A stretch of 64,000 nucleotides of DNA from Thermodesulfobacteriota bacterium (GTDB lineage Bacteria > Desulfobacterota > Desulfarculia > JACQYL01). The notes under the pieces were generated by a model. The model searched no databases, was not told the DNA's origin, and was given only the letters and a program-made list of their open reading frames with translations. The DNA lies in assembly GCA_963675595.2 (NCBI GenBank), contig CAXXLZ010000002.1:832001-896000 (forward strand), read 5' to 3'. Shown here in pieces: positions 1 to 64,000 of the stretch. The number at the start of each line of letters is the position of its first letter. The stretch's first letter is position 1. The position numbers and the translations under genes were made by a program.

Positions 1-609
1 AATCAGGCCCAATCCGAATTGCAGATGTCCGATCAGGCCGAAGTAGCACAGCAGAAAGATCCTCTCCGGGCGACCGCCCAGAAACCCTACCTCGCAAAGC
101 CGAATTTGAGTTTCCGCCTTGGCGCGTGAATAGCTGACCACTAAGGCCGTCACCAGACCGTACAGGGCCAAGCCCCCCCCCACCGGCGATCCCGTCATGA
201 ACATGTGGAACGCGATCCCCGAAAAAATGAAACCGTCGGCAATGCGATCGAGAACCGAATCCAGAAATCCGCCGAATTTTGTTGTCAGATTGTGTTTGCG
301 GGCGAGCAGGCCGTCCCATAAGTCCAGAAGACCGGTGAGCCAACACGCGAAACCCCCTTCCGCCACATGACCTCCGGCGAAAAGGAGCGCTGAGGCAATA
401 GAGAACAGAAGGCCGGAGAGAGTCACCTGATTCGGTATAATCTTCAGGCGGTGAAAAAAGTCCACAATGGGGTTGGAAGCGAAGCTCGCAGCCACGAATA
501 GGAAAGTGGTGCCGAGAACCACACGAGGAAGATCGAAAATGATGCCCGTCACAGCCGGCAACACGACGGCGAAAACTAGGAGCGACCATTTGGGCACTCT
601 GTGAAACAT
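1..609 (-). CDS. CDP-alcohol phosphatidyltransferase family protein (3' end outside window)
   Basis: Own translation: PNQVTLSGL...LDLWDGLLARKHNLTTKFGGFLDSVLDRIAD matches the DxxDGxxAR...GxxxDxxxD motif. Absent from the ORF track because it runs off the edge; alternative ATG at 630. Confidence 0.85.
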   Translation of the reverse strand, partial: MFHRVPKWSLLVFAVVLPAVTGIIFDLPRVVLGTTFLFVAASFASNPIVDFFHRLKIIPNQVTLSGLLFSIASALLFAGGHVAEGGFACWLTGLLDLWDGLLARKHNLTTKFGGFLDSVLDRIADGFIFSGIAFHMFMTGSPVGGGLALYGLVTALVVSYSRAKAETQIRLCEVGFLGGRPERIFLLCYFGLIGHLQFGLGLI

Positions 610-787
610 GGTTTGGTATTTTGAATACATACACGAAAACGGGTTTTGGTCCCTCCGGATGCCCCGAGGCGACGTTCGTGGTGCAGAAAATGATCCCCAA
701 CCCGATCGATGGAAAGGCATGTATTATAGCATAATGGTCCGTTGAGTGACAGGATTGCTGGGGGGCCGGCCGACCGGCCCCGAGAAT

Positions 788-1186
788 TCAGCCCGTTTTC
801 ACCTCTATTCGTTTGGGTTTGAGCGCCTCGCTCTTGGGAAGCCTTAGTCTGAGAACGCCGTTTTTCAGCCCGGCCTCGACTTTGGATTGATCTATGCCCT
901 CCGCAACCGCGAAGGTACGGCTGAAATCTCCCACACGGTATTCGGTCCAAATTGCGTCACCGGGAAACGTCTTCTCCATCACCTTCCCGTAAACCCTGAG
1001 TTCCCCTTTCTCCAGCTCAATGGACACGCCTTCTCTGGAGACGCCGGGCAGATCCATGAGCAAAGTAAGTCCTTCCCGGTCCTCCATGATGTCTGCACGC
1101 GGTACAAACAAAGCTCCATCCTTGGTGGGCTCCGCCGCGGATTCCACTTCTCTCTTTTCCAGGGCCGTTTGAATCCTTTCTTCCAT
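788..1186 (-). CDS. Hsp20/alpha-crystallin small heat-shock protein
   Basis: PRADIME...DLPGV...F.RTF...KNGVLRLRLPK motifs; GGAGG 8 nt before the ATG at 1186. Confidence 0.92.
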   Translation of the reverse strand: MEERIQTALEKREVESAAEPTKDGALFVPRADIMEDREGLTLLMDLPGVSREGVSIELEKGELRVYGKVMEKTFPGDAIWTEYRVGDFSRTFAVAEGIDQSKVEAGLKNGVLRLRLPKSEALKPKRIEVKTG

Positions 1187-1205
1187 GAGCATCACCTCCT
1201 CGCCT

Positions 1206-1655
1206 TTAAGCAACCGTGACTTTCTTGGGTTTGGCCGCTTCAGCCTTGGGCAACACCACTTTCAGGACGCCGTTCCGATATTCCGCGGTGACTTTCTCGG
1301 CATCCACCGCGACGGGCAGAGTCAACACTCGGCTGAACCCTCCCCTTTGCCGCTCATGTAGATGCCGGCTCGTCTCCGGCCCGTCACTTTCCGGCTTGCG
1401 TTCGCCGCTGAGGATCAAGTCCGCGCCTTGAACGGAAATGTTGATATTCTCTTTCTCAAGGCCCGGCAACTCGGCCGTGAGCATGAACGAATCACCTTCT
1501 TCGTAAAGATTGACCGGCGGGAAGACTCCGGCGCCCATCGCCGTGGACGATCCCCTCAGGAATGAGTCAAACAAACCGTTCATCTCTCGCCTCAGTCGCC
1601 CCAACTCTCCGGATGCGCTCGGGAGAAAGGGGTCCCTCACTCTAAACGTCACCAT
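1206..1655 (-). CDS. Hsp20/alpha-crystallin small heat-shock protein
   Basis: FPPVNLYE...AELPGL...GGFSRVLTLP...YRNGVLKVVLPK; AAGGAGG RBS before the ATG at 1655; tandem with the second Hsp20. Confidence 0.93.
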   Translation of the reverse strand: MVTFRVRDPFLPSASGELGRLRREMNGLFDSFLRGSSTAMGAGVFPPVNLYEEGDSFMLTAELPGLEKENINISVQGADLILSGERKPESDGPETSRHLHERQRGGFSRVLTLPVAVDAEKVTAEYRNGVLKVVLPKAEAAKPKKVTVA

Positions 1656-1743
1656 AATGGTTCCCTCCTTTTTCACGCACCTGGTTTTGACCCCGACATT
1701 GCGAAGTCCCTGTGTTCAAACACCATTTTCCGTTCGACTATAC

Positions 1744-1771
1744 AATTTAGACAGACTCCGGACGTTGTCAA
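1744..1771 (-). promoter_or_regulatory. putative sigma70-type promoter of the hsp20 pair
   Basis: Minus strand reads TTGACA-N16-TAAATT about 90 nt upstream of the first hsp20 start. Confidence 0.45.
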
Positions 1772-1915
1772 GTACCTGATTTGCCGCCTTAAGTAAGTAC
1801 TCCGTCAATCTCTTTGGAGCCCCGCCGATCGCCCTCTGCGCTCCCACTCAGCGCTTGCATACCAGATCGGTTCCTTGTAGTCTGATTTGAATTTTCTCTG
1901 GAGGCGAAAGAAACC

Positions 1916-2626
1916 ATGCCGCATACTGATTACGATCTTGAGAGCTTTCCTCCCCCCGTAACGCAACGGGAAATAGAGCGCATCGTCGATCCCCTGGAAA
2001 TCGAAAGAAAGTCCATGCGGATCATCGATGAAGAGGCACCTGAGCCCAGACCTTTTGAGGGAGAAGAATGGACGGTTGTGCGGCGAATGATCCACACGTC
2101 CGCCGACTTCGAAATGCTGCAAAAAGTTAAATTCCATCCGGACGCTCTGGAAACCGGCAAGAGGGCGCTGGCGTCGGGGTGTGAGATTTTCACCGATACG
2201 ATGATGGCCAACGTGGGGATTTCCAAATGGCGAATGCAACCTCTCGGGTGTCGGGTCGTTACACTGGTGCATGACGAGAGAGCTGTGGAACGTGCCTCAA
2301 GAGAGAGTATCAGCCGCTCCATCGCCGCGGTCGATCTCGCGGCGGAGAATCCGGGAATACGAGTTTTCGTCATTGGAAACGCGCCCACCGCTCTCTTGCG
2401 ACTCCTTGAGCTGGCGGAACTCGGACTCGTTTCCCCCGCACTGATTGTGGGTATGCCCGTGGGTTTCGTCAACGCGGCGGAATCCAAAGCGCTGTTGGCG
2501 AAGCAAAGCCCCGCTCCGTACGTTACCATAGAAGGCCGCAAGGGCGGCTCGGCGCTCGCGGCATCCGTAATTAACGCCCTGGCCGACTTGGTGAATCCGA
2601 GAAACTTGGAGAATCAAAGTAAGTAA
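1916..2626 (+). CDS. cbiC: precorrin-8X/cobalt-precorrin-8 methylmutase
   Basis: IERKSM..I, RRMIHTSAD, IGNAPTAL, GMPVGFVNAAESK, GRKGGSALAAS motifs of CbiC/CobH. Confidence 0.95.
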   Translation: MPHTDYDLESFPPPVTQREIERIVDPLEIERKSMRIIDEEAPEPRPFEGEEWTVVRRMIHTSADFEMLQKVKFHPDALETGKRALASGCEIFTDTMMANVGISKWRMQPLGCRVVTLVHDERAVERASRESISRSIAAVDLAAENPGIRVFVIGNAPTALLRLLELAELGLVSPALIVGMPVGFVNAAESKALLAKQSPAPYVTIEGRKGGSALAASVINALADLVNPRNLENQSK

Positions 2627-2764
2627 GCACCCGCGAGCCGGGACCCGTCTATGACGAGTCCCAAGTCTCCCGGAGTCCGTTTAGGCTTGTCTACCTGCGT
2701 CGCCCGTTCGTTTAGATTTGGAGCTCCGTTTCTTTCGGTTCTCCGTTTCCTTAGGGAGAGTATT

Positions 2765-3565
2765 TTGTCCAAAGTCTACTTTGTCGGTGCGGGTCCAGGT
2801 GACCCCGAGTTGATCACGGTCAAGGGGTTGAGAATTATTCAGGAAGCCGACCTGGTCCTGTACGCGGGTTCCCTGGTTCCCGCGGAGATCGCCTCCAAAG
2901 CCAAACCATCGGCACGTGTGGTGGACTCCGCGCCTTTGAACCTGGAGGAAACTCATCGGTTGCTGGTGGAAACGGTTGCGCAGGGCGGCATCGCCGCTCG
3001 AGTTCACACGGGCGATCCTTCGCTGTACGGCGCCGTCCGGGAACAGGCGCGACTTCTGGACCGGGAAGGAATCCCCTACGAAGTGATTCCGGGCGTGACC
3101 GCGGCTTTCGCCGTGGCGGCCAAGGCCGCGGTTTCCTTCACCGTACCGGGGGAAAGCCAAAGCCTCATTATCACCCGGACGGCGGGAAAAACCGGCGCCC
3201 CAGAATCGGAACGTTTGAGGGATATGGCAAAGCACCGCTGCTCCTTGGCGATCTACCTGTCCGCCGCGGAACCGGAAGTTCTTCAAAACGAACTTTTAGA
3301 CGGCGGATTGGAGGAGGACACCCTAGTCGTGATCGGTCACCGAGTGGGATGGCCCGGAGAACAACTTGCCGTAACGCGCCTTAAAGACATGGCCGCTTTC
3401 GTCCGTGAGAACGAGATACATCGGCAGGCGCTGTTCCTGATTCTGCCGGGAGAGGACGACCGCGATCATTATTCCAAGCTTTACAGCCCCCGATTCACTC
3501 ACGGATATCGAAGGGCGACGCCGACCGACGGCCTCCCCGAGGATGACCCGGTTTCCGAAGGATGA
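2765..3565 (+). CDS. cbiF: precorrin-4 C11-methyltransferase
   Basis: VYFVGAGPGDPELITVKG, YAGSLV, RVHTGDPSLYGA, SKLYSPRFTHGYR (CbiF/CobM); likely TTG start at 2765 after GGGAGAG. Confidence 0.93.
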   Translation: MSKVYFVGAGPGDPELITVKGLRIIQEADLVLYAGSLVPAEIASKAKPSARVVDSAPLNLEETHRLLVETVAQGGIAARVHTGDPSLYGAVREQARLLDREGIPYEVIPGVTAAFAVAAKAAVSFTVPGESQSLIITRTAGKTGAPESERLRDMAKHRCSLAIYLSAAEPEVLQNELLDGGLEEDTLVVIGHRVGWPGEQLAVTRLKDMAAFVRENEIHRQALFLILPGEDDRDHYSKLYSPRFTHGYRRATPTDGLPEDDPVSEG

Positions 3566-3879
3566 CCGCTTGTAGCAATACCGGGGATGGAGTCGGACGT
3601 GCACTTGACCGCCGTTCTTCTTGAAGAAGGCGCATTGCCGATACATCTCCCCGGCGTTTTCCCGGGGAAGATGAGATCCCGAGGAAGCCTTTCTCCGTCG
3701 AGAGACATCCCTCACGGATCCTCTCCGCATTCATTCCTCCGAAACCGGCGGCCATCTCGGTCATTCGAGGAGCCGCCTTTCCTTGCGCACCCCTCCCCGA
3801 TCCCGGAACATCATGCCGGCCGCAGCGATCCGTCGACGGACACCAGGTTTCGGGCGGACGGGACGGATAACCGAACCGC

Positions 3880-5388
3880 ATGAAGTATCTGTTGAAAATC
3901 CGCTCGGAAAAGTTTGTCTTGGCCCTCCTGCCAACGAAAAGCCTTCTAGGCTTAGCGATATCTCTGCTCGTAATCACGGCCGCCTGCTGGGCTCTCGAAA
4001 CCCGACTGGCACCCAAATCCGATCGCCTTTCCCATTGGTATTGGGAAGACAAACGAATCAACCTCAACAACGAGTTCAAGAACTACGCCGACACGTCCCT
4101 TCCAATATGGCGCTCCGACGGTTTTCCCGTAACCGTCGCCCGGAAGAAAACCCGGCGGATCTTGGTGCTGGGGGACTCTTTCGCTTGGGGCGACGGGTAC
4201 GCCAACATGAACGATCTTTGGTGGAGGCAGTTGGAGAGGGAGCTTTGGCGGCGGGGATACCGTCAAGTGGAGGTGATTGCCGCGGGCCTGCCGGGTTATT
4301 CGACATCCGACCAGCTTGCCGTTCTGGGAACGGTGCTGGATCAGGCCAAACCCGATCTGCTCTTATGGGGATACACCACCAATGATCCGGACGAGGGAAT
4401 CGTGCCCATTCTGGACGAGAACCGCTTGGTACGCAAAGATTCCTTGTATCGCTTCCTTAATCGGGCCTCCACCGGAAGGCTGTTTCCGGGCCTCGTTTGC
4501 TTCCTGAGGGACGGACGTCAAGAGCGTGTCGCCGTGGGAGCCGCCGGGGCGAAAAACGGCTTTCGGTACGCACAATGGGAACTGGAACTACTGAAAGGCG
4601 AGAATTTCGCAAAATACAAATCCACCGCCGCCAGGCTTTCTCAGAAGGTCCGGACTTTGGGCATACCCGTTTTCTACGTTACCTTGCCGGCGGACCCGAG
4701 CATCGAATACCACCGCCCCAGGTTCGAGCCTGTGCGCGCTCTGTACGAGCGATTGGGAGTGCCGTTCTTCGACGTGCTGGACAAGGTGCACTCAATGCTG
4801 TGTTCAGGCCGAGAAGCCGATCTTAGCGTACAGTGGGGCATCAATCCGGTAAACCGACATCCCGGGGCCGCGGTGACTCACGCTTGCGCGGTCGCCGTTT
4901 GTGATGTTCTTGAAAAAGAAGCCGCCGAAATCTTGGAGTCGCCGTCAATCGACCACCCGGACCCAGCCCCGATCATTAACGACTGGATGCCTTTCGACCT
5001 CGGAGTCGAGCGCCGATCGGACGAAACCTGGACCATGACCGTGCCCCGGTCCTCAAAATACATGCCGAGGATGCCCGATGACGAGCCTTTCCTGCTGCTT
5101 TCCTTGGCAATGCCCGTGGTTTTGAGTACGGTGGAAGTCCACGGTGAAAATCTCGCGGAGGTGTCCATCGAGACGACCGGCGTGAGCCCGAATTCGGGCT
5201 TTGACGACGGTTCCACTCAAAGGTATCCGCAGCGGAACGGTCCGACGGCTCGGTGGGATGTGGGCGAGAAGTCGGATGCGCGGGCCATGAACACCCTTCG
5301 CATCAAGCCGCGCTTTTCCGGGAATGATCGTGTGCTGCGGTTGCGACTCGTCCCCGGGAAATCGTCTCCGACACTCGAGGTGAAATAA
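3880..5388 (+). CDS. membrane-anchored SGNH/GDSL hydrolase-like protein
   Basis: N-terminal hydrophobic segment; RILVLGDSFAWG (block I), GLPGYST, YTTND, NRHPG. Confidence 0.7.
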   Translation: MKYLLKIRSEKFVLALLPTKSLLGLAISLLVITAACWALETRLAPKSDRLSHWYWEDKRINLNNEFKNYADTSLPIWRSDGFPVTVARKKTRRILVLGDSFAWGDGYANMNDLWWRQLERELWRRGYRQVEVIAAGLPGYSTSDQLAVLGTVLDQAKPDLLLWGYTTNDPDEGIVPILDENRLVRKDSLYRFLNRASTGRLFPGLVCFLRDGRQERVAVGAAGAKNGFRYAQWELELLKGENFAKYKSTAARLSQKVRTLGIPVFYVTLPADPSIEYHRPRFEPVRALYERLGVPFFDVLDKVHSMLCSGREADLSVQWGINPVNRHPGAAVTHACAVAVCDVLEKEAAEILESPSIDHPDPAPIINDWMPFDLGVERRSDETWTMTVPRSSKYMPRMPDDEPFLLLSLAMPVVLSTVEVHGENLAEVSIETTGVSPNSGFDDGSTQRYPQRNGPTARWDVGEKSDARAMNTLRIKPRFSGNDRVLRLRLVPGKSSPTLEVK

Positions 5389-5977
5389 ACCCGGTATCAC
5401 CCATCCGGACAAGTCATACGTAAGGCAACTGAAGTGAACGAGGAACGGAGCGCAACCCTGCAGATCGCATGTTTCAACCGTCTCCGCCTCGCCCCCGGCC
5501 GATTTCCTTCCACGCCGAATCCCGGGCACCGAGGCCTCTCGGAAAAAAGCGCTTTGAAAAACGGATGAATTATGAGAGACTTATGGCTACGCGGAACGGA
5601 TCATGCGGCACGGGCCTTGTCCAGTCATCCAATCCCGAATGCCGGAAAACCAAACCGTCGCCGTTGTCTTGAAGGATCACCCGGTCCGATGGAGGACCAA
5701 CACCTCCCGATTCCCGTTGACGAAATCCTCGATATTCCCGGCCGGGTGTTTTCGGGCCAACGCTTTCGTTTTGTTTCTCCGCTGTTCCCTTAACTTAGAC
5801 GATGCTTTCCGAAATACCGATCGTCGACCGGAACAAGCGCCAAAGCCTCTCCCGCATGACCGATTCATGAGAATCAAGGACGTCGGAACGAAGCGAGACG
5901 GGACCATCTCTCCCGTGTTCCCTCTCCTCTCCGGTTTCGGAGCCGTCGTCGGACTATGCAAAGGCTGAGGACTACCC

Positions 5978-7960
5978 ATGATTGATGGAACAAAACGCGT
6001 AATGATCGAGAACGTCGCTCCTCAAATAGCGTGCGGCGAATACCCCATCAAGCGGGCCGTCGGTGAATCCGTGAGGATTTCCGCGGACATTTATGCGGAC
6101 GGCCACGACGAACTCAGGGCTTTCCTTCTCCACCGAAAGGAAGGAGATGCCTTCTTTCACGAAACACCCATGATTCCACTTGAAAACGATCGCTGGACGG
6201 CGGAGTTTCAGATTCTGGAGATGGTCCCTTATTACTACGGCGTCAAAGCGTGGGTCGACCGATTCAAGACCTGGAGTCGGGACATGTCCGGAAGAATCCG
6301 AGCCGGCCAGAACATTTCGGCGGCTCTGGCCGAGGGAGCGCGCCTTGTGGGCGAAGCGGCGACACGAGCGTCCGGTGCCGATAGGGAAAGCCTGCTCCGT
6401 TCGGCCGCGACTCTTGAAGGAACAGATCCGGAAGAAGCCCTGTCCGAGGCTCTCTCATCCAGCCTAGCCGAGATTATGGCCAAGTACGGAGACCTTTTTC
6501 CCTCCCGATACGAAAAGGAACTCATGGTTCTTGTAGACCCTCCACGAGCCCTGTTCAGCACTTGGTACGAGTTTTTCCCCAGGTCCGCGGCCTCGTTCGG
6601 GAGTCGGCCGCGCCACGGCACCTTCAGGGACATGGAAAAACTCCTCCCGGAGATCGCCCGTATGGGTTTCGACGTGCTTTATTTCCCTCCCATTCATCCC
6701 ATCGGAGAAACACATCGAAAAGGAAAGAACAATGAACCTCGGTGTGAAGCCGGAGACGTGGGCAGCCCATGGGCCATCGGCTCCGAATCCGGTGGACACA
6801 AGGCCGTGCATCCCGAACTGGGCAATCTGGAGGAATTCCGGCACTTGTGCGCGGAGGCGGAGAACCTGGGCCTTGAAATAGCTCTGGACATGGCTTTCCA
6901 ATGTTCTCCCGATCACCCATACGTGCGGGAACATCCGGAGTGGTTCCGACGGCGAGCCGACGGTTCGATTCAGTACGCGGAGAACCCGCCGAAGAAATAT
7001 GAGGACATCTATCCCTTCGACTTCGAATGTGAGGCGTGGCGCGAGCTGTGGGAGGAACTCAGGAGCGTATTTCTTTTCTGGGTCGAACAGGGCGTCAGGA
7101 TTTTCCGCGTGGACAATCCCCACACCAAACCGGTTCCTTTCTGGCGCTGGGTCATTTCCGAGGTGAAACAGCGACACCCGGAGACGATTTTCCTCGCCGA
7201 GGCGTTCACACGGCCCAAGATGATGTACGGACTGGCCAAAGCGGGTTTCACCCAGTCTTATACCTATTTCACCTGGAGAAATACCAAAAAGGAACTCACG
7301 AACTACATGACGGAGTTGGTGGAGGAAGCGCCGAGGGATTATTTCAGGCCCAATTTCTGGCCCAACACCCCCGATATTCTCCCGGAATTCCTCCAGTTCG
7401 GCGGACGTCCCGCCTTCATCATGCGTTTGGTGCTGGCCGCCACCCTCTCGTCGAACTACGGCATTTACGGTCCCGCTTTCGAGCTCTGCGAAAACGAAGC
7501 TCGTGTGGGAAGCGAAGAGTATTTGAACTCGGAAAAGTATGAGATCAGACCGCGAAACTGGAACATAGAAGGAAATCTCAAGGACTTCATCGCCAGGTTG
7601 AACGGCATTCGACGAAACAATTCCGCCCTGCAAACCACCTGGAATCTGAGGTTCATCAAAGCGGAAAACGATTTCGTCATTGCCTACGTGAAGGTTTCCC
7701 GCGATACGGAAAATGCGGTGTTTACCGTGGTCAATCTGGACCCATACAACACACAGGGAGCCTGGATCACGTTGCCTCTGGAAGAACTGGAGCTGAAAGA
7801 GGGCAGGCCTTTTCTGATCCACGATCTGCTCGGCGACGACAAGTTCATCTGGCACGGCGGACGCAACTACGTGGAGTTGAACCCACGGGTGCTTCCGGCG
7901 AGAATCTTCACACTGAAAAAGGACCTCAGGAAGGAAACGGATTTCGACTACTTCATGTAA
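5978..7960 (+). CDS. glgE: alpha-1,4-glucan:maltose-1-phosphate maltosyltransferase
   Basis: WYEFFPRS, PPIHPIG, GSPWAIG, QYAENPPKKYEDIYP, FRVDNPHTKP, RPNFWPNTPDIL. Confidence 0.96.
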   Translation: MIDGTKRVMIENVAPQIACGEYPIKRAVGESVRISADIYADGHDELRAFLLHRKEGDAFFHETPMIPLENDRWTAEFQILEMVPYYYGVKAWVDRFKTWSRDMSGRIRAGQNISAALAEGARLVGEAATRASGADRESLLRSAATLEGTDPEEALSEALSSSLAEIMAKYGDLFPSRYEKELMVLVDPPRALFSTWYEFFPRSAASFGSRPRHGTFRDMEKLLPEIARMGFDVLYFPPIHPIGETHRKGKNNEPRCEAGDVGSPWAIGSESGGHKAVHPELGNLEEFRHLCAEAENLGLEIALDMAFQCSPDHPYVREHPEWFRRRADGSIQYAENPPKKYEDIYPFDFECEAWRELWEELRSVFLFWVEQGVRIFRVDNPHTKPVPFWRWVISEVKQRHPETIFLAEAFTRPKMMYGLAKAGFTQSYTYFTWRNTKKELTNYMTELVEEAPRDYFRPNFWPNTPDILPEFLQFGGRPAFIMRLVLAATLSSNYGIYGPAFELCENEARVGSEEYLNSEKYEIRPRNWNIEGNLKDFIARLNGIRRNNSALQTTWNLRFIKAENDFVIAYVKVSRDTENAVFTVVNLDPYNTQGAWITLPLEELELKEGRPFLIHDLLGDDKFIWHGGRNYVELNPRVLPARIFTLKKDLRKETDFDYFM

Positions 7961-7974
7961 GGAGAAACGCATCC

Positions 7975-10900
7975 ATGACCGATGTCTCGATACTGCCGGA
8001 TGATCCTCTCTGGTACAAAGACGCCATCATTTACGAAGTCCACGTAAAAACCTTCTGTGACGGAAACGGCGACGGAATCGGGGACTTCAAGGGAATGATC
8101 TCGAAGCTGGACTACTTCGAAAGTCTCGGGATCAATACGGTATGGTTGCTCCCCTTCTATCCTTCGCCCTTGAAGGACGACGGATACGACATCGCCGATT
8201 ACCGTAACGTTCACCCCGACTACGGTGCTTTGAGAGACTTCAAAGAATTCCTGAAAGGCGCCCACCGTCGCGGAATTCGGGTAATTACCGAGTTGGTCAT
8301 GAACCACACGTCCAACCGACACGAATGGTTCCAACGTTCCAGAAGGTCCGGACCAAACACGGCATGGCGCAACTATTACGTTTGGAGCGATACGCCGACC
8401 CGATATGCGGACACACGGATTATCTTTCAAGACTTCGAACACTCGAACTGGGCCTGGGACCCGGTGGCTCAAGCCTATTACTGGCATCGGTTCTACAGCC
8501 ACCAACCGGACCTGAATTTCGAAAGCCCGCAAGTCAAAAGGGCTATGTTCAAGGCCTTGGACTTCTGGTTGAGTATGGGTGTGGACGGCCTGCGACTCGA
8601 TGCCGTGCCCTATTTGTTCGAGCGGGAAGGAACCAACTGCGAGAATCTGCCTGAAACCTATGAGTTTATCAGGGAACTTCGTAGACACATCGACGAAAAC
8701 CATCGAGACAAGATGGTTCTGGCGGAAGCGAACCAATGGCCGGAGGACGCCGTAGCCTATTTCGGCTCGGGAGACTCCTGCAACATGGCGTTTCATTTCC
8801 CCTTGATGCCGCGGATGTTCATGGCCCTCGAAATGGAAAACAAGTATCCCATCATCAATATCCTGGAGCAGACGCCGGCCGTTCCGGATTCCTGCCAGTG
8901 GGCCATTTTTTTGCGCAATCACGACGAATTGACTCTTGAGATGGTCACCGACGAAGAGCGGGACTATATGTACCGCGTTTACGCCATGGATCAGCGCGCG
9001 AGAATCAACCTGGGCATTCGACGGAGGCTGGCTCCCCTGTTGGACAACGACCGCAGGAAGATCGAACTCATGAATGTCCTGCTTCTCACCCTTCCCGGCT
9101 CTCCCGTGATCTATTACGGAGACGAAATCGGCATGGGAGACAACTACTACCTGGGGGATCGGGACGGTGTTCGGACTCCCATGCAATGGAACGCCAACAA
9201 AAACGCCGGATTCTCCGATGCCAATCCGCAAAAGCTATTCCTGCCGGTGATTATCGATCCCCAATATCATTACGAAACCATCAACGTGGAGACTCAGAGC
9301 CGAAGTCAATACTCACTACTTTGGTGGATGCGCAGAATCATAGCCCGCCGGAAGAGATATCGGGCTTTCGGTCGGGGCAAAATGGAATTCGTGCACCTGG
9401 ACAACGTCAAAGTCTTGGCTTACATCCGGTCCCATGAGGATGAGTCCATTCTTGTGGTGGCCAATCTCTCACGAAACGCCCAGATGGTTGAAATCGATCT
9501 TTCGAAATACCAAGGCCGGGTGCCTGAAGACATGTTCGGTCAAACCCGCTTTCTTCCCGTCACCGAATCCCCCTATGTGCTTTCCCTGGGTCCCTATGCG
9601 TATTTCGTTCTTGTTTTAAAAGCACCCCAAGAGACGATCGTGTACCAGGCGGAAAGTCGGGCGCCTCAAATTCGGGCGAAAAGCTGGGGCACCTTGTTCG
9701 ACGAAGCCGAACCCAGAGGCAGGTTGGAGAAGCACATTCTTCCCGGCTACATATACGGCCGGCGTTGGTTCGGAGGCAAAGCCCGTCGCCTGAAGGGAAC
9801 CAAGATTCTGGAATCTCTCCGGCTGGGCAAGACCAGGAATTCTCCGGCCATTCTTCTGGTGGAGGTGTCCTACACGGAAGGAGAGCCCGAAATTTACGTC
9901 CTTCCCTTGACCTGCCGACCCATTGAAGATTCCGATTCAGAGCTTCCACCGGGAACCGTGGCGCTTCTCGATCTCCCCAATTGGAAAGGCGTCATCCAGG
10001 AAGCGGTGTACGACGAGGAATACTGCAGGACGCTTCTGGCGGTTACGGCGGGAAGAAAGCGCATCGCAGGCCCCACCGGTCGCCTCATCGCAGGCTCCAC
10101 CCGCGATCTTCGGGAAATCTTCACCAAGAACGAGGTGGATTTGACACCGAAACTGCTGGGAGTGGAGCAAAGCAATACCTCCATCGTTTACGGTAAGAGC
10201 CTTTTTCTCAAACTTTATCGCAAGACGGATCGGGGCATGCACCCGGACCTCGAGATGGTGCGTTACCTTTCGGGAGTTTCGGGTTTCGAGCATATTCCCC
10301 CCTATCTAGGCGAACTTCAGTACCGTTTCGAAAATGGGGATAATGTGGTGATCGGAATGATGCAGGGCTTCGTTCCCAATCAGGGCGACGCCTGGACCCA
10401 CAACCTCGATCTGGTCAGAAGGTTTTTTGAGCGGGCTCTGCTGCTGCGCAACTCCGGGACCGAGGCGCCCGAGTGCCCCGCCACTCCCGTGCAGGCGGAC
10501 ATGGATACCGCACCTCAGCCTCTGGATGAGCTGTTCGCCGGCATCACTCAGGAAATGGCGGAACTGCTCGGTCTGCGGACCGCTGAAATGCACCAGGCTC
10601 TGGCTCGTGCGGACAAAGACGACAGCTTCCGCCCGGAGGCTTTCTCCTGGCTGCGACAGCGGGCCTTGTTCCAGTCCATGCAAAATCTCGCCGGCGAACA
10701 GTTGCGGTTGTTGAGAAACAACCTCAGCCGTTTTTCCGACTCGATTCAACAAGAAGCCCGGGAAGTGCTGGCCCTGGAAAGCGAAATCTTTTCCCGCATG
10801 CGGCGAATACTGAGACGAAAACTGGAAGCATTGGCGCTGAGAACCCACGGAGATTACCATCTGGGACAAGTACTCTATACGGGCAAGGATTTCGTAATTT

Positions 10901-11289
10901 TCGATTTCGAAGGCGAGCCCGCGAGGAGCCTGAGTGAAAGACGCCTCAAGCGTTCTCCGGTCCGAGACATCGCCGGAATGTTGAGGTCCTACCAATACGC
11001 CGCCTATACCGTTCTGCATAGAGAGATGGCCCTTTCGTCGGACGAAAAGGAATTCCTATCTCCCTGGGCGGAGCTTTGGGCCACCTACATGGGAGGGTCT
11101 TTTCTCAAGGGTTATCTGGAAAAGATGAAAGGCTCGCCTATTCTGCCTTCGTCCATGGAAGATTTCGAAAACATGCTGGTTCCTTTTCTCCTGGAAAAGG
11201 CACTGTATGAAGTGGGATACGAACTCAACAATCGACCTGAATGGCTGCTGATTCCGCTCCGTGGAGTCAAGCAGCTTTGCGGAGCCTGA
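7975..11289 (+). CDS. treS: trehalose synthase TreS fused to maltokinase (Mak/Pep2)
   Basis: N-half WYKDAIIYE, RLDAVPYL, LAEANQWP, LRNHDELTLEMV; C-half RWFGGK, EQSNTS, RTHGDYHLGQVL, DFEGEP, KALYEVGYELNNRP. Confidence 0.96.
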   Translation: MTDVSILPDDPLWYKDAIIYEVHVKTFCDGNGDGIGDFKGMISKLDYFESLGINTVWLLPFYPSPLKDDGYDIADYRNVHPDYGALRDFKEFLKGAHRRGIRVITELVMNHTSNRHEWFQRSRRSGPNTAWRNYYVWSDTPTRYADTRIIFQDFEHSNWAWDPVAQAYYWHRFYSHQPDLNFESPQVKRAMFKALDFWLSMGVDGLRLDAVPYLFEREGTNCENLPETYEFIRELRRHIDENHRDKMVLAEANQWPEDAVAYFGSGDSCNMAFHFPLMPRMFMALEMENKYPIINILEQTPAVPDSCQWAIFLRNHDELTLEMVTDEERDYMYRVYAMDQRARINLGIRRRLAPLLDNDRRKIELMNVLLLTLPGSPVIYYGDEIGMGDNYYLGDRDGVRTPMQWNANKNAGFSDANPQKLFLPVIIDPQYHYETINVETQSRSQYSLLWWMRRIIARRKRYRAFGRGKMEFVHLDNVKVLAYIRSHEDESILVVANLSRNAQMVEIDLSKYQGRVPEDMFGQTRFLPVTESPYVLSLGPYAYFVLVLKAPQETIVYQAESRAPQIRAKSWGTLFDEAEPRGRLEKHILPGYIYGRRWFGGKARRLKGTKILESLRLGKTRNSPAILLVEVSYTEGEPEIYVLPLTCRPIEDSDSELPPGTVALLDLPNWKGVIQEAVYDEEYCRTLLAVTAGRKRIAGPTGRLIAGSTRDLREIFTKNEVDLTPKLLGVEQSNTSIVYGKSLFLKLYRKTDRGMHPDLEMVRYLSGVSGFEHIPPYLGELQYRFENGDNVVIGMMQGFVPNQGDAWTHNLDLVRRFFERALLLRNSGTEAPECPATPVQADMDTAPQPLDELFAGITQEMAELLGLRTAEMHQALARADKDDSFRPEAFSWLRQRALFQSMQNLAGEQLRLLRNNLSRFSDSIQQEAREVLALESEIFSRMRRILRRKLEALALRTHGDYHLGQVLYTGKDFVIFDFEGEPARSLSERRLKRSPVRDIAGMLRSYQYAAYTVLHREMALSSDEKEFLSPWAELWATYMGGSFLKGYLEKMKGSPILPSSMEDFENMLVPFLLEKALYEVGYELNNRPEWLLIPLRGVKQLCGA

Positions 11290-11290
11290 T

Positions 11291-13285
11291 ATGTCGAAGG
11301 GAAAGAAGGGAAATGTTCGCAATGGCGCGAGTCTGCTCACGGACCATGACATCTATCTGTTCAAGGAAGGACGACACTTCCGGCTGTATGAAAAAATGGG
11401 GGCCCACCTCATGACCCATGAGGGGGATGAGGGAGCCCACTTCGCCGTATGGGCGCCCAATGCTTCGCGCGTGACGGTTATGGGAGATTTCAACGACTGG
11501 AATCCGTCCACCCATGAGTTGTTCTCACGTCCGGACAGCTCCGGTATATGGGAAGGATTCGTGCCGGGAATCCAGCCGGGAATCGGGTACAAGTATCACA
11601 TTGAATCAAGCGTGGACGGGTACATGGCGGACAAGACGGACCCTTTCGGAGTCCGAACCGAAGTGCCCCCCAATACGGCGTCCATTCTCTGGGAGTTGAG
11701 CTACGATTGGCTGGACCATGATTGGATGGCCGACAGGGAGCGCAAAAACGGGCTCGATAGTCCCATGTCCATCTACGAAATGCATCTGGGCTCCTGGCGT
11801 CGAGCACCGGGAGAGAATGGGGGGACATTCCTCACCTACAAGGACATCGCGGGTTTTCTGGTTGAGCACATGAAACGCACCGGGTTCACCCACGTGGAAT
11901 TCCTGCCTGTGATGGAGCACCCCTTTTACGGTTCATGGGGTTATCAGGTCACTTCCTATTTCGCGCCCACCGCGCGTTACGGACCGCCGGAAGAGCTCAT
12001 GTACCTCATTGACCTGCTTCACCAAAACGGCATCGGAGTCATCCTGGACTGGGTGCCTTCCCACTTCCCCACCGACGCCGGCGGACTGATCTACTTCGAC
12101 GGGACGCACCTGTACGAACATGCCGACCCGCGCCAGGGACACCAACCCGATTGGGACAGCGCCATTTTCAACTACGGACGCCACGAAGTACGTTCTTTCC
12201 TGATTTCCAGCGCCATGTACTGGCTGGATCGCTATCACGCCGACGGCCTGCGGGTGGACGCCGTGGCCTCCATGCTCTACCTGGACTATTCCAGAAAAGA
12301 AGACGAGTGGATACCCAACCGTTACGGAAGCAACGAGAACCTGGACGCCATAGAGTTCATCAGGTCCATGAACGTATCCTTGTACCAGGATTTCCCGCAC
12401 ACTCAGACCATGGCGGAGGAATCCACGGCTTGGCCCATGGTTTCCAAACCGACCTATTTAGGCGGACTTGGTTTCGGCATGAAGTGGGACATGGGATGGA
12501 TGCACGATACGCTGGCCTACATGTCCCAGGATCCAATTCACCGGAAATATCACCACAACCAGCTGACTTTCAGCATCATGTACACCTTTTCGGAAAATTT
12601 CGTCCTACCCCTGTCCCATGACGAAGTGGTCCACGGAAAAGGGGCCCTCATCGGCAAGATGCCCGGTGACGAATGGAAAAGATTCGCCAATCTGCGCCTA
12701 CTCTACGGTTACATGTGGTCCCATCCGGGCAAAAAGCTGCTCTTCATGGGGGGAGAATTCGGTCAGACCAACGAATGGTATCATGAAACCAGCCTGGATT
12801 GGCACCTGCTGGAATATGAGCCGCATCGCGGCATGCTCCGATGGATGGAAGATCTGAACCGATTTTACGTTTCCAACCCGCCCCTGTACGAAAACGACTT
12901 CCATCCCGACGGGTTCCGGTGGATCGACTGCAATGATTCGGACTCCAGTGTCATCAGCTTCCTTCGAATCGGAAAGGACCCGAACGATATGATCCTCGCG
13001 GTGTTGAACTTTACCCCCCTACCGCGCGCCAATTATCGGATCGGAGTTCCCGGTCCGGGGTTTTGGAGGGAAGTACTCAACAGCGACGCCGACGAATACT
13101 GGGGATCCGGCTGGGGTAACTTCGGCGGCCTGGAAACCTCACCCGTACCCAGCCACGGGTACTACTATTCCATTTCACTGAACGCCCCTCCCTTGGGCGC
13201 CGTGTTCTTCAGGATGGAGGGCCCGTCGACGGGAACCGACTCCGCCGAGCAACCGGAGGGAGAAACCGCCGGGCCCGAAAAATAA
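11291..13285 (+). CDS. glgB: 1,4-alpha-glucan branching enzyme
   Basis: FAVWAPNA, IYEMHLGSW, SWGYQ, DGLRVDAVASMLYLDYSR, AEESTAWP, LPLSHDEVVHGK. Confidence 0.97.
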   Translation: MSKGKKGNVRNGASLLTDHDIYLFKEGRHFRLYEKMGAHLMTHEGDEGAHFAVWAPNASRVTVMGDFNDWNPSTHELFSRPDSSGIWEGFVPGIQPGIGYKYHIESSVDGYMADKTDPFGVRTEVPPNTASILWELSYDWLDHDWMADRERKNGLDSPMSIYEMHLGSWRRAPGENGGTFLTYKDIAGFLVEHMKRTGFTHVEFLPVMEHPFYGSWGYQVTSYFAPTARYGPPEELMYLIDLLHQNGIGVILDWVPSHFPTDAGGLIYFDGTHLYEHADPRQGHQPDWDSAIFNYGRHEVRSFLISSAMYWLDRYHADGLRVDAVASMLYLDYSRKEDEWIPNRYGSNENLDAIEFIRSMNVSLYQDFPHTQTMAEESTAWPMVSKPTYLGGLGFGMKWDMGWMHDTLAYMSQDPIHRKYHHNQLTFSIMYTFSENFVLPLSHDEVVHGKGALIGKMPGDEWKRFANLRLLYGYMWSHPGKKLLFMGGEFGQTNEWYHETSLDWHLLEYEPHRGMLRWMEDLNRFYVSNPPLYENDFHPDGFRWIDCNDSDSSVISFLRIGKDPNDMILAVLNFTPLPRANYRIGVPGPGFWREVLNSDADEYWGSGWGNFGGLETSPVPSHGYYYSISLNAPPLGAVFFRMEGPSTGTDSAEQPEGETAGPEK

Positions 13286-13617
13286 CTAGCGGGCCGAAGA
13301 ACCGAATCGGAGACTCCGCCTTTATGGGAGTCTCACCAACCCCTTTTCTGGAAGAATGCTTCTTGCGCCCGTTGAGACGTGTCGCGAGACCCGGCCCCCT
13401 GCGACACGGGCGCGCAAACCGCCGGAAGCGTCTCCCCTCCCCCGCTCAGACTGAAGGCCCATGGAAGATGTGGAGGGATGACGCCGCACGGCCCTCCTTC
13501 CCGGCTGCCGAAAGTTCGGTTCCCAGACCAACACGGGCGCTTCCGGCGCCCGAAGAAAGCGGAAGCCCTCGGGGCGGGTTCCGCTCCCACGATCTTTGGT
13601 GATCAAGAGGAACAAGC

Positions 13618-15483
13618 ATGAACCACCACTCCCTTTTTAAAGCCCTCGTCCCCCCGGGACCCAAGAAGATCGGGGAGGACGTTTTCGAGTTTACGGTGTG
13701 GTCGCCCAGCACGAACCGCGTGGACCTGGAACTACTGGAGCCCTCCAGAGACCTTTGCTCCATGCAGCGCGATGCGCGGGGCTATTGGCGCACCACCAAA
13801 AACAACGTACGGCACGGTTCCAGGTATCGCTTTCTGTTGGACGGAAGCATTTCCCGACCCGATCCGGCCTCGAATCAGCAGCCCGAGGGGGTGCATGGGC
13901 CGTCCGCGCTGGTCGATCACGACCGCTTTGTTTGGGAAAATGAGGAATTCCACCCTGTTCCCTGGCGTGAGACCATCCTGTACGAAATCCACGTCGGCAC
14001 CTTCACTCCGGAAGGAACTTTCGACGCGGCCGCGGAGAGGCTGGACCATCTGGTCCGACTAGGTGTCACCGCAGTGGAAGTCATGCCCGTGGCCCGGTTT
14101 CCGGGAAACCGCAACTGGGGATACGACGGCGTCTATCCATTCGCCGTGCAGGATTCCTATGGAGGGCCGGAAGGTTTCAAACGCTTTGTGAGCCGGTGCC
14201 ACCACAAGGGACTCTCTGTTTTTCTGGACGTGGTTTACAACCACTTGGGTCCTGAGGGGAACTATTTCAGAGACTTCGGACCCTATTTCTCGTCGGACTA
14301 TGCCACACCGTGGGGAGAAGCGGTGAATTTCGACGGTCCCCACAGCGACGAAGTCAGAAATTTCTTCCTCTGCAACGCTCTTCACTGGTTCGACCGCTAT
14401 CACGTGGACGGGCTGCGCCTGGACGCCACCCACGCCATCCTGGACCGACGGCCGGTTCATTTCTTGCGGGAACTCGCCCTGATTACCCGCGAGTACGAAC
14501 GCAGAACCGGCCGAAAACGATTCCTGGTGGCTGAGACCAATCTCAATGATCCGGCTTTGGCAATGCCCCATGAGATTGGAGGCAAGGGCCTGGATGCGTT
14601 ATGGAACGACGACTTTCATCATGCCGTACACACGCGACTTACCGGTGAGCGGTCCGGTTACTACGAAGACTACGGAGATCTCGAGTTCTTGTCCCGGTCT
14701 CTGAGCCAAGGGTTCGCCTACCAGGGAGAGTTTTCCCGGTTCCGCCAAAGATCGCACGGTGCTCAGGGCGACGGGTTGCCCGCCAGCGCTTTCGTCAACG
14801 CCCTCCAAACGCATGACCAGGTGGGCAATCGAGTCTTCGGCGAACGGCTGTCTTCCCTGACTTCGCTGGAAGGCCTCAAGCTGGGTGCGGCCCTGCTCCT
14901 TCTGGCGCCTTATGTTCCCCTCCTGTTCATGGGCGAAGAATACGGGGAGACCCGGCCCTTTCTCTATTTCGTAAGCCACGGAGACCCGGAGCTCGTGGAG
15001 GCGGTGCGCAGGGGCCGCAGGGAGGAATTCAAGGAGTTCCGTTGGTCCCAAGAGCCTCCCGATCCTCAGGCTCCGGACACCTTCGAGAGATGCGTTCTCG
15101 ATTGGGAAAGCAGAGATTCGGGAGATCACGGCCGTTTGTTGAACTTCTATCGGAAGCTGATCGGATTGCGAAAACGGCACCCCGCTCTCGCGGGGAGCGA
15201 GGATAAACCCTTCCGTGTATGGACACTCCCCGGTGACGATGTCCTGGCCATGGAACGACGGTCCGGCAGGTACGGTGTGCTCTGTATTTTCAGCTTTTCC
15301 GCCGTGAATCAGGAGATCGAGCGTAGGTTGTTTATTGCGAAACGGAAGTGGGATATGATTTTGAACTCCGCGGACTTGGAGTGGGGAGGCCCCGGGGGCG
15401 TTACACCCTGCGAGAATACGGACCGAATAACACTGCCGGCCCTCGGTGTGATCGTGTTCTCAAGTGAGGAGGAGCGGAGATGA
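13618..15483 (+). CDS. treZ: malto-oligosyltrehalose trehalohydrolase
   Basis: PDPAS.QQPEGVHGPS, YEIHVGTFTPEGTF, RNWGYDGV, DGLRLDATHA, WNDDFHH, HDQVGNR. Confidence 0.94.
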   Translation: MNHHSLFKALVPPGPKKIGEDVFEFTVWSPSTNRVDLELLEPSRDLCSMQRDARGYWRTTKNNVRHGSRYRFLLDGSISRPDPASNQQPEGVHGPSALVDHDRFVWENEEFHPVPWRETILYEIHVGTFTPEGTFDAAAERLDHLVRLGVTAVEVMPVARFPGNRNWGYDGVYPFAVQDSYGGPEGFKRFVSRCHHKGLSVFLDVVYNHLGPEGNYFRDFGPYFSSDYATPWGEAVNFDGPHSDEVRNFFLCNALHWFDRYHVDGLRLDATHAILDRRPVHFLRELALITREYERRTGRKRFLVAETNLNDPALAMPHEIGGKGLDALWNDDFHHAVHTRLTGERSGYYEDYGDLEFLSRSLSQGFAYQGEFSRFRQRSHGAQGDGLPASAFVNALQTHDQVGNRVFGERLSSLTSLEGLKLGAALLLLAPYVPLLFMGEEYGETRPFLYFVSHGDPELVEAVRRGRREEFKEFRWSQEPPDPQAPDTFERCVLDWESRDSGDHGRLLNFYRKLIGLRKRHPALAGSEDKPFRVWTLPGDDVLAMERRSGRYGVLCIFSFSAVNQEIERRLFIAKRKWDMILNSADLEWGGPGGVTPCENTDRITLPALGVIVFSSEEERR

Positions 15484-17906
15484 AACGCTATATTTGTATT
15501 CACGGACACTTTTACCAACCGCCCAGGGAAAATCCGTGGTTGGAAGAGGTGGAACTCCAGGATTCGGCCGCGCCGTTTCACGACTGGAACGAGCGCATCG
15601 CCGCGGAATGCTACGGACCCAACGCAGCCTCCCGGATATTGGACTCCGAAGGTAGGATCATCGACATCGTCAACAACTATTCCCGCATCAGTTTTAATTT
15701 CGGACCCACCCTGCTGTCCTGGATGCAACGAAAGCAGCCTGAAATTCACCGAGAAATCGTTGAAGCCGATCGATTGAGCATGGAACGGTACTCGGGACAC
15801 GGTTCGGCTCTCGCTCAGGTCTACAACCATATGATTACTCCCCTGGCTAGTCGGAGGGACAAATCCACACAGATTCTTTGGGGCATTGAAGACTTCAAGA
15901 GTCGTTTCGGACGCGACCCGGAAGGCATGTGGCTGCCGGAAACCGCCGTGGACCTTGAAACCTTGGATATCCTCGCCGGAGCCGGGATACGGTTCGTCAT
16001 TTTGGCTCCGCGGCAGGCCCACAAGGTCAGGAACATGGAAAGCAACGAACCTTGGCGGGACGTTTCCAACGGTCGCATAGACCCCACCACGGCCTATCTT
16101 TGCAGACTTCCCTCGGGTGGAAGCATCAACCTGTTCTTCTACGACGGACCCATATCTCAAGACTTGGCATTCGGGGAGTTACTGAAGAACGGCTCCTTTT
16201 TTAAAAATCGCCTCATGGCCGCCTTCTCGGACAACGACAGGCATTGGCCCCAATTGGTACACGTGGCCGTGGACGGGGAGACTTTCGGGCATCATCATCT
16301 GCAAGGTGAGATGGCGCTGTCCTACTGTCTGCATTTGGCCGAGGAAGACCCCTCCGTGGCTCTTACAAATTACGGAGAGTACCTGGAAAGACACCCTCCG
16401 GTTTTCGAAGTGGAGATCTTCGAAAACTCTTCTTGGAGCTGCATCCATGGACTGGAACGATGGCGTACCGACTGCGGCTGCAACTCGGGCGGCCACCCCG
16501 GCTGGAAGCAGGACTGGAGGGAACCCCTGCGCAACGCCATGAATTGGCTGCGAGACCGGGCCGCTCAGGTATTCGAGGAGTTAGGCCCACGTTACTACAA
16601 AAACCACTGGCACGCCCGAGATCGGTACATCGAACTGATCCTGGATCGTTCCTATGAAAACGTAAACCGCTTTCTCGGGGAACACGCCTCGGGAGCATCC
16701 AGTCCCGAAGACGTTGTCAACGCCTTGAAGCTCTTGGAAATGCAGCGGTTCGCACAATACATCTTCACCAGTTGCGGATGGTTCTTCGACGAAATCTCGG
16801 GGATCGAAACGGTTCAGATCATACAGTACGCCGTTCGAACCATTCAGCTTGCCGAAGAATTAAGTGGGCAATTCTTCGAAGAGGAGTTCATCCGACTGCT
16901 CAAAAGGGCTCCAAGCAACGTCCTCGGCGACGGTGGTCAGGTCTATGAAGAATACGCCAAGCCCGCCAAAGTGGATATGCTCCGTGTGGGCGCGCACTTC
17001 GCCATGTCCTCGGTGTTCCACGAAAGCATGGACGCCGAGGAATTCTCCTGCTTCTCCGTTTCCGCCGACACCTACAACCGTCTCGAAGCCGGGCGTTCCC
17101 GGCTCGTTACGGGAAAAGGCCGCCTCACCTCCAACATCACACGGGCTTTCATCAACTTTCAATTCGCCGTGCTGTGGCCGGGAGACCATAACTTGACCTG
17201 CGGCCTGAACTACCTGCACTCTTTTGAAAACTATCGGAAGATGGAGGGGGACTTGCAGGCCGTGTTCAATCGAGGCGATTTGGCGGAAGGAATCCGCCTC
17301 ATGGACAGCTATTTCAACAAGAGCACCTTTTCCATATGGCACTTGTTCAAGGATGAACAGAGAAAGGTGGTCCACGCGTTGCTCGAACCCTCCTACCAGG
17401 CCGCCGAAGCCTCCTACCGCCAGATATTGGCGTCCAATTACACCGTGCTCAACTTCCTTCAGTGGCTGCACATTCCGGCCCCGAACCTGTTCCGAGACGC
17501 GGCGCAATACGTGGTGAATACCGACATTCAGCGCCTTTTCTCGGAAGACGAACTGGACGAGGAACGGCTTGAGATTCTCGCCGAGGATGCCAAGCGATGG
17601 AGCCTCAGATTGGACGACCGGACACTGCGCTTCATCGCTGCGGAATGGATCAGCAGGAAAATGGGAAATTTGGAGGAAACCCCGGAACAAACGCAACTGC
17701 TCAAGGAAATCAGGAACGTCTTGGGTCAAATCCAGAATCTGTCTCTGGGTCTCCACCTTTGGAAGGCCGAAAACGTCTATTTCCGAATGGCCTGCGGCAT
17801 GTTCCAGCAGATGAAGGAGAGGGCCGCTTCCGGCGATCCGGCCGCCATGGATTGGGTGGAACACTTCACGGTGTTGGGAGAACTCCTCAAGATCAACGTG
17901 ACCTGA
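15480..17906 (+). CDS. glycoside hydrolase family 57 protein (DUF3536 type)
   Basis: CIHGHFYQPPRENPW, GMWLPETAVD, DGETFGHH, SSWSCIHGLERW, FTSCGWFFDE; ATGA overlap with treZ. Confidence 0.9.
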   Translation: MKRYICIHGHFYQPPRENPWLEEVELQDSAAPFHDWNERIAAECYGPNAASRILDSEGRIIDIVNNYSRISFNFGPTLLSWMQRKQPEIHREIVEADRLSMERYSGHGSALAQVYNHMITPLASRRDKSTQILWGIEDFKSRFGRDPEGMWLPETAVDLETLDILAGAGIRFVILAPRQAHKVRNMESNEPWRDVSNGRIDPTTAYLCRLPSGGSINLFFYDGPISQDLAFGELLKNGSFFKNRLMAAFSDNDRHWPQLVHVAVDGETFGHHHLQGEMALSYCLHLAEEDPSVALTNYGEYLERHPPVFEVEIFENSSWSCIHGLERWRTDCGCNSGGHPGWKQDWREPLRNAMNWLRDRAAQVFEELGPRYYKNHWHARDRYIELILDRSYENVNRFLGEHASGASSPEDVVNALKLLEMQRFAQYIFTSCGWFFDEISGIETVQIIQYAVRTIQLAEELSGQFFEEEFIRLLKRAPSNVLGDGGQVYEEYAKPAKVDMLRVGAHFAMSSVFHESMDAEEFSCFSVSADTYNRLEAGRSRLVTGKGRLTSNITRAFINFQFAVLWPGDHNLTCGLNYLHSFENYRKMEGDLQAVFNRGDLAEGIRLMDSYFNKSTFSIWHLFKDEQRKVVHALLEPSYQAAEASYRQILASNYTVLNFLQWLHIPAPNLFRDAAQYVVNTDIQRLFSEDELDEERLEILAEDAKRWSLRLDDRTLRFIAAEWISRKMGNLEETPEQTQLLKEIRNVLGQIQNLSLGLHLWKAENVYFRMACGMFQQMKERAASGDPAAMDWVEHFTVLGELLKINVT

Positions 17907-18121
17907 GGATCCGTGGACATGTGATCGTTATCGGTCTGTTGAGAACGAGTTCGGTCCGCCGGCGGGGATTGAACTTCATCCTTATACCGGCGCACCCTAT
18001 GTGCCGACCGTTCCGCAGGACTTACGCCCTTGGCGCGTCGTTCATCTTCTCAGGCTCCCGTCGCCCGCGCTCTAACGCGCAGTGCGCCGGGGGCATCCGA
18101 CACCCCATTTCCCCGCCTACT

Positions 18122-19369
18122 TCAGTCCTCCGAAGCCCTTGCCTCACGGTGAGCCCGAATCACCCGCTCGTAGAACGCCAAAGTCTTGCCCGCAATCGCC
18201 GTCCAACTGAAGTGCTCTTCCGCTCGACGGCGTGCCCGCCGTCCCATGGCGGCCCGCTTCTCCGGATTTGAAAGCATGGAGTCCACGGCTGATGCCAGAT
18301 CACCGGCGAAGGCCTCAGGGTTCACCGGTTCCGGATTGTCGGGACCCACGGCTTCGAAGTGCACCAGCCGGCCCGTCTCTCCCTCTACCACCACCTCCGG
18401 AATCCCTCCCACCGCGGAGGCCGCCACAGGGGTTCCGCATGCCATGGCTTCCAGGTTGATGATGCCGAAGGGCTCATAAACCGAAGGGCAGACGAAGACC
18501 GACGCGTGTGTGTAAAGAACGACCAGGTCGTCCACGGGGACGTTCTCCTCAATCCAAACCACCCGGTCGCCTCGGACAGCGGAGACCTCCTCCTCCTTGG
18601 AGGAAACCTCTCCCAAGATTTCTTTCGTGTCCGGCGCGCCGGCGCACAAGACCACCTGTACGTCGGACTTCAGCAGTTTGGCGGCGTTGAGGAAGTGAAG
18701 AATGCCCTTCTGGCGGGTAATGCGGGTCACCAGGAGAATAAAGGGCCTCTTAGGGTCCACGCCATAACGCTCGAGCACTTCCGGGTCTCGGCGGGGACGA
18801 TAGCGGTTGCAGTCGATGCCGTTATGGATCACGTCGATGCGTTCGGAAGGAACCCCATATAGTTGCCGCACGTCCTCCCGCATCTTCTTGGACACCGCCA
18901 CGACCCCGTCGGCGTTTTCATACGCGGTCCGTTCCAGCCACGAGGAAACCTCGTAGCCCGAACCGAGTTGCTCGCGTTTCCACGGACGATGAGGCTCCAG
19001 CGAATGGGTGGTCAAGATCAACGGAATACCGTGCATACGACGTGCCAGACAACCGGTCAGATGCGTATACCAGGTATGGCAGTGGACTATGTCGGCCTGC
19101 TGCAAGGCACCCAGCATCAGAGTGTCCGTCAACAGGGTATCCAGCACGGCGCAATGCCTTGGGTCTTGAACGCGGTAGTCCAGGTCCGCCTGCACCCCGT
19201 GCACGTTCCGGGAGGAATCCACCCCGTTTTGCTCCCCGAAGCAGTAGACATCCACCTGATGTGCTTTCGGCGCCAAAGCCGCCAGCTCCCGCGTGAGGAA
19301 ATCCACGTGAACTCCCGCACCGCCGTAGATGTGGGGAGGAAATTCCTTGGTCAGTATCGCAATTCGCAT
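18122..19369 (-). CDS. glgM: GT4 glycosyltransferase, GlgM/actinobacterial-type GlgA (maltose-1-phosphate synthase-like)
   Basis: TKEFPPHIYGGAGVHV, HCHTWY, THSLEPHRPWKREQLGSGY, RITRQKG, CPSVYEPFGIINLEAMAC; start trimmed to MRIAIL. Confidence 0.85.
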   Translation of the reverse strand: MRIAILTKEFPPHIYGGAGVHVDFLTRELAALAPKAHQVDVYCFGEQNGVDSSRNVHGVQADLDYRVQDPRHCAVLDTLLTDTLMLGALQQADIVHCHTWYTHLTGCLARRMHGIPLILTTHSLEPHRPWKREQLGSGYEVSSWLERTAYENADGVVAVSKKMREDVRQLYGVPSERIDVIHNGIDCNRYRPRRDPEVLERYGVDPKRPFILLVTRITRQKGILHFLNAAKLLKSDVQVVLCAGAPDTKEILGEVSSKEEEVSAVRGDRVVWIEENVPVDDLVVLYTHASVFVCPSVYEPFGIINLEAMACGTPVAASAVGGIPEVVVEGETGRLVHFEAVGPDNPEPVNPEAFAGDLASAVDSMLSNPEKRAAMGRRARRRAEEHFSWTAIAGKTLAFYERVIRAHREARASED

Positions 19370-19762
19370 GAACAATTCATCCTTATCAAAATCCGAGCAA
19401 AACTTCTCCGGCGGCGCCTTACACCTGAGCCGTCGACGGAATCTCTGAAAACGCCGGTTTGCACTCGCACCCAAAGTGATTGCAGGCAAAATTTGCAGGA
19501 TCCGTGCAGGTCGATTCACAGCCCGAATGATTCATATTCCATGAATACGGAAGACGCAACCCGATGGGCGGATTGTCTCCATTTCGTAAGAATCGAATCG
19601 GGATCGGTGACCGATGATAGATCGCACTCCGAGAAGGGACTTCCGGTGCGACAAAATTGCGCGGCGGATAGAAAAGTCTTGTGAGTCTCGGGGAGTCGGC
19701 GGAGGTTATGAGGAAGCCCGACCGGAGGCGGGCTTCCCCCCTTGGGTTAAGGCTCCGTTGTC

Positions 19763-20497
19763 TTAGGATTCCAGCTCCGCGCACACGGCGTAGCATTGGA
19801 CGGTAACCGTGCCGCCGGAAGACTCGTTCCGGTAGAAGGTAACCGACCAGGATTGCCCGCCTTCGGCTTGCTGGCTCAACTGGATGCTGGTGACGGCGAG
19901 ACCGGTGTTCCAACCGCCGCCGATGGCCGTATCTCCCGAGTTGCAGGAGGCCGTACAAATCTTCAATTGCACTTCGTTAAGGGAAATACTGTTGTTGGCG
20001 GTGTAAATATTCGCAATGCCCGGAGGGCCCTGTGGACCAACGGCACCTGTTGCGCCGTCCGCGCCGTCCGCGCCGTCCTCACCGGCCGGGCCCTGGGGAC
20101 CCTCAGCACCGGTGTCGCCCTTTTCGCCCTTGCCGAATCCCGTGAACGTTCGAACCAGGATGTAGTTGGTGGGGTCCGCGTCCGCGAGGTCCAAGGTGGC
20201 CGTGGCGTTATCCTCGTCGGCGAAATTCATCGTCAGGTGATGGCCCAATCCCCCGAGGTCGTCGGCGTCCACCACCCCTGATTCGAAGTCCGCGTCCAAA
20301 AAGGCCGCATACTGCACTCCGTCGGGTGAAAAGATGACGATAACCGAGTTGTCTTCGGTGTCATAGGATTGGACGTAGAAGTTGTCGTTGGGCCGTACCG
20401 GATCACCCTTCCAGATTCCGCTTTGCGCCGAACAGGTCCCCACCGCGAGCCCCATCACGACCCAACACAAGAGCAAACAAAACAGTCCCTTCTTCAT
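19763..20497 (-). CDS. secreted protein with short collagen-like (Gly-X-Y) repeat
   Basis: Signal peptide (MKKGLFCLLL...), about 13 consecutive GXY triplets (GEK GDT GAE GPQ ... GPP GIA), Cys-containing C-terminal domain (ASCNSGDTAIGGG...YAVCA). Confidence 0.8.
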   Translation of the reverse strand: MKKGLFCLLLCWVVMGLAVGTCSAQSGIWKGDPVRPNDNFYVQSYDTEDNSVIVIFSPDGVQYAAFLDADFESGVVDADDLGGLGHHLTMNFADEDNATATLDLADADPTNYILVRTFTGFGKGEKGDTGAEGPQGPAGEDGADGADGATGAVGPQGPPGIANIYTANNSISLNEVQLKICTASCNSGDTAIGGGWNTGLAVTSIQLSQQAEGGQSWSVTFYRNESSGGTVTVQCYAVCAELES

Positions 20498-21367
20498 GTC
20501 GTCCTCCATTGCTTGAAGTTCTTTTCCATATGCCTATGGGCAACTCTCCCAAAGAAGAACTCACACAGCTCACCTGCATCCCTGAAATGGGACTGTGAAG
20601 AGCCGACGATTGCTGTTCGGATACCGAAGTCGATGATCAACAAAGGGAAGTGGCATGAAACCGTATTTACAAATCTTATGATATCCTGGATTCTCTGTCC
20701 AGGGAAATCAATAGGTGGTAGGACTACTTTTGCCGATACGGAACATGTTCATGAGCTAGATAGGACTGAGTGGGCATCTTCTCGATTCTGTAATGCACGA
20801 CGAACAACTCCGACATAAAACCCGTCAGCCGATTTCTCGGAAGAAGTAGTGTCTGGTCGAAAAAACGAGTCCGATCAAGGGAACACACGCTCCAACCCCA
20901 TAAGACATTTCGTTGATTGAGCACCGACCATCGATTTCAACCCAAGGGGAAAACTCAGCCCTACGCAGCCGCCGCTCTCTCATATGATTTTGAACTAATA
21001 TTATTAAGCTATAATATTGTATTTATACTATTACGTTTAGCCGCGCAGGTTGCCCGCTCCGCGTATTTGATCGGGTCTGTCCCGGTTCCATGAAGCACCG
21101 GGAGAGCCGCCGGAGGAGGCGGTAGTCCCACGAGTAGAAGCCCTCCTTTAAGCTTGATGCCGACGCGTATATTGGAAACGGCGTCCAGCGTCCTCTCGAC
21201 AAAGTTTCTTTCGACACGGCCGTCCTTCAAGGATTCGACGGCATCCCTGCAAATGAACGGAGTCCGGCTGCAAAGTCTCATTTCATTGGATCCCGACACG
21301 ACGACCCATTTGCCGCATCCATGCGCCACAAAAAGCGTCTTCCGAGAACTTGGGCAAGGCGTCCCCG

Positions 21368-22054
21368 CTATCCCCCGACGAGCGTCAAAGGACTCGTCGG
21401 ACTGGACCGAACACCCTCCAAGAGTCCTCCGGCTTCCCCGCGAATGGAGAAGAACACGGACGCTACCTCCGGGTCGAACTGCGTTCCCGCGCAGCGTGCG
21501 ATTTCCCGACACGCGTCTTCAAAATCCATCCCCTTCCGATAGGTGCGCTGTTGCAGCATGGCTGAAAGGCTGTCGGCAAGGGCAATGATACGCGCCCCCA
21601 GAGGAATGTGTTCCCCTGACAGGTTGCGTGGATATCCCCGCCCATCGAATCTTTCGTGATGACATAGCACCAGTTCCGGGATGCCCATGCGCGCCATGGC
21701 TCGCACCGGAGACAAAATCGCGGCCCCGGTGACCGGATGCTTCCTGACCAGACACCATTCCTCTTCGCTCAATGCCCCTGCTTTGGTCAGCACGCAGTCC
21801 GGCACGCCGATTTTCCCGATATCGTGTAGGTGACCGGCGATGTGAATCACGTGGCACATTTCCGAAGAAAGCCCATAGGCGGAGGCCACGGCTTGAGCGA
21901 TGACCGCCGTTTCATCGGAATGGTTCTTGGTGAAGGGGTCTTTGGCATCGATGGCTCGTCCGAAGGATTCGGACATTTCGTGCACGATTCTCGATACCCG
22001 TGGGCAATGTGGATCGTCCAAGGTCTCGGAAATTTGTACGGGTATACTAACCAT
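21368..22054 (-). CDS. HD-GYP domain protein (cyclic dinucleotide phosphodiesterase family)
   Basis: AIDAKDPFT.NHS, HLHDIGKIG, HHERFDGRGYP, IPLGARIIALAD, GTQFDP. Confidence 0.92.
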   Translation of the reverse strand: MVSIPVQISETLDDPHCPRVSRIVHEMSESFGRAIDAKDPFTKNHSDETAVIAQAVASAYGLSSEMCHVIHIAGHLHDIGKIGVPDCVLTKAGALSEEEWCLVRKHPVTGAAILSPVRAMARMGIPELVLCHHERFDGRGYPRNLSGEHIPLGARIIALADSLSAMLQQRTYRKGMDFEDACREIARCAGTQFDPEVASVFFSIRGEAGGLLEGVRSSPTSPLTLVGG

Positions 22055-22656
22055 GGTTCCTGTTTCGTTCCGTAGCCGGCCGATTATGAATCATCCTCCG
22101 GGTTATCCATCGAAGGAGCATACGCGCCTATTTCGGTCCGCCGAGCGCAAAAAAACCGCACCCCTCTCCCCCGCTCCGGGAATGCTTCCGTGCGACGCCC
22201 CCCTCTCATCGCATGCGGAGAAAAAAAGGCGCAACCCGGTCCCCAGGACTCGTGCTGCGCCTTCACTTTCTTCGAGATAGGAGCTTCGAAGACCGTAAGA
22301 TGATCAATAGTCTCTTTTACGTACCTAACTTGTCAAGGCATTCTCGCACCTCCGTGCGATCTTTGAGACGACCCGTCATTCAGATCATGATATCCGTTTG
22401 TCGGGTCTTTGGGTTTCGGACATTGGAGACCGCACACGAAGGGCCGCTGAGGCCGCCCTCCGGACTTAAAGAAGCGGCTCCGACTGCGAAAGAAGAAAGG
22501 CGAGCGGGAAGAGGGCGGCGCCCGGGGCGTTGGAGACGGCTCCGATGAGTGGAGCCGCCCTCACCCCGATTCCAGGCAAAACAGCCTCGAAGTATTTGCA
22601 GAGTTCACGTTCCAGGGACAGGCCGTTCACCACGAGGTTCGAGAACAACGTACCCG

Positions 22657-23109
22657 CTACCGCTTGAGTAAACCGCCGGAAAGCAGCTTGCTCAACGGGT
22701 CTCCGGCCGCATCCCCGTCCAAGGTCGCAAGACCGCAGGCCGCCTCGAAGGTTTGTTGCAGGGTGTACTGCGTCGTTTCTCCCGCAATCTCCAAGACCGC
22801 TTTGGCGGTAGCAGGCTGTGCGTCCACGCTCGTGCCTACCTGACCAAAAACGACTTCCAGGCTCGCATCCTTGCCGAACAACTCCGGAACATCGAAACCA
22901 TCGCTCACGTCGGGGTCCAGAAATACATAAAAACGCTCCCCATCCGCAGATACGATAATGAGGGAAGAACCCGTGGTGTAGGTCTGGATCCAGAAATTGT
23001 TGCTGTAATCGCTCGGCTTCCAGACTCCGTCCGACCAGGAAAACGCCTGAGCGGAGAAGAGGAATACCAGCAGGATGGACCAAAGATAGATGCTTCGATA
23101 ACGTTGCAT
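22657..23109 (-). CDS. secreted hypothetical protein
   Basis: Signal peptide ending AQAFS; AAGGAGG RBS; mature domain aligns by eye with the N-domain of 19763..20497. Confidence 0.75.
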   Translation of the reverse strand: MQRYRSIYLWSILLVFLFSAQAFSWSDGVWKPSDYSNNFWIQTYTTGSSLIIVSADGERFYVFLDPDVSDGFDVPELFGKDASLEVVFGQVGTSVDAQPATAKAVLEIAGETTQYTLQQTFEAACGLATLDGDAAGDPLSKLLSGGLLKR

Positions 23110-23504
23110 GGGTCTACCTCCTTTGATGCCGTGCGTCCGAAGACGGGCGCAGGTTTTGCGTGAACGCCGTGGATTCGATTAAACCGGAATTCTTCGCTTC
23201 TTGAATTCCTCGACAGCCGCGCTTTGACCCGCCTGTAGACGAAAAACACGCGGCCTCCCCTCCCGCCGTCATCCGAATGAGCCGCGTCCTCCTCGCCGCC
23301 TTGAGTGATGATCTCCTCCGGCCCGCGCCACGGCTCGGGCCGGCCTTTCGAGCGTGAGCGTCGATTTCTCGAATTCAGGATGCGAAAAGGCAGTTTAACT
23401 CAATTCCTCTCGGCCCCCAACCGAAATTCTTGTTTCCCGTTTTGGGCTATGGTTTTCTTGAACGCCGGATTATTGTAATAAGAGAATAACCAAAGGAGGA
23501 ATAC

Positions 23505-24080
23505 ATGGATCTGTATGAGGCTATCGAGAAGAGACGGACCATCCGGGTGTACAAGGCGGGCGCCACGGAAGAACAGCTGCGCAAGATCATCCTGGCCGGA
23601 ACGAAAGCGCCTTCGGCTCTCAATCGCCAGTTTTGGGAATTCATCATCGTGGAGGACCCCTCCATCATCCAACGGCTCGCGGAGCTGAAATACGAGCAGA
23701 CCATGAAAACCCCGTTGAAAGACCCGGCAAAACGACCGAAGCTCGAAGCGGCCGGGTCGGCTCAAAAGGAATCTTTCAAGAACGCCTCCATTGTGGCGGT
23801 GTGCAACAAGGTGGACTGGGAACGAAGCCTCTGGCTTTGCATAGAAAACATGTCACTGGTCGCCGTCGCCGAAGGGCTGGGTTCCGGAATCGTGCTCTAC
23901 TGGGATGAAGACAAGAAGAAGGCGGGAGAATTGTTGGGGCTTCCCGAAGACTACGAGCTCACCGCCATAATGAAGATCGGCGTCCCCGGAGAGGAAGGAT
24001 ATGCCAGGGACGAAAATCCCTTCGGCCCGAGAAGGCCGGATTTCAGTTGGCTTCATAAAAATCGGTACCAGGCGAAATAA
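23505..24080 (+). CDS. nitroreductase family protein
   Basis: EAIEKRRTIRVY, KAPSALNRQFWEFIIV, ENMSLVAVAEGLGS; AAGGAGG RBS. Confidence 0.92.
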   Translation: MDLYEAIEKRRTIRVYKAGATEEQLRKIILAGTKAPSALNRQFWEFIIVEDPSIIQRLAELKYEQTMKTPLKDPAKRPKLEAAGSAQKESFKNASIVAVCNKVDWERSLWLCIENMSLVAVAEGLGSGIVLYWDEDKKKAGELLGLPEDYELTAIMKIGVPGEEGYARDENPFGPRRPDFSWLHKNRYQAK

Positions 24081-24215
24081 CCTTCCGTGGTCCGGGGGAA
24101 ATCCATGGCATTCGGATTTCCTTCGGCTTTGAAACCCACTTGCGGTCATCCCTGAACCTGTCCTCGAACGGGGTCCTGTCACCTGTCGGACATCGGAATC
24201 GGCGATCCTTCGAAC

Positions 24216-25529
24216 ATGAGTCATCGAACCGGCAGTAACATAGGCATCTTGGGCGCGGGAATCATGGGTTGCTGTCTCGCTCTGGAACTGGCCCACAGAG
24301 GTTACGACGTCGACCTCCTGGAAAGGTCCTCCACCCCCGTAACCGGCGCGAGCCTCCATAACGAAGGCAAGCTCCATTTAGGATTCGTCTACGCCAAGGA
24401 CCCCCTCAAAGAAACGCACCGTCTCATGGCGCGAGGCTCCCTGACCTTTTCCCGTATCCTCCGGCAGTTGACGGGTCACGGCGCGGACGTCTTGAAGCCC
24501 TCGCGGCCGTTCCACTACTTTGTTCCTCGGGACAGCCAGTTGGGCATAGCCGCCATCGAAGCCCACTTTCATCAGGTCGAAGAGACCGTTCATGAATTCA
24601 CGAAAACTTCGGGAGACCTTTATCTCGACCTGAAAATCGACCGCTTTCACCGACGTACCCCCTCAAAGATTCACGACAGGCTGTTTTCACCCGATCTGAC
24701 CCAAGGTTCCTTCGAAACGGAGGAACGAGCCGTCTCACCTACGGCCCTGGCTCGAGTCCTCCGGGAAGCCGTAGCCCGTCATCCCAAAGTACACTTTTTG
24801 GGAGACACGGAGGTTCGGGCGGTGATCAGGTTTGCGGGCGGGGACGTGGGAGTCGAGGCGAGCCGGAAGAACCTGCCCGTTCAATATCGGTACGTGTGCG
24901 CGGCCAACTGCCTGTGGGACGACCGAGTGCGCGTCGACCGGACCGCGGGGATACGAGAGAACGTCCCCTGGATATTCCGATACAAAGCGACGGTCAATAT
25001 CGGTGCGCTTCCGGCGGCCGACGCCCACATCCCTTCAGCGACGGGAATCCTCGGGGCCTACGGCGACGTGGTGAATCACGGCGACGGGTCATGCTACGTC
25101 TCCTGGTATCCCAAAAGCAAGATTGCCCAATGCACCCACGAGGACGGGCGGGTGCTGCACGATCGCGTGCACCGGGGTTTTCTGCCTCGAAGCATTCGAA
25201 AGATGACGGAAGCCCACCCTTCCCTCTCCAAGTTCGTGGCCGGCATCGCCCACTCGAATTTCATCAAAAGCAACATCCGGGGCATGGCGGCCTATGTCCC
25301 CTCAATGAACCGTTTGCTGGACAACGGCATAAGAGGCGAAGTGGGGGGAGGCGTCATTGTCGCACGGGGACGCACGGACATAGACGACCCCGGCAGTATT
25401 CTCCATCAGAGATCACTCATTGGCCCCATCGCCCACGGTTCCTACGTGACCGTGGACACGGGAAAACTCTGCATGGCGCCTTTGTTCGCGAGGGAAACGG
25501 CCGATCTCATGGTAGAGGTCCTTTCATGA
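24216..25529 (+). CDS. FAD-dependent oxidoreductase (DAO-like)
   Basis: IGILGAGIMG Rossmann motif, LLER, GASLHNEGKLHLG, C-terminal TGKLCMAP. Confidence 0.8.
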   Translation: MSHRTGSNIGILGAGIMGCCLALELAHRGYDVDLLERSSTPVTGASLHNEGKLHLGFVYAKDPLKETHRLMARGSLTFSRILRQLTGHGADVLKPSRPFHYFVPRDSQLGIAAIEAHFHQVEETVHEFTKTSGDLYLDLKIDRFHRRTPSKIHDRLFSPDLTQGSFETEERAVSPTALARVLREAVARHPKVHFLGDTEVRAVIRFAGGDVGVEASRKNLPVQYRYVCAANCLWDDRVRVDRTAGIRENVPWIFRYKATVNIGALPAADAHIPSATGILGAYGDVVNHGDGSCYVSWYPKSKIAQCTHEDGRVLHDRVHRGFLPRSIRKMTEAHPSLSKFVAGIAHSNFIKSNIRGMAAYVPSMNRLLDNGIRGEVGGGVIVARGRTDIDDPGSILHQRSLIGPIAHGSYVTVDTGKLCMAPLFARETADLMVEVLS

Positions 25530-26239
25530 CCCGGCCCGCATGCCCCCCTGGTGAACCCGCCCGGGGGTCGAAACCCTTCCCTTTTGGTCCCCTGGTCGTC
25601 AAGGACGGCGGATTCGGGCGGTTTGGAGATCGAAGCCCTCCAATTCCCGCAGATCTGGTCTACGCGCAATACGCCTACCACGGTGCTGGATCCGCCTTGC
25701 TCTCCCGCATTTTCGTAACCACCCCGCACGGACCGACATTGAATCCAAAAAAGGGAGTTGAAACCGCCGGCGCATCGCGCATTGGGTTGGATGTGATTCC
25801 AAAACGCTTCTGGAGGCCCATGACCAACTCAGTTCAATTATAGAAGCGAGGCACGGGCCGAAGTGGACCCCAAGGTGGGCACCAAATTTAGCCCGAGAAT
25901 AAGGTGGGGGAACTGGAAATCGGCGCCTCAAAAACCCGTGTCGTTGCCCGTCCCACGGACGAACAAAAGTATTGGTTGACTTTGATCGGAGCGCCACCCA
26001 TTCCATCGTCCCTGCCATGAAACGAGGCTTGTAGTGTAAAAGCCGTCCAATCAAAATATGTAACTACTTGATATCATTACGGCGCTATCGCACAGAGCGT
26101 CAAACTTCGGGTGCGTTGGAAAACGACCTACGGTCGGCAGGTGGGAAATACGGTGGGAAAACTCCAAGATCGTCTTCAAAAACCGTCTTTTTTGCCTTGA
26201 ACGTCCAATCCGACTTATTGATTTTCTTTCGGTTTTTGG

Positions 26240-26316
26240 TGGTGGGCGATGCGAGACTCGAACTCACGACCTTTGGTTCCGGAGACCAACGCTCTATCCA
26301 CCTGAGCTAATCGCCC
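26240..26316 (-). tRNA. tRNA-Arg (CCG)
   Basis: GGGCGATTAGCTCAGGTGGATAGAGC-G-TTGGT-CTCCGGA-ACCAA...GTTCGAGTC...ATCGCCCACCA; cloverleaf with encoded CCA. Confidence 0.95.
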
Positions 26317-26430
26317 ACACGACGCTCTTCCTTCTATCGGAAGAGTGTGATAGTGTCAAGATTTTCATCTTTCAGCGCCTCTCCGGCGCCGTTTCCTCAC
26401 CGACCCTTTATCGACGTGATCGGAAGTCCC

Positions 26431-26898
26431 ATGTCCACCCCTGCTCTCCGGTTTCTTAAGCAACGGAACGTTCCCCACCGTGTGGAGACCTACGAACACT
26501 TGGAAAAAGGCGCTCGCTTCGCCGCCTCCGCTCTGGACTACCCCATCGAACGAACCATCAAGACCCTGGTGGTGGAGCTTTGTCCCGGAGGATACGTCCT
26601 GGTGCTCATGCCGGGGCACCTGCAGGCCGACCTCAAAGCCCTGGCCGCGTCGCTCAAGGCCAAAAAGGCCGCTCTGGCGGATGCCGCGACCGCCGAGCGC
26701 CTCACCGGTTACCAAGTGGGAGGCATCAGCCCCTTCGGCACCAAACGGCGCCTCCCGGTCTATATAGAGCAAAGTCTGGCGGATTTCTCCGAGGTGGCCA
26801 TCAACGGGGGACGCCGGGGAACCATGCTCAAAATGGACCCGCAGGATATCCTCAAGGCCTTGGGAGCGCGCACTCTCGAACTGGGGCGCCCCGAGTGA
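26431..26898 (+). CDS. ybaK: Cys-tRNA(Pro) deacylase, YbaK/EbsC family
   Basis: STPALRFL, KTLVV, AERLTGYQVGGISPFG, INGGRRG. Confidence 0.9.
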   Translation: MSTPALRFLKQRNVPHRVETYEHLEKGARFAASALDYPIERTIKTLVVELCPGGYVLVLMPGHLQADLKALAASLKAKKAALADAATAERLTGYQVGGISPFGTKRRLPVYIEQSLADFSEVAINGGRRGTMLKMDPQDILKALGARTLELGRPE

Positions 26899-26978
26899 CG
26901 GGATAACGGAATCCCACGGCCGGCGCCTCGCCCGCCCGCATCCCTCCTCTTTCACTCGTAAGCATTCAGAGAGGGGTC

Positions 26979-27026
26979 CGGGGGCCATTGTCCCCCGTCG
27001 GGGGTGCAGCGGAACGGCACCCCCCG
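26979..27026. repeat. GC-rich double hairpin (REP-like or bidirectional terminator) between convergent genes
   Basis: CGGGGG..CCCCCG followed by GGGGGTGC..GCACCCCC stems. Confidence 0.45.
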
Positions 27027-27039
27027 TGAATAGGTGCTT

Positions 27040-27339
27040 TTACTCCATGGAGTCGTCGGGGGGCGAAGAGACTTCGGATTCCGGGTTCTCTTCCGAAGAA
27101 GCATCCCCCTCTTCCGTGGAGGCACGCCGGGAGAACCTCCGCACCAGCACGCCGGCAAGCACCGCGGCACTGATGAGAATGATCAGGTTGGAAGCGAAAA
27201 AGGTCAGAATAAAGTAGTGCGGTGACTCGAGGGAGTAGGCGCCCACCAGCAGGTCCACGCCGAAAAGCAGAAAAATGAGGGAAAGCGCGACTTGGACGAC
27301 CGTGGACAAGAATCCCGGGCGTTCAGACGGGAAACGCAT
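27040..27339 (-). CDS. small two-TM membrane protein
   Basis: Two long hydrophobic stretches and an acidic tail; overlaps the 3' end of the upstream gene. Confidence 0.65.
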   Translation of the reverse strand: MRFPSERPGFLSTVVQVALSLIFLLFGVDLLVGAYSLESPHYFILTFFASNLIILISAAVLAGVLVRRFSRRASTEEGDASSEENPESEVSSPPDDSME

Positions 27340-27994
27340 ACCCACACATTCGATCCAACTCTTCCTTCATCCGGTTGAGGCGTTCCTCCACCAGTCTCGT
27401 ATAGGCTTCCGTGACTTCGGGGCCTCCGGCAGACACTTCGATGGGATCGCCGAACATCACCGCTACTTCGGAAAAGGGCTTGGGGATCATGGTCCCGTCC
27501 CACGTCTTTTTGAACGTGATGGACTTTCCGCAGGACCAGAGTATGGGCATCAGAGGAACCCCGGTGCGCTGCGCCAGAACGACCATGCCCGGCTTGGCCT
27601 TGAACGCCGGTCCGCGAGGGCCGTCCAGCACGGTTGCACAATACAGTCCGCCTTCTTCGAGATGCCGGACCATTTCCCGCAAGGCTTCCTTGCCGCCTCG
27701 GCTGCTGGAACCGCGCACCGGAACCGTCCCCATCCGGGAGGCGAAACGCGCGATATACTCCCCGTCGCGGCTGCGGCTGAACATGACCATGGCATGAAGG
27801 GAGCCGAGGTAATATAGAAAGTAGATCGCCGCCCGATGCCAAGTGGCGAAGACGAAGGGTTCCTTTCCCGAAACGACCCGTCTACGGTTCTCGGGATTGA
27901 CCACTCGAACCCGTATCGTGGAAAACCAGGCCTTGAACAGAGGAACTCCCACGTATTCCAGCAGGAAGAGCTTGATGCGTTCAGCGGGCGCCAT
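27323..27994 (-). CDS. DUF374 / lysophospholipid acyltransferase-like protein
   Basis: FATWH, SRSRDGEYIA, VRGSSSRGG.EAL, DGPRGP, WDGTMIPKPFS. Confidence 0.88.
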   Translation of the reverse strand: MAPAERIKLFLLEYVGVPLFKAWFSTIRVRVVNPENRRRVVSGKEPFVFATWHRAAIYFLYYLGSLHAMVMFSRSRDGEYIARFASRMGTVPVRGSSSRGGKEALREMVRHLEEGGLYCATVLDGPRGPAFKAKPGMVVLAQRTGVPLMPILWSCGKSITFKKTWDGTMIPKPFSEVAVMFGDPIEVSAGGPEVTEAYTRLVEERLNRMKEELDRMCGYAFPV

Positions 27995-28086
27995 GAACTC
28001 GATCTCGTTTGAATAGTGGGATTGGAACCGCGCGGGATAGAGAAGCGCTCCCCGCCTCCCTCATGGAAGCGACCGGAAGAAACCAC

Positions 28087-28164
<78 letters not shown>

Positions 28165-28383
28165 ACAAAAACTCGTTTATTTGTACCCTTTGGACAACAT
28201 ATCCAGGGACACCTATTGCACACCTACCCTCACCCCATCAGAGGTTCGGGGCATCCTTTTGTGGGATGCATTCAGGAATCCTGCGTCTCACGACAGGCGG
28301 GGCAATGCCGAAATTCCGCTTGCCGGAGGGCTTTCAGGTAGCATACGCTCCCGTGGTTTGCAAGGCATATTGGGTGGAAGACA

Positions 28384-29109
28384 TCACCAAAGCTCGCCTC
28401 CCAAGGCTTCCAATTGGATTTGCATCAGAGCCCGAATCCCTTTGGTACCCAGTTCCAGCATGCGATCCAGGGCTTGGGCGTCGAACGGCTTCTTTTCCGC
28501 GGTCCCTTGAATCTCCACAAAGGCTCCCGAGGACGTCATCACCAGATTCAGATCTGTTTGAGCACGGTGGTCCTCTTCGTAATCCAGGTCGAGAAGCACC
28601 TCGTCGTCCACGACTCCGACGCTCACCGCGGCCACGGCCTCCCGTATGGGTGAAGCGGTGAGTTCTCCCCGTTCGCGCAGTAACCGAAGCGCCTGCACCA
28701 AGGCCGTAAAGGCCCCGGTAACGGACGCCGTCCGGGTGCCCCCGTCCGCCTGGATGACGTCGCAATCCAGTACGATGGTGCGTTCCCCCAGAGCGTTAAG
28801 GTCCATCACCGCCCTGAGGGATCGGCCGATCAGACGCTGGATCTCCTGGGTTCTCCCCTGCAGGCGTCCCTCGGCGGATTCCCGTTTCACGCGCTCCCGT
28901 GTGGACCTGGGCAGCAGGGCGTATTCGGCGGTAACCCAGCCGGACCCCGTGTTCTCGAGAAAGCGAGGAACCTCATTGCGGATCGAGGCGGCGCACAGCA
29001 CCTGGGTGTCTCCCGTGTGAATGAGGACCGAACCTTCCGCGTACTTGAGTACGCCGGTGTTGATCTTCGCGGGTCTCAATTCTTCCGGCCTTCTATTTGA
29101 CTGCCTCAT
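28384..29109 (-). CDS. rph: ribonuclease PH
   Basis: YAEGSVLI, GWVTAEY, GRTQEIQRLIGRSLRA, DCDVIQADGGTRTAS, VEIQGTAE. Confidence 0.97.
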   Translation of the reverse strand: MRQSNRRPEELRPAKINTGVLKYAEGSVLIHTGDTQVLCAASIRNEVPRFLENTGSGWVTAEYALLPRSTRERVKRESAEGRLQGRTQEIQRLIGRSLRAVMDLNALGERTIVLDCDVIQADGGTRTASVTGAFTALVQALRLLRERGELTASPIREAVAAVSVGVVDDEVLLDLDYEEDHRAQTDLNLVMTSSGAFVEIQGTAEKKPFDAQALDRMLELGTKGIRALMQIQLEALGGELW

Positions 29110-29263
29110 CAGCCTTTGCCTTTTTCCCTTTCATTTAATGGAACGGCCCGTTTAAAAAGTCCGGTTGGTGCAGGCCGGAGATCGCATTTTTCGCATCTAT
29201 TCACGAGATGTGCAGCATGTGCCGTACAACTTTTTAAAACACCTAAACTTTTGGGGAAGGAGC

Positions 29264-29298
29264 CCGAGGGAGCCTTTTTTTCAAAAAGGGCTCCTCGG
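29264..29298. repeat. REP-like palindrome
   Basis: CCGAGG(G)AGCCTTTTT...AAAAAGGGCTCCTCGG imperfect stem in an intergenic region. Confidence 0.55.
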
Positions 29299-29337
29299 AT
29301 ACCCCCTTAACTGCCCGTTGAAGAAGTTGGACTATTC

Positions 29338-29461
29338 CAGATTGTTGAAAAACGATGACATGCAAGGCGCGCAAATCCCGAGGAATGAGGCGTACATAGA
29401 AGTACGTCGCAGTGACGAGGGATGAAGCGCAACGCCGCAGATCGCGTTTTTCAACGGTCTG
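29338..29461. mobile_element. MITE-like non-autonomous element (124 bp)
   Basis: Terminal inverted repeats CAGATTGTTGAAAAACG / CGTTTTTCAACGGTCTG (15/17 match); no transposase; ends resemble IS5/IS1182-type termini. Confidence 0.7.
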
Positions 29462-29539
29462 TTAATGCTCACCGTTTTTCAACCGCTTGATAATCGATCC
29501 CAATCGTGGTTGGGAACACCTCACTCCGTGCTTGGCGAC

Positions 29540-29568
29540 TTGACTTAAAGCACGACGAGAATTATTGT
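29540..29568 (+). promoter_or_regulatory. putative sigma70 promoter for tRNA-Leu-tig
   Basis: TTGACT-N17-TATTGT about 80 nt upstream of tRNA-Leu. Confidence 0.45.
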
Positions 29569-29648
29569 TGTTTGATACCAACAATTGTCACCCTTTTGCC
29601 ATCACCGGGCGACACTTACAAGGCTCTACGGTCCCTGACGCAGACCCT

Positions 29649-29734
29649 GCGAGAGTGGCGGAACCGGTAGACGCACTGGACTTAGGATCCAGCGGTTAAT
29701 CACCGTAGGGGTTCGAATCCCCTCTCTCGCACCA
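29649..29734 (+). tRNA. tRNA-Leu (TAG)
   Basis: GCGAGAGTGGCGGAACCGGTAGACGCA-CTGGA-CTTAGGA-TCCAG, long variable arm, GGTTCGAATCC, ACCA end; usual position upstream of tig. Confidence 0.96.
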
Positions 29735-29757
29735 GAATCCAATTCCCGAGGAATTAC

Positions 29758-31080
29758 ATGAGAGTAACAGTTGAAGATGTCAACCCCGTTAAGAAGAAAA
29801 TGGACGTTTCCGTTCCCAAGGAAGAAGTCGCCCGGGAACTGAGCAATTATTTCGATGACCTACGGAAAAAAGTCAAGGTGCGCGGTTTCCGGCCGGGCAA
29901 AGTGCCCATGTCCATGATCCGGCGGCTTTACAAAGAAGCGGCGGAAGAGGATGTCGCGGCCAAACTGATCAGCGAATCTTATCCCAAGGCCATTGAAGAA
30001 CAAAACATTCGCCCCCTGGGCAGCCCGGCCCTCGAAAAGGGTGTGCTGACGGACAGCGAAGATTTCACTTACTCCGCCACGGTGGAGGTTCCGCCTGAAA
30101 TCCACATCGAAGGATATTTAGGAGTCGAACTCGAAAAAGCGGAACCTGAAGTGACGGACGCGCAGGTGGATGAACGGGTCGAACGGCTTCGTGAGGTTCA
30201 TGCTCATTTGAACCCCGTCGAAGATCGTCCCGTGCAGGACGGAGATGTGGCGGTGGTGAACTACCAGCGTTTCCTGGACGGCGAGCCCCTGGAGGACAGC
30301 AAGCACGAGCAGGTGCACATGGAGATCGGCAAGGGCCGATTCCCGGAACTCGAGAAGGGGCTGACGGGACTCTCCAAAGGTGAGGATAAGGAAGTCGAAG
30401 TGACTTATCCGGAAGACGCCCAGATGGAGGACCTCAGAGGCAAGACGGTGAAGTTTCGTTTGGAAGTGACCGACATCAAAGAGAAGGAGCTCCCGGAACC
30501 GGACGACGATTTCGCCAAAGACTTGAACCTGGGCATTGAGACCATGGAGGAACTCCGGGACAAGATTCGCTCTGAAATTCTGGAAGAGGAAGAGCGGCGC
30601 GTCCAGGCGGACCTGAACAAACAAATCCTGGACAAGTTCCTCAAGGAAAATCCGTTTGCAGTCCCCGAGACCCTGGTGGAGTACGAAACGGAATCCATGC
30701 TCGAGAACCTCGAAAAACGCATCGCTCGCCAGGGAATGACTCTGGAAGCCATGAACATGGACCGTGAGGAGCTTAGGAAAACCCATCGCATTGCCGCCGA
30801 GGAACGGGTCCGCGCCAGTCTCTTGTTGAACGAGATCGCCAAGAAGGAAAAGGTCGAGGTGGACGAAGTCGATCTGAACGAAGCCTTCGAAAAAATGGCC
30901 CGGCAGGTGGGACAGGATCGAGAATTCATTCGCTCCTATTACGAAAAGGGCGGTTTGATGGACGGTCTCCGGGGCCAACTCCTGGAAGAAAAGACTTTGA
31001 AACTCATTTGTGATCATGCTACGATGAAGCCCAAATCCGCTATATCTCAAGAAAATTCAACGGAAGGACAAGAAGAATAG
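29758..31080 (+). CDS. tig: trigger factor
   Basis: GFRPGKVP ribosome-binding motif, FKBP-like middle domain, synteny with clpP-clpX. Confidence 0.97.
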
Positions 31081-31081
31081 C

Positions 31082-31678
31082 ATGCTGGTACCTATTGTCG
31101 TTGAACAGAGCAGCCGCGGTGAACGCGCGTTCGATATCTATTCCAGGCTCCTGAAAGATCGAATTGTATTCTTGGGCACCCCGGTCGATGACGTGCTGGC
31201 CAATTTGGTCATCGCCCAGATGCTTTTTCTCGAGTCGGACAACCCGGAAAAAGATATCCATCTTTACGTGAACTCCCCGGGGGGGTCCGTGACCGCCGGT
31301 CTGGCGATTTACGACACCATACAATATATCAAACCAAGCGTTTCCACCACTTGCATGGGCCAGGCGTCCAGCATGGGCGCCCTGCTTCTCGCCGCGGGGG
31401 CCAAAGGAAAACGGTACGCTCTGCCCCATTCGAGGATCATGATTCACCAGCCCATGGGTGCGTTCCAGGGCCAGGCCACGGACGTGGAGATTCAGGCCAA
31501 AGAGATGCTTCGCCTGCGGGAAGCTCTGAACGAGATTCTGTCGAGACATACCTGCCAACCCATCGAAAGGATTCGTCTCGACACGGAACGAGATTTCTTC
31601 ATGGATGGAAACCAGGCCAAGGAATACGGTCTCATCGACGAAGTGATCGTGAACCGCGAACCCGACGCCTGTAAGTAG
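31082..31678 (+). CDS. clpP: ATP-dependent Clp protease proteolytic subunit
   Basis: [32 protein letters not shown]. Confidence 0.98.
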
Positions 31679-31763
31679 TACATAAGACCCCATAGGATAC
31701 AGCGGTCTCGGCATACGGAGTCCTCAAGTGGCCACTCCGAAATAGGCCGTTGGGAGAGGAATT

Positions 31764-33023
31764 ATGGCGAAAAAGGACAACGGTAAGGGCTCGGACCTCC
31801 TGTGTTCTTTCTGTGGAAAGAGTCAGGAAGAAGTCAAGAAACTGATTGCCGGCCCGTCCGTTTATATCTGTGACGAGTGCATCGAGCTCTGCAATGAGAT
31901 CATCGCGGAGGAGTACGAGAGAGAGGATGCACAACAAGATCGCTCGCGGATGCCCAAACCGTCGGAGATCAAAACCATCATCGACGAGTATGTGGTGGAC
32001 CAGGAAAGGGCCAAGAAGATTTTGGCCGTGGCGGTGCATAATCATTACAAACGGATCGAGAGCGGTGTGGACCTCGAGGGCGTCGAACTGCAAAAGAGCA
32101 ATATCCTCCTCATCGGCCCCACGGGGTGCGGAAAAACCCTGCTCGCCCAAACCTTGGCCAAGATCCTCAACGTACCGTTTACCATCGCCGACGCCACGTC
32201 CCTTACCGAAGCGGGGTACGTCGGTGAAGATGTGGAAAACATCATTCTGAATCTTCTGCAAAACGCGGATTACGATATAGAGCGGGCTCAGAAGGGGATC
32301 GTGTACATCGACGAAATCGACAAGATCGCCCGAAAATCGGACAATCCTTCCATCACGCGCGACGTTTCCGGCGAGGGAGTCCAACAGGCCCTGCTCAAGA
32401 TCATCGAAGGCACTATGGCGAGCGTGCCCCCCAAAGGAGGGCGCAAGCATCCTCAGCAGGAGTTCGTGAAAGTGGATACCACGAACATCCTGTTCATTTG
32501 CGGCGGGGCCTTCAACGGCCTCGAGAAGATGATCCAGGCCAGAATCGGGCGACAGCACATCGGTTTCGGCGCCGACCTCATCGCTCAGAAGGAACGACCC
32601 TTGGGTGAAGTCCTCGAGCAGACCCAGCCCGAAGACCTGCTCAAGTACGGGCTCATCCCGGAATTCATCGGGCGGCTTCCGGTCATCGCCACCTTGTCTC
32701 CTTTGAGCCAGGGAGCGCTGATCAAGATTCTGACCGAACCCAAGAACGCTTTGACCAAACAATATCAGAAATTGTTCGAGATGGAGGATGTGGCGCTTCG
32801 ATTCACGGACTCGTCGCTCAACGCCATCGCCGAACAGGCTTTGAAGAGGGAGTCCGGAGCTCGCGGGTTGCGCGCGATCATGGAAAGGGCCATGCTGAGC
32901 ATTATGTACGATCTCCCTTCCATGGAGGATGTTCGGGAATGCGTGGTCAACGAGGATGTGATCCTCCACGACGCGCCTCCGATTCTTCTATACGAAAACC
33001 GCGTAGAATCGGCCCGTGCCTAA
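31764..33023 (+). CDS. clpX: ATP-dependent Clp protease ATP-binding subunit
   Basis: CSFCGK...CDECIELC zinc finger, [27 protein letters not shown] loop. Confidence 0.98.
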
Positions 33024-33032
33024 ACGAAGTGA

Positions 33033-33062
33033 AAGCGGCGCCTCAAGGGGCGCCGCTTCTTA
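33033..33062 (+). terminator. intrinsic terminator after clpX
   Basis: AAGCGGCGCC-loop-GGCGCCGCTT followed by CTT. Confidence 0.7.
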
Positions 33063-33466
33063 TCCGTGACGTCACATCGGATGCGGCAGCCTTCCGTCTC
33101 GTCTTCCAGTAGTTGTCGGACATTTTTCTCCAGGATACTTGTGCTTGATACGTTCATCCTCGATCGGCATGCTTTTTTGGGGTGGATAGAACAATCCGCC
33201 GGGCTCTCCGGCCTTGAGGTTTTCCACATTCAGGACCCATTTGCCACACACCCTCCCCGCTCAACGCGGTGAGGACTGTTTGAAGGGCCTCGCAAGGCGG
33301 CGCGGCAAGACTTTCGCGCCGGTTTTCACCGAGGACGATCACCAAACCCCCTTTTCGGCCGGACCGCCGCGGTTTGTATTGACTTGAGAGGTTCCGTCCT
33401 TACCTTAAATTCTGTAAAGCGGCCTTAACGGCTCCGTAAAACCCCAGAAGAGAAACGAGGGAGAAC

Positions 33467-35902
33467 ATGTTCTCAAACCCATTGAGGAATATACTCGGCA
33501 CAAAATTACAGCTCCCCTTGCTGCCGTTGAGAGATATCGTGATCTTTCCGCACATGGTGGCTCCGCTGTTCGTCGGCAGGGAAAAGTCCATCCAGGCCCT
33601 GGAACATGCCATGGCCGGAGACAAGAGCATTTTCCTGGCCAGCCAGAAAGACCCCACGGTGGACAACCCCAAAGAAAAGGACGTCTTCACCCAGGGGACC
33701 ATCGGTTCGATTCTGCAGCTCTTGAAGCTCCCCGACGGCACCGTCAAGGTGCTCGTGGAAGGCAAGCATCGGGGCATGATCAAACAGTACCTGCCCAACG
33801 ATAAATTTTACCTGGTGGAGGTGGAACGCCTCGTCGAACCCGACGCCAACCAGGCGGAACTGGAAGCCCTGTCCCGCAGCCTCAAGGAAACCTTCGAGGA
33901 GTACGTGAAGCTCAACAAGAAGCTTCCCGGAGAAATCCTCCAGGCGGTGCGAGGTATTGCGGACCCGTCTCAACTGGCGGACACCATCGCCTGTCACATC
34001 ACTCTCAAGCTGCCCAGCAAGCAGCAGCTCCTGGAACAGGTGAACGTGGCTTCACGCATGGAGAAGCTCTTCGAGTTCATGAAGGGTGAAATCGAAATCC
34101 TGGAGATCGACCAGCGCATCAAGTCCCGGGTCAAAAAGCAGATGGAAAAGACCCAGAAGGAATACTACCTGAACGAGCAGATGCGCGCCATCCAGAAGGA
34201 AATGGGGGAAAAGGACGATTTCAAGAGCGAAATCCAGGACCTGGAAAAGCGCGTAAAGCAAAAACGCATGTCCAAGGAAGCCAAGGCCAAGGTCCGCCAC
34301 GAGTTGAAGAAGCTCAAGATGATGTCCCCCATGTCGGCGGAAGCCACGGTTTCGAGGAACTATATCGACTGGCTGCTGTCTCTGCCCTGGTACGACAAGA
34401 CCAAGGACAAGATCGACATCCAGCGTGCCCAGGAAATTCTGGACGAGGACCACTACGGACTCGAAAAGCCCAAGGAACGGATTCTCGAGTACCTGGCGGT
34501 CCAAAGCTTGGTCAAGAAGATCAAGGGCCCCATCCTCTGCCTGGTGGGACCTCCCGGCGTGGGCAAGACTTCGCTGGCCAAATCCGTGGCCCGCGCCACG
34601 GGTCGGAACTTCATCCGATTGTCCCTGGGCGGCGTGCGGGATGAGGCCGAGATTCGCGGGCACCGCAGAACCTATATCGGCGCGCTTCCGGGCAAGATTC
34701 TTCAGAGCCTCAAGAAGGCCAAGAGCAACAATCCCGTGTTCTGTCTGGACGAGGTGGACAAGATGAGCACCGATTTCCGGGGCGATCCGTCCGCCGCGCT
34801 CCTCGAGGTCCTGGACCCGGAACAGAACTACGCCTTCAACGACCATTACCTGGACGTGGATTACGACCTGTCGGAAGTCCTGTTCATCACCACGGCCAAC
34901 ACTCTGTACTCGATTCCTCTGCCCTTGCAGGATCGTATGGAAATCATCCGCCTGCCCGGGTACACGGAATACGAAAAGTTGAAGATCGCCGAGAACTTTC
35001 TGGTGAAGAAGCAACTGGACGCCAACGGACTCACCGCGGAGAACCTGGACCTTTCCGAAAACTCCATCCTCGAAGTGATTCGCAGGTACACCAAGGAGTC
35101 GGGCGTGCGGAATCTCGAGCGGGAAATCGCCTCCGTGTGCCGTAAGTGCGCCAAGGAAGTGGCGGCCAAAGGCATGGACCTGCGAATTCGCGTGACCGCG
35201 TCGTCCATCGAGAAATACCTGGGCGTGCCTAAATTCCGTTACGGTCGCGCAGAGGAAAAGGACGAGGTGGGCGTTACCACGGGCTTGGCATGGACCGAAC
35301 TGGGAGGCGAACTGCTCCAGACGGAAACCGTGATTCTTCCGGGCAAGGGCAAGCTCACCACCACGGGTAAGCTGGGCGACGTGATGCAGGAATCCGCTCA
35401 GGCGGCCTTGAGCTACGTCAGGTCCCGAGGCGCGCACCTCAAGCTGCCCAGGGACTTCTACCAGATGATCGATCTCCACATTCACGTGCCCGAGGGGGCC
35501 ATCCCCAAAGACGGCCCGTCCGCCGGCATCACCTTGGCCACCTCGCTGGTTTCCGCGTTGACCAAGATTCCCGTGCGGTCGGACACGGCCATGACGGGAG
35601 AGATCACCCTGAGGGGACGGGTACTGCCCATTGGAGGCCTGAAAGAGAAGATGCTGGCCGCGCACCGCGGAGGCATCAAGCGCGTGTTGATTCCGGAAGA
35701 CAACAAGAAGGACCTCCGGGACATCCCCGCCAAGATTCTCAAGGCCCTCGAGGTCATCCCCGTGGCTCACATGGACCAGGTGCTGAGAAACGCGCTGGTT
35801 CTGGAAGACCCGGATTCCCTGTTCGTGGAACCCGAGGACTCACTGCCGCCTTACCTGCTGCCGGACGCGAAACCGGAGCCGGAAGGCGCCACGGCCCACT
35901 GA
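33467..35902 (+). CDS. lon: ATP-dependent protease La
   Basis: [28 protein letters not shown] (catalytic Ser), IGGLKEK (catalytic Lys). Confidence 0.98.
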
Positions 35903-35908
35903 TCACAC

Positions 35909-35934
35909 AAGCGACCCCCTCGGGGGTCGCTTTT
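35909..35934 (+). terminator. intrinsic terminator after lon
   Basis: AAGCGACCCCC-TC-GGGGGTCGCTTTT hairpin with T tail. Confidence 0.8.
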
Positions 35935-35993
35935 CAGTTGAAGCCCTCTTCGAAATCCTGTAATAAAGCGTTTTCCGAAGGTCAAACCCACAT

Positions 35994-36069
35994 GGGCGGG
36001 TAGCTCAGCCGGGAGAGCATCGGCCTTACAAGCCGGGGGTCGCAGGTTCGAATCCTGTCCCGCCTACCA
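35994..36069 (+). tRNA. tRNA-Val (TAC); probable integration site
   Basis: GGGCGGGTAGCTCAGCCGGGAGAGCA-TCGGC-CTTACAA-GCCGG...GGTTCGAATCC...CCTACCA; candidate promoter TTGAAG-N17-TAATAA at 35938-35966. Confidence 0.96.
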
Positions 36070-36135
36070 AAAAAAGATCATTCTTTCAAAAAGTTCCGAT
36101 TGCCGTCTGTACGGCTGTTTTTTTCGAACCCTCTC

Positions 36136-36159
36136 TGGTGTGTCACTTGGTGTGTCACT
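36136..36159. repeat. perfect 12-bp tandem direct repeat, candidate integrase arm-type sites
   Basis: TGGTGTGTCACT x2 between tRNA-Val and the integrase stop codon. Confidence 0.7.
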
Positions 36160-37264
36160 TTTCAATTTCACCACTCGTGACCGCTTCGAAAATCTCCATC
36201 GCCGCCCTTTCCGAAGCCCCCACACTGTGCAGATAAATCTCTGTCGTGGTTCTTTTTTCGTGTCCCAGAATACGTTGAATGCTTCCAATGTTCACGTTGG
36301 CGTTGTCCAGCATCGAAGCGCCGAAATGCCGTAACGCGTGATACCGGAAGTACCTGACACCCGCCTTGGCACAGAGCGTTCCCATGAGCTTTTTGCGATC
36401 CCGGTACGGTCCCGATTTTTTCTCCCCAGTCTTGCTGCTCCAGTAGGTATGCCAAAATACCCAAGGCTTTGACCTATCTCTACGCTCATACCTTCTCAGA
36501 AGCACATCATGAAGCTTCCTGGTCATTGGAACCCTTCGAGGGGTCAAGTGCCCTCCCCTTTTCTTCCTGGTGTAGAGCACCACGACCTTGCTGTTGAAGT
36601 CCACATCCTCCCACGTGAGCCGGTTGATCTCTCCCATTCTCCCCATGGTCTCTTTGATGCAGTAGAGATAATCCTGCTCCTCGGGTCCCGCCGCCACGAG
36701 CACTTTCAGAACATCTTCCTTCGACGGGACATACCGAAGCTTCCTTTCCGCAGGTAAGAATTCGATTCCTGCGGTGGGGTTGTTTGATATCCAACCCTTC
36801 TTGATACCAAAATTAAAAAGCGCCCGAATTTGCCTTAGATACTTGTTCACAGTCTCATTCGATATCTCCGAGATATCCATGAGATAACCCTCAATCATCT
36901 CACGCCGAATCGCGTTTACCTGGAGTGGCCCCCACTCAGCCACCCACTTATGGGCAATATACCTGATGTCTTCGTAATGAGCTGTTGAACAGTAAGCCTT
37001 GAGATAATCCAACCTTCGATTAACGAGGTCCAAGAAGGCCATGCCTGTTGGGGTCGTCTCCGCCGCTATCGCTGCCGGTTCCTCCCGGATTTCGATCCTT
37101 CGTTCTTCTTCGGGATCCGGCAGTCCCTTTTGTATCGCCTCCTTTCTTTTCGATTCCGCTATCCTCGCTTCGTTCTTCGTCGCGTAGAATCCTTTTGCGT
37201 AGCGGTTTTTGTTGAGGTAGAAATTGTACCTCCAGCCTTTGTTTTGAACGAAAAATACGCTCAT
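36155..37264 (-). CDS. int: tyrosine recombinase/integrase
   Basis: TMGRMGEI (R), TRKK (K), YHALRH (HxxR), ILGH...TTEIY (H,Y); N-terminal arm-binding-like KGWRYNF; AAGGAGG before the ATG at 37264. Confidence 0.93.
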   Translation of the reverse strand: MSVFFVQNKGWRYNFYLNKNRYAKGFYATKNEARIAESKRKEAIQKGLPDPEEERRIEIREEPAAIAAETTPTGMAFLDLVNRRLDYLKAYCSTAHYEDIRYIAHKWVAEWGPLQVNAIRREMIEGYLMDISEISNETVNKYLRQIRALFNFGIKKGWISNNPTAGIEFLPAERKLRYVPSKEDVLKVLVAAGPEEQDYLYCIKETMGRMGEINRLTWEDVDFNSKVVVLYTRKKRGGHLTPRRVPMTRKLHDVLLRRYERRDRSKPWVFWHTYWSSKTGEKKSGPYRDRKKLMGTLCAKAGVRYFRYHALRHFGASMLDNANVNIGSIQRILGHEKRTTTEIYLHSVGASERAAMEIFEAVTSGEIEK

Positions 37265-37409
37265 AGAGGTCCTCCTTTGACGGAAAAACAAGAGAACCCC
37301 CAAGCTTCCGACCGCCAAGTTCCTTCCAATGCCGATAAACCCAACTCCGGCTCTTCTTCAGAAACTTGGCGACTTCCTCAGGGGTTTGGATTAGAGGACT
37401 CTCGGACAT
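37020..37409 (-). CDS. excisionase-like HTH DNA-binding protein
   Basis: TPEEVAKFLKKSRSWVY...KLGGSLVF (HTH_17/Xis-like); GAGG RBS; immediately upstream of and overlapping int. Confidence 0.7.
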   Translation of the reverse strand: MSESPLIQTPEEVAKFLKKSRSWVYRHWKELGGRKLGGSLVFPSKEDLYERIFRSKQRLEVQFLPQQKPLRKRILRDEERSEDSGIEKKGGDTKGTAGSRRRTKDRNPGGTGSDSGGDDPNRHGLLGPR

Positions 37410-37486
37410 AAGTCAACACCTCGGACCGGACTCCACCGGCAAACCGGCTTCATTCCGCAAAAACGGCATAACTTGTTGGGATCAGT

Positions 37487-37720
37487 TTACTTTCTCAAGA
37501 GCTTCATCACACCGACAACGATCAACCCAATGACCGCAAGCTTTGCCACCGAAGTGACCGGATCACCGGAATGATGAGCTCCCCGACTTCCAACATCCCA
37601 GGCAGCCTTCATCGCATCACCGAACTCGGACACCGTACCGGCAACAGTCGAGAGAATCGACGGCAGGTACACGGCAAGAAGAACGATCACGATCGCAAGA
37701 AATACGTTCCGCCATTCCAT
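37487..37720 (-). CDS. small two-TM membrane protein
   Basis: Hydrophobic N- and C-terminal helices with a basic tail; AAAGGTG RBS. Confidence 0.7.
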   Translation of the reverse strand: MEWRNVFLAIVIVLLAVYLPSILSTVAGTVSEFGDAMKAAWDVGSRGAHHSGDPVTSVAKLAVIGLIVVGVMKLLRK

Positions 37721-37786
37721 ATGGGATCACCTTTCTTGAAAGGGTTTCATGAAGAAAGTGTCCGCTGAACCTGAAATGTGTTCCTT

Positions 37787-38581
37787 CTAATCCAAACGTC
37801 CCTTCTTTGCCTTGAACTCCGAGATCGACCGAAATTCCAACCTTTCAAGATCAGGGATATTTTTCTTTGCGATATTACGGGCTTTGTTCGTATCCGCCTG
37901 ATCCCTGCAGACAATGTAGAGTTTCCTGACTTTGGAGTTCAGCCCGTCCCGGATATTATCGAGCAGGTTTCCGAAGGAGATCGTGACCTCGAAGCCGTAC
38001 ATTTCTCCTTTGCTGCCTTCGATCCAGGCAAAGAGATCAAAAGAGCCCTTCATTCCGTCGATGAGCGCTTCGAACCAGGTTCGAAAGCCTCTTTCCTCAA
38101 GCCACGATTTCAGGTAATGGCAAAGACATTTATGCTCGAACCCGCCCCTTCCTTCCGGAGGTTTCTTGCCGTATTTCCTGTAAACCCACGGCATGACCTC
38201 GATATAAAGTCCGGGCCTGCCGATGATCTTCACGCTCTGCGCGACCGCCATCTTGTGTTGCTCAAGCCACGCTCTCGCCTTGGTCGCCTTCGCGTCGGTG
38301 AGATGCGTCTCAGATAGAATCTCGCCCCACCTGAGGAATGGGTTTCTGAAAAGCAGCGTCAGGATCGCCCAGGCATTGGCCTCAGGCTCTGATTTCGGTA
38401 TGGGCTGCGGTTCATTTGCTTCGACTTCCGCCGTTTTCTCCCGACCTGCAACTTCCTTTTCCATAGGGTGATACTCGATACCAAGCGGCGGCTTCGGAAG
38501 AATCTCCGCGTACCACTCCGCCATGGCGAGTTCGACTTCGATATCTGTCGGTCTATTCTGCAAAGATGGTTTCTTTTCCAT
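37787..38581 (-). CDS. hypothetical protein, possible winged-helix plus PD-(D/E)XK-like domain
   Basis: GRGGFEH...WFE...SFDLFAW...GFEVTIS spacing resembles a restriction-fold core; directly downstream of the ATPase. Inference only. Confidence 0.5.
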   Translation of the reverse strand: MEKKPSLQNRPTDIEVELAMAEWYAEILPKPPLGIEYHPMEKEVAGREKTAEVEANEPQPIPKSEPEANAWAILTLLFRNPFLRWGEILSETHLTDAKATKARAWLEQHKMAVAQSVKIIGRPGLYIEVMPWVYRKYGKKPPEGRGGFEHKCLCHYLKSWLEERGFRTWFEALIDGMKGSFDLFAWIEGSKGEMYGFEVTISFGNLLDNIRDGLNSKVRKLYIVCRDQADTNKARNIAKKNIPDLERLEFRSISEFKAKKGRLD

Positions 38582-38585
38582 GACC

Positions 38586-39908
38586 TCACCCGAGCCACGG
38601 TACTTCCATCAGGAAGGGTTTATCGAACTTCCGGGTCTTAGCGACAGCGACCCGCCTGTAAGGCATCTTGTAGAGATATTTCTGCTGCTCCTCGTTAAGC
38701 CCGAAAGTCTTGGCCATGCTTTCGTGATCAACGCCGTCAAGGGGAAACCCGATCTTGATCATGCTGTTCGCCTGGAACACGTAATTGAAACTCTTGGCCT
38801 CCTGGCTGCAAAGCCATAGACCGATACCGAACTCTCTGGCTTTTCGCGTGATTTCGTTCAAGCTCGATTCATAGACAAAGGAATCACTGTGATCTCTTCC
38901 CGCCTGCATGAGAGTCGAGGCCTCATCGACGATGAAAAGCGTCCTCAGCTTGTTTCCGCGGTTTCCTTCAGCCATGTTCCTGTTGTAGGCCAGGATAATG
39001 AGAAGAGAGATCAGGAAGTTAGTGACCATATCGGTCCCGAAGTTCGTCGGGAGCTCCAGCACTACGTTCCTTTCAGTGAAGGTCGATATCGGAATCCCTC
39101 TCGGAACATTGAAAGGCTCGCCCATGAGAACGAAAGGCCTTACCCTGCTGATAAGGTTTTCGAAAATGTCCATGTAGCGATACCCGACGTCCTTACGCAG
39201 CTTGAGGTACCGGAGAGCCGCATAAAGACCGTGCATCGTCGGGTAATTCTTCGAGCCCTCGAAGACGCCGTGCCTTTTGAAGAGAGCCGTCAGAGTATCG
39301 AGCAGAATCCCTTCCGACGGCGCACCGAGACCGTTTTCAGCTGCAAAGACCTTGGACCACATGAAGATGAAATCCTTCGGCGAAAGCCACCGCGGGACTT
39401 CAAGAGGATTGAACCGAAACTGCTTCGCGGTGATGATCCCAAGGTTCGGGACAAAATGGAGCAGACGTCTGTAGAAGGTCTTCACATCCGGAATCACCAC
39501 ATTGAAACCGTCCATCCGGCAAAGCTGAAGAAGCGCGTTCAGGATCAACCAGCTCTTACCTGCGCCGGTCGCGCCCAAAGTCATGCAATGCATGGTGAGA
39601 TCATCAGGCTCGATCCTGAAACTGTGTCCGAAGCGATTGATGATCCCGAGACTCAGACTTCCCCGGAAATCCTCCTCCTTAGGCACCGGATGGAACGGGT
39701 AGAGATTCCTGATCTCCTGATCCAGGAAATGCCTTCCGATAAAGCGATCGACTCGATCCTCGTTTTCTTCCATCCAACGCGACACTTCGGACCAGTCACC
39801 GGTTCGGTTGGCAGTCAGGATTCGCCGCCTGAGGAACGGGTTGTCTTTAAGGTCTGTGGAGAAAATGGTCTCAAGCCGTCCTGCAAGTTCCTCATTCTCG
39901 GTGGCCAT
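38586..39908 (-). CDS. HerA/FtsK/VirB4-superfamily ATPase
   Basis: Walker A GATGAGKS, FRFNPL, Walker B LFIVDEA, KAREFGIGLWLCSQ. Confidence 0.85.
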   Translation of the reverse strand: MATENEELAGRLETIFSTDLKDNPFLRRRILTANRTGDWSEVSRWMEENEDRVDRFIGRHFLDQEIRNLYPFHPVPKEEDFRGSLSLGIINRFGHSFRIEPDDLTMHCMTLGATGAGKSWLILNALLQLCRMDGFNVVIPDVKTFYRRLLHFVPNLGIITAKQFRFNPLEVPRWLSPKDFIFMWSKVFAAENGLGAPSEGILLDTLTALFKRHGVFEGSKNYPTMHGLYAALRYLKLRKDVGYRYMDIFENLISRVRPFVLMGEPFNVPRGIPISTFTERNVVLELPTNFGTDMVTNFLISLLIILAYNRNMAEGNRGNKLRTLFIVDEASTLMQAGRDHSDSFVYESSLNEITRKAREFGIGLWLCSQEAKSFNYVFQANSMIKIGFPLDGVDHESMAKTFGLNEEQQKYLYKMPYRRVAVAKTRKFDKPFLMEVPWLG

Positions 39909-39918
39909 TACCCCCCTC

Positions 39919-40257
39919 CTACTTGGGCCCGTGAATCTTCGGGATCACGTCGGGCTTTTCATTTCTCAGGTTCCTGATATCCTTTTTCAGATTCCGGCTG
40001 ACCCGGTCGGCGATCAGGTCGGCTTCGGGTAAAAGCTTTCGCTCCCGAAGTTTATTCACTACCTGATGTTCGAGATCGTACGGGTCTTCGACAGCCTCCG
40101 GCACCTCGAAGACAAGAGTTCCGTCCGGCCATTCCTCGATCAACGGCTCCCGGATTTCATCCAGCAGTTCCATGAGTTCGCCTTCGCTCATGCGATCCAG
40201 GACATCCGGACCTCGGTCCACCGGTTTTTCGACTGTATTCCACCGCATTATTTCCAC
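39919..40257 (-). CDS. hypothetical protein (island backbone)
   Basis: GGAGG RBS; overlaps upstream ORF; same operon. Confidence 0.65.
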   Translation of the reverse strand: MEIMRWNTVEKPVDRGPDVLDRMSEGELMELLDEIREPLIEEWPDGTLVFEVPEAVEDPYDLEHQVVNKLRERKLLPEADLIADRVSRNLKKDIRNLRNEKPDVIPKIHGPK

Positions 40258-40499
40258 CTCCCTTTTCCTTGATTCCTGCGAGAGATTTCATCCCGCAGTC
40301 TGTTCAGGAAATCCGTGCCCTCGACTGTGTCGGCTCCGTCGATGATCTCCCTCATGACCGAACCTTCCGGGTAATCCTTTGCCCGATCACCCTCGAAGTC
40401 CCACAATGCGTCGAGATACAGAGTTTCCAGTTCCCGATCATCAAGGTCCTTTTCAAAATCAGAGAGATCGGTATCGATTCGTTCATAGACATCCTTCAC
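40248..40499 (-). CDS. small acidic hypothetical protein
   Basis: GGAGG RBS; GTGA overlap with upstream ORF. Confidence 0.65.
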   Translation of the reverse strand: MKDVYERIDTDLSDFEKDLDDRELETLYLDALWDFEGDRAKDYPEGSVMREIIDGADTVEGTDFLNRLRDEISRRNQGKGRWK

Positions 40500-40666
40500 G
40501 ATCCGTCCTCCCTTCCCGGCCCGCCATAGGCCGCCTTTTCGAGGGCAGGGAGAATGATGTCGGTGATCAACAGCTCGATATTGTCGAGCAATTCTTCACC
40601 GACCTCATCGAGGATGGCTTCAAGGCGTTGTCTCGTGAGTTTCCTGAACTCGCTTTCCTCTTTCAT
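40496..40666 (-). CDS. small hypothetical protein, 56 aa (not in ORF track)
   Basis: MKEESEFRKLTRQRLEAILDEVGEELLDNIELLITDIILPALEKAAYGGPGREDGS; GGAGG RBS; ATGA and GTGA overlaps on both sides. Confidence 0.7.
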   Translation of the reverse strand: MKEESEFRKLTRQRLEAILDEVGEELLDNIELLITDIILPALEKAAYGGPGREDGS

Positions 40667-41028
40667 CGAAGAAGCCTCCTTCCCGGCTCCGGCAGTTCCT
40701 GCCCGGCCTCGGTATCCTTCTTCAAAAACGGACTGAAGACCTTACGCCAAAAAAGCCTGCTACGAAGACTGCGCGCGCACCTGCGGCAAAGAACAAACCC
40801 GTCGATCAGTTCTCCGGTTTCTCCGGGAGTTACCCACTGATCCCCCGCCCATTCGCATAAAATTTCCTGCCGAACTCTCTCGACAAGCATCCATCCCGGT
40901 GCTATGCTTTCCACGAAATAGCTTCGCATCATGCGAATTCTGCCGTCAGGCAACGGCACGTGATCAATGCGTTCCCTGGCCATTCCCTGTTCCTGTTCAC
41001 CACCGAAAAATTCCGAATCTGCGGACAT
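40663..41028 (-). CDS. hypothetical protein, first gene of the leftward island operon
   Basis: AAAGGAGG RBS before the ATG at 41028; contains CEW...LCRRC. Confidence 0.65.
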   Translation of the reverse strand: MSADSEFFGGEQEQGMARERIDHVPLPDGRIRMMRSYFVESIAPGWMLVERVRQEILCEWAGDQWVTPGETGELIDGFVLCRRCARSLRSRLFWRKVFSPFLKKDTEAGQELPEPGRRLLR

Positions 41029-41096
41029 GACCCAACCTCCTTTCACGGCTGATGTATCGAACTCTTGATTGATTAAGTGTCCTGGAGTGAAGCGGA

Positions 41097-42098
41097 GTGG
41101 CGAAAAAAAGAATCGAATTCAAGAAGCACTGGCTCATGGAATACTTCGATCGGTACTATTTCGTACCCAAGGGCAAGACCAGGGACGAAGTAGTCCGGGA
41201 ACGGGCGAGGCGGTACCGTGAGACCGGGACCGCTGAAGATTTTTCCAAATTCATTGCGATGTTCGGGCTCGATTTGTTCAACAAGGCGAAAAACAAGATG
41301 CAGGGATCGCATGATCCCGACGATGCACTCGACCCGGCGCTCGCGGAGATAGCAAAGATTTGCCGGAGTGGTACCTCCAAGGAATCCGAGGCCGGACAGA
41401 TCGTCTATCCGTTTGAGAATCCGGATACCTGCCAGACCGCATATGCCCGAAAGGTTTTAAGCAATCATATTTCCAAGTATTATGAAGACCTGACCAAGGT
41501 AAAACTGGAGAAAGCGGCGCAAGCGACCGGACAACCGCAAAATCTGAAAGAGTTGAACGAACGCCGGAAAAAGGATCGAGAGGGTTATCTCAAGAAGCAG
41601 CAGGAACTTTCAGAAGCTATCAACCAAAATCAAATAACGGAAGAGGATGGTCAGGAAGATGATCCCGAGGATTCTTTATCAAATTCCAAAAAGATGAGCT
41701 CTCAAGTTCCGGACATTACGAAAGCACTATATTGCATCTTTGATCCTCCTGAAGATATCCTTCTCACGAAAGAGAGGCTGGATGCGATTCGAGATGCAAT
41801 ATCGATAATACTGAATGAGGCCGAAGTTTATTTCGATAGCGTATCCCGAAAACCCTATCATCGGCCGATATTCGAGTGCATAATCTTCTTAGGATTAAGC
41901 TACGAGGAGACGGCCAAGATCGTCTTCCCTACCCAATACGAAGCGAATAGAGTCAAGGCGAGAGATCATACGAAATACATATTCAAATCGCTCTGCTCCA
42001 GCATTGTAAGGAAAGCGTTACGCAGGAACAAAGAGCTCCGCAAATTACTCGACGCAGCAGGGATCAATTATGCAAAGTACCTACCGACTCACAGATAG
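41097..42098 (+). CDS. divergent ECF sigma-factor-like protein
   Basis: sigma2-like EDFSKFIAMFGLDLFNKAKNKMQGSHDPDDAL...AYARKVLSNHISKYY; sigma4-like PEDILLTKERLDAIRDAI...HRPIFECIIFLGLSYEETAKIV; long charged linker. Confidence 0.6.
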   Translation: MAKKRIEFKKHWLMEYFDRYYFVPKGKTRDEVVRERARRYRETGTAEDFSKFIAMFGLDLFNKAKNKMQGSHDPDDALDPALAEIAKICRSGTSKESEAGQIVYPFENPDTCQTAYARKVLSNHISKYYEDLTKVKLEKAAQATGQPQNLKELNERRKKDREGYLKKQQELSEAINQNQITEEDGQEDDPEDSLSNSKKMSSQVPDITKALYCIFDPPEDILLTKERLDAIRDAISIILNEAEVYFDSVSRKPYHRPIFECIIFLGLSYEETAKIVFPTQYEANRVKARDHTKYIFKSLCSSIVRKALRRNKELRKLLDAAGINYAKYLPTHR

Positions 42099-42822
42099 TC
42101 TTTTCGAGACCGAACTCGACAGATACCTCCACGACGAGATGACCGACGAGCAGGAGGAGAGGTTTCTGCGTGCGTGCGAGTCGAACCCAACGTACGAGAA
42201 GAAGGTAACCTATGCGCTCTATTTGAGGAACCTGCCGCTGCATGAGGTTTCCCACCGATACGAGCAACCGCTCGAAAAAGGCTTCGTGTTTGATGACGAA
42301 GACGAAAAACGCAGGGCAAAAGAAGAGATTGAAGAAGCCATTCAGGACGGGTGTTTTGATCTCGCGAAAGAACTCTGCACCGCTGCCCTCGAACTCTGGC
42401 CGTATGATTCGGGCTTCGAGCAGCTGCTCGGGCGGGCGGCTACCGCCGGACAGATCGATAAGTCCTCCGGACCCCGCTCTGAAATCCTCCTGATGTTTGG
42501 AAAAGAAGTCTTCGAACGCTTTACGTTGCCGGAAGCCAAGGATCAAGAAATCGAGTACGAGATTCCTAACCCTTGCGACGTTTCTTTGGCCTACGAAAGC
42601 GGAACGGTGATTTGGAGCGCCGGGTTGTCGCCCGAAACACTGTTCATATACGACCAATCCTCCACACGATCAGGAAAAGCCTCGGATGACAAGGACGCGC
42701 CCGAGACAGAGGAGGGAACGCCGTCTTTTGAGAAGGAACTGCTCGGCGGGAGGATCGTCGTGAGGATTTATAAAGGCCGTGTTTCGGGCAAGCTCAGGAT
42801 TCGCTTGAAGTCATCCGAGTGA
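42070..42822 (+). CDS. putative soluble anti-sigma factor
   Basis: N-terminal LDRYLHDEMTDEQEERFLRACESNP..V resembles an anti-sigma domain without Zn ligands; one TPR-like hairpin; no TM segment; overlaps the sigma gene by 29 nt. Confidence 0.55.
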   Translation: MQSTYRLTDSLFETELDRYLHDEMTDEQEERFLRACESNPTYEKKVTYALYLRNLPLHEVSHRYEQPLEKGFVFDDEDEKRRAKEEIEEAIQDGCFDLAKELCTAALELWPYDSGFEQLLGRAATAGQIDKSSGPRSEILLMFGKEVFERFTLPEAKDQEIEYEIPNPCDVSLAYESGTVIWSAGLSPETLFIYDQSSTRSGKASDDKDAPETEEGTPSFEKELLGGRIVVRIYKGRVSGKLRIRLKSSE

Positions 42823-43006
42823 TACACCAAATAGAGGCCTGACAAGACCACCAGACTCGTATGCAGGGAGCCCGCACGAGTGACGATAACTCGCCCGAAT
42901 CAAAGCCCTGCTCGCATAGGCAACCAATCTGATCTCATGTTTTTGATGTCGCCGAATTTTGGCTCAAATCCAGCAAACCTGCCCCTTTCTGCAACGGACA
43001 AAGCAC

Positions 43007-46000
43007 ATGACCGATGAATTTATCGATAAGTTACAGAAGATTAGCGAGATTGCGGGAGAGTTGTACAACCAAGGGAAGTACCTGGAAGCCGTTCCTCTTG
43101 CACTGGAAGCGTCGGCCTTGATCGGAGAACATTTAGGCGAGGATTCCGAAGAATATGCGGACAGCCTGAACAATGTAGCCTTTCTCTACAAATCCTTGGG
43201 CGTCTATGACAAGGCTGCCCGCTATTATCGTTCGGCGCTGGACATAAAACGACAAGTTCTGGATGAAGACGACCCGGATATCGCAGGAAGCATCCACAAT
43301 CTGGCATCCGTGTACCGAGCGGCCGGCAATTATACAGAGGCGGAGCCCCTACTTCGGGAGGTTCTGGAAATCCGTCGCAAGGTTTTAGGAGAAGAGCACC
43401 CGGAGCTGGCTGCAAGCATGAATAACTTGGCGGCTCTCTATGCAACCACCGGAGAATATGCGAAAGCCGAACCGCTGTACCGCCAAGCCCTGGAGATTCG
43501 AAGAAAGGCCTTAGGAGAGCATCACCCAAAGTTCGCGATCGGCCTGAACAACTTGGCGGAGCTTTACGAGTCCATGGGCAGGTTGGGGGAAGCTGAACCG
43601 TTATACAGGCAGGCGATCCAAATCTGGACAGAAAACTCAGCTGAAGATCACCCACAATTTGCCGTCGGATTGGACAATTTCGCAGGACTCTGTGAAACCC
43701 TGGGAAGGTATGCCGAGGCTGAGCCCCTATACCTGCAGGCTTTGGATATCAGACGCAAAAACTTGGGAGAAAACCATCCGGATTACGCAACCGGTCTCAA
43801 TAACTTGGCAGGGCATTATGAGTCCATGGCCAGGTACGAAGAAGCCGAGCCCCTTTATCAGAGAGCCATAGATATTTGGCGACAGACCATTGGCGAGGAC
43901 CATCCTCAGTTTGCCGCGGGCTTGAACAACCTGGGGTATCTTTACTTTTCATTGGGAAGATACGCAAAAGCGGAGCCTCTTTACCGGCAGGCACTGGAGA
44001 TTCGAAGAAGAATCCTAGGGGAGGATCATCCGGATTTCGCAGTCACCCTGAACAACCTTGCCTCTCTCCAAAACGCCATGGCCAACTATGCCGACGCTAT
44101 TCCTCTATATCGCCAAGCTCTTGACAAGTGGCGAATATCCTTGGGAGAAGAACATTCTCATTTTTCGGCCGCCCTGAATAACTTGGCAATAGCTTACCAA
44201 TTCTTGGGCCTTCACGAGGAAGCGGAGCCTCTTTTCCGACAGGTCTTGGATATTAGAAAGAGAGTTCTGGGTGAAGATCACCCGCAGTATGCGGATGCCC
44301 TGAATAACCTTGGCTTGGTTCATGGGTCCAAGGGAGACTACGCTGAATCTGAACGGCTGTACCGTCAGGCTCTGGAAATCCTGCGAAAGTCCTTACCGGA
44401 AGATCATCCTCGAATGGCGTCCGGTCTGAACAGTCTGGCAATGCTTTACGTCTCCATGAACGACTTCAAGAAAGCGGAGCCACTATTCCGTCAAGCCTTG
44501 GAAATCCGAAGCAAATCCTTCAACGAAAACCACCCGGATGTTGCGGACAGCCTCACCAACCTCGCTTTTCTCTACAGCTCCATGGGCGAGCACGGGAAAG
44601 CTCACCCGCTGTACAGCCGGGGGCTGGAAATTCGGAAGAAAATTTACGGAGAAGAACACCCGGATGTTGCAAACAGCCTGAACAATCTGGCATCCAATCA
44701 TTGTTCAACGGGGGATTACGAAGAAGCAGAGCCGTTCTACCTGCTGTCCCTCGAAATCAGGCGCAAAATCCTGGGAGAAAATCATCCTGATTATGCCGCA
44801 AGCCTGAACAATCTGGGCTTCCTTTATCGATCCATGGGAAGACACGAAGATGCCGAACCGCTTCACAGAAAATCCATAGAGATCCTCCGGAACGCTTTGG
44901 GCGAGTCGCATCCGAATTTTGCGCAAAGTCTGCAGAACCTATCCGTTCTTCTCGCTGCATCGGGCGACATTGATGAAGCATTGCAACATCTCGACCGAGC
45001 CTGCCGAATTCAGGACAAGCTGATCGGCCGGATTTTTTCGTTTTCTTCAGAAAGCCAACGCGCGGCCTATCTCGCCTCCACAAGGAGGAACTTCGACTGC
45101 TTCTTTTCAATGATCTGGAGATATCTCTCCGATTCTCCGAAGGCGCTGCAAAGCGGAATCAATTTGGCTTTTCGCCGGAAAGGCATGCTGTCCGAATCCC
45201 ATGCGGTGCAGCGGGATGCCGTGCTTGGAGGTCGCTATCCGCACCTGAGAGACAAGTTGAATGAGCTGAGAATCGTGCGGAATCAGATTACGCAAAGAAC
45301 GCTCGCGGGTCCCGGCGAAGACGGAATTGAGGAACACCGAAAACTCCTTTCAGATTGGGAATCTCAAACAGAGCGAATCGAGTCCGAGTTGGCCCGTGAG
45401 ATTCCCGAAATGAATCTTGAGGATAGGCTCTCCCTGGCGGATTGCAGTGCCGCGGCCGTGTGCCTGAAGAAAATCACTGCAACCCTGGTGGAATTCGTGA
45501 GATTTGACCCCTTTGATTTCACTGCTGTTCCTGCACGGGGAGAGAAGTCCTGGAAGCCGGCCCGGTACCTTGCATTTGTTCTGGAACCAATGACGCCGGA
45601 CCAAGTACGGATGATAGATTTGGGTGAGGCGGAACCCATTGACCGGCTGACAAATCGATTTCGATCAGCCATTTCAGATGAAGCCGGCAAAGAAGAAACC
45701 TCGGACCAAGTTCCGTCTTTGATCACTTCAACTGGAGAGCAGTTGCGTAAAGCGGTATTCGATCCCCTGATCGAGGCATTGGGGGGTCGGAACCGCGTCG
45801 TTTTCGCTCCGGACGGGGACTTGTCGCGCGTCCCATTCGAAGCTCTTCCCAATGGTCACGGTGGGTTCCTCATAGACGATTACGCGTTCAGCTATGTCGC
45901 AGTGGGACGAGATGTGCTGCGTTTCAGTCGAAAATCCTTTGCCGAACCGTTGCCACCTGTAGTGGTGGCTGATCCGGATTTCAATCTGGGTGGTAAGCCG

Positions 46001-46765
46001 CGGCCGAAAGAAAAGAAGATAACTTTTGATCGCCATTCCCGTGACCTGGATCGATCGGGATTCACCAGATTGCCCGAGACTCGGGATGAAGGAGAGTATT
46101 TAGCATCGAAATTCGGGGTCATACCTTGGCTGGGTGCTTTGGCTTTGGAACGAAGTGTGAAGGCACTTCGATCTCCCAGCGTGCTGCATGTCGCTACGCA
46201 CGGTTTCTTTTATCCGGATCAGAAAGAAGACCCGAACGAGCAGACTCGAGGTATAGAGTCTACTGCGATCGGCAAAATCAGAGGGGTAGGCAGATTTTCG
46301 TTGCCCAACCTGGAAAATCCCTTGCTCCGTTCGGGCTTGGCTCTTGCCGGCGCCAACACTTGGCTCAAGGGACAGGACCCTCCGGAAGAGGCTGAGGACG
46401 GGCTTCTCACAGCTGAAGACGTCACCGGCATGGACCTTTTGGATACCGAACTGGTGGTGCTTTCCGCCTGCGATACCGGACTCGGCGATGTTCATATCGG
46501 CGAAGGGGTTATGGGTCTTCGACGTTCCTTCATCCTTGCAGGGGCCAAAACGCTGGTGATGAGTCTATGGAAGGTACCGAGTGAAGAGACAAAGCTGCTC
46601 ATGAAGGAATTCTACGACAGGCTTCTTGACGGTGAACCACGCGCAGAGGCTCTGCGTCAGGCCCAACTCGCTAGGAAGGCCAAACACCCGAACCCTTATT
46701 ATTGGGGAGCGTTCATCTGCCAAGGTGATCCCTCGCCGATAGAGGCATTCAATCAGCCAAAGTGA
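43007..46765 (+). CDS. TPR-repeat CHAT-domain (caspase-fold) protease
   Basis: About 16 42-aa TPRs (LNNLA..Y...G.Y..AEPLY.QALEI....LG..HP); APDGDLSRVPFEAL; VLHVATHGFF (His); VVLSACDTG (Cys); SLWKV; HPNPYYWGAF; no signal peptide. Confidence 0.95.
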   Translation: MTDEFIDKLQKISEIAGELYNQGKYLEAVPLALEASALIGEHLGEDSEEYADSLNNVAFLYKSLGVYDKAARYYRSALDIKRQVLDEDDPDIAGSIHNLASVYRAAGNYTEAEPLLREVLEIRRKVLGEEHPELAASMNNLAALYATTGEYAKAEPLYRQALEIRRKALGEHHPKFAIGLNNLAELYESMGRLGEAEPLYRQAIQIWTENSAEDHPQFAVGLDNFAGLCETLGRYAEAEPLYLQALDIRRKNLGENHPDYATGLNNLAGHYESMARYEEAEPLYQRAIDIWRQTIGEDHPQFAAGLNNLGYLYFSLGRYAKAEPLYRQALEIRRRILGEDHPDFAVTLNNLASLQNAMANYADAIPLYRQALDKWRISLGEEHSHFSAALNNLAIAYQFLGLHEEAEPLFRQVLDIRKRVLGEDHPQYADALNNLGLVHGSKGDYAESERLYRQALEILRKSLPEDHPRMASGLNSLAMLYVSMNDFKKAEPLFRQALEIRSKSFNENHPDVADSLTNLAFLYSSMGEHGKAHPLYSRGLEIRKKIYGEEHPDVANSLNNLASNHCSTGDYEEAEPFYLLSLEIRRKILGENHPDYAASLNNLGFLYRSMGRHEDAEPLHRKSIEILRNALGESHPNFAQSLQNLSVLLAASGDIDEALQHLDRACRIQDKLIGRIFSFSSESQRAAYLASTRRNFDCFFSMIWRYLSDSPKALQSGINLAFRRKGMLSESHAVQRDAVLGGRYPHLRDKLNELRIVRNQITQRTLAGPGEDGIEEHRKLLSDWESQTERIESELAREIPEMNLEDRLSLADCSAAAVCLKKITATLVEFVRFDPFDFTAVPARGEKSWKPARYLAFVLEPMTPDQVRMIDLGEAEPIDRLTNRFRSAISDEAGKEETSDQVPSLITSTGEQLRKAVFDPLIEALGGRNRVVFAPDGDLSRVPFEALPNGHGGFLIDDYAFSYVAVGRDVLRFSRKSFAEPLPPVVVADPDFNLGGKPRPKEKKITFDRHSRDLDRSGFTRLPETRDEGEYLASKFGVIPWLGALALERSVKALRSPSVLHVATHGFFYPDQKEDPNEQTRGIESTAIGKIRGVGRFSLPNLENPLLRSGLALAGANTWLKGQDPPEEAEDGLLTAEDVTGMDLLDTELVVLSACDTGLGDVHIGEGVMGLRRSFILAGAKTLVMSLWKVPSEETKLLMKEFYDRLLDGEPRAEALRQAQLARKAKHPNPYYWGAFICQGDPSPIEAFNQPK

Positions 46766-46851
46766 GTCAGGAGACTTCTGCCAACTCGGAACCTCGATGA
46801 AGTAAAAGAAACGAATAGGAAGAACGAGTTTCTATTCCCGATGATCCAGCC

Positions 46852-46880
46852 TTGACATCCCTCCTTGATCTTCCTACAAT
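46852..46880 (+). promoter_or_regulatory. near-consensus sigma70 promoter
   Basis: TTGACA-N17-TACAAT, 72 nt upstream of the CDS at 46953. Confidence 0.65.
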
Positions 46881-46952
46881 CAAGCCATAACCATCCTAAA
46901 CTATTGAGTAAAATATAACTTATTATATTTTAGCAATGGGAAGGAGAGTGCC

Positions 46953-47570
46953 ATGTGTCGGTCGTCATGCTCATTGATTGCCCTGTTTATCCTCTTGCTT
47001 TGCCCAAACCAGGGCGTTGCTTTTGACGGTTTCGAGGTTGTCGGCGTCGGGACGGAACCGGCGGCTGCCCTCAGGGACGGTATCAGGCAGATAGGGGAAC
47101 TTTTCGGCGGCGTTGAAATCTTTTCCGAGTCCGAAGCCAATGACTTCGTCATCAAGCACGACCGCATCAAAACCAAGTCGCATTTCACAGGCTCCAAGCT
47201 CGACCGATTCTTTCAGGGATTCACGAACCGGGACGGACTCTGGCATGCGCACTTCGTCTTCCCCGAACAATTCGTAAACGCTGTTCAATCAAGGCCGAGA
47301 GATACCGGCGCTTCGAACCTCTCCATCGATTGGCATGCGATCTCCTACCAAAGCCGCTACGCAGACAGCTTCGGCGAAGTGAAATCGAAATCCTACGCTG
47401 TCCAAATCCCGGCCTGGTACCGGGAACTGATCGATGACAACGTGATGAGGACCGACAAAATAGGCCCCATCGCTGGAACGCTTGCAGGCCTGACCCTCGT
47501 TTCCGCCATCCTCACCATCGCGGGCCTTGCCTGGAGAAATGCCAGAAGAGAAACGCGGTTTCCTCGATAG
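46953..47570 (+). CDS. exported protein with C-terminal TM anchor (LPP20/FlgT-N-like motif)
   Basis: Signal peptide; GVG....AALRDG......GVEIFSESEANDF....DRIKTKS pattern; C-terminal hydrophobic helix followed by RR. Confidence 0.6.
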   Translation: MCRSSCSLIALFILLLCPNQGVAFDGFEVVGVGTEPAAALRDGIRQIGELFGGVEIFSESEANDFVIKHDRIKTKSHFTGSKLDRFFQGFTNRDGLWHAHFVFPEQFVNAVQSRPRDTGASNLSIDWHAISYQSRYADSFGEVKSKSYAVQIPAWYRELIDDNVMRTDKIGPIAGTLAGLTLVSAILTIAGLAWRNARRETRFPR

Positions 47571-47670
47571 CAAAACTGATCGTAGAACGCCCTATATCTC
47601 GCCTTTCCCGGCGGTCATCTCCACCGACATCCGAAAACTATTTATACCCGCGCCTCCCCGGTGATCCGGT

Positions 47671-48843
47671 ATGGCCGGCGGCGCATTCGATGAAGTCTGG
47701 GAACTCCTTTCAATATTCGATATCCCGTACATTTACGACCGCTACGCTGTGGGAGTCGATTTCGTCCTCGCTTTCCTCTTCTTCCTGGGAGTCAGCCAAG
47801 TCACTCTCGGCAAGCGTTTCACAGGCAAAGGCGGGACCCTTCTCACAGTCGCTGTATCGCTTCTCTTGTCTGTAGGATTATCCGTCGCTGAATCACGGCT
47901 CAGTTTCAGCCTCGCTTCCTTCGGCCCGATCGCAATCTTCTTCCTTCTTTTCATCGTTGGCTTGGTGCTGTATCAACTCACCCGGCACCTGGGTTTCCAT
48001 GCGTCGACGGCTTTGTCCCTCGCGTTCGTTATGACCTATTTCTCGATCCAGGCAGTGTCGCCGTCCATCATGGAGTTTGTCCACCAAAGGGCGCCCTGGC
48101 TCAGGACCACGCTCTTCTTAGTCTTCGTGTTCGCAGCTGGAAAGCTCCTCTATTCGATCTTTCACACGATCTTTTCCAGAAGGTCGATCACGTCCCTCGC
48201 ATCCAAGATTGAAGCAAACCCTGAATTCACCCAACAGATTGATCGGGATGTCGAATTCGAGGAACAGGAGAACAAATCCTCGAAGAAACAGGAAAAACTC
48301 TCCAAGAAAAGCCGGGGAAATTCAGAAGAGATCATCCAACGCATCCTATCGATTCTCAGGATTCTTGAAACCGAAGGAGTGACGCCTTTCGCGAGGAAGA
48401 AGATCGCGGACAAATTGGTCTCCATCGCGGATTCGGAACACCAAATCGAAAAGCGAATCAAAAAGCTCGAGTCCGCCAACACCGATCTCAAGCGAGTCGA
48501 TACCGACCATCTCACCCAACTCAGAGACCGGATGGCCAGAGCCCAGGGCAAAGAAAAGGAAAGGCTTCAAAGGGAAATCGAACTGGAGAACGAAAAACTC
48601 CGACTTCACCAAGCAGTCGAAGCCCTCGGCCAACGGATCGCCGCTTTGATGGAGGAGTTCAAGGCTTCTCTCCGATCAGCAGCCGAACTTATCGGGCGGT
48701 CAGCCTATCCTCTGGATGCCCGGCCTTACTTGCAGCGAGCAATCCAGATCGACGAGGAGGTTCGGCGGGAGCTTGACGTGATTCAAGATTTTGAGGAAAA
48801 GATAGGCAAATTCGCGCGCGAGGCGAAGAAAAGCGCCAAGTAA
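47671..48843 (+). CDS. multi-pass membrane protein with long C-terminal coiled coil
   Basis: About five hydrophobic helices in residues 25-165, then an E/K/R-rich heptad-like tail. Confidence 0.75.
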   Translation: MAGGAFDEVWELLSIFDIPYIYDRYAVGVDFVLAFLFFLGVSQVTLGKRFTGKGGTLLTVAVSLLLSVGLSVAESRLSFSLASFGPIAIFFLLFIVGLVLYQLTRHLGFHASTALSLAFVMTYFSIQAVSPSIMEFVHQRAPWLRTTLFLVFVFAAGKLLYSIFHTIFSRRSITSLASKIEANPEFTQQIDRDVEFEEQENKSSKKQEKLSKKSRGNSEEIIQRILSILRILETEGVTPFARKKIADKLVSIADSEHQIEKRIKKLESANTDLKRVDTDHLTQLRDRMARAQGKEKERLQREIELENEKLRLHQAVEALGQRIAALMEEFKASLRSAAELIGRSAYPLDARPYLQRAIQIDEEVRRELDVIQDFEEKIGKFAREAKKSAK

Positions 48844-49642
48844 GGGATGATTTGACCTTTAGGCAATCAGGATATCGAAAGGCATTCAACGTGTACTCAA
48901 GTCATCATTGGAAGCATATACCCATGAATAGACGGGATCTGTCTTTTTTGAATTCAACCTAACCAAATTAAGCAAAATCATGTAAAAGAGTCATTTGCCC
49001 TAAAACTGCTCCGTGTTAAAATAATTTTCCGATTCAAGTATTCTCATGCCTTAGCCTTCGTTATCCCGAAAACCGTGCGATTCCGTGGAAATCGTGCTCA
49101 TGAAGGTAGATTCATTGCCAAACCGGATCCAAGAAATAGGCTTCTCGACGAGAACGGATTTCTGATGGGTCCCGGATTTTAGGAGGGCAAAGACCTTTAC
49201 ATTTTGGATTGCTCGAGGAAGGTCATTTCGATTTCTTTTGTCGACGAGAATTACCAAATCCGGGCATATTCTATCGGTTCGACGTTTCGTTACAGGCAGC
49301 CGAACAGAATCCCGGTATATTCCAACAAATGAAGTTTCGCCCAAAGTGTTAGACACCTGGAAGGGATGGCTCTTTCCTGATCTTTCGAAAAAAAGGGGGG
49401 CCAAATCGATCCCAACGTCTTTCTCGTTCCGGGACGGCGGTCACGGTTTTATCCGACGGGGAGGCGCGTGAACTCCAGCCAAACTGCGTCGAACCCTGTT
49501 GAGTCCGAATCTTGCCTCTTGACTTGTGGCGTTCCGGCTGTTTTATCTGTAACGCATTCAGCTGAGGCCACCTCGTTTTTCCGTTGACCTTGCTGAAAAT
49601 ATCGAAAAGCCCTGTTCGGGCGACAAATTGAACGAGGTCCTC

Positions 49643-51559
49643 ATGAAGCGACTCCTTCCCTTGTTCCTCCTTATGCTGATGCCGGCGGTGTTGGCGCCGT
49701 TCGCCGTTTCGGGCGCCGAACGCGGCATCGGCGTGACCCTTCGCCCGCCACAGGGACAACCCTTCCGCCTGTACGAAGACTCCTACGCCCTGGTCGTGGG
49801 AAACGGCCGCTACACCAAAGGCTGGGACCCGCTGCCCGGTGCCTTGCAGGACGCCGACGACGTGGCCGCGGCCCTGGAACGAAACGGCTTCAGCGTCACT
49901 TTGAAGAAGGACCTGACCAGGAGCGCCTTTCAAGGGGCCTTGAGCGAATTTTCCACGAAGTTCGGCGCGAAGCCGGAGAACCGGCTGCTGTTCTATTATG
50001 CCGGGCACGGATACACGCAGACGCTGTCCACCGGGGAGGAACTGGGCTTCCTGGTCATGACGGACGCGCCGGCCCCGGATCAAGACCCTTACGGTTTTCG
50101 ACTGGCGAGCGTGGACATGCAGTCCATCGTAACCGAGGCCCGCATCATGAACGCCAAACACGTGCTGTTCATGTTCGACAGCTGCTTTTCGGGGTCCATT
50201 TTGAACCTGCGGGAGCGAGTGGTTCCCCAGACCGTGTCGGACAACGTCAAGTATCCGGTTCGGCAGTTTATCACGGCAGGCCGGGCCAATGAACCGGTGC
50301 CCGACCACAGCGTATTCAAGCAGGCGTTTCTGAACCTGCTGGAAGGCAGAGAGCGCGAACCCATACCCGACGGCTACATCACCGGTGAAGAACTGGGCCT
50401 GTTTCTCAAGAACAAGGTTCCGGAGTACAATCCGGCCCAGCATCCGCAGTACGGCAAGATTCGCGATCCCCGGTTGGACCAGGGGGATTTCGTCTTTCTG
50501 GCGCAGCAGGGGGCCGAATGGAGCGAGCCGGAACCTCCGGGTCCCAAGCCGGGCCGGTTGTACGTGCGGACTGTTCCTTCCAACGCCGCGGTGCGGCTCC
50601 TGAACATCGCGCCTCGGTTCAGCCAAGGGATGGAACTGGCCGCCGGGCGGTATCATCTGGAGGTCTCGGCGGAAGGATATGAAGAGCACGAGGAATGGAT
50701 CGACTTGGGCGCCGGGGAGGACCGGGACGTGGAAATCCGGCTGACGGCCGTTCCGAAACAGGCCCCGCCGGCAGCCGATGCAGTACCCGGAAAGACCTGG
50801 ACCGAACCGGTCACCGGCATGGAATTCGTGTATGTGCCCGGCGGCTGTTATGAAATGGGCAGCCCGTCCGGGGAAAAGGATCGGGATTCCGACGAGGGTT
50901 TGGTGCACGAGGTCTGCGTGGACGGGTTCTGGATGGGCAAGACCGAGGTGACCAACGGGCAATTTCGCAAGTTCAAGGGTGGTCACGACAGTGGAGACTA
51001 TCAGGGGAACTCCCTGAACGGTGATGATCAGCCCGTGGTGGAAGTATCCTGGGAGGAGGCCAAGGCCTTTGCCCAGTGGTTGACGCGTCAAGGCGGGGGC
51101 GGCGGGTCCTTCCGGCTGCCCACGGAGGCGGAATGGGAAAACGCCTGCCGGGCCGGGACACGAACGGCGCGGTTCTGGGGGGATGATCCCGACGAGGCGT
51201 GCCGATATGCCAATGTGGCCGACCGGACGGCGAAGCGCAGATGGTCGGATTGGACGATTCACGACTGCGACGACGGCTACGCGGTGACCGCACCGGTGGG
51301 AAGTTTCCGGCCCAATGCTTTCGGAATCTACGATCTGTTGGGGAACGTGTGGGAGTGGTGCGAGGATTGGTATGACAAGGACGCCTACTCCAAACACGCT
51401 CGGAATAATCCTATAGTTGACGCAAGCGGCTCCAACCGCGTCGGCCGCGGCGGCAGCTGGGACCTCGGCCCGAGGTTCGTTCGGTGCGCCAATCGCTACT
51501 TGATTTCGCCCGGCGACGGAAACTTCAACCTCGGGTTCCGCCTCCTCAGGACGGATTAG
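49643..51559 (+). CDS. secreted caspase-family (C14) + PEGA + FGE-sulfatase/C-lectin-fold protein
   Basis: Signal peptide; ALVVGNGRY, YYAGHG (His), FDSCFSG (Cys); TEVTNGQF, FRLPTEAEWE, GNVWEW, RVGRGGSW...GFRL. Confidence 0.92.
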   Translation: MKRLLPLFLLMLMPAVLAPFAVSGAERGIGVTLRPPQGQPFRLYEDSYALVVGNGRYTKGWDPLPGALQDADDVAAALERNGFSVTLKKDLTRSAFQGALSEFSTKFGAKPENRLLFYYAGHGYTQTLSTGEELGFLVMTDAPAPDQDPYGFRLASVDMQSIVTEARIMNAKHVLFMFDSCFSGSILNLRERVVPQTVSDNVKYPVRQFITAGRANEPVPDHSVFKQAFLNLLEGREREPIPDGYITGEELGLFLKNKVPEYNPAQHPQYGKIRDPRLDQGDFVFLAQQGAEWSEPEPPGPKPGRLYVRTVPSNAAVRLLNIAPRFSQGMELAAGRYHLEVSAEGYEEHEEWIDLGAGEDRDVEIRLTAVPKQAPPAADAVPGKTWTEPVTGMEFVYVPGGCYEMGSPSGEKDRDSDEGLVHEVCVDGFWMGKTEVTNGQFRKFKGGHDSGDYQGNSLNGDDQPVVEVSWEEAKAFAQWLTRQGGGGGSFRLPTEAEWENACRAGTRTARFWGDDPDEACRYANVADRTAKRRWSDWTIHDCDDGYAVTAPVGSFRPNAFGIYDLLGNVWEWCEDWYDKDAYSKHARNNPIVDASGSNRVGRGGSWDLGPRFVRCANRYLISPGDGNFNLGFRLLRTD

Positions 51560-53069
51560 GTTTTGGGTTTTTTACCTTTTGGAAACCGGCCCGGCCTGTT
51601 CGGGTCAGGTTAAACCGGCATTTGGACTCGTCCATATATGGGATGCCCGTTTTCCATATATGTAGCATATATGCGGCAAGCCGCACGCACACGCGAACCC
51701 GAAAGACCTTATGGAGTTCGTCATGACCGTACCGCACCCCATCCGGAAGACCCTCGCACCGGCCGCCGTGACGGCCTTGCTGATCCTTTGCGCATCGGTA
51801 TTCTTGGGTGTCCCCTCCCTCGGGGCCGCCCCAAAAGGCATCGAGGTGACGGCAAGGACACCGGGGGGCACGCGCACCATCCCCCTGTATTCGGGCTACT
51901 ATGCCCTGGTGGTGGCTTGTGCGGACTACCGCAACGGCTGGCCCAAGCTCAGAAATCCGGTGCGGGACGGAGAGGAGGTCGCGGGCGTCTTCCGACACAT
52001 GGGCTGGACGGTGGAAACCCTGGAAAACCCCACGGGCGCCAAGCTGCGAAGAGCACTCAATGAATTCATCGCCGGTCCGGGCAAGGACCCGGAAAAAGGC
52101 CTGCTGATCTTTTTTTCGGGCCACGGCCAAACCCTGGAACAGGCGGACGGCACCAAGCTCGGGTACATCGTTCCGGTGGATGCGCCTCTCCCATACGACG
52201 ACGAAGTGGGGTTCATGGACCGTGCCTACAGCATGCGCCAATTCGAGACCGTGGCCAACCGATGCCGCTCCAAGCACGTGTTGATGGTGTTCGACTCGTG
52301 CTTCAGCGGCGCGATTTTCACCCTGACCAAGGCCGCGCCCTCCCCCTACATCGAAGAAAAGGTCGCTTGGCCGGTACGGCAGTTCATCACGGCCGGCACC
52401 GAAGAAGAACAGGTTCCCGACCAATCGGTGTTCAAGGACACGTTTATCTACGGGATAAGAGACGGGTTCGCCGACCGCAATAAGGACTGCTATGTCACGG
52501 GCGAGGAAATCGGAGCCTACCTGCAGGAACAGGTGGTGAACTACTCGCACAAGGCCCAGCATCCCCAGTACGGCAAGATCAACAATCCCCATCTGGACAA
52601 GGGCGATTTCGTGTTCGCGTCCCTGCAGGGGGCATCCTGGTGCACGCAGGGTCCGGAACCCGGGGCGCTGAAAGTCACGGCGAGCGTACCCGGAGCCAAG
52701 GTGTACGTGGACGACCAATACCGGGGCACGGCGCCCGTCGTGATTTCGGACTTGGCGCCCGGAACGCGCCGGCTCCGCATCACTTTGGACGGGTACGAAT
52801 CCTGGGAACAAAGCGTACAGGTGGAACAGGGCCGAACGACCCATCAACACGCGGTGCTCACGGCGTCCAAATCCAAATTCGGACGACTGTACGTGGATTG
52901 CGAGCCGTCGGACGCCCGCGTCCGAATCCTCAACATTGCGCCGCCCTTCCGCCAGGGCATGGAACTGGAGCCGGGGCGGTATCATCTGGAGGTCTCGGCG
53001 GAAGGATACGAAGAGCACGAGGAATGGATCGACCTGGACGCCGGGGAGGACCGGGACGTGGCAATCCGG
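50645..53069 (+). repeat. 96-bp direct repeat shared by the two caspase genes (50645-50740 and 52974-53069)
   Basis: 92/96 identical by manual alignment; encodes GRYHLEVSAEGYEEHEEWIDLxAGEDRDVxIR. Confidence 0.9.
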
Positions 53070-53849
53070 TTGTTGGCGGTTCCCAAGAAATCCGAACCCC
53101 CCGCACCAAAAGCCGGAGAGACCATAGTGGATCGCATTGCCGGCGTGGAGTTCACCTTCGCGTATATTCCACCCGGCACCTTCACCATGGGAAGCCCAGG
53201 CAACGAGCCGGGCCGCTATGACAAGGAGACGCAGCGCCAGGTGACGCTTACCCGTGGGTACTACCTTCAGACCACAGAGATCACGCAAGGGCAGTGGAAG
53301 GCCGTCATGAGGAGCATTCCTTCCTATTTTAAGAATTGCGGAGACGACTGCCCGGTGGAGAACATTTCCTGGAACGACTGTCAGGAGTTCATCGGGAAGT
53401 TGAATCGATTGGCGGGAGGGAATCGCTATCGGCTGCCCACGGAAGCGGAATGGGAGTATGCGGCGCGGACCGGCACCGCCACCCCTTTCGCTTTCGGAAC
53501 CTGTCTATCAACCGAAGATGCGAATTATGACGGGAATTACCCGTTGTCGGGCTGTCCGAAAGCTGAATACCGAGGAAAGACGGTTCGTACAGGCAGCCTG
53601 TCGGCCAATGGATGGGGATTGTACGACATGCACGGCAATGTATATGAGTGGTGTCAAGACTGGTACGGCAAGTATCCGAGTGGCTCCGTAGCTGATCCCA
53701 CCGGTCCGCCGTCGGGCTCGAACCGGGTGAAACGCGGCGGCTGTTGGTACGGTGGCGCGGAGTTCTGCCGTTCGGCGTTTCGGGACAACGACACGCCGGA
53801 TTACCGCATCAGCACTATCGGCGCGCGTCTGCTGAGGTCTTACCCCTGA
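51723..53849 (+). CDS. secreted caspase-family (C14) + 2xPEGA + FGE-sulfatase/C-lectin-fold protein
   Basis: Signal peptide; FFSGHG, FDSCFSG; ASVPGAKVYVD PEGA; YRLPTEAEWEYAAR, GLYDMHGNVYEW, RVKRGGCW. Confidence 0.92.
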   Translation: MTVPHPIRKTLAPAAVTALLILCASVFLGVPSLGAAPKGIEVTARTPGGTRTIPLYSGYYALVVACADYRNGWPKLRNPVRDGEEVAGVFRHMGWTVETLENPTGAKLRRALNEFIAGPGKDPEKGLLIFFSGHGQTLEQADGTKLGYIVPVDAPLPYDDEVGFMDRAYSMRQFETVANRCRSKHVLMVFDSCFSGAIFTLTKAAPSPYIEEKVAWPVRQFITAGTEEEQVPDQSVFKDTFIYGIRDGFADRNKDCYVTGEEIGAYLQEQVVNYSHKAQHPQYGKINNPHLDKGDFVFASLQGASWCTQGPEPGALKVTASVPGAKVYVDDQYRGTAPVVISDLAPGTRRLRITLDGYESWEQSVQVEQGRTTHQHAVLTASKSKFGRLYVDCEPSDARVRILNIAPPFRQGMELEPGRYHLEVSAEGYEEHEEWIDLDAGEDRDVAIRLLAVPKKSEPPAPKAGETIVDRIAGVEFTFAYIPPGTFTMGSPGNEPGRYDKETQRQVTLTRGYYLQTTEITQGQWKAVMRSIPSYFKNCGDDCPVENISWNDCQEFIGKLNRLAGGNRYRLPTEAEWEYAARTGTATPFAFGTCLSTEDANYDGNYPLSGCPKAEYRGKTVRTGSLSANGWGLYDMHGNVYEWCQDWYGKYPSGSVADPTGPPSGSNRVKRGGCWYGGAEFCRSAFRDNDTPDYRISTIGARLLRSYP

Positions 53850-53986
53850 TCCCTTTCACCCTGTGCGGTTTTCCTTGCCGGGGAGGGACGGGGTTCGAAG
53901 CGAAAAGGGCGGAGCCTGCGGGGCTTGGACTGTTTGTAGCGAGAGGTGTTTGGTAGGCGGTGCCGTAACTGCCTTCCGATCCGCTG

Positions 53987-54181
53987 TCACGGCGTTGACG
54001 TGATATTGCGTCCCAGACCCAACCTCAGCGCATCCAAATCAAGCCTTGACCCGGGACAAAGGGTGTGTTCACCGGACACTTCCTTGTGGCCCTTCACTTC
54101 TGAAACCTCGATTCCGTAGGTTTCCGACAGCTCGTGGATGAACTTTTCGAGGTTCTTGTCCCAGAAAACCCCGCCCGGCAT
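53987..54181 (-). pseudogene. C-terminal fragment of an N-acetylmuramoyl-L-alanine amidase (Amidase_2-like)
   Basis: L..L...YGI....VKGHKEV....TLCPG...D motif; the N-terminal part is absent. Confidence 0.6.
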
Positions 54182-54459
54182 CGAAGGCGGCCCATCAAGC
54201 TGCTTAGATTCATTGGTCTGTCATTTTGACGTTCTATCGATATAGTGATAACAAATTTGCTTCTATCCAGAATATGCATCAAGCCAAATTCCAGAAAATT
54301 TAACATGTACACAATATAAGGCAAAAAAGTATTTCATACTTTTCAAGCCTGTTTGTCAAAGTGTGTCCATATTTTTCCCTTGCGTGTGTTATCTCATGTG
54401 TCATAATTTTTCCTCCGTGATTTAAGGCGTCGAACACCGGCTGCTTGCAAAGGAAACTG

Positions 54460-54686
54460 ATGGCAAGAGACGATCGGAACCTTTCTAAATTGGTGAAGGA
54501 AGTCCGAGGCAGTGGTCCCTGAGCCAGGAGGACCTAACCCGGGAACTCGGTATCAGCTTTGCCGCCGTGAACCGGTGGGAAAACGGCTTGGTAAAACCGT
54601 CGAAGCTGGCCAAAGCGCAGCTGGACAATTTCTGTGTCAAAATGACCCGGCAAGGAAAACTGAAGATGACCGGAGGCGAGAAATGA
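54460..54686 (+). pseudogene. frameshifted XRE-family HTH regulator
   Basis: MARDDRNLSKLVKEVR, then a frame change to LSQEDLTRELGISFAAVNRWENGLVKPSKLA...GGEK*. Confidence 0.75.
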
Positions 54687-54845
54687 GCAAACTTGATGCC
54701 AATCTCGCCGTTGAGAACCAAATGTGGGCGGATGGGGATAGTATGCGGGGTATATGATTGCCTCGGAGTACAAGCACGTAGTTCGAGACTGATTTTACTG
54801 AAATACGTTTTAGACGCCTTTCAGGCCAAGTACAAGCAGCTTTAG
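54683..54845 (+). pseudogene. hsdM: decayed 5' remnant of type I R-M methyltransferase
   Basis: Three frames give ANLAVENQMWADGDSMRG / MIASEYKHVV / LILLKYVLDAFQAKYKQL*, matching the HsdM N-terminal pattern; ATGA overlap with the XRE gene. Confidence 0.75.
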
Positions 54846-54970
54846 GTGAGGAAGGATACACGCGCCCACTCAACGAGGAACGTAGACATGTTGGGGCTCT
54901 CGGACAAAGCAGGCATCCTGTAAATCGGGCCACGGTCCGGGGGGGCCAACTGCATGAATATGGAGCAATC

Positions 54971-57900
54971 ATGAAAGTCAGCGTAATCCCGTGTGGCGAA
55001 GTGGTGAATGAAAGCGAAGCACTAGCCATCGATCGGCTTAAACGAAATCTGCAAAGCACAGCAGCGCCTAACGGGCAAAGCCCGGAGGACGAGTGGATTC
55101 TGCTGACGAACCTGGCTTTCTCGGTTACGCACCAATTTCAGTCCGACGACATCGATATCATTGCGATCGGACCACCAGGTGTGCGCGTCATCGAAGTTAA
55201 GCACTGGTCCATTGGGTGGTACGATTCTCACGTTGATCTGATCGCAAAGGAAGCCGACAAGCTCACATTCAAGGCGCGGAAAATCGGTACGACTCTGCGG
55301 CGCGTCGCTGCGGACTTACCTCGGGTAGACGGCACAATCCTGCTGACACGCCAGCCATCCAAAGTCCGGAAGATTGTGGAACGCGGAACGGTTCGGGGTG
55401 TTTCTCTTTATTCACTCAACCAATGGAAGAACGCCGTCGGTTTCGAAGAGCCTCAGGTACTTACACCTAATCAAGTGCGATCACTCGCTAAGGCAATCGA
55501 GCCGAAGAGCGCTGTGCGACTGGAAGGCTCGCTTCGTCGCCTTGCGGGGTACATCAATCTGGAGCTACAGACGCCTAAAGACGAACGCTTCCATCGCATC
55601 TATCGCGGCAGCCATCCGACACGTCGAGACAAGGTCATCTTGCACCTCTATGACCTGTCGGCGATCGACGAGGGCAAGGCTGAAGCCCGGGCTCGCCGCG
55701 AAGCCGAAGCCCTTCAACGGCTGCAGCTCTATCCATGGGCTCCGCGTATCCTCGATTCTTTTCAGGACGCTCCGGCGTATGCGGGAGAGATGTATTTCTT
55801 CACCATTGCCGACCCCGCCGCCCCAACATTGAAGATCCGCGCGGACGACGATGATTGGAGTCCAAGCGCTCGCGTATTGTTTGCGCGGGAAGCGATCCAT
55901 GCGCTTGACGAACTGCACAACGCGGGTGATGCCGACGACGCACTCGTTCACCGAAATTTGACGCCGCAGACAATTCTCGTCCGCTACGATAATACACCAA
56001 TCTTTACGGGGTTTGACCGAACGCGGATTCCGTCCGACATCAGTGTGGCATCCAGTAATTCGCCGGTCGACAAAACGCAAGCATGGACCGCCCCCGAAGT
56101 CATCTCACAGGGGCTCGGCGCTGCCGACCAGCGTTCGGATATTTACTCGTTGTGCTTCTGCCTGAGCGGGTTGTTTGCCGACCTGACAGACGATGATAGT
56201 ACTAGGGCTTTCGAGATTCTTGCTTCCGGTCAGGATTCGCAACCGGAGCAGCGGAGCCGGCTTGCGGAACTGGAACGATCGATATCCGAGCTGCTGGGTG
56301 ACTCCGTCGCCCCGCCCCCGGCACCTCCGGCGCGATTCTGGACTGAAGATCAAATCGTCCCGTTCCACGGACGTGATTACCGAATCGTCAGCCGCCTTGG
56401 GTCCGGAGGAATCGGGACCGCGTTCAAAGTTGTTGAATTGGAGCGCTCTTCGCAGGAGGAGTTGGGCACATACGTGGCCAAGATCGTCCACGATGGCGAC
56501 ACCGGAAAGCGGGTGCTGAAGTCTTACAGCCTCGTGCGTTCTCATCTTGGTCGCCAGGATGGGCTCTCCCCCATCTTTGAGGTGGCGCGCGAATGGCAGG
56601 AAAACCAGTTCGTCTCACTATTGGGCTGGGTCGACGGAACTCCGCTCAGTGAATTCACAGGCGTGTTTCCTCTTCTGGCTGAAGATCTGGACGAACCGAC
56701 GCCGGAATCACTGGCCGTTCGATGGCTCACAAATCTCTGCGAAGCACTGGATGTCCTGCACCGAAACGGTCTGACTCACGGCGACGTCAGTCCGCGCAAC
56801 ATGATTGTTTCGGGGAGCAATATTGTCCTTACCGACTACGATTTTGTCGCTCGCCTTGATGATCCCGAGTCGGCCGCGGGGACGCTAAGCTATTGTTCGC
56901 CCGAGCGACAGCAGAAGAAACCCTCAACGGCAACCGACGATTTATTTGCGCTTGCAGCCAGCTTCTTCCATGTCTTGTTTGAAAAAGAGCCGTTCCGGTT
57001 CGGCGGAGAGCTTGCCAAAGATCGGGGCTTGAATTGGGATGACGTCGATCACAGCGTATTTCCCATCGTGGCGGGGGTACTTGAACGGGCTACGCACAAA
57101 GATCAAGCGCAGCGGTTTGCGTCGGCGGCAGAAATGCTGCAGGCACTCTCTTCCTCATCGAGGCAGCGGGAGGACGAGCCGCAGGACTCTCAAACCGACC
57201 GGCCGAAAGGGGGCCTGGAGTCGAGTTCCGGCAAAGGCGAGGACGCCTCAAACGCTGCTACGGAACCGATCGAAAGCCTTCCAACTGGGGTGGAAGTTGT
57301 CGGAGCCTTAAGCGAACAGCGTGTGGACTGGCTGAAATCGCTTCTGCAGTCATATCCCGGGTCACGATGGGGAAACAGTGAAACTCGCGGATTGGACACA
57401 GAGTTTGCGTCCAACACGTACGTCCCAACCACCCTTGAAGAGTCGCTACTCGAAGCAATTCGAACGGCAAGCGTACGGCTCGTGATCCTGTGCGGGAACG
57501 CCGGTGACGGGAAGACGGCCCTGCTCCAGCATCTGGCGTTGAAACTTGGACTCGGTCGGCATCGTTCGGTCGACCGGATTCTCGAAGGCCGCGTACAAAA
57601 CGGTTATCGGGTACGGATGAACCTCGACGGCTCCGCAGCGTGGAAGGGCAAATCAGCGGATGAGCTCTTGGATGGTTTTCTTGCACCTTTTCAGGACGGC
57701 ACGCCGCGCGACAACATTGTGCATCTGCTGGCCATCAATGACGGCCGACTACTTGAATGGGTAGAGGGTATAGAGGGGCGGCTTGATGTTGAAACCAAGC
57801 TCACACAAACGCTTTACGAACTAATACAAGGAAATACCGTTGAACAGGACCCCCAAATCCGCTTTATCAGTCTGAATCAACGATCACTGGTTGGAGGGAT

Positions 57901-59113
57901 TACGCCCGAAGGCACGGACATCGATACGGAATTCCTGGAGCGCCTACTGGATCACCTTTATGGGGGCGGTGAAGCTCAGTATATCTGGTCTTCATGCCCC
58001 AGCTGTTCTGCGAAAGAACGCTGTCACGTCTTTCAGGCGGCAAGGGTTTTCGGTCCTGGTTCTCTGCCCTGGGCGACTTCAGTCGATGTTCGACAGCGCG
58101 CGCGAAAGCGACTGTTCGAAGCACTGCAAGCCGTCCATCTGCGAGGGGAAACACACATCACAGTTCGAGAGCTGCGTGCAGCGCTGGTTTACGTACTTTT
58201 CGGAGTACACTACTGTGACGAGTATCATTCCGGAGAATTCATCGACGAGCAGGGACCGCTGCCTTACTGGGACCGGGCGTTCGCAGCGGATTCGCCGGCG
58301 CGACAGGGCGAAGTGTTACGTGAGCTGGCACGCTTTGACCCAGCACTGGAATCGCATCCCCAAATTGACCGGTATCTGCTGAGCCAGTCGGTGATAGACA
58401 GTTCGCGTTCGACGCCACGTTATCCGGAACTGCCATTAGAATCGGCTCGGAGACGAGCATTTTTTGAGTGGACGGACGAGGATCTTCGCCAAGTGCTGCG
58501 AAGTATAGAGGAACCGAGCCAAGCTCTCAACCTCGCCCGTGGCAGTCATATTGTCGAGTTTCGGCGCATTCCCTTGATTCGTGATGCGAACCAGCTGGCA
58601 GATATCACTCGCCGGCTGTGCGACGGTGTTTCGAAACTAGAGGACTTGCCGCCGCGAGCCTTCAAACGCTCCGGTGTCGTGCCGCTCCGGATCACTCCCC
58701 GAACTCCGACAGAAACTGCATTCTGGGTGGAGAAGCCGCTGGAGAATTTTCGAATAGAAGCGGTCTTGCCTCCGGAAACAAAAGGCATCGAGAGGCTGCA
58801 TCGGCAGGTGGCTCTGATCTACCGATATCGTGATGGAAACGAAGAGCGACTGCTGCTTGGCGCGGAGCTGTTCCATCTATTGCTGGAACTGGCTGAAGGC
58901 TATCAACTCGGTGATGTGTCAACAGACGATACATTCGCTCATCTTTCAATCTTCGTGCAGCGACTGGTCCGTGAAGATGAACGGGAGCTGCTGGCTTGGA
59001 ATCCGATGCAAGACGAAAAGCTTTATCGCGTCGCCGCCGTTGTTCAGAGCACACCGGACGGAGTGAAGCAGGAACTGCAGATTCATGAGATCTCGTCGGA
59101 GGTGGCACTATGA
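54971..59113 (+). CDS. NERD nuclease + pseudokinase + Ser/Thr kinase + DptF-like ATPase (MAD6/PglW-like)
   Basis: NERD SE...DIDIIAIGP.GVRVIEVKHW; kinase 1 HRNLTP...GFD; kinase 2 GSGGIG, VAK, HGDVSPRN, TDYD; Walker A GNAGDGKT; LAINDGRL. Confidence 0.85.
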   Translation: MKVSVIPCGEVVNESEALAIDRLKRNLQSTAAPNGQSPEDEWILLTNLAFSVTHQFQSDDIDIIAIGPPGVRVIEVKHWSIGWYDSHVDLIAKEADKLTFKARKIGTTLRRVAADLPRVDGTILLTRQPSKVRKIVERGTVRGVSLYSLNQWKNAVGFEEPQVLTPNQVRSLAKAIEPKSAVRLEGSLRRLAGYINLELQTPKDERFHRIYRGSHPTRRDKVILHLYDLSAIDEGKAEARARREAEALQRLQLYPWAPRILDSFQDAPAYAGEMYFFTIADPAAPTLKIRADDDDWSPSARVLFAREAIHALDELHNAGDADDALVHRNLTPQTILVRYDNTPIFTGFDRTRIPSDISVASSNSPVDKTQAWTAPEVISQGLGAADQRSDIYSLCFCLSGLFADLTDDDSTRAFEILASGQDSQPEQRSRLAELERSISELLGDSVAPPPAPPARFWTEDQIVPFHGRDYRIVSRLGSGGIGTAFKVVELERSSQEELGTYVAKIVHDGDTGKRVLKSYSLVRSHLGRQDGLSPIFEVAREWQENQFVSLLGWVDGTPLSEFTGVFPLLAEDLDEPTPESLAVRWLTNLCEALDVLHRNGLTHGDVSPRNMIVSGSNIVLTDYDFVARLDDPESAAGTLSYCSPERQQKKPSTATDDLFALAASFFHVLFEKEPFRFGGELAKDRGLNWDDVDHSVFPIVAGVLERATHKDQAQRFASAAEMLQALSSSSRQREDEPQDSQTDRPKGGLESSSGKGEDASNAATEPIESLPTGVEVVGALSEQRVDWLKSLLQSYPGSRWGNSETRGLDTEFASNTYVPTTLEESLLEAIRTASVRLVILCGNAGDGKTALLQHLALKLGLGRHRSVDRILEGRVQNGYRVRMNLDGSAAWKGKSADELLDGFLAPFQDGTPRDNIVHLLAINDGRLLEWVEGIEGRLDVETKLTQTLYELIQGNTVEQDPQIRFISLNQRSLVGGITPEGTDIDTEFLERLLDHLYGGGEAQYIWSSCPSCSAKERCHVFQAARVFGPGSLPWATSVDVRQRARKRLFEALQAVHLRGETHITVRELRAALVYVLFGVHYCDEYHSGEFIDEQGPLPYWDRAFAADSPARQGEVLRELARFDPALESHPQIDRYLLSQSVIDSSRSTPRYPELPLESARRRAFFEWTDEDLRQVLRSIEEPSQALNLARGSHIVEFRRIPLIRDANQLADITRRLCDGVSKLEDLPPRAFKRSGVVPLRITPRTPTETAFWVEKPLENFRIEAVLPPETKGIERLHRQVALIYRYRDGNEERLLLGAELFHLLLELAEGYQLGDVSTDDTFAHLSIFVQRLVREDERELLAWNPMQDEKLYRVAAVVQSTPDGVKQELQIHEISSEVAL

Positions 59114-60933
59114 GCAGAGCCTCTTCTGGTCGGACCGCTCGCTCCATTGTCGATGAGGTTCTCGGACGCGGGATGACGAAAGCAATTTGGACAGCCAATT
59201 ACGAAAAGGTCTTGCCGCTCAGTGTGCAGGAATTCGATTTAAGGGCGATTCTTCCTGCCATCTTCTACATGTTCAGGTTTGGCCACCGGCGGGGGAAAGG
59301 ACAATTCATAGAAACGTTTGGCGGCGAAATTACGGCAAGTGAAAAGAAGAAGATTGTGACGATTGACCGAGTGGCCTGTGTGCTTGCGGAGCACGAGCCA
59401 TTCACCGGCTTCACGGCTCCAGTCGAGAAGGCGATTCTTGGGGACCTGTTGCTTTGCTTCTGTCTAGAAAACAAGAACCGTGAATTGGGTCGGCAAGAGC
59501 AGGTCATTCGCGTTGCACCAGCTCACTACATGGCGAGTTGGATCGATTTGCCACAGGCTGTCGGGCACCTTCGGTTCGTTCCGGAAATGCTCGTAGCCAT
59601 GTTGGCCGGTCAGGATGGCGAGCACGTCGACCAGAACAAAGAAAGTGACAAGACGTGGTTTGCAATAGGTCGGGGATTCGAAGAAAATCTTTTGCTTAAA
59701 GTCTTCCACAAAGGAGTCTTGCGCGACGGTCCTTTGGGTGACCGCAAATCCGATCGCTTTGACGAAAGTGCGGAAGTTGGGATCGACCAGTTGCTGATGA
59801 TCCGTTTGGCCCAGCAGCTTGGACAGGCTCCGGACAAGCTGCGTGGTAAGGAAAGCGGCGGTGATCGGATTTCTAACCAGCGTCCGATTGCTGAACGAGC
59901 GGCGCGGCGGTTTTCGGAGGATTTACGGCGTTTCATTCGCGCTTACGCGGATGTGATTCCTCGGCACTCATTCGTCGAAATGCTGGAAGCCTGTATAGCG
60001 GTTGGGCTGGCAACCATCTTCACCAGCGTTGTCGAGCTGTTGTTTGAGTGGGTCGACACCGGTACAATCCGAGCAACGAATGACCAGTCCCCGGCAGGCC
60101 TGTTCGTGGACTGTTCAAATGGTGTGCAGCGGTCCTTACGCGCGGTTGCCGAGCAATCGATGGACGATTTCATGCGCAGAATCGAGCGATTGCCTGTCGT
60201 TTTGATGGCACTCCGGCTGTTGGATTACCAGGCACGCTACGACCCCAGTCTCAAGAAGGTCGATCCCAAATGCAGACCTTATGCTACCGCATGGGTCAAT
60301 CTGCTGGGTGACCTCTTGAAAGAACGCCGCGATGAAGCCCGCGATGTACATCGTGACTTGGAACGGTACGCTCAACGTCTCGCGGAGGCTTTTGAGGATG
60401 ACTATCCCGAAGCGGCGGAAATTCTCGGGAACGAAAAGAGCCAACCCAGTCCAGTATGGCGAATGGCCGAAACCCTCACATTCTTGCAAGGGCGTGGAAA
60501 CACTATCGCAAAGGTCGTTGAGCTAGTGGACTCCAGCACGATGGCTGCTCGTCCTAACGGGATCGCAGCGAAACGCAGAGTCAGTCGCACAGCCGTTGGA
60601 TCAGGGCGAAAGACGCGCGATGTTCGATCCGTCATCCTTACAGATGCCGTCCTCGATCATCTCGTCCACCGTCACGTTCTGCGGACTGGAAAAGCGGGTG
60701 GATATCGTCCCTGTGCATTTACCGATTTTCTGACCATTCTGCGGAAACGACATGGATTCTGTATCGAAGCCGCTCCACCCGGAGTCACAGTTTCTAATGA
60801 TCTGCTCCGCGAGAATCGCTCCATTCTCGAACGTCGGCTGCGTGATCTGGGACTGCTGGTCGGAGTCAATGATGCCGAATCAATGAAGTATCTCAGGCCG
60901 CGGTTTGAACCCACACAGGGGGATGACCAATGA
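59110..60933 (+). CDS. DptG/MAD7-like defence protein
   Basis: ATGA-coupled on both sides; C-terminal FL..L.KRHG...LERRLRDLGLLVGVNDAESMKYL resembles the DptG-type C-terminus. Confidence 0.6.
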   Translation: MSRASSGRTARSIVDEVLGRGMTKAIWTANYEKVLPLSVQEFDLRAILPAIFYMFRFGHRRGKGQFIETFGGEITASEKKKIVTIDRVACVLAEHEPFTGFTAPVEKAILGDLLLCFCLENKNRELGRQEQVIRVAPAHYMASWIDLPQAVGHLRFVPEMLVAMLAGQDGEHVDQNKESDKTWFAIGRGFEENLLLKVFHKGVLRDGPLGDRKSDRFDESAEVGIDQLLMIRLAQQLGQAPDKLRGKESGGDRISNQRPIAERAARRFSEDLRRFIRAYADVIPRHSFVEMLEACIAVGLATIFTSVVELLFEWVDTGTIRATNDQSPAGLFVDCSNGVQRSLRAVAEQSMDDFMRRIERLPVVLMALRLLDYQARYDPSLKKVDPKCRPYATAWVNLLGDLLKERRDEARDVHRDLERYAQRLAEAFEDDYPEAAEILGNEKSQPSPVWRMAETLTFLQGRGNTIAKVVELVDSSTMAARPNGIAAKRRVSRTAVGSGRKTRDVRSVILTDAVLDHLVHRHVLRTGKAGGYRPCAFTDFLTILRKRHGFCIEAAPPGVTVSNDLLRENRSILERRLRDLGLLVGVNDAESMKYLRPRFEPTQGDDQ

Positions 60934-63900
60934 CATTAAGAACGCTCCATTCCATACTCCTCGCACGAGCCTTTGAGAAAGTGCTCGGTCGGCCCGATTT
61001 CGGCACGATGGCCTTTGTGCGGTTTCTGATGCCTGGCGTAGTCGAATCTCTGGCACATACGACCGATTTTGCACCGGAAGGCTGGACGGTTAGGCGCGTG
61101 GCCGATGTCGATGACGAGCCGTCTCGGACGATCACCGCCGACCAGGCTGTCGAAATCCGCGAATCCAAGAGTGATCCAATTGTGTTGCTCGTTGACACAT
61201 CGCGAGCCGGCGCCGGAATGGACGGTATTTACAGTGCGGCCCGTGAGATCGACGAGGCGGGTCTATACAAGGAAGCGCTGCGGCTCGCTGCCCGCCAAAT
61301 CACCAACCAACAGAATAAGACGGCGCGTGAATTCGCCGAACGAGCGGTGAAGAAGGCTCGCGGGTTCGGGCGGCGGTACAGCGTCTCACCATGGCAGGAA
61401 TTCGATTATTACGTGCGTGTGGTGGCTGAGGAATGCCATCCGGGGGCACTGTTATGGCTGCTGGGCCTGTGGCCGGTATGTGTCGATGACGACGATCCAT
61501 ACAACGCCGACGCGCTCGATGTTGCGAGGTTATTCGTTGACCGTCTGCTGGGAGCGGCTACATCCGGTCAGGCCCCGTCACAGCGGATTGAATCCCTGCG
61601 ACTGCTCAGTCCGACGGACCAACAGCGGATCGATCTCGAACGATTTCTACATGCAGCCGCAACTCGCCCTCTGCTTACATCACTCGAGGACTTGGCCGCT
61701 TCCCGTCATCTGTGGGTTAATGAACTGAAGCTTGAGGGAGCGGCGCATGTTCTTCAAGCGATTGATTTAGTCCCATGGCGGACACGCCAGAACAAGCTGG
61801 CAAAATGGAGCGGGCTGATCGAAGAAGCGGAGGGCGATCCGCCTGTCCTGATCCTTGATCCCAAAGCAGACGCCAACGGGAATTATGCCAAGCTCGAAAT
61901 CCGCTGGACAACTCGTCCGGACAATCTTCTCAGAGACGCGGTGCAATATCAGGCAAAGATCATAACCGATATGGATGAGGAACTCGCATCTCGCGACGTA
62001 TTGCACTCTGGAAAAAAGGAAGAGAAGTGCCGATTTACCGATGATGACTTCTCGATGCTGAGCGACGACGCGCTGATCAATGCGAAGATCGTCGTGTCGG
62101 TAATCGGGGACGACGCGATTGATGAGCAGGAAAGCGACGAGTTCGTCATCCGCTTCGGCACGCCGCCAGATAAAGGCACCGGCGGCGTCGGTAAGATCAT
62201 GAGAACGTTCAGCGAGGGTCTGATCGAACTGGACGACCGCGACACGGTGACGGCACTCGCCTCGGCGACAGATTCGTTCCCGCTGGACTCGAAGGGATTT
62301 ATTGTACTGCGCACGCCGCAGCGTGGAAAGAGTTTCCGCGTGTTTCGCCCGCCTTTGCTTCACGAGGTGGAACAAGACTGGTCCGATCGGGCAGGACAAA
62401 TCGGCCGCTGGCGTGTGAAGGTAAGAGCATCCGGTGCTCGCGCCGGTATTCCAGAGTTTGTTCCGATCGAGCCAGATGGTTCTTCGTCAGGAACAGCTTG
62501 GCACTCCATATGGGAGCGTGCGACCACTGCCAGCCGACGCATGGCTGATCGGTTTCATAATTGCGGTGGCGGCGTGGGACAGGTTTATGACCAAAACGCC
62601 AAAGTTTTTGACACAGTCGTTAAAGAATACCTACTAGCCTGGACCGCGTTGTTGGATGTTGCTGACCCCGTGCTTGCCCTGGCCAATACCATTGAGATTC
62701 AGTCGCTGTCGGGACGTACGATCGGATTGATCGTGCTTCCGGCGCATACGATGCGCCTTGCATGGCACGTCGGATACGACAATCTGGTGCTTCATACGCG
62801 TTACGAACAAAGTGTAGCCACCAAACAGTTGCGGGACGAATTGAAATTTTTAGACGGGGCAGTGTTTCCGGCTTTCCTGCCGGGACTTCAACCTGGAAAG
62901 ACGTTTGTGTTCGCGGATACGCTGGGGTTTCATGTGGTAGGAATGGTGTCCGACGACGATTCGGAGCCGAAGGCCGCAATTGCGATCCTGGCAAGAGCGC
63001 TTGGCGAAAGTGAGTCGGCCGACTCCGCACCGACAGTTGGCAAACAGAGCGCCCAGATTCTGGGCAATGAAATCTTGAAGTACATCGAGTGCCACGACAC
63101 ATCGAAACTCCTGCACATTCATGCATTGCGACCGGGTGATGGTTTGACTGTCGCGAGAAGCCTGGGACACGTGCAGAAACGAAGCCGACGAGTTCCCACC
63201 GAAGACGAAGCCGACGGCGAACCACAGCAAACGGCTCCGTCGTTCGTGCTTGAGCTTTATCCCTCGGCAAGCCAGCGCGGCGTTGCCGGCCGGTTCATTG
63301 CTGAAGCTCGCGAAAGGCGACGCAGCGGTGCGGGCGTGGTTCTCGAAGAAGATCAATGGATGCTGGAATCAACCAGACTGCCCGGCGGAATGACGCTGCC
63401 ACGGTTGCGCTGGGCTCGCAAAGACGACCCCGACCCTCAATCCTCGGCTCACCTCGCCGTGGCGTTTGACACTTTTGAATCACGTGTTTCTTCCGAAGCA
63501 TTGGAAGGCACTGCAAGCAACCGACCATTCTTCGCGTTTGGTTTGATGTCTTTTTTTGAGCGTGATTACACCAGCGTTCCAACCCCGCTTTGGCGAAGCA
63601 TGGTGGTCGGTTCGACCGATGGTGAGAAGCACCCTGCAGATCGGACTCATACGGAAAGGCTCGTCAAGCTGCAGCAAGTAGTTGCCAAGTGCGTGGTGCG
63701 TCACCTGCGGGAAAACATTGGTGTGCCGGTCCTGCGGACTGAGATTCCGCAGGAAAAAGCTTATGGACTGCGAGAACTGCACCGTCTGTGCGACTGGGTC
63801 ATTACGCTCGATCGCAATGCGGGCATTGAGTATTTCGATTCCCCACGAGACAACCGGGACGTTTACGAAGCTTACGTCATCGACTGTGTTCCCGAGCGAG

Positions 63901-64000
63901 AAGATCTGGGCTGCCTGCAGCTAATCACCTCCACCAGCAATTTGGAGGAAGTGCGGAATCTCCTGGACGGCGCACTGGATCGCATGAGCCTTAGCCGAAG
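60930..64000 (+). CDS. large DptH/MAD8-like protein, 5' part (>1023 aa, runs off window)
   Basis: ATG at 60930 overlaps the upstream stop; MTLRTLHSILL...ITADQAVEIRESK...GMDGIYSAAREI; the same frame at the window end reads WVITLDRNAGIEYFD. The expected C-terminal ATPase is not visible. Confidence 0.65.
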   Translation, partial: MTLRTLHSILLARAFEKVLGRPDFGTMAFVRFLMPGVVESLAHTTDFAPEGWTVRRVADVDDEPSRTITADQAVEIRESKSDPIVLLVDTSRAGAGMDGIYSAAREIDEAGLYKEALRLAARQITNQQNKTAREFAERAVKKARGFGRRYSVSPWQEFDYYVRVVAEECHPGALLWLLGLWPVCVDDDDPYNADALDVARLFVDRLLGAATSGQAPSQRIESLRLLSPTDQQRIDLERFLHAAATRPLLTSLEDLAASRHLWVNELKLEGAAHVLQAIDLVPWRTRQNKLAKWSGLIEEAEGDPPVLILDPKADANGNYAKLEIRWTTRPDNLLRDAVQYQAKIITDMDEELASRDVLHSGKKEEKCRFTDDDFSMLSDDALINAKIVVSVIGDDAIDEQESDEFVIRFGTPPDKGTGGVGKIMRTFSEGLIELDDRDTVTALASATDSFPLDSKGFIVLRTPQRGKSFRVFRPPLLHEVEQDWSDRAGQIGRWRVKVRASGARAGIPEFVPIEPDGSSSGTAWHSIWERATTASRRMADRFHNCGGGVGQVYDQNAKVFDTVVKEYLLAWTALLDVADPVLALANTIEIQSLSGRTIGLIVLPAHTMRLAWHVGYDNLVLHTRYEQSVATKQLRDELKFLDGAVFPAFLPGLQPGKTFVFADTLGFHVVGMVSDDDSEPKAAIAILARALGESESADSAPTVGKQSAQILGNEILKYIECHDTSKLLHIHALRPGDGLTVARSLGHVQKRSRRVPTEDEADGEPQQTAPSFVLELYPSASQRGVAGRFIAEARERRRSGAGVVLEEDQWMLESTRLPGGMTLPRLRWARKDDPDPQSSAHLAVAFDTFESRVSSEALEGTASNRPFFAFGLMSFFERDYTSVPTPLWRSMVVGSTDGEKHPADRTHTERLVKLQQVVAKCVVRHLRENIGVPVLRTEIPQEKAYGLRELHRLCDWVITLDRNAGIEYFDSPRDNRDVYEAYVIDCVPEREDLGCLQLITSTSNLEEVRNLLDGALDRMSLSR

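Follow-up and report, generated by a model that had tools for sequence, protein, structure and literature searches.

A divergent sigma-like protein, a soluble partner and a TPR-CHAT protease on a tRNA-Val integrative element: a candidate CRISPR-independent transcription switch

Three neighbouring genes in a Thermodesulfobacteriota genome raise the question of whether a protease, an inhibitor and a sigma factor might form a transcription switch that operates without CRISPR. They lie in a window of 64,000 nucleotides (C2:832001-896000), the whole stretch of DNA analysed here, and all three open reading frames are present on the + strand as the preliminary description had reported them, at 41097..42098, 42070..42822 and 42959..46765 (the coordinates given below for features of these three proteins share this strand). 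The first encodes P0001, an orphan sigma-70-family-like protein of 333 aa, from a GTG start with GGAG 9 nt upstream and a TGA stop immediately ahead. The second, which encodes the soluble anti-sigma-like partner P0002 (250 aa, ATG start, GGGA 7 nt upstream), overlaps the first by 29 nt. The third encodes P0003, a cytoplasmic TPR-CHAT protease of 1268 aa when read from TTG 42959. It is more likely that its true start is ATG 43007, because the alignment with the homologue in a related element (L001) begins at that Met and because a 1-nt insertion at 42985 in a near relative would disrupt the TTG extension. Kyte-Doolittle analysis in 19-residue windows revealed no TM-like segment in any of the three proteins (highest means of 1.16, 0.67 and 1.38, in gene order), and P0003 has no signal-like segment.

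P0003 was described as a cytoplasmic CHAT protease with about 16 TPRs and an intact His-Cys dyad, and this description holds. Pfam recognised TPR_10 in 16 stretches (~43163..45028) and a CHAT domain at residues 925-1257 (45731..46729, E 1.1e-67). His1081 (46199..46201, motif VATHG) and Cys1171 (46469..46471, motif SACDTG) are both conserved in 10/10 aligned CHAT homologues. Pfam found no SAVED or CARF domain in P0003, and there is no linked cyclase. The 16 repeats are of the KLC/NPHP3 type; therefore, in our reading, activation of P0003 cannot be RNA-guided via a Cas partner. The absence of cas genes and arrays from the window, also claimed before, was borne out by several searches. A repeat scan located CRISPR arrays in this genome only at C1:954773 and C2:4377554, and cas1 occurs only at C1:956 kb and C2:4384 kb. 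The only RAMP genes, of ordinary size, lie at C1:962-965 kb, on a contig other than that of the window. Among 24 window proteins PADLOC gave no strong Cas-family match, the CRISPR-linked rows being weak (E 0.0021 or worse), and no likeness to Csx30 or Csx31 emerged where comparison was possible.

The sigma-like character of P0001 is visible in its predicted fold. No Pfam family at E<=1 and no NCBIfam, PADLOC or PHROG match was obtained, a profile search of PDB sequences returned no sigma, and hhalign against five ECF sigmas from the same genome gave a probability of 3.7%. Relatives numbered two among 5.8 billion clusters, and among 1.84 billion representatives only its own cluster was recovered; the alignments are thin because no more than 3 sequences of the sigma and 4 of the partner are available. 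The AF2 model (pLDDT 70.9) comprises a sigma2-like domain (residues 25-150, 41169..41546), a disordered charged linker (residues ~150-225) and a sigma4-like domain (residues 233-312, 41793..42032). VIA-align superposed it on sigmaE region 2 (2mao; Z 10.3, rmsd 3.6, 104/106 residues), SigC sigma2 (2o7g; Z 10.3, rmsd 2.7, 88/89 residues), SigF sigma4 (8jzt; Z 8.1, rmsd 1.6, 57/57 residues) and sigmaE region 4 (2h27; Z 7.8, rmsd 3.1, 69/69 residues), although Z values of 8-10 are attainable by chance for helical models according to the tool's own note. The sigma2 and sigma4 targets were matched as full domains by two separate model domains in the correct order, and nearly all Foldseek matches were sigma entries (best E 0.016). 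These results support the earlier proposal of a divergent sigma factor, and our best reading of the model is that P0001 would be an extremely divergent sigma-70-family protein with a sigma2/long disordered linker/sigma4 layout.

The AF2 model of P0002 (pLDDT 66.7) begins with three helices (residues 9-52) and a disordered stretch (residues 54-74), followed by TPR-like helices (residues 76-131, 42295..42462) and a beta domain with a disordered acidic loop at 194-218 (residues 137-246, 42478..42807). No Pfam family was matched at E<=1. The TPR unit is supported by a structural match (Z 10.0, rmsd 1.2, 58 residues) and by a profile comparison with consensus TPR (E 1.1e-6). The assignment of P0002 as a soluble anti-sigma stands in part: the gene overlap, the lack of a TM segment and a predicted complex with P0001 speak for it, whereas the zinc motif HxxxCxxC is absent and no family or fold search recognised an anti-sigma domain. 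In the complex modelling that had been called for, P0001:P0002 gave a median ipSAE of 0.66 (runs of 0.55, 0.66 and 0.84) against a best value of 0.00 in three controls, a pass to which solved sigma/anti-sigma complexes learned by the model may partly have contributed. This mark is attained by 116/157 solved complexes versus 2/215 mismatched pairs. The runs had at least 53% of contacts in common, with a partner pLDDT of at least 71. The predicted interface involves residues 13-57 and 71-109 of P0002 and residues 58-67 and 112-122 (sigma2) and 252-309 (sigma4) of P0001, so that the N-terminal helices of P0002 are placed between sigma2 and sigma4. Binding of the sigma by P0002 is thus a structural prediction.

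We consider, at about an even chance, that the three genes encode a cytoplasmic, CRISPR-independent, protease-gated sigma switch carried in the accessory block of a tRNA-Val element. P0002 would be the cognate soluble anti-sigma of P0001, its N-terminal and first TPR-like helices wedging between sigma2 and sigma4 to keep P0001 inactive, while its conserved C-terminal half (TPR unit and beta domain with acidic loop) may serve as the part recognised by the protease. A signal read by the 16-TPR array, conceivably a protein from a phage or another invader, would activate the His1081/Cys1171 site; P0002 would be cut by CHAT and its remnant lost. Freed P0001 would then direct RNA polymerase to target promoters. 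These probably lie inside the element and drive the divergent operon with the HerA-like ATPase, the integrase gene or the operon that encodes P0001.

The element itself agrees with the mobile island proposed previously, given a tRNA gene, an adjoining integrase, low GC and related copies elsewhere in the genome. An accessory block of 9.5 kb within the element contains the trio, and GC is 0.51-0.53 over 36-50 kb versus 0.59 and 0.62 in the flanks. ARAGORN placed tRNA-Val (TAC), the likely integration site, at 35994..36069 (+); a second copy of its 3' end was not found elsewhere in the window. A tyrosine integrase gene (36155..37318, -; Pfam Phage_integrase E 2.5e-20, PHROG 1 E 4.8e-49) starts 86 nt downstream, and its product shares 79% identity with the L001 integrase and 77%, 69% and 50% with paralogues elsewhere in the genome. 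On the same strand follow a 264-aa protein of unassigned function (37787..38581) and a 440-aa HerA/FtsK-like P-loop ATPase (38586..39908; Pfam DUF87 E 1.1e-5; PADLOC HerA E 3.9e-11 and mad8 E 1.7e-10). The ATPase is 81% identical in L001, and homologues occur in 5/400 other genomes sampled from the phylum. The 264-aa protein, without a Pfam, NCBIfam, PADLOC or PHROG match, travels with this ATPase (68% identity in L001, 36% in L003); in L003 and L018 the two are joined in single ORFs of 706 aa and 727 aa. A small conserved ORF of 112 aa (39919..40257, -) aligned by tblastx, in this reading frame, with L003, a distant paralogous element (29% over 70 aa). A 127-aa gene (40663..41046, -), whose product has no Pfam or PHROG family match, is divergent from the sigma gene, with start codons 50 nt apart, and is conserved in L001 (72% identity) and L003 (32% over 101 aa). 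Beyond the CHAT gene, a sigma-70-like promoter (46852..46880, 11/12 match) precedes a 205-aa backbone protein (46953..47570, +) whose N-terminus resembles a signal peptide and whose C-terminus includes a TM segment (Kyte-Doolittle 1.93; four copies or part-copies in the genome). Next comes a 390-aa backbone membrane protein (47671..48843, +) with a long charged C-terminal half (Kyte-Doolittle 2.56; four genomic copies at 88-100% identity; 28% in L018). No promoter motif common to the element was found.

Comparison of related loci revealed modular variation around the trio. L001, in a MAG from another bacterial class, has a backbone 68-81% identical to that of the window and carries sigma, partner and TPR genes in the same order. 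Its sigma is an unrelated 200-aa protein (PHROG 1740 E 2e-8, Sigma70_r4_2 E 1.4e-5), its partner matches P0002 at 93/190 positions in the C-terminal part versus 10/45 at the N-terminus, and its TPR gene product is 60% identical to P0003. The same mosaic pattern recurs in the three relatives of P0002, as between P0007 and P0009, which share 143/179 C-terminal and only 17/56 N-terminal residues. The synteny anticipated for the trio is therefore partial: order is kept in L001, with sigma and partner N-terminus replaced, and the whole trio is kept in a relative of ~95% DNA identity, but in L002 a P0002 homologue lies directly behind an unrelated integrase (25% identity) with no intervening sigma gene. 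In L003, from the same genome as the window, the slot holds a sigma (PHROG 1740 E 1.3e-11), a soluble HxxxCxxC anti-sigma and an orphan 541-aa HEFVH protein. In L018, from a different genome, sigma and anti-sigma are combined in one protein, the sigma being followed at its C-terminus by a zf-HC2 domain (E 6.1e-6); a 503-aa HEYRH protein comes next. No similarity between the two HExxH proteins was detectable; P0010, one of them, is an orphan, and their motif suggests that both may be proteases.

This variation bears on a rather unlikely alternative, in which the sigma/anti-sigma pair serves the element's own regulation, for instance of excision, transfer or the HerA-like ATPase operon, and is released by other means, perhaps through housekeeping proteases or partner switching. 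The TPR-CHAT protein would then occupy the variable slot as unconnected cargo, acting on other substrates as a caspase-like effector of defence or cell death. Consistent with this, the pair is constant across the window, L001, L003 and L018, and the third gene varies, being TPR-CHAT in the first two and unrelated in the others. Nor did sigma-CHAT linkage prove to be a strict trio: among the seven closest CHAT-homologue loci with visible upstream DNA, a sigma gene occurs at one (L012, together with a zf-HC2 gene), and the other six have mostly defence-like neighbourhoods (PIN, Hypoth_Ymh, transporter/HD or small secreted proteins). The 184-nt gap between the pair and the CHAT gene would also leave room for a separate promoter. 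However, no + strand terminator-like site is predicted from 42823 to 43007, and the P0002 family is found only with this kind of locus. Moreover, the C-terminal half of the partner is conserved along with the TPR gene while sigma and partner N-terminus are swapped; an unrelated protease and partner are therefore hard to reconcile with this pattern.

It is improbable that P0002 is chiefly a protease substrate, effector or adaptor instead of an inhibitor, with CHAT either releasing the beta domain to act as a toxin or signal, an idea once put forward for Csx30, or cutting the sigma itself, as PCaspase cuts PCc-sigma. P0001 could then be a decoy without affinity for RNA polymerase, comparable to the sigma-like domain of PhyR, which is among its fold matches (3t0y, Z 5.9). 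Conservation in the P0002 family is indeed highest in the C-terminal TPR and beta region, not in the sigma-binding N-terminus, the ~75-residue linker of P0001 is atypical of ECF sigmas, and precedents for direct sigma cleavage and for Csx30 as a hypothesised toxin appear in one preprint (bioRxiv 10.1101/2023.06.23.546230). Yet the predicted interface is classical, with the partner between sigma2 and sigma4 and both buried, P0001 lacks a receiver or any other regulatory domain, and the beta domain, barely covered by the fold search, matched no toxin-like family or fold. That the block is decaying or silent cargo is hardly credible: of the four copies of the element in this genome two are without it, but every ORF is intact, the dyad is conserved, the ~95% relative shows six indels across 7.7 kb that are all intergenic or compensating, and a homologous block is maintained in another class at 49-81% protein identity.

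The proposed switch may be compared with known systems. In type III-E Craspase, Csx29 cleaves Csx30, the inhibitor of CASP-sigma; the cut lies outside the segment of Csx30 that binds the sigma, and what is left of Csx30 is presumed to be degraded (PMC10028731). The likeness lies in a gene for a cytoplasmic TPR-CHAT protease that neighbours one for a soluble protein, the N-terminal domain of which binds and inhibits an ECF-like sigma. Unlike Craspase, the trio has no nearby Cas7-11/gRAMP gene, crRNA or array, the CHAT half of P0003 (C-terminal 571 aa) matched no PDB chain at E<=1 by phmmer, and P0001 appears far more divergent than CASP-sigma, identified by HHpred at 100% as an ECF sigma. In a type III-B CRISPR system, CalpL reportedly cleaves CalpT to release CalpS (bioRxiv 10.1101/2023.06.23.546230), likewise a three-part arrangement in which a signal-activated protease cuts a soluble anti-sigma and sigma is released; CalpL, however, is described as a Lon-SAVED fusion activated by cyclic oligoadenylate, in contrast to P0003. 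DdvA of Myxococcus xanthus is an anti-sigma carrying a TPR-CHAT domain; CHAT-mediated cleavage is proposed as the step releasing DdvS, with an antiviral regulon (PMC11506125). There too the anti-sigma that restrains an ECF-type sigma is linked to a TPR-CHAT module, but DdvA is a single transmembrane protein with a zinc-binding cytoplasmic domain, release needs RseP, and its TPR-CHAT domain is periplasmic and dimeric with an incomplete active site, whereas the window's parts are separate, soluble and cytoplasmic. The Haliangium ochraceum SAVED-CHAT/PCaspase/PCc-sigma/PCi system, a cA3-triggered two-protease cascade (bioRxiv 10.1101/2023.06.23.546230), similarly brings CHAT/caspase-family proteases together with a sigma at an immune locus, where proteolysis precedes what is presumed to be a transcriptional response; in that system cleavage falls on the sigma itself, and the small partner inhibits a protease, not a sigma. 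Neighbourhoods linking caspase-like peptidases, TPR proteins and ECF sigmas were also noted computationally and read as a proteolytic switch with transcriptional output (PMC8195603), although their ECF sigmas are recognisable and most of their components are exported or tethered to the membrane. By this comparison, and with close to half of our confidence, the trio may represent a further form of the Craspase, CalpL/T/S and DdvA theme with no CRISPR part. Set against the computationally noted neighbourhoods, it has an orphan sigma visible only by its fold, a mosaic soluble partner and a place in a swappable slot of an integrative element.

The trio lies at C2:873-879 kb of the source genome (G000), and its three genes, initially described as co-oriented, are all present on the + strand. 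The first gene (41097..42098, GTG start) encodes P0001, a sigma-like protein of 333 aa. The second (42070..42822, ATG start) overlaps it by 29 nt and encodes P0002, the 250-aa anti-sigma-like partner, and the third (42959..46765) encodes P0003, the TPR-CHAT protein, which has 1268 aa when counted from TTG. From the sequence it is more likely that P0003 truly starts at ATG 43007 rather than at TTG 42959, because the alignment of its homologue at a related locus (L001) starts at that Met and because a 1-nt insertion at 42985 in a near relative would disrupt the TTG extension. The lack of a TM-like segment, originally claimed for the 250-aa protein, applies to all three products alike. On a contig from a public sequencing run of a different study (X3), the stretch 41103-48764 is present with 362 substitutions and six indels, each indel being intergenic or compensating.

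The location of the trio on a mobile island was borne out. A tRNA-Val gene (35994..36069), with tig, clpP, clpX and lon upstream, adjoins a tyrosine integrase gene, GC drops to 0.51-0.53 over 36-50 kb, and related copies occur in G000. The order of the element is integrase, a 264-aa protein, a HerA/FtsK-like ATPase and two small ORFs (all on the - strand), followed by the trio and then by genes for a 205-aa and a 390-aa membrane protein. Three extra copies of the integrase/205-aa/390-aa backbone were found in G000 (four in all; L005, C1:1402592-1405705; L006, C2:4232028-4234820; L003, C2:1699025-1712013), with the 390-aa protein being ~88-100% identical. Two of these copies join window 37017-37788 straight to 47304-49204 and are thus without the 9.5-kb block of ATPase genes and trio that fills the accessory slot; their 205-aa gene is shortened to its last 88-95 residues. 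The fourth copy, L003, carries a diverged version of the block. The right boundary of the element is placed at roughly 48.8-49.3 kb, where the paralogous copies cease to match. With up to three mismatches allowed, the window contains no further copy of the 25-nt tRNA-Val 3' end, and neither a direct-repeat scan nor a local alignment to the candidate right end revealed an att site. A 37786>47304 joint in contigs of two further runs (X1 and X5) gives no evidence of excision; it contains 34 extra letters and corresponds to the short paralogous copies. Homologues of the ATPase were detected in 5 of the 400 other genomes of the phylum sample, the best relative found being at locus L018 of genome G319.

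P0001 had been put forward as a divergent ECF-sigma-like protein. This assignment stands at the level of fold, as sigma2 and sigma4 folds are both present in its AF2 model (pLDDT 70.9), but sequence models and profiles find no sigma. Residues 25-150 resemble sigmaE region 2 (2mao; Z 10.3, rmsd 3.6, 104 of 106 residues), SigW (5wuq; Z 10.3, rmsd 2.7, 94 aligned) and the sigma2 domain of SigC (2o7g; Z 10.3, rmsd 2.7, 88 of 89), and residues 233-312 resemble sigma4 of SigF (8jzt; Z 8.1, rmsd 1.6, 57 of 57), sigmaE region 4 on DNA (2h27; Z 7.8, rmsd 3.1, 69 of 69) and SigR region 4 (5fgm; Z 7.0, rmsd 2.3, 65 of 65), all Z values of a size that, by the fold tool's own warning, helical models can reach by chance. 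The sigma reading is persuasive because both domains of a single family are matched, each by a separate domain of P0001, in their proper order and across the entire target domains. Nearly all rows listed by Foldseek are sigma factors or RNA polymerase holoenzymes by entry title (best E 0.016), with zero rows at E<=0.001. By predicted fold, P0001 is a sigma-70-family-like protein with sigma2 followed by sigma4. The two domains are connected in the model by a charged, disordered linker of ~75 residues, which ordinary ECF sigmas do not have.

The divergence of P0001 is evident from every sequence comparison made. Pfam, with Sigma70_r2, r4 and r4_2 among its families, gave 0 families at E<=1; NCBIfam, PADLOC and PHROGs gave no matches to either P0001 or P0002; hhalign against five ECF sigmas of G000 returned a probability of 3.7%; and a profile search of PDB sequences found no sigma. 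Two relatives, at 50-51% identity, were retrieved from 5.8 billion clusters, while a profile search of 1.84 billion representatives returned only P0001's own cluster. No relative was found by alignment against genome contigs and viral contigs, and BLASTP against P0013 gave no match.

The anti-sigma-like N-terminus ascribed to P0002 gains support from a predicted clamp between sigma2 and sigma4, but no search recognised an anti-sigma domain in it, an HxxxCxxC zinc motif is absent, and Pfam is empty at E<=1, zf-HC2 included. In the AF2 model (pLDDT 66.7), P0002 consists of three N-terminal helices (residues 9-52), a disordered stretch (residues 54-74), a TPR-like unit (residues 76-131; Z 10.0, rmsd 1.2 over 58 residues; E 1.1e-6 for the profile against consensus TPR) and a beta domain (residues 137-246) with a disordered acidic loop (194-218). 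Foldseek with P0002 yielded nothing meaningful. The VIA list comprises TPR matches to residues 72-136, so that the N-terminal helices were barely probed, and the Atlas scores (<=0.79) belong to TPR proteins and to one zf-HC2/TPR cluster, the latter being a lead only. Neither the partner alignment nor the ATPase protein matched viral contigs.

The sigma:anti-sigma complex proposed in the preliminary description was predicted for P0001 and P0002 and passed its controls. The median ipSAE was 0.66 (runs 0.55, 0.66 and 0.84), compared with 0.00 for the best of three controls, and 116 of 157 solved complexes attain the mark applied, as do 2 of 215 mismatched pairs. At least 53% of the contacts were common to the runs, with a partner pLDDT of at least 71. 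In the model, residues 13-57 and 71-109 of P0002 contact sigma2 (58-67, 112-122) and sigma4 (252-309) of P0001. The prediction thus has the N-terminal helices of P0002 binding between the two sigma domains in the classical anti-sigma arrangement, although it may reflect the predictor's memory of solved sigma/anti-sigma complexes.

P0003 proved to have the architecture first assigned to it, a TPR-CHAT protein with about 16 TPRs and an intact dyad. TPR_10 occurs in 16 stretches, the CHAT domain (Pfam PF12770) spans residues 925-1257 (E 1.1e-67, 229 bits, profile positions 3-289 of 289), and His1081 (VATHG) and Cys1171 (SACDTG) are kept in all ten aligned CHAT homologues. By domain and dyad, P0003 is a member of the CHAT peptidase family and a putative protease. 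Full-length homologues of its linker-plus-CHAT half, at 36-40% identity, are present in 8 of 400 other sampled genomes of the phylum, and a ninth has a fragment only (63% identical over 142 residues). Upstream DNA is visible at seven of these nine loci, and a sigma gene together with a zf-HC2 protein was seen in one alone, L012; the neighbours elsewhere are PIN, Hypoth_Ymh, transporter/HD or small secreted Gly/His-rich proteins. The second TPR-CHAT of G000, at L004, likewise has no sigma neighbour. As most CHAT relatives lack sigma neighbours, the CHAT clade of P0003 is a portable module, combined with many different partners.

Several of these loci have features of their own. L012 (5718-12848, - strand, genome G146) encodes a 298-aa sigma, a 350-aa zf-HC2 protein, a 595-aa M48 peptidase with TPRs, a 712-aa CHAT protein and a 355-aa trypsin-PDZ protein, that is, three proteases behind a single sigma/anti-sigma pair. 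Small secreted proteins at L013:8970-9491, L015:11252-11926 and L016:9025-9885, each preceding a giant CHAT homologue (1632-1705 aa), have a common core, LILVSAVKLLDD..GIVKPGQDEK, and a Gly/His/Cys-rich tail, and look like a different conserved CHAT partner family. At L004, a BrxC/BrxD-family ATPase (E 6.4e-154) and a DEAD-box helicase (12978-14303 and 10789-12969, - strand) are encoded directly upstream of an OmpA-TPR protein and the paralogous TPR-CHAT.

Conservation of the trio as a unit is partial. The order, with the partner gene directly after the sigma ORF on the same strand, is kept in L001, but L002 has no sigma gene between the integrase and the partner gene, and a sigma is found at one of the seven CHAT loci with visible upstream DNA. 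L001 is a contig of a Syntrophobacteraceae MAG and lies outside the window's class, because a search of that class with the partner alignment matches 1 of 95 genomes, G000 itself. The L001 backbone is clearly related (identity of 79% for the integrase, 68% for the 264-aa protein, 81% for the ATPase and 72% for a 127-aa protein), and the place of P0001 is taken by an unrelated 200-aa sigma (PHROG 1740, E 2e-8; hhalign 59.7% against ECF sigmas; Sigma70_r4_2, E 1.4e-5 and 25.0 bits, just below the cut-off of 25.7 bits). This sigma is followed by P0008, the homologue of P0002, and then by a TPR gene that is 60% identical to the start of P0003 and ends at the contig edge; the MAG holds one 90-residue CHAT fragment (48% identity) on a separate small contig. 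At L002, the P0002 homologue comes straight after the gene of an unrelated integrase (25% identity); a sigma gene does not intervene, and the contig stops just after the homologue.

The two halves of the partner family differ in their conservation. Between P0008 and P0002, 93 of 190 C-terminal residues are identical, as against 10 of 45 N-terminal residues, and the same holds for two further relatives, P0007 and P0009 (143 of 179 and 17 of 56, respectively). The N-terminal module thus varies with the sigma, and the C-terminal one is retained alongside the TPR-CHAT gene. Such a mosaic is what a two-faced adaptor between sigma and protease would show.

Different contents occupy the slot in sister elements. 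In L003 it begins with a gene for a 303-aa sigma (PHROG 1740, E 1.3e-11; Sigma70_r4_2, 25.4 bits, again just below the cut-off), followed by genes for P0014, a soluble 221-aa protein with the motif AIHLLECNEC (HxxxCxxC by eye; Pfam empty), and P0010, an orphan of 541 aa with HEFVH. P0010 has no homologue beyond itself in the protein collection, and Atlas returned unnamed clusters only, at low recognition. The partner alignment against P0014 gave an hhalign probability of 2.3%, and a resemblance between the acidic-loop motifs of P0014 and P0008, short and noticed by eye, was discarded as lacking statistical support. L018 carries a 324-aa ORF (10544-11518, + strand) in which sigma2- and sigma4-like motifs, seen by eye, are fused to zf-HC2 (residues 268-298, E 6.1e-6); it adjoins a HerA-like ATPase fused to a 264-aa-type domain, and a 503-aa protein with HEYRH follows. 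For a sigma joined to its inhibitor in one chain, some means of release would be required. P0010 and the 503-aa protein, which show no similarity to each other in BLASTP at E<0.1, are by their HExxH motif alone candidate metalloproteases. No matches were obtained with phmmer among the three sigma types or against 18 neighbours of CHAT homologues.

We consider the chances about even that the trio is a cytoplasmic sigma switch under the control of a protease; the original interpretation to this effect is supported in part. According to this model, P0002 would hold P0001, the binding being that predicted; the TPR array would bind a signal; TPR-CHAT would recognise the C-terminal half of P0002 and cut it upon that signal; and P0001, once freed, would turn to its regulon. 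The disordered segments 54-74 and 194-218 of P0002 would be the candidate cut sites. The gene anatomy, the sigma fold, the dyad, the cytoplasmic location, the modular conservation of the partner and the predicted sigma:P0002 binding are all consistent with it, and the synteny is so in part. A search for a shared promoter motif gave no signal: eight upstream regions had 18 11-mers in common (<=1 mismatch), and 30 shuffles gave 10.5 on average and 22 at most. The main rival casts the sigma pair as a regulator of the element and the CHAT gene as unrelated cargo that occupies a variable slot. L002, the sigma-less CHAT loci and L004 count against a dedicated trio, and the C-terminal half of P0002 stays with the TPR-CHAT gene; we regard the cargo explanation as rather improbable, though deserving to be kept in view. 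Unlikely is a broader proposal that the whole block (37788..47304) is an undescribed, self-contained immune or escape module belonging to a family of integrative elements. In it, a cytoplasmic sensor-protease (TPR-CHAT here, HExxH-motif proteins in sister elements, one of them beside a sigma-anti-sigma fusion) would read an invader protein directly, without CRISPR or a nucleotide second messenger, and cut a mosaic anti-sigma. The N-terminal module of this anti-sigma would be fitted to an orphan sigma private to the element, and the freed sigma would induce the divergently oriented operon encoding the HerA-like ATPase and the 264-aa protein, as effector or to mobilise the element.

The window had been reported to contain no cas gene or array, and repeat and cas scans confirmed this. 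Arrays occur in G000 only at C1:954773 and C2:4377554, both adjoined by cas1 genes, and RAMP genes only at C1:962-965 kb (open frames of 250 and 532 aa); PADLOC gave no strong Cas-family match for 24 window proteins, its CRISPR-linked rows being weak (E 0.0021 or worse). The stretch C1:954773-964811, with an array of ~10 repeats, cas1 (C1:956303-957100) and the two RAMP genes, looks like a type III-like locus and lies ~74 kb from the second TPR-CHAT gene of G000 (C1:878-881 kb). Just beyond the element, at GC 0.61-0.62, are two paralogous genes (49628..51559 and 51711..53849, + strand), each encoding Peptidase_C14 caspase, PEGA and FGE-sulfatase domains; more of this kind are found beside the other TPR-CHAT (L004:4381-6165) and near C2:4726 kb. 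The region 54971..63998 (+ strand) is probably a MADS/Mok-like defence locus. It encodes a 1380-aa protein with NERD and protein-kinase domains and a P-loop (PADLOC MkoA, mad6 and PD-T4-6), a MAD7-like protein (NCBIfam antiphage_MADS7, E 3.5e-45, below its cut-off) and an ORF of more than 1023 aa that has no family match and runs past the window end.

Freeing a sigma factor by proteolysis is emerging as an output of bacterial immunity, with Craspase, CalpL/T/S and DdvA as examples, and to our knowledge the trigger arrives via CRISPR, a cyclic nucleotide or the envelope in every studied case. In type III-E Craspase, as far as the available text of PMC10028731 describes it, Csx29 cuts Csx30, the inhibitor of CASP-sigma. 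The same working logic is proposed for the trio, but the trio has no linked Cas7-11/gRAMP or array. A phmmer search with the CHAT half and the partner profile found no Csx29 or Csx30 match among PDB chain sequences, a set that may not include those chains. CalpL/CalpT/CalpS works similarly, but with a Lon-type protease and a SAVED sensor, according to the accessible portion of bioRxiv 10.1101/2023.06.23.546230, whereas the Pfam content of P0003 is TPR families and CHAT only. DdvA, as outlined in the available part of PMC11506125, combines ZAS, TM, TPR and CHAT in one transmembrane chain with a periplasmic TPR-CHAT; here the parts are encoded separately, with no TM segment in either product. 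The trio is a member of none of these types: Cas7-11, an array, a SAVED or Lon domain, a TM segment and a fused polypeptide are all absent. Caspase/ECF/TPR gene neighbourhoods have already been noted computationally (PMC8195603, in the text available), and a stand-alone soluble TPR-CHAT/anti-sigma/sigma trio did not appear among the papers listed, or in the passages cited here, for full-text searches on CHAT or caspase-like proteases with sigma/anti-sigma.

Taken together, the locus is real and unusual; if our reading is wrong, the genes remain a rare mobile cassette. The locus has a sigma-family protein so divergent that only structure prediction detects it; domains have been exchanged naturally within the anti-sigma, which tells its sigma-associated half from its protease-associated half; and the slot of the integrative element accommodates alternative versions of one circuit. 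If the sigma switch is true, the soluble stand-alone trio would be a minimal version of protease-driven sigma release, in which sensing must fall to the protease itself, and with only three proteins it would be a simple system for finding out what switches on a bacterial TPR-CHAT.
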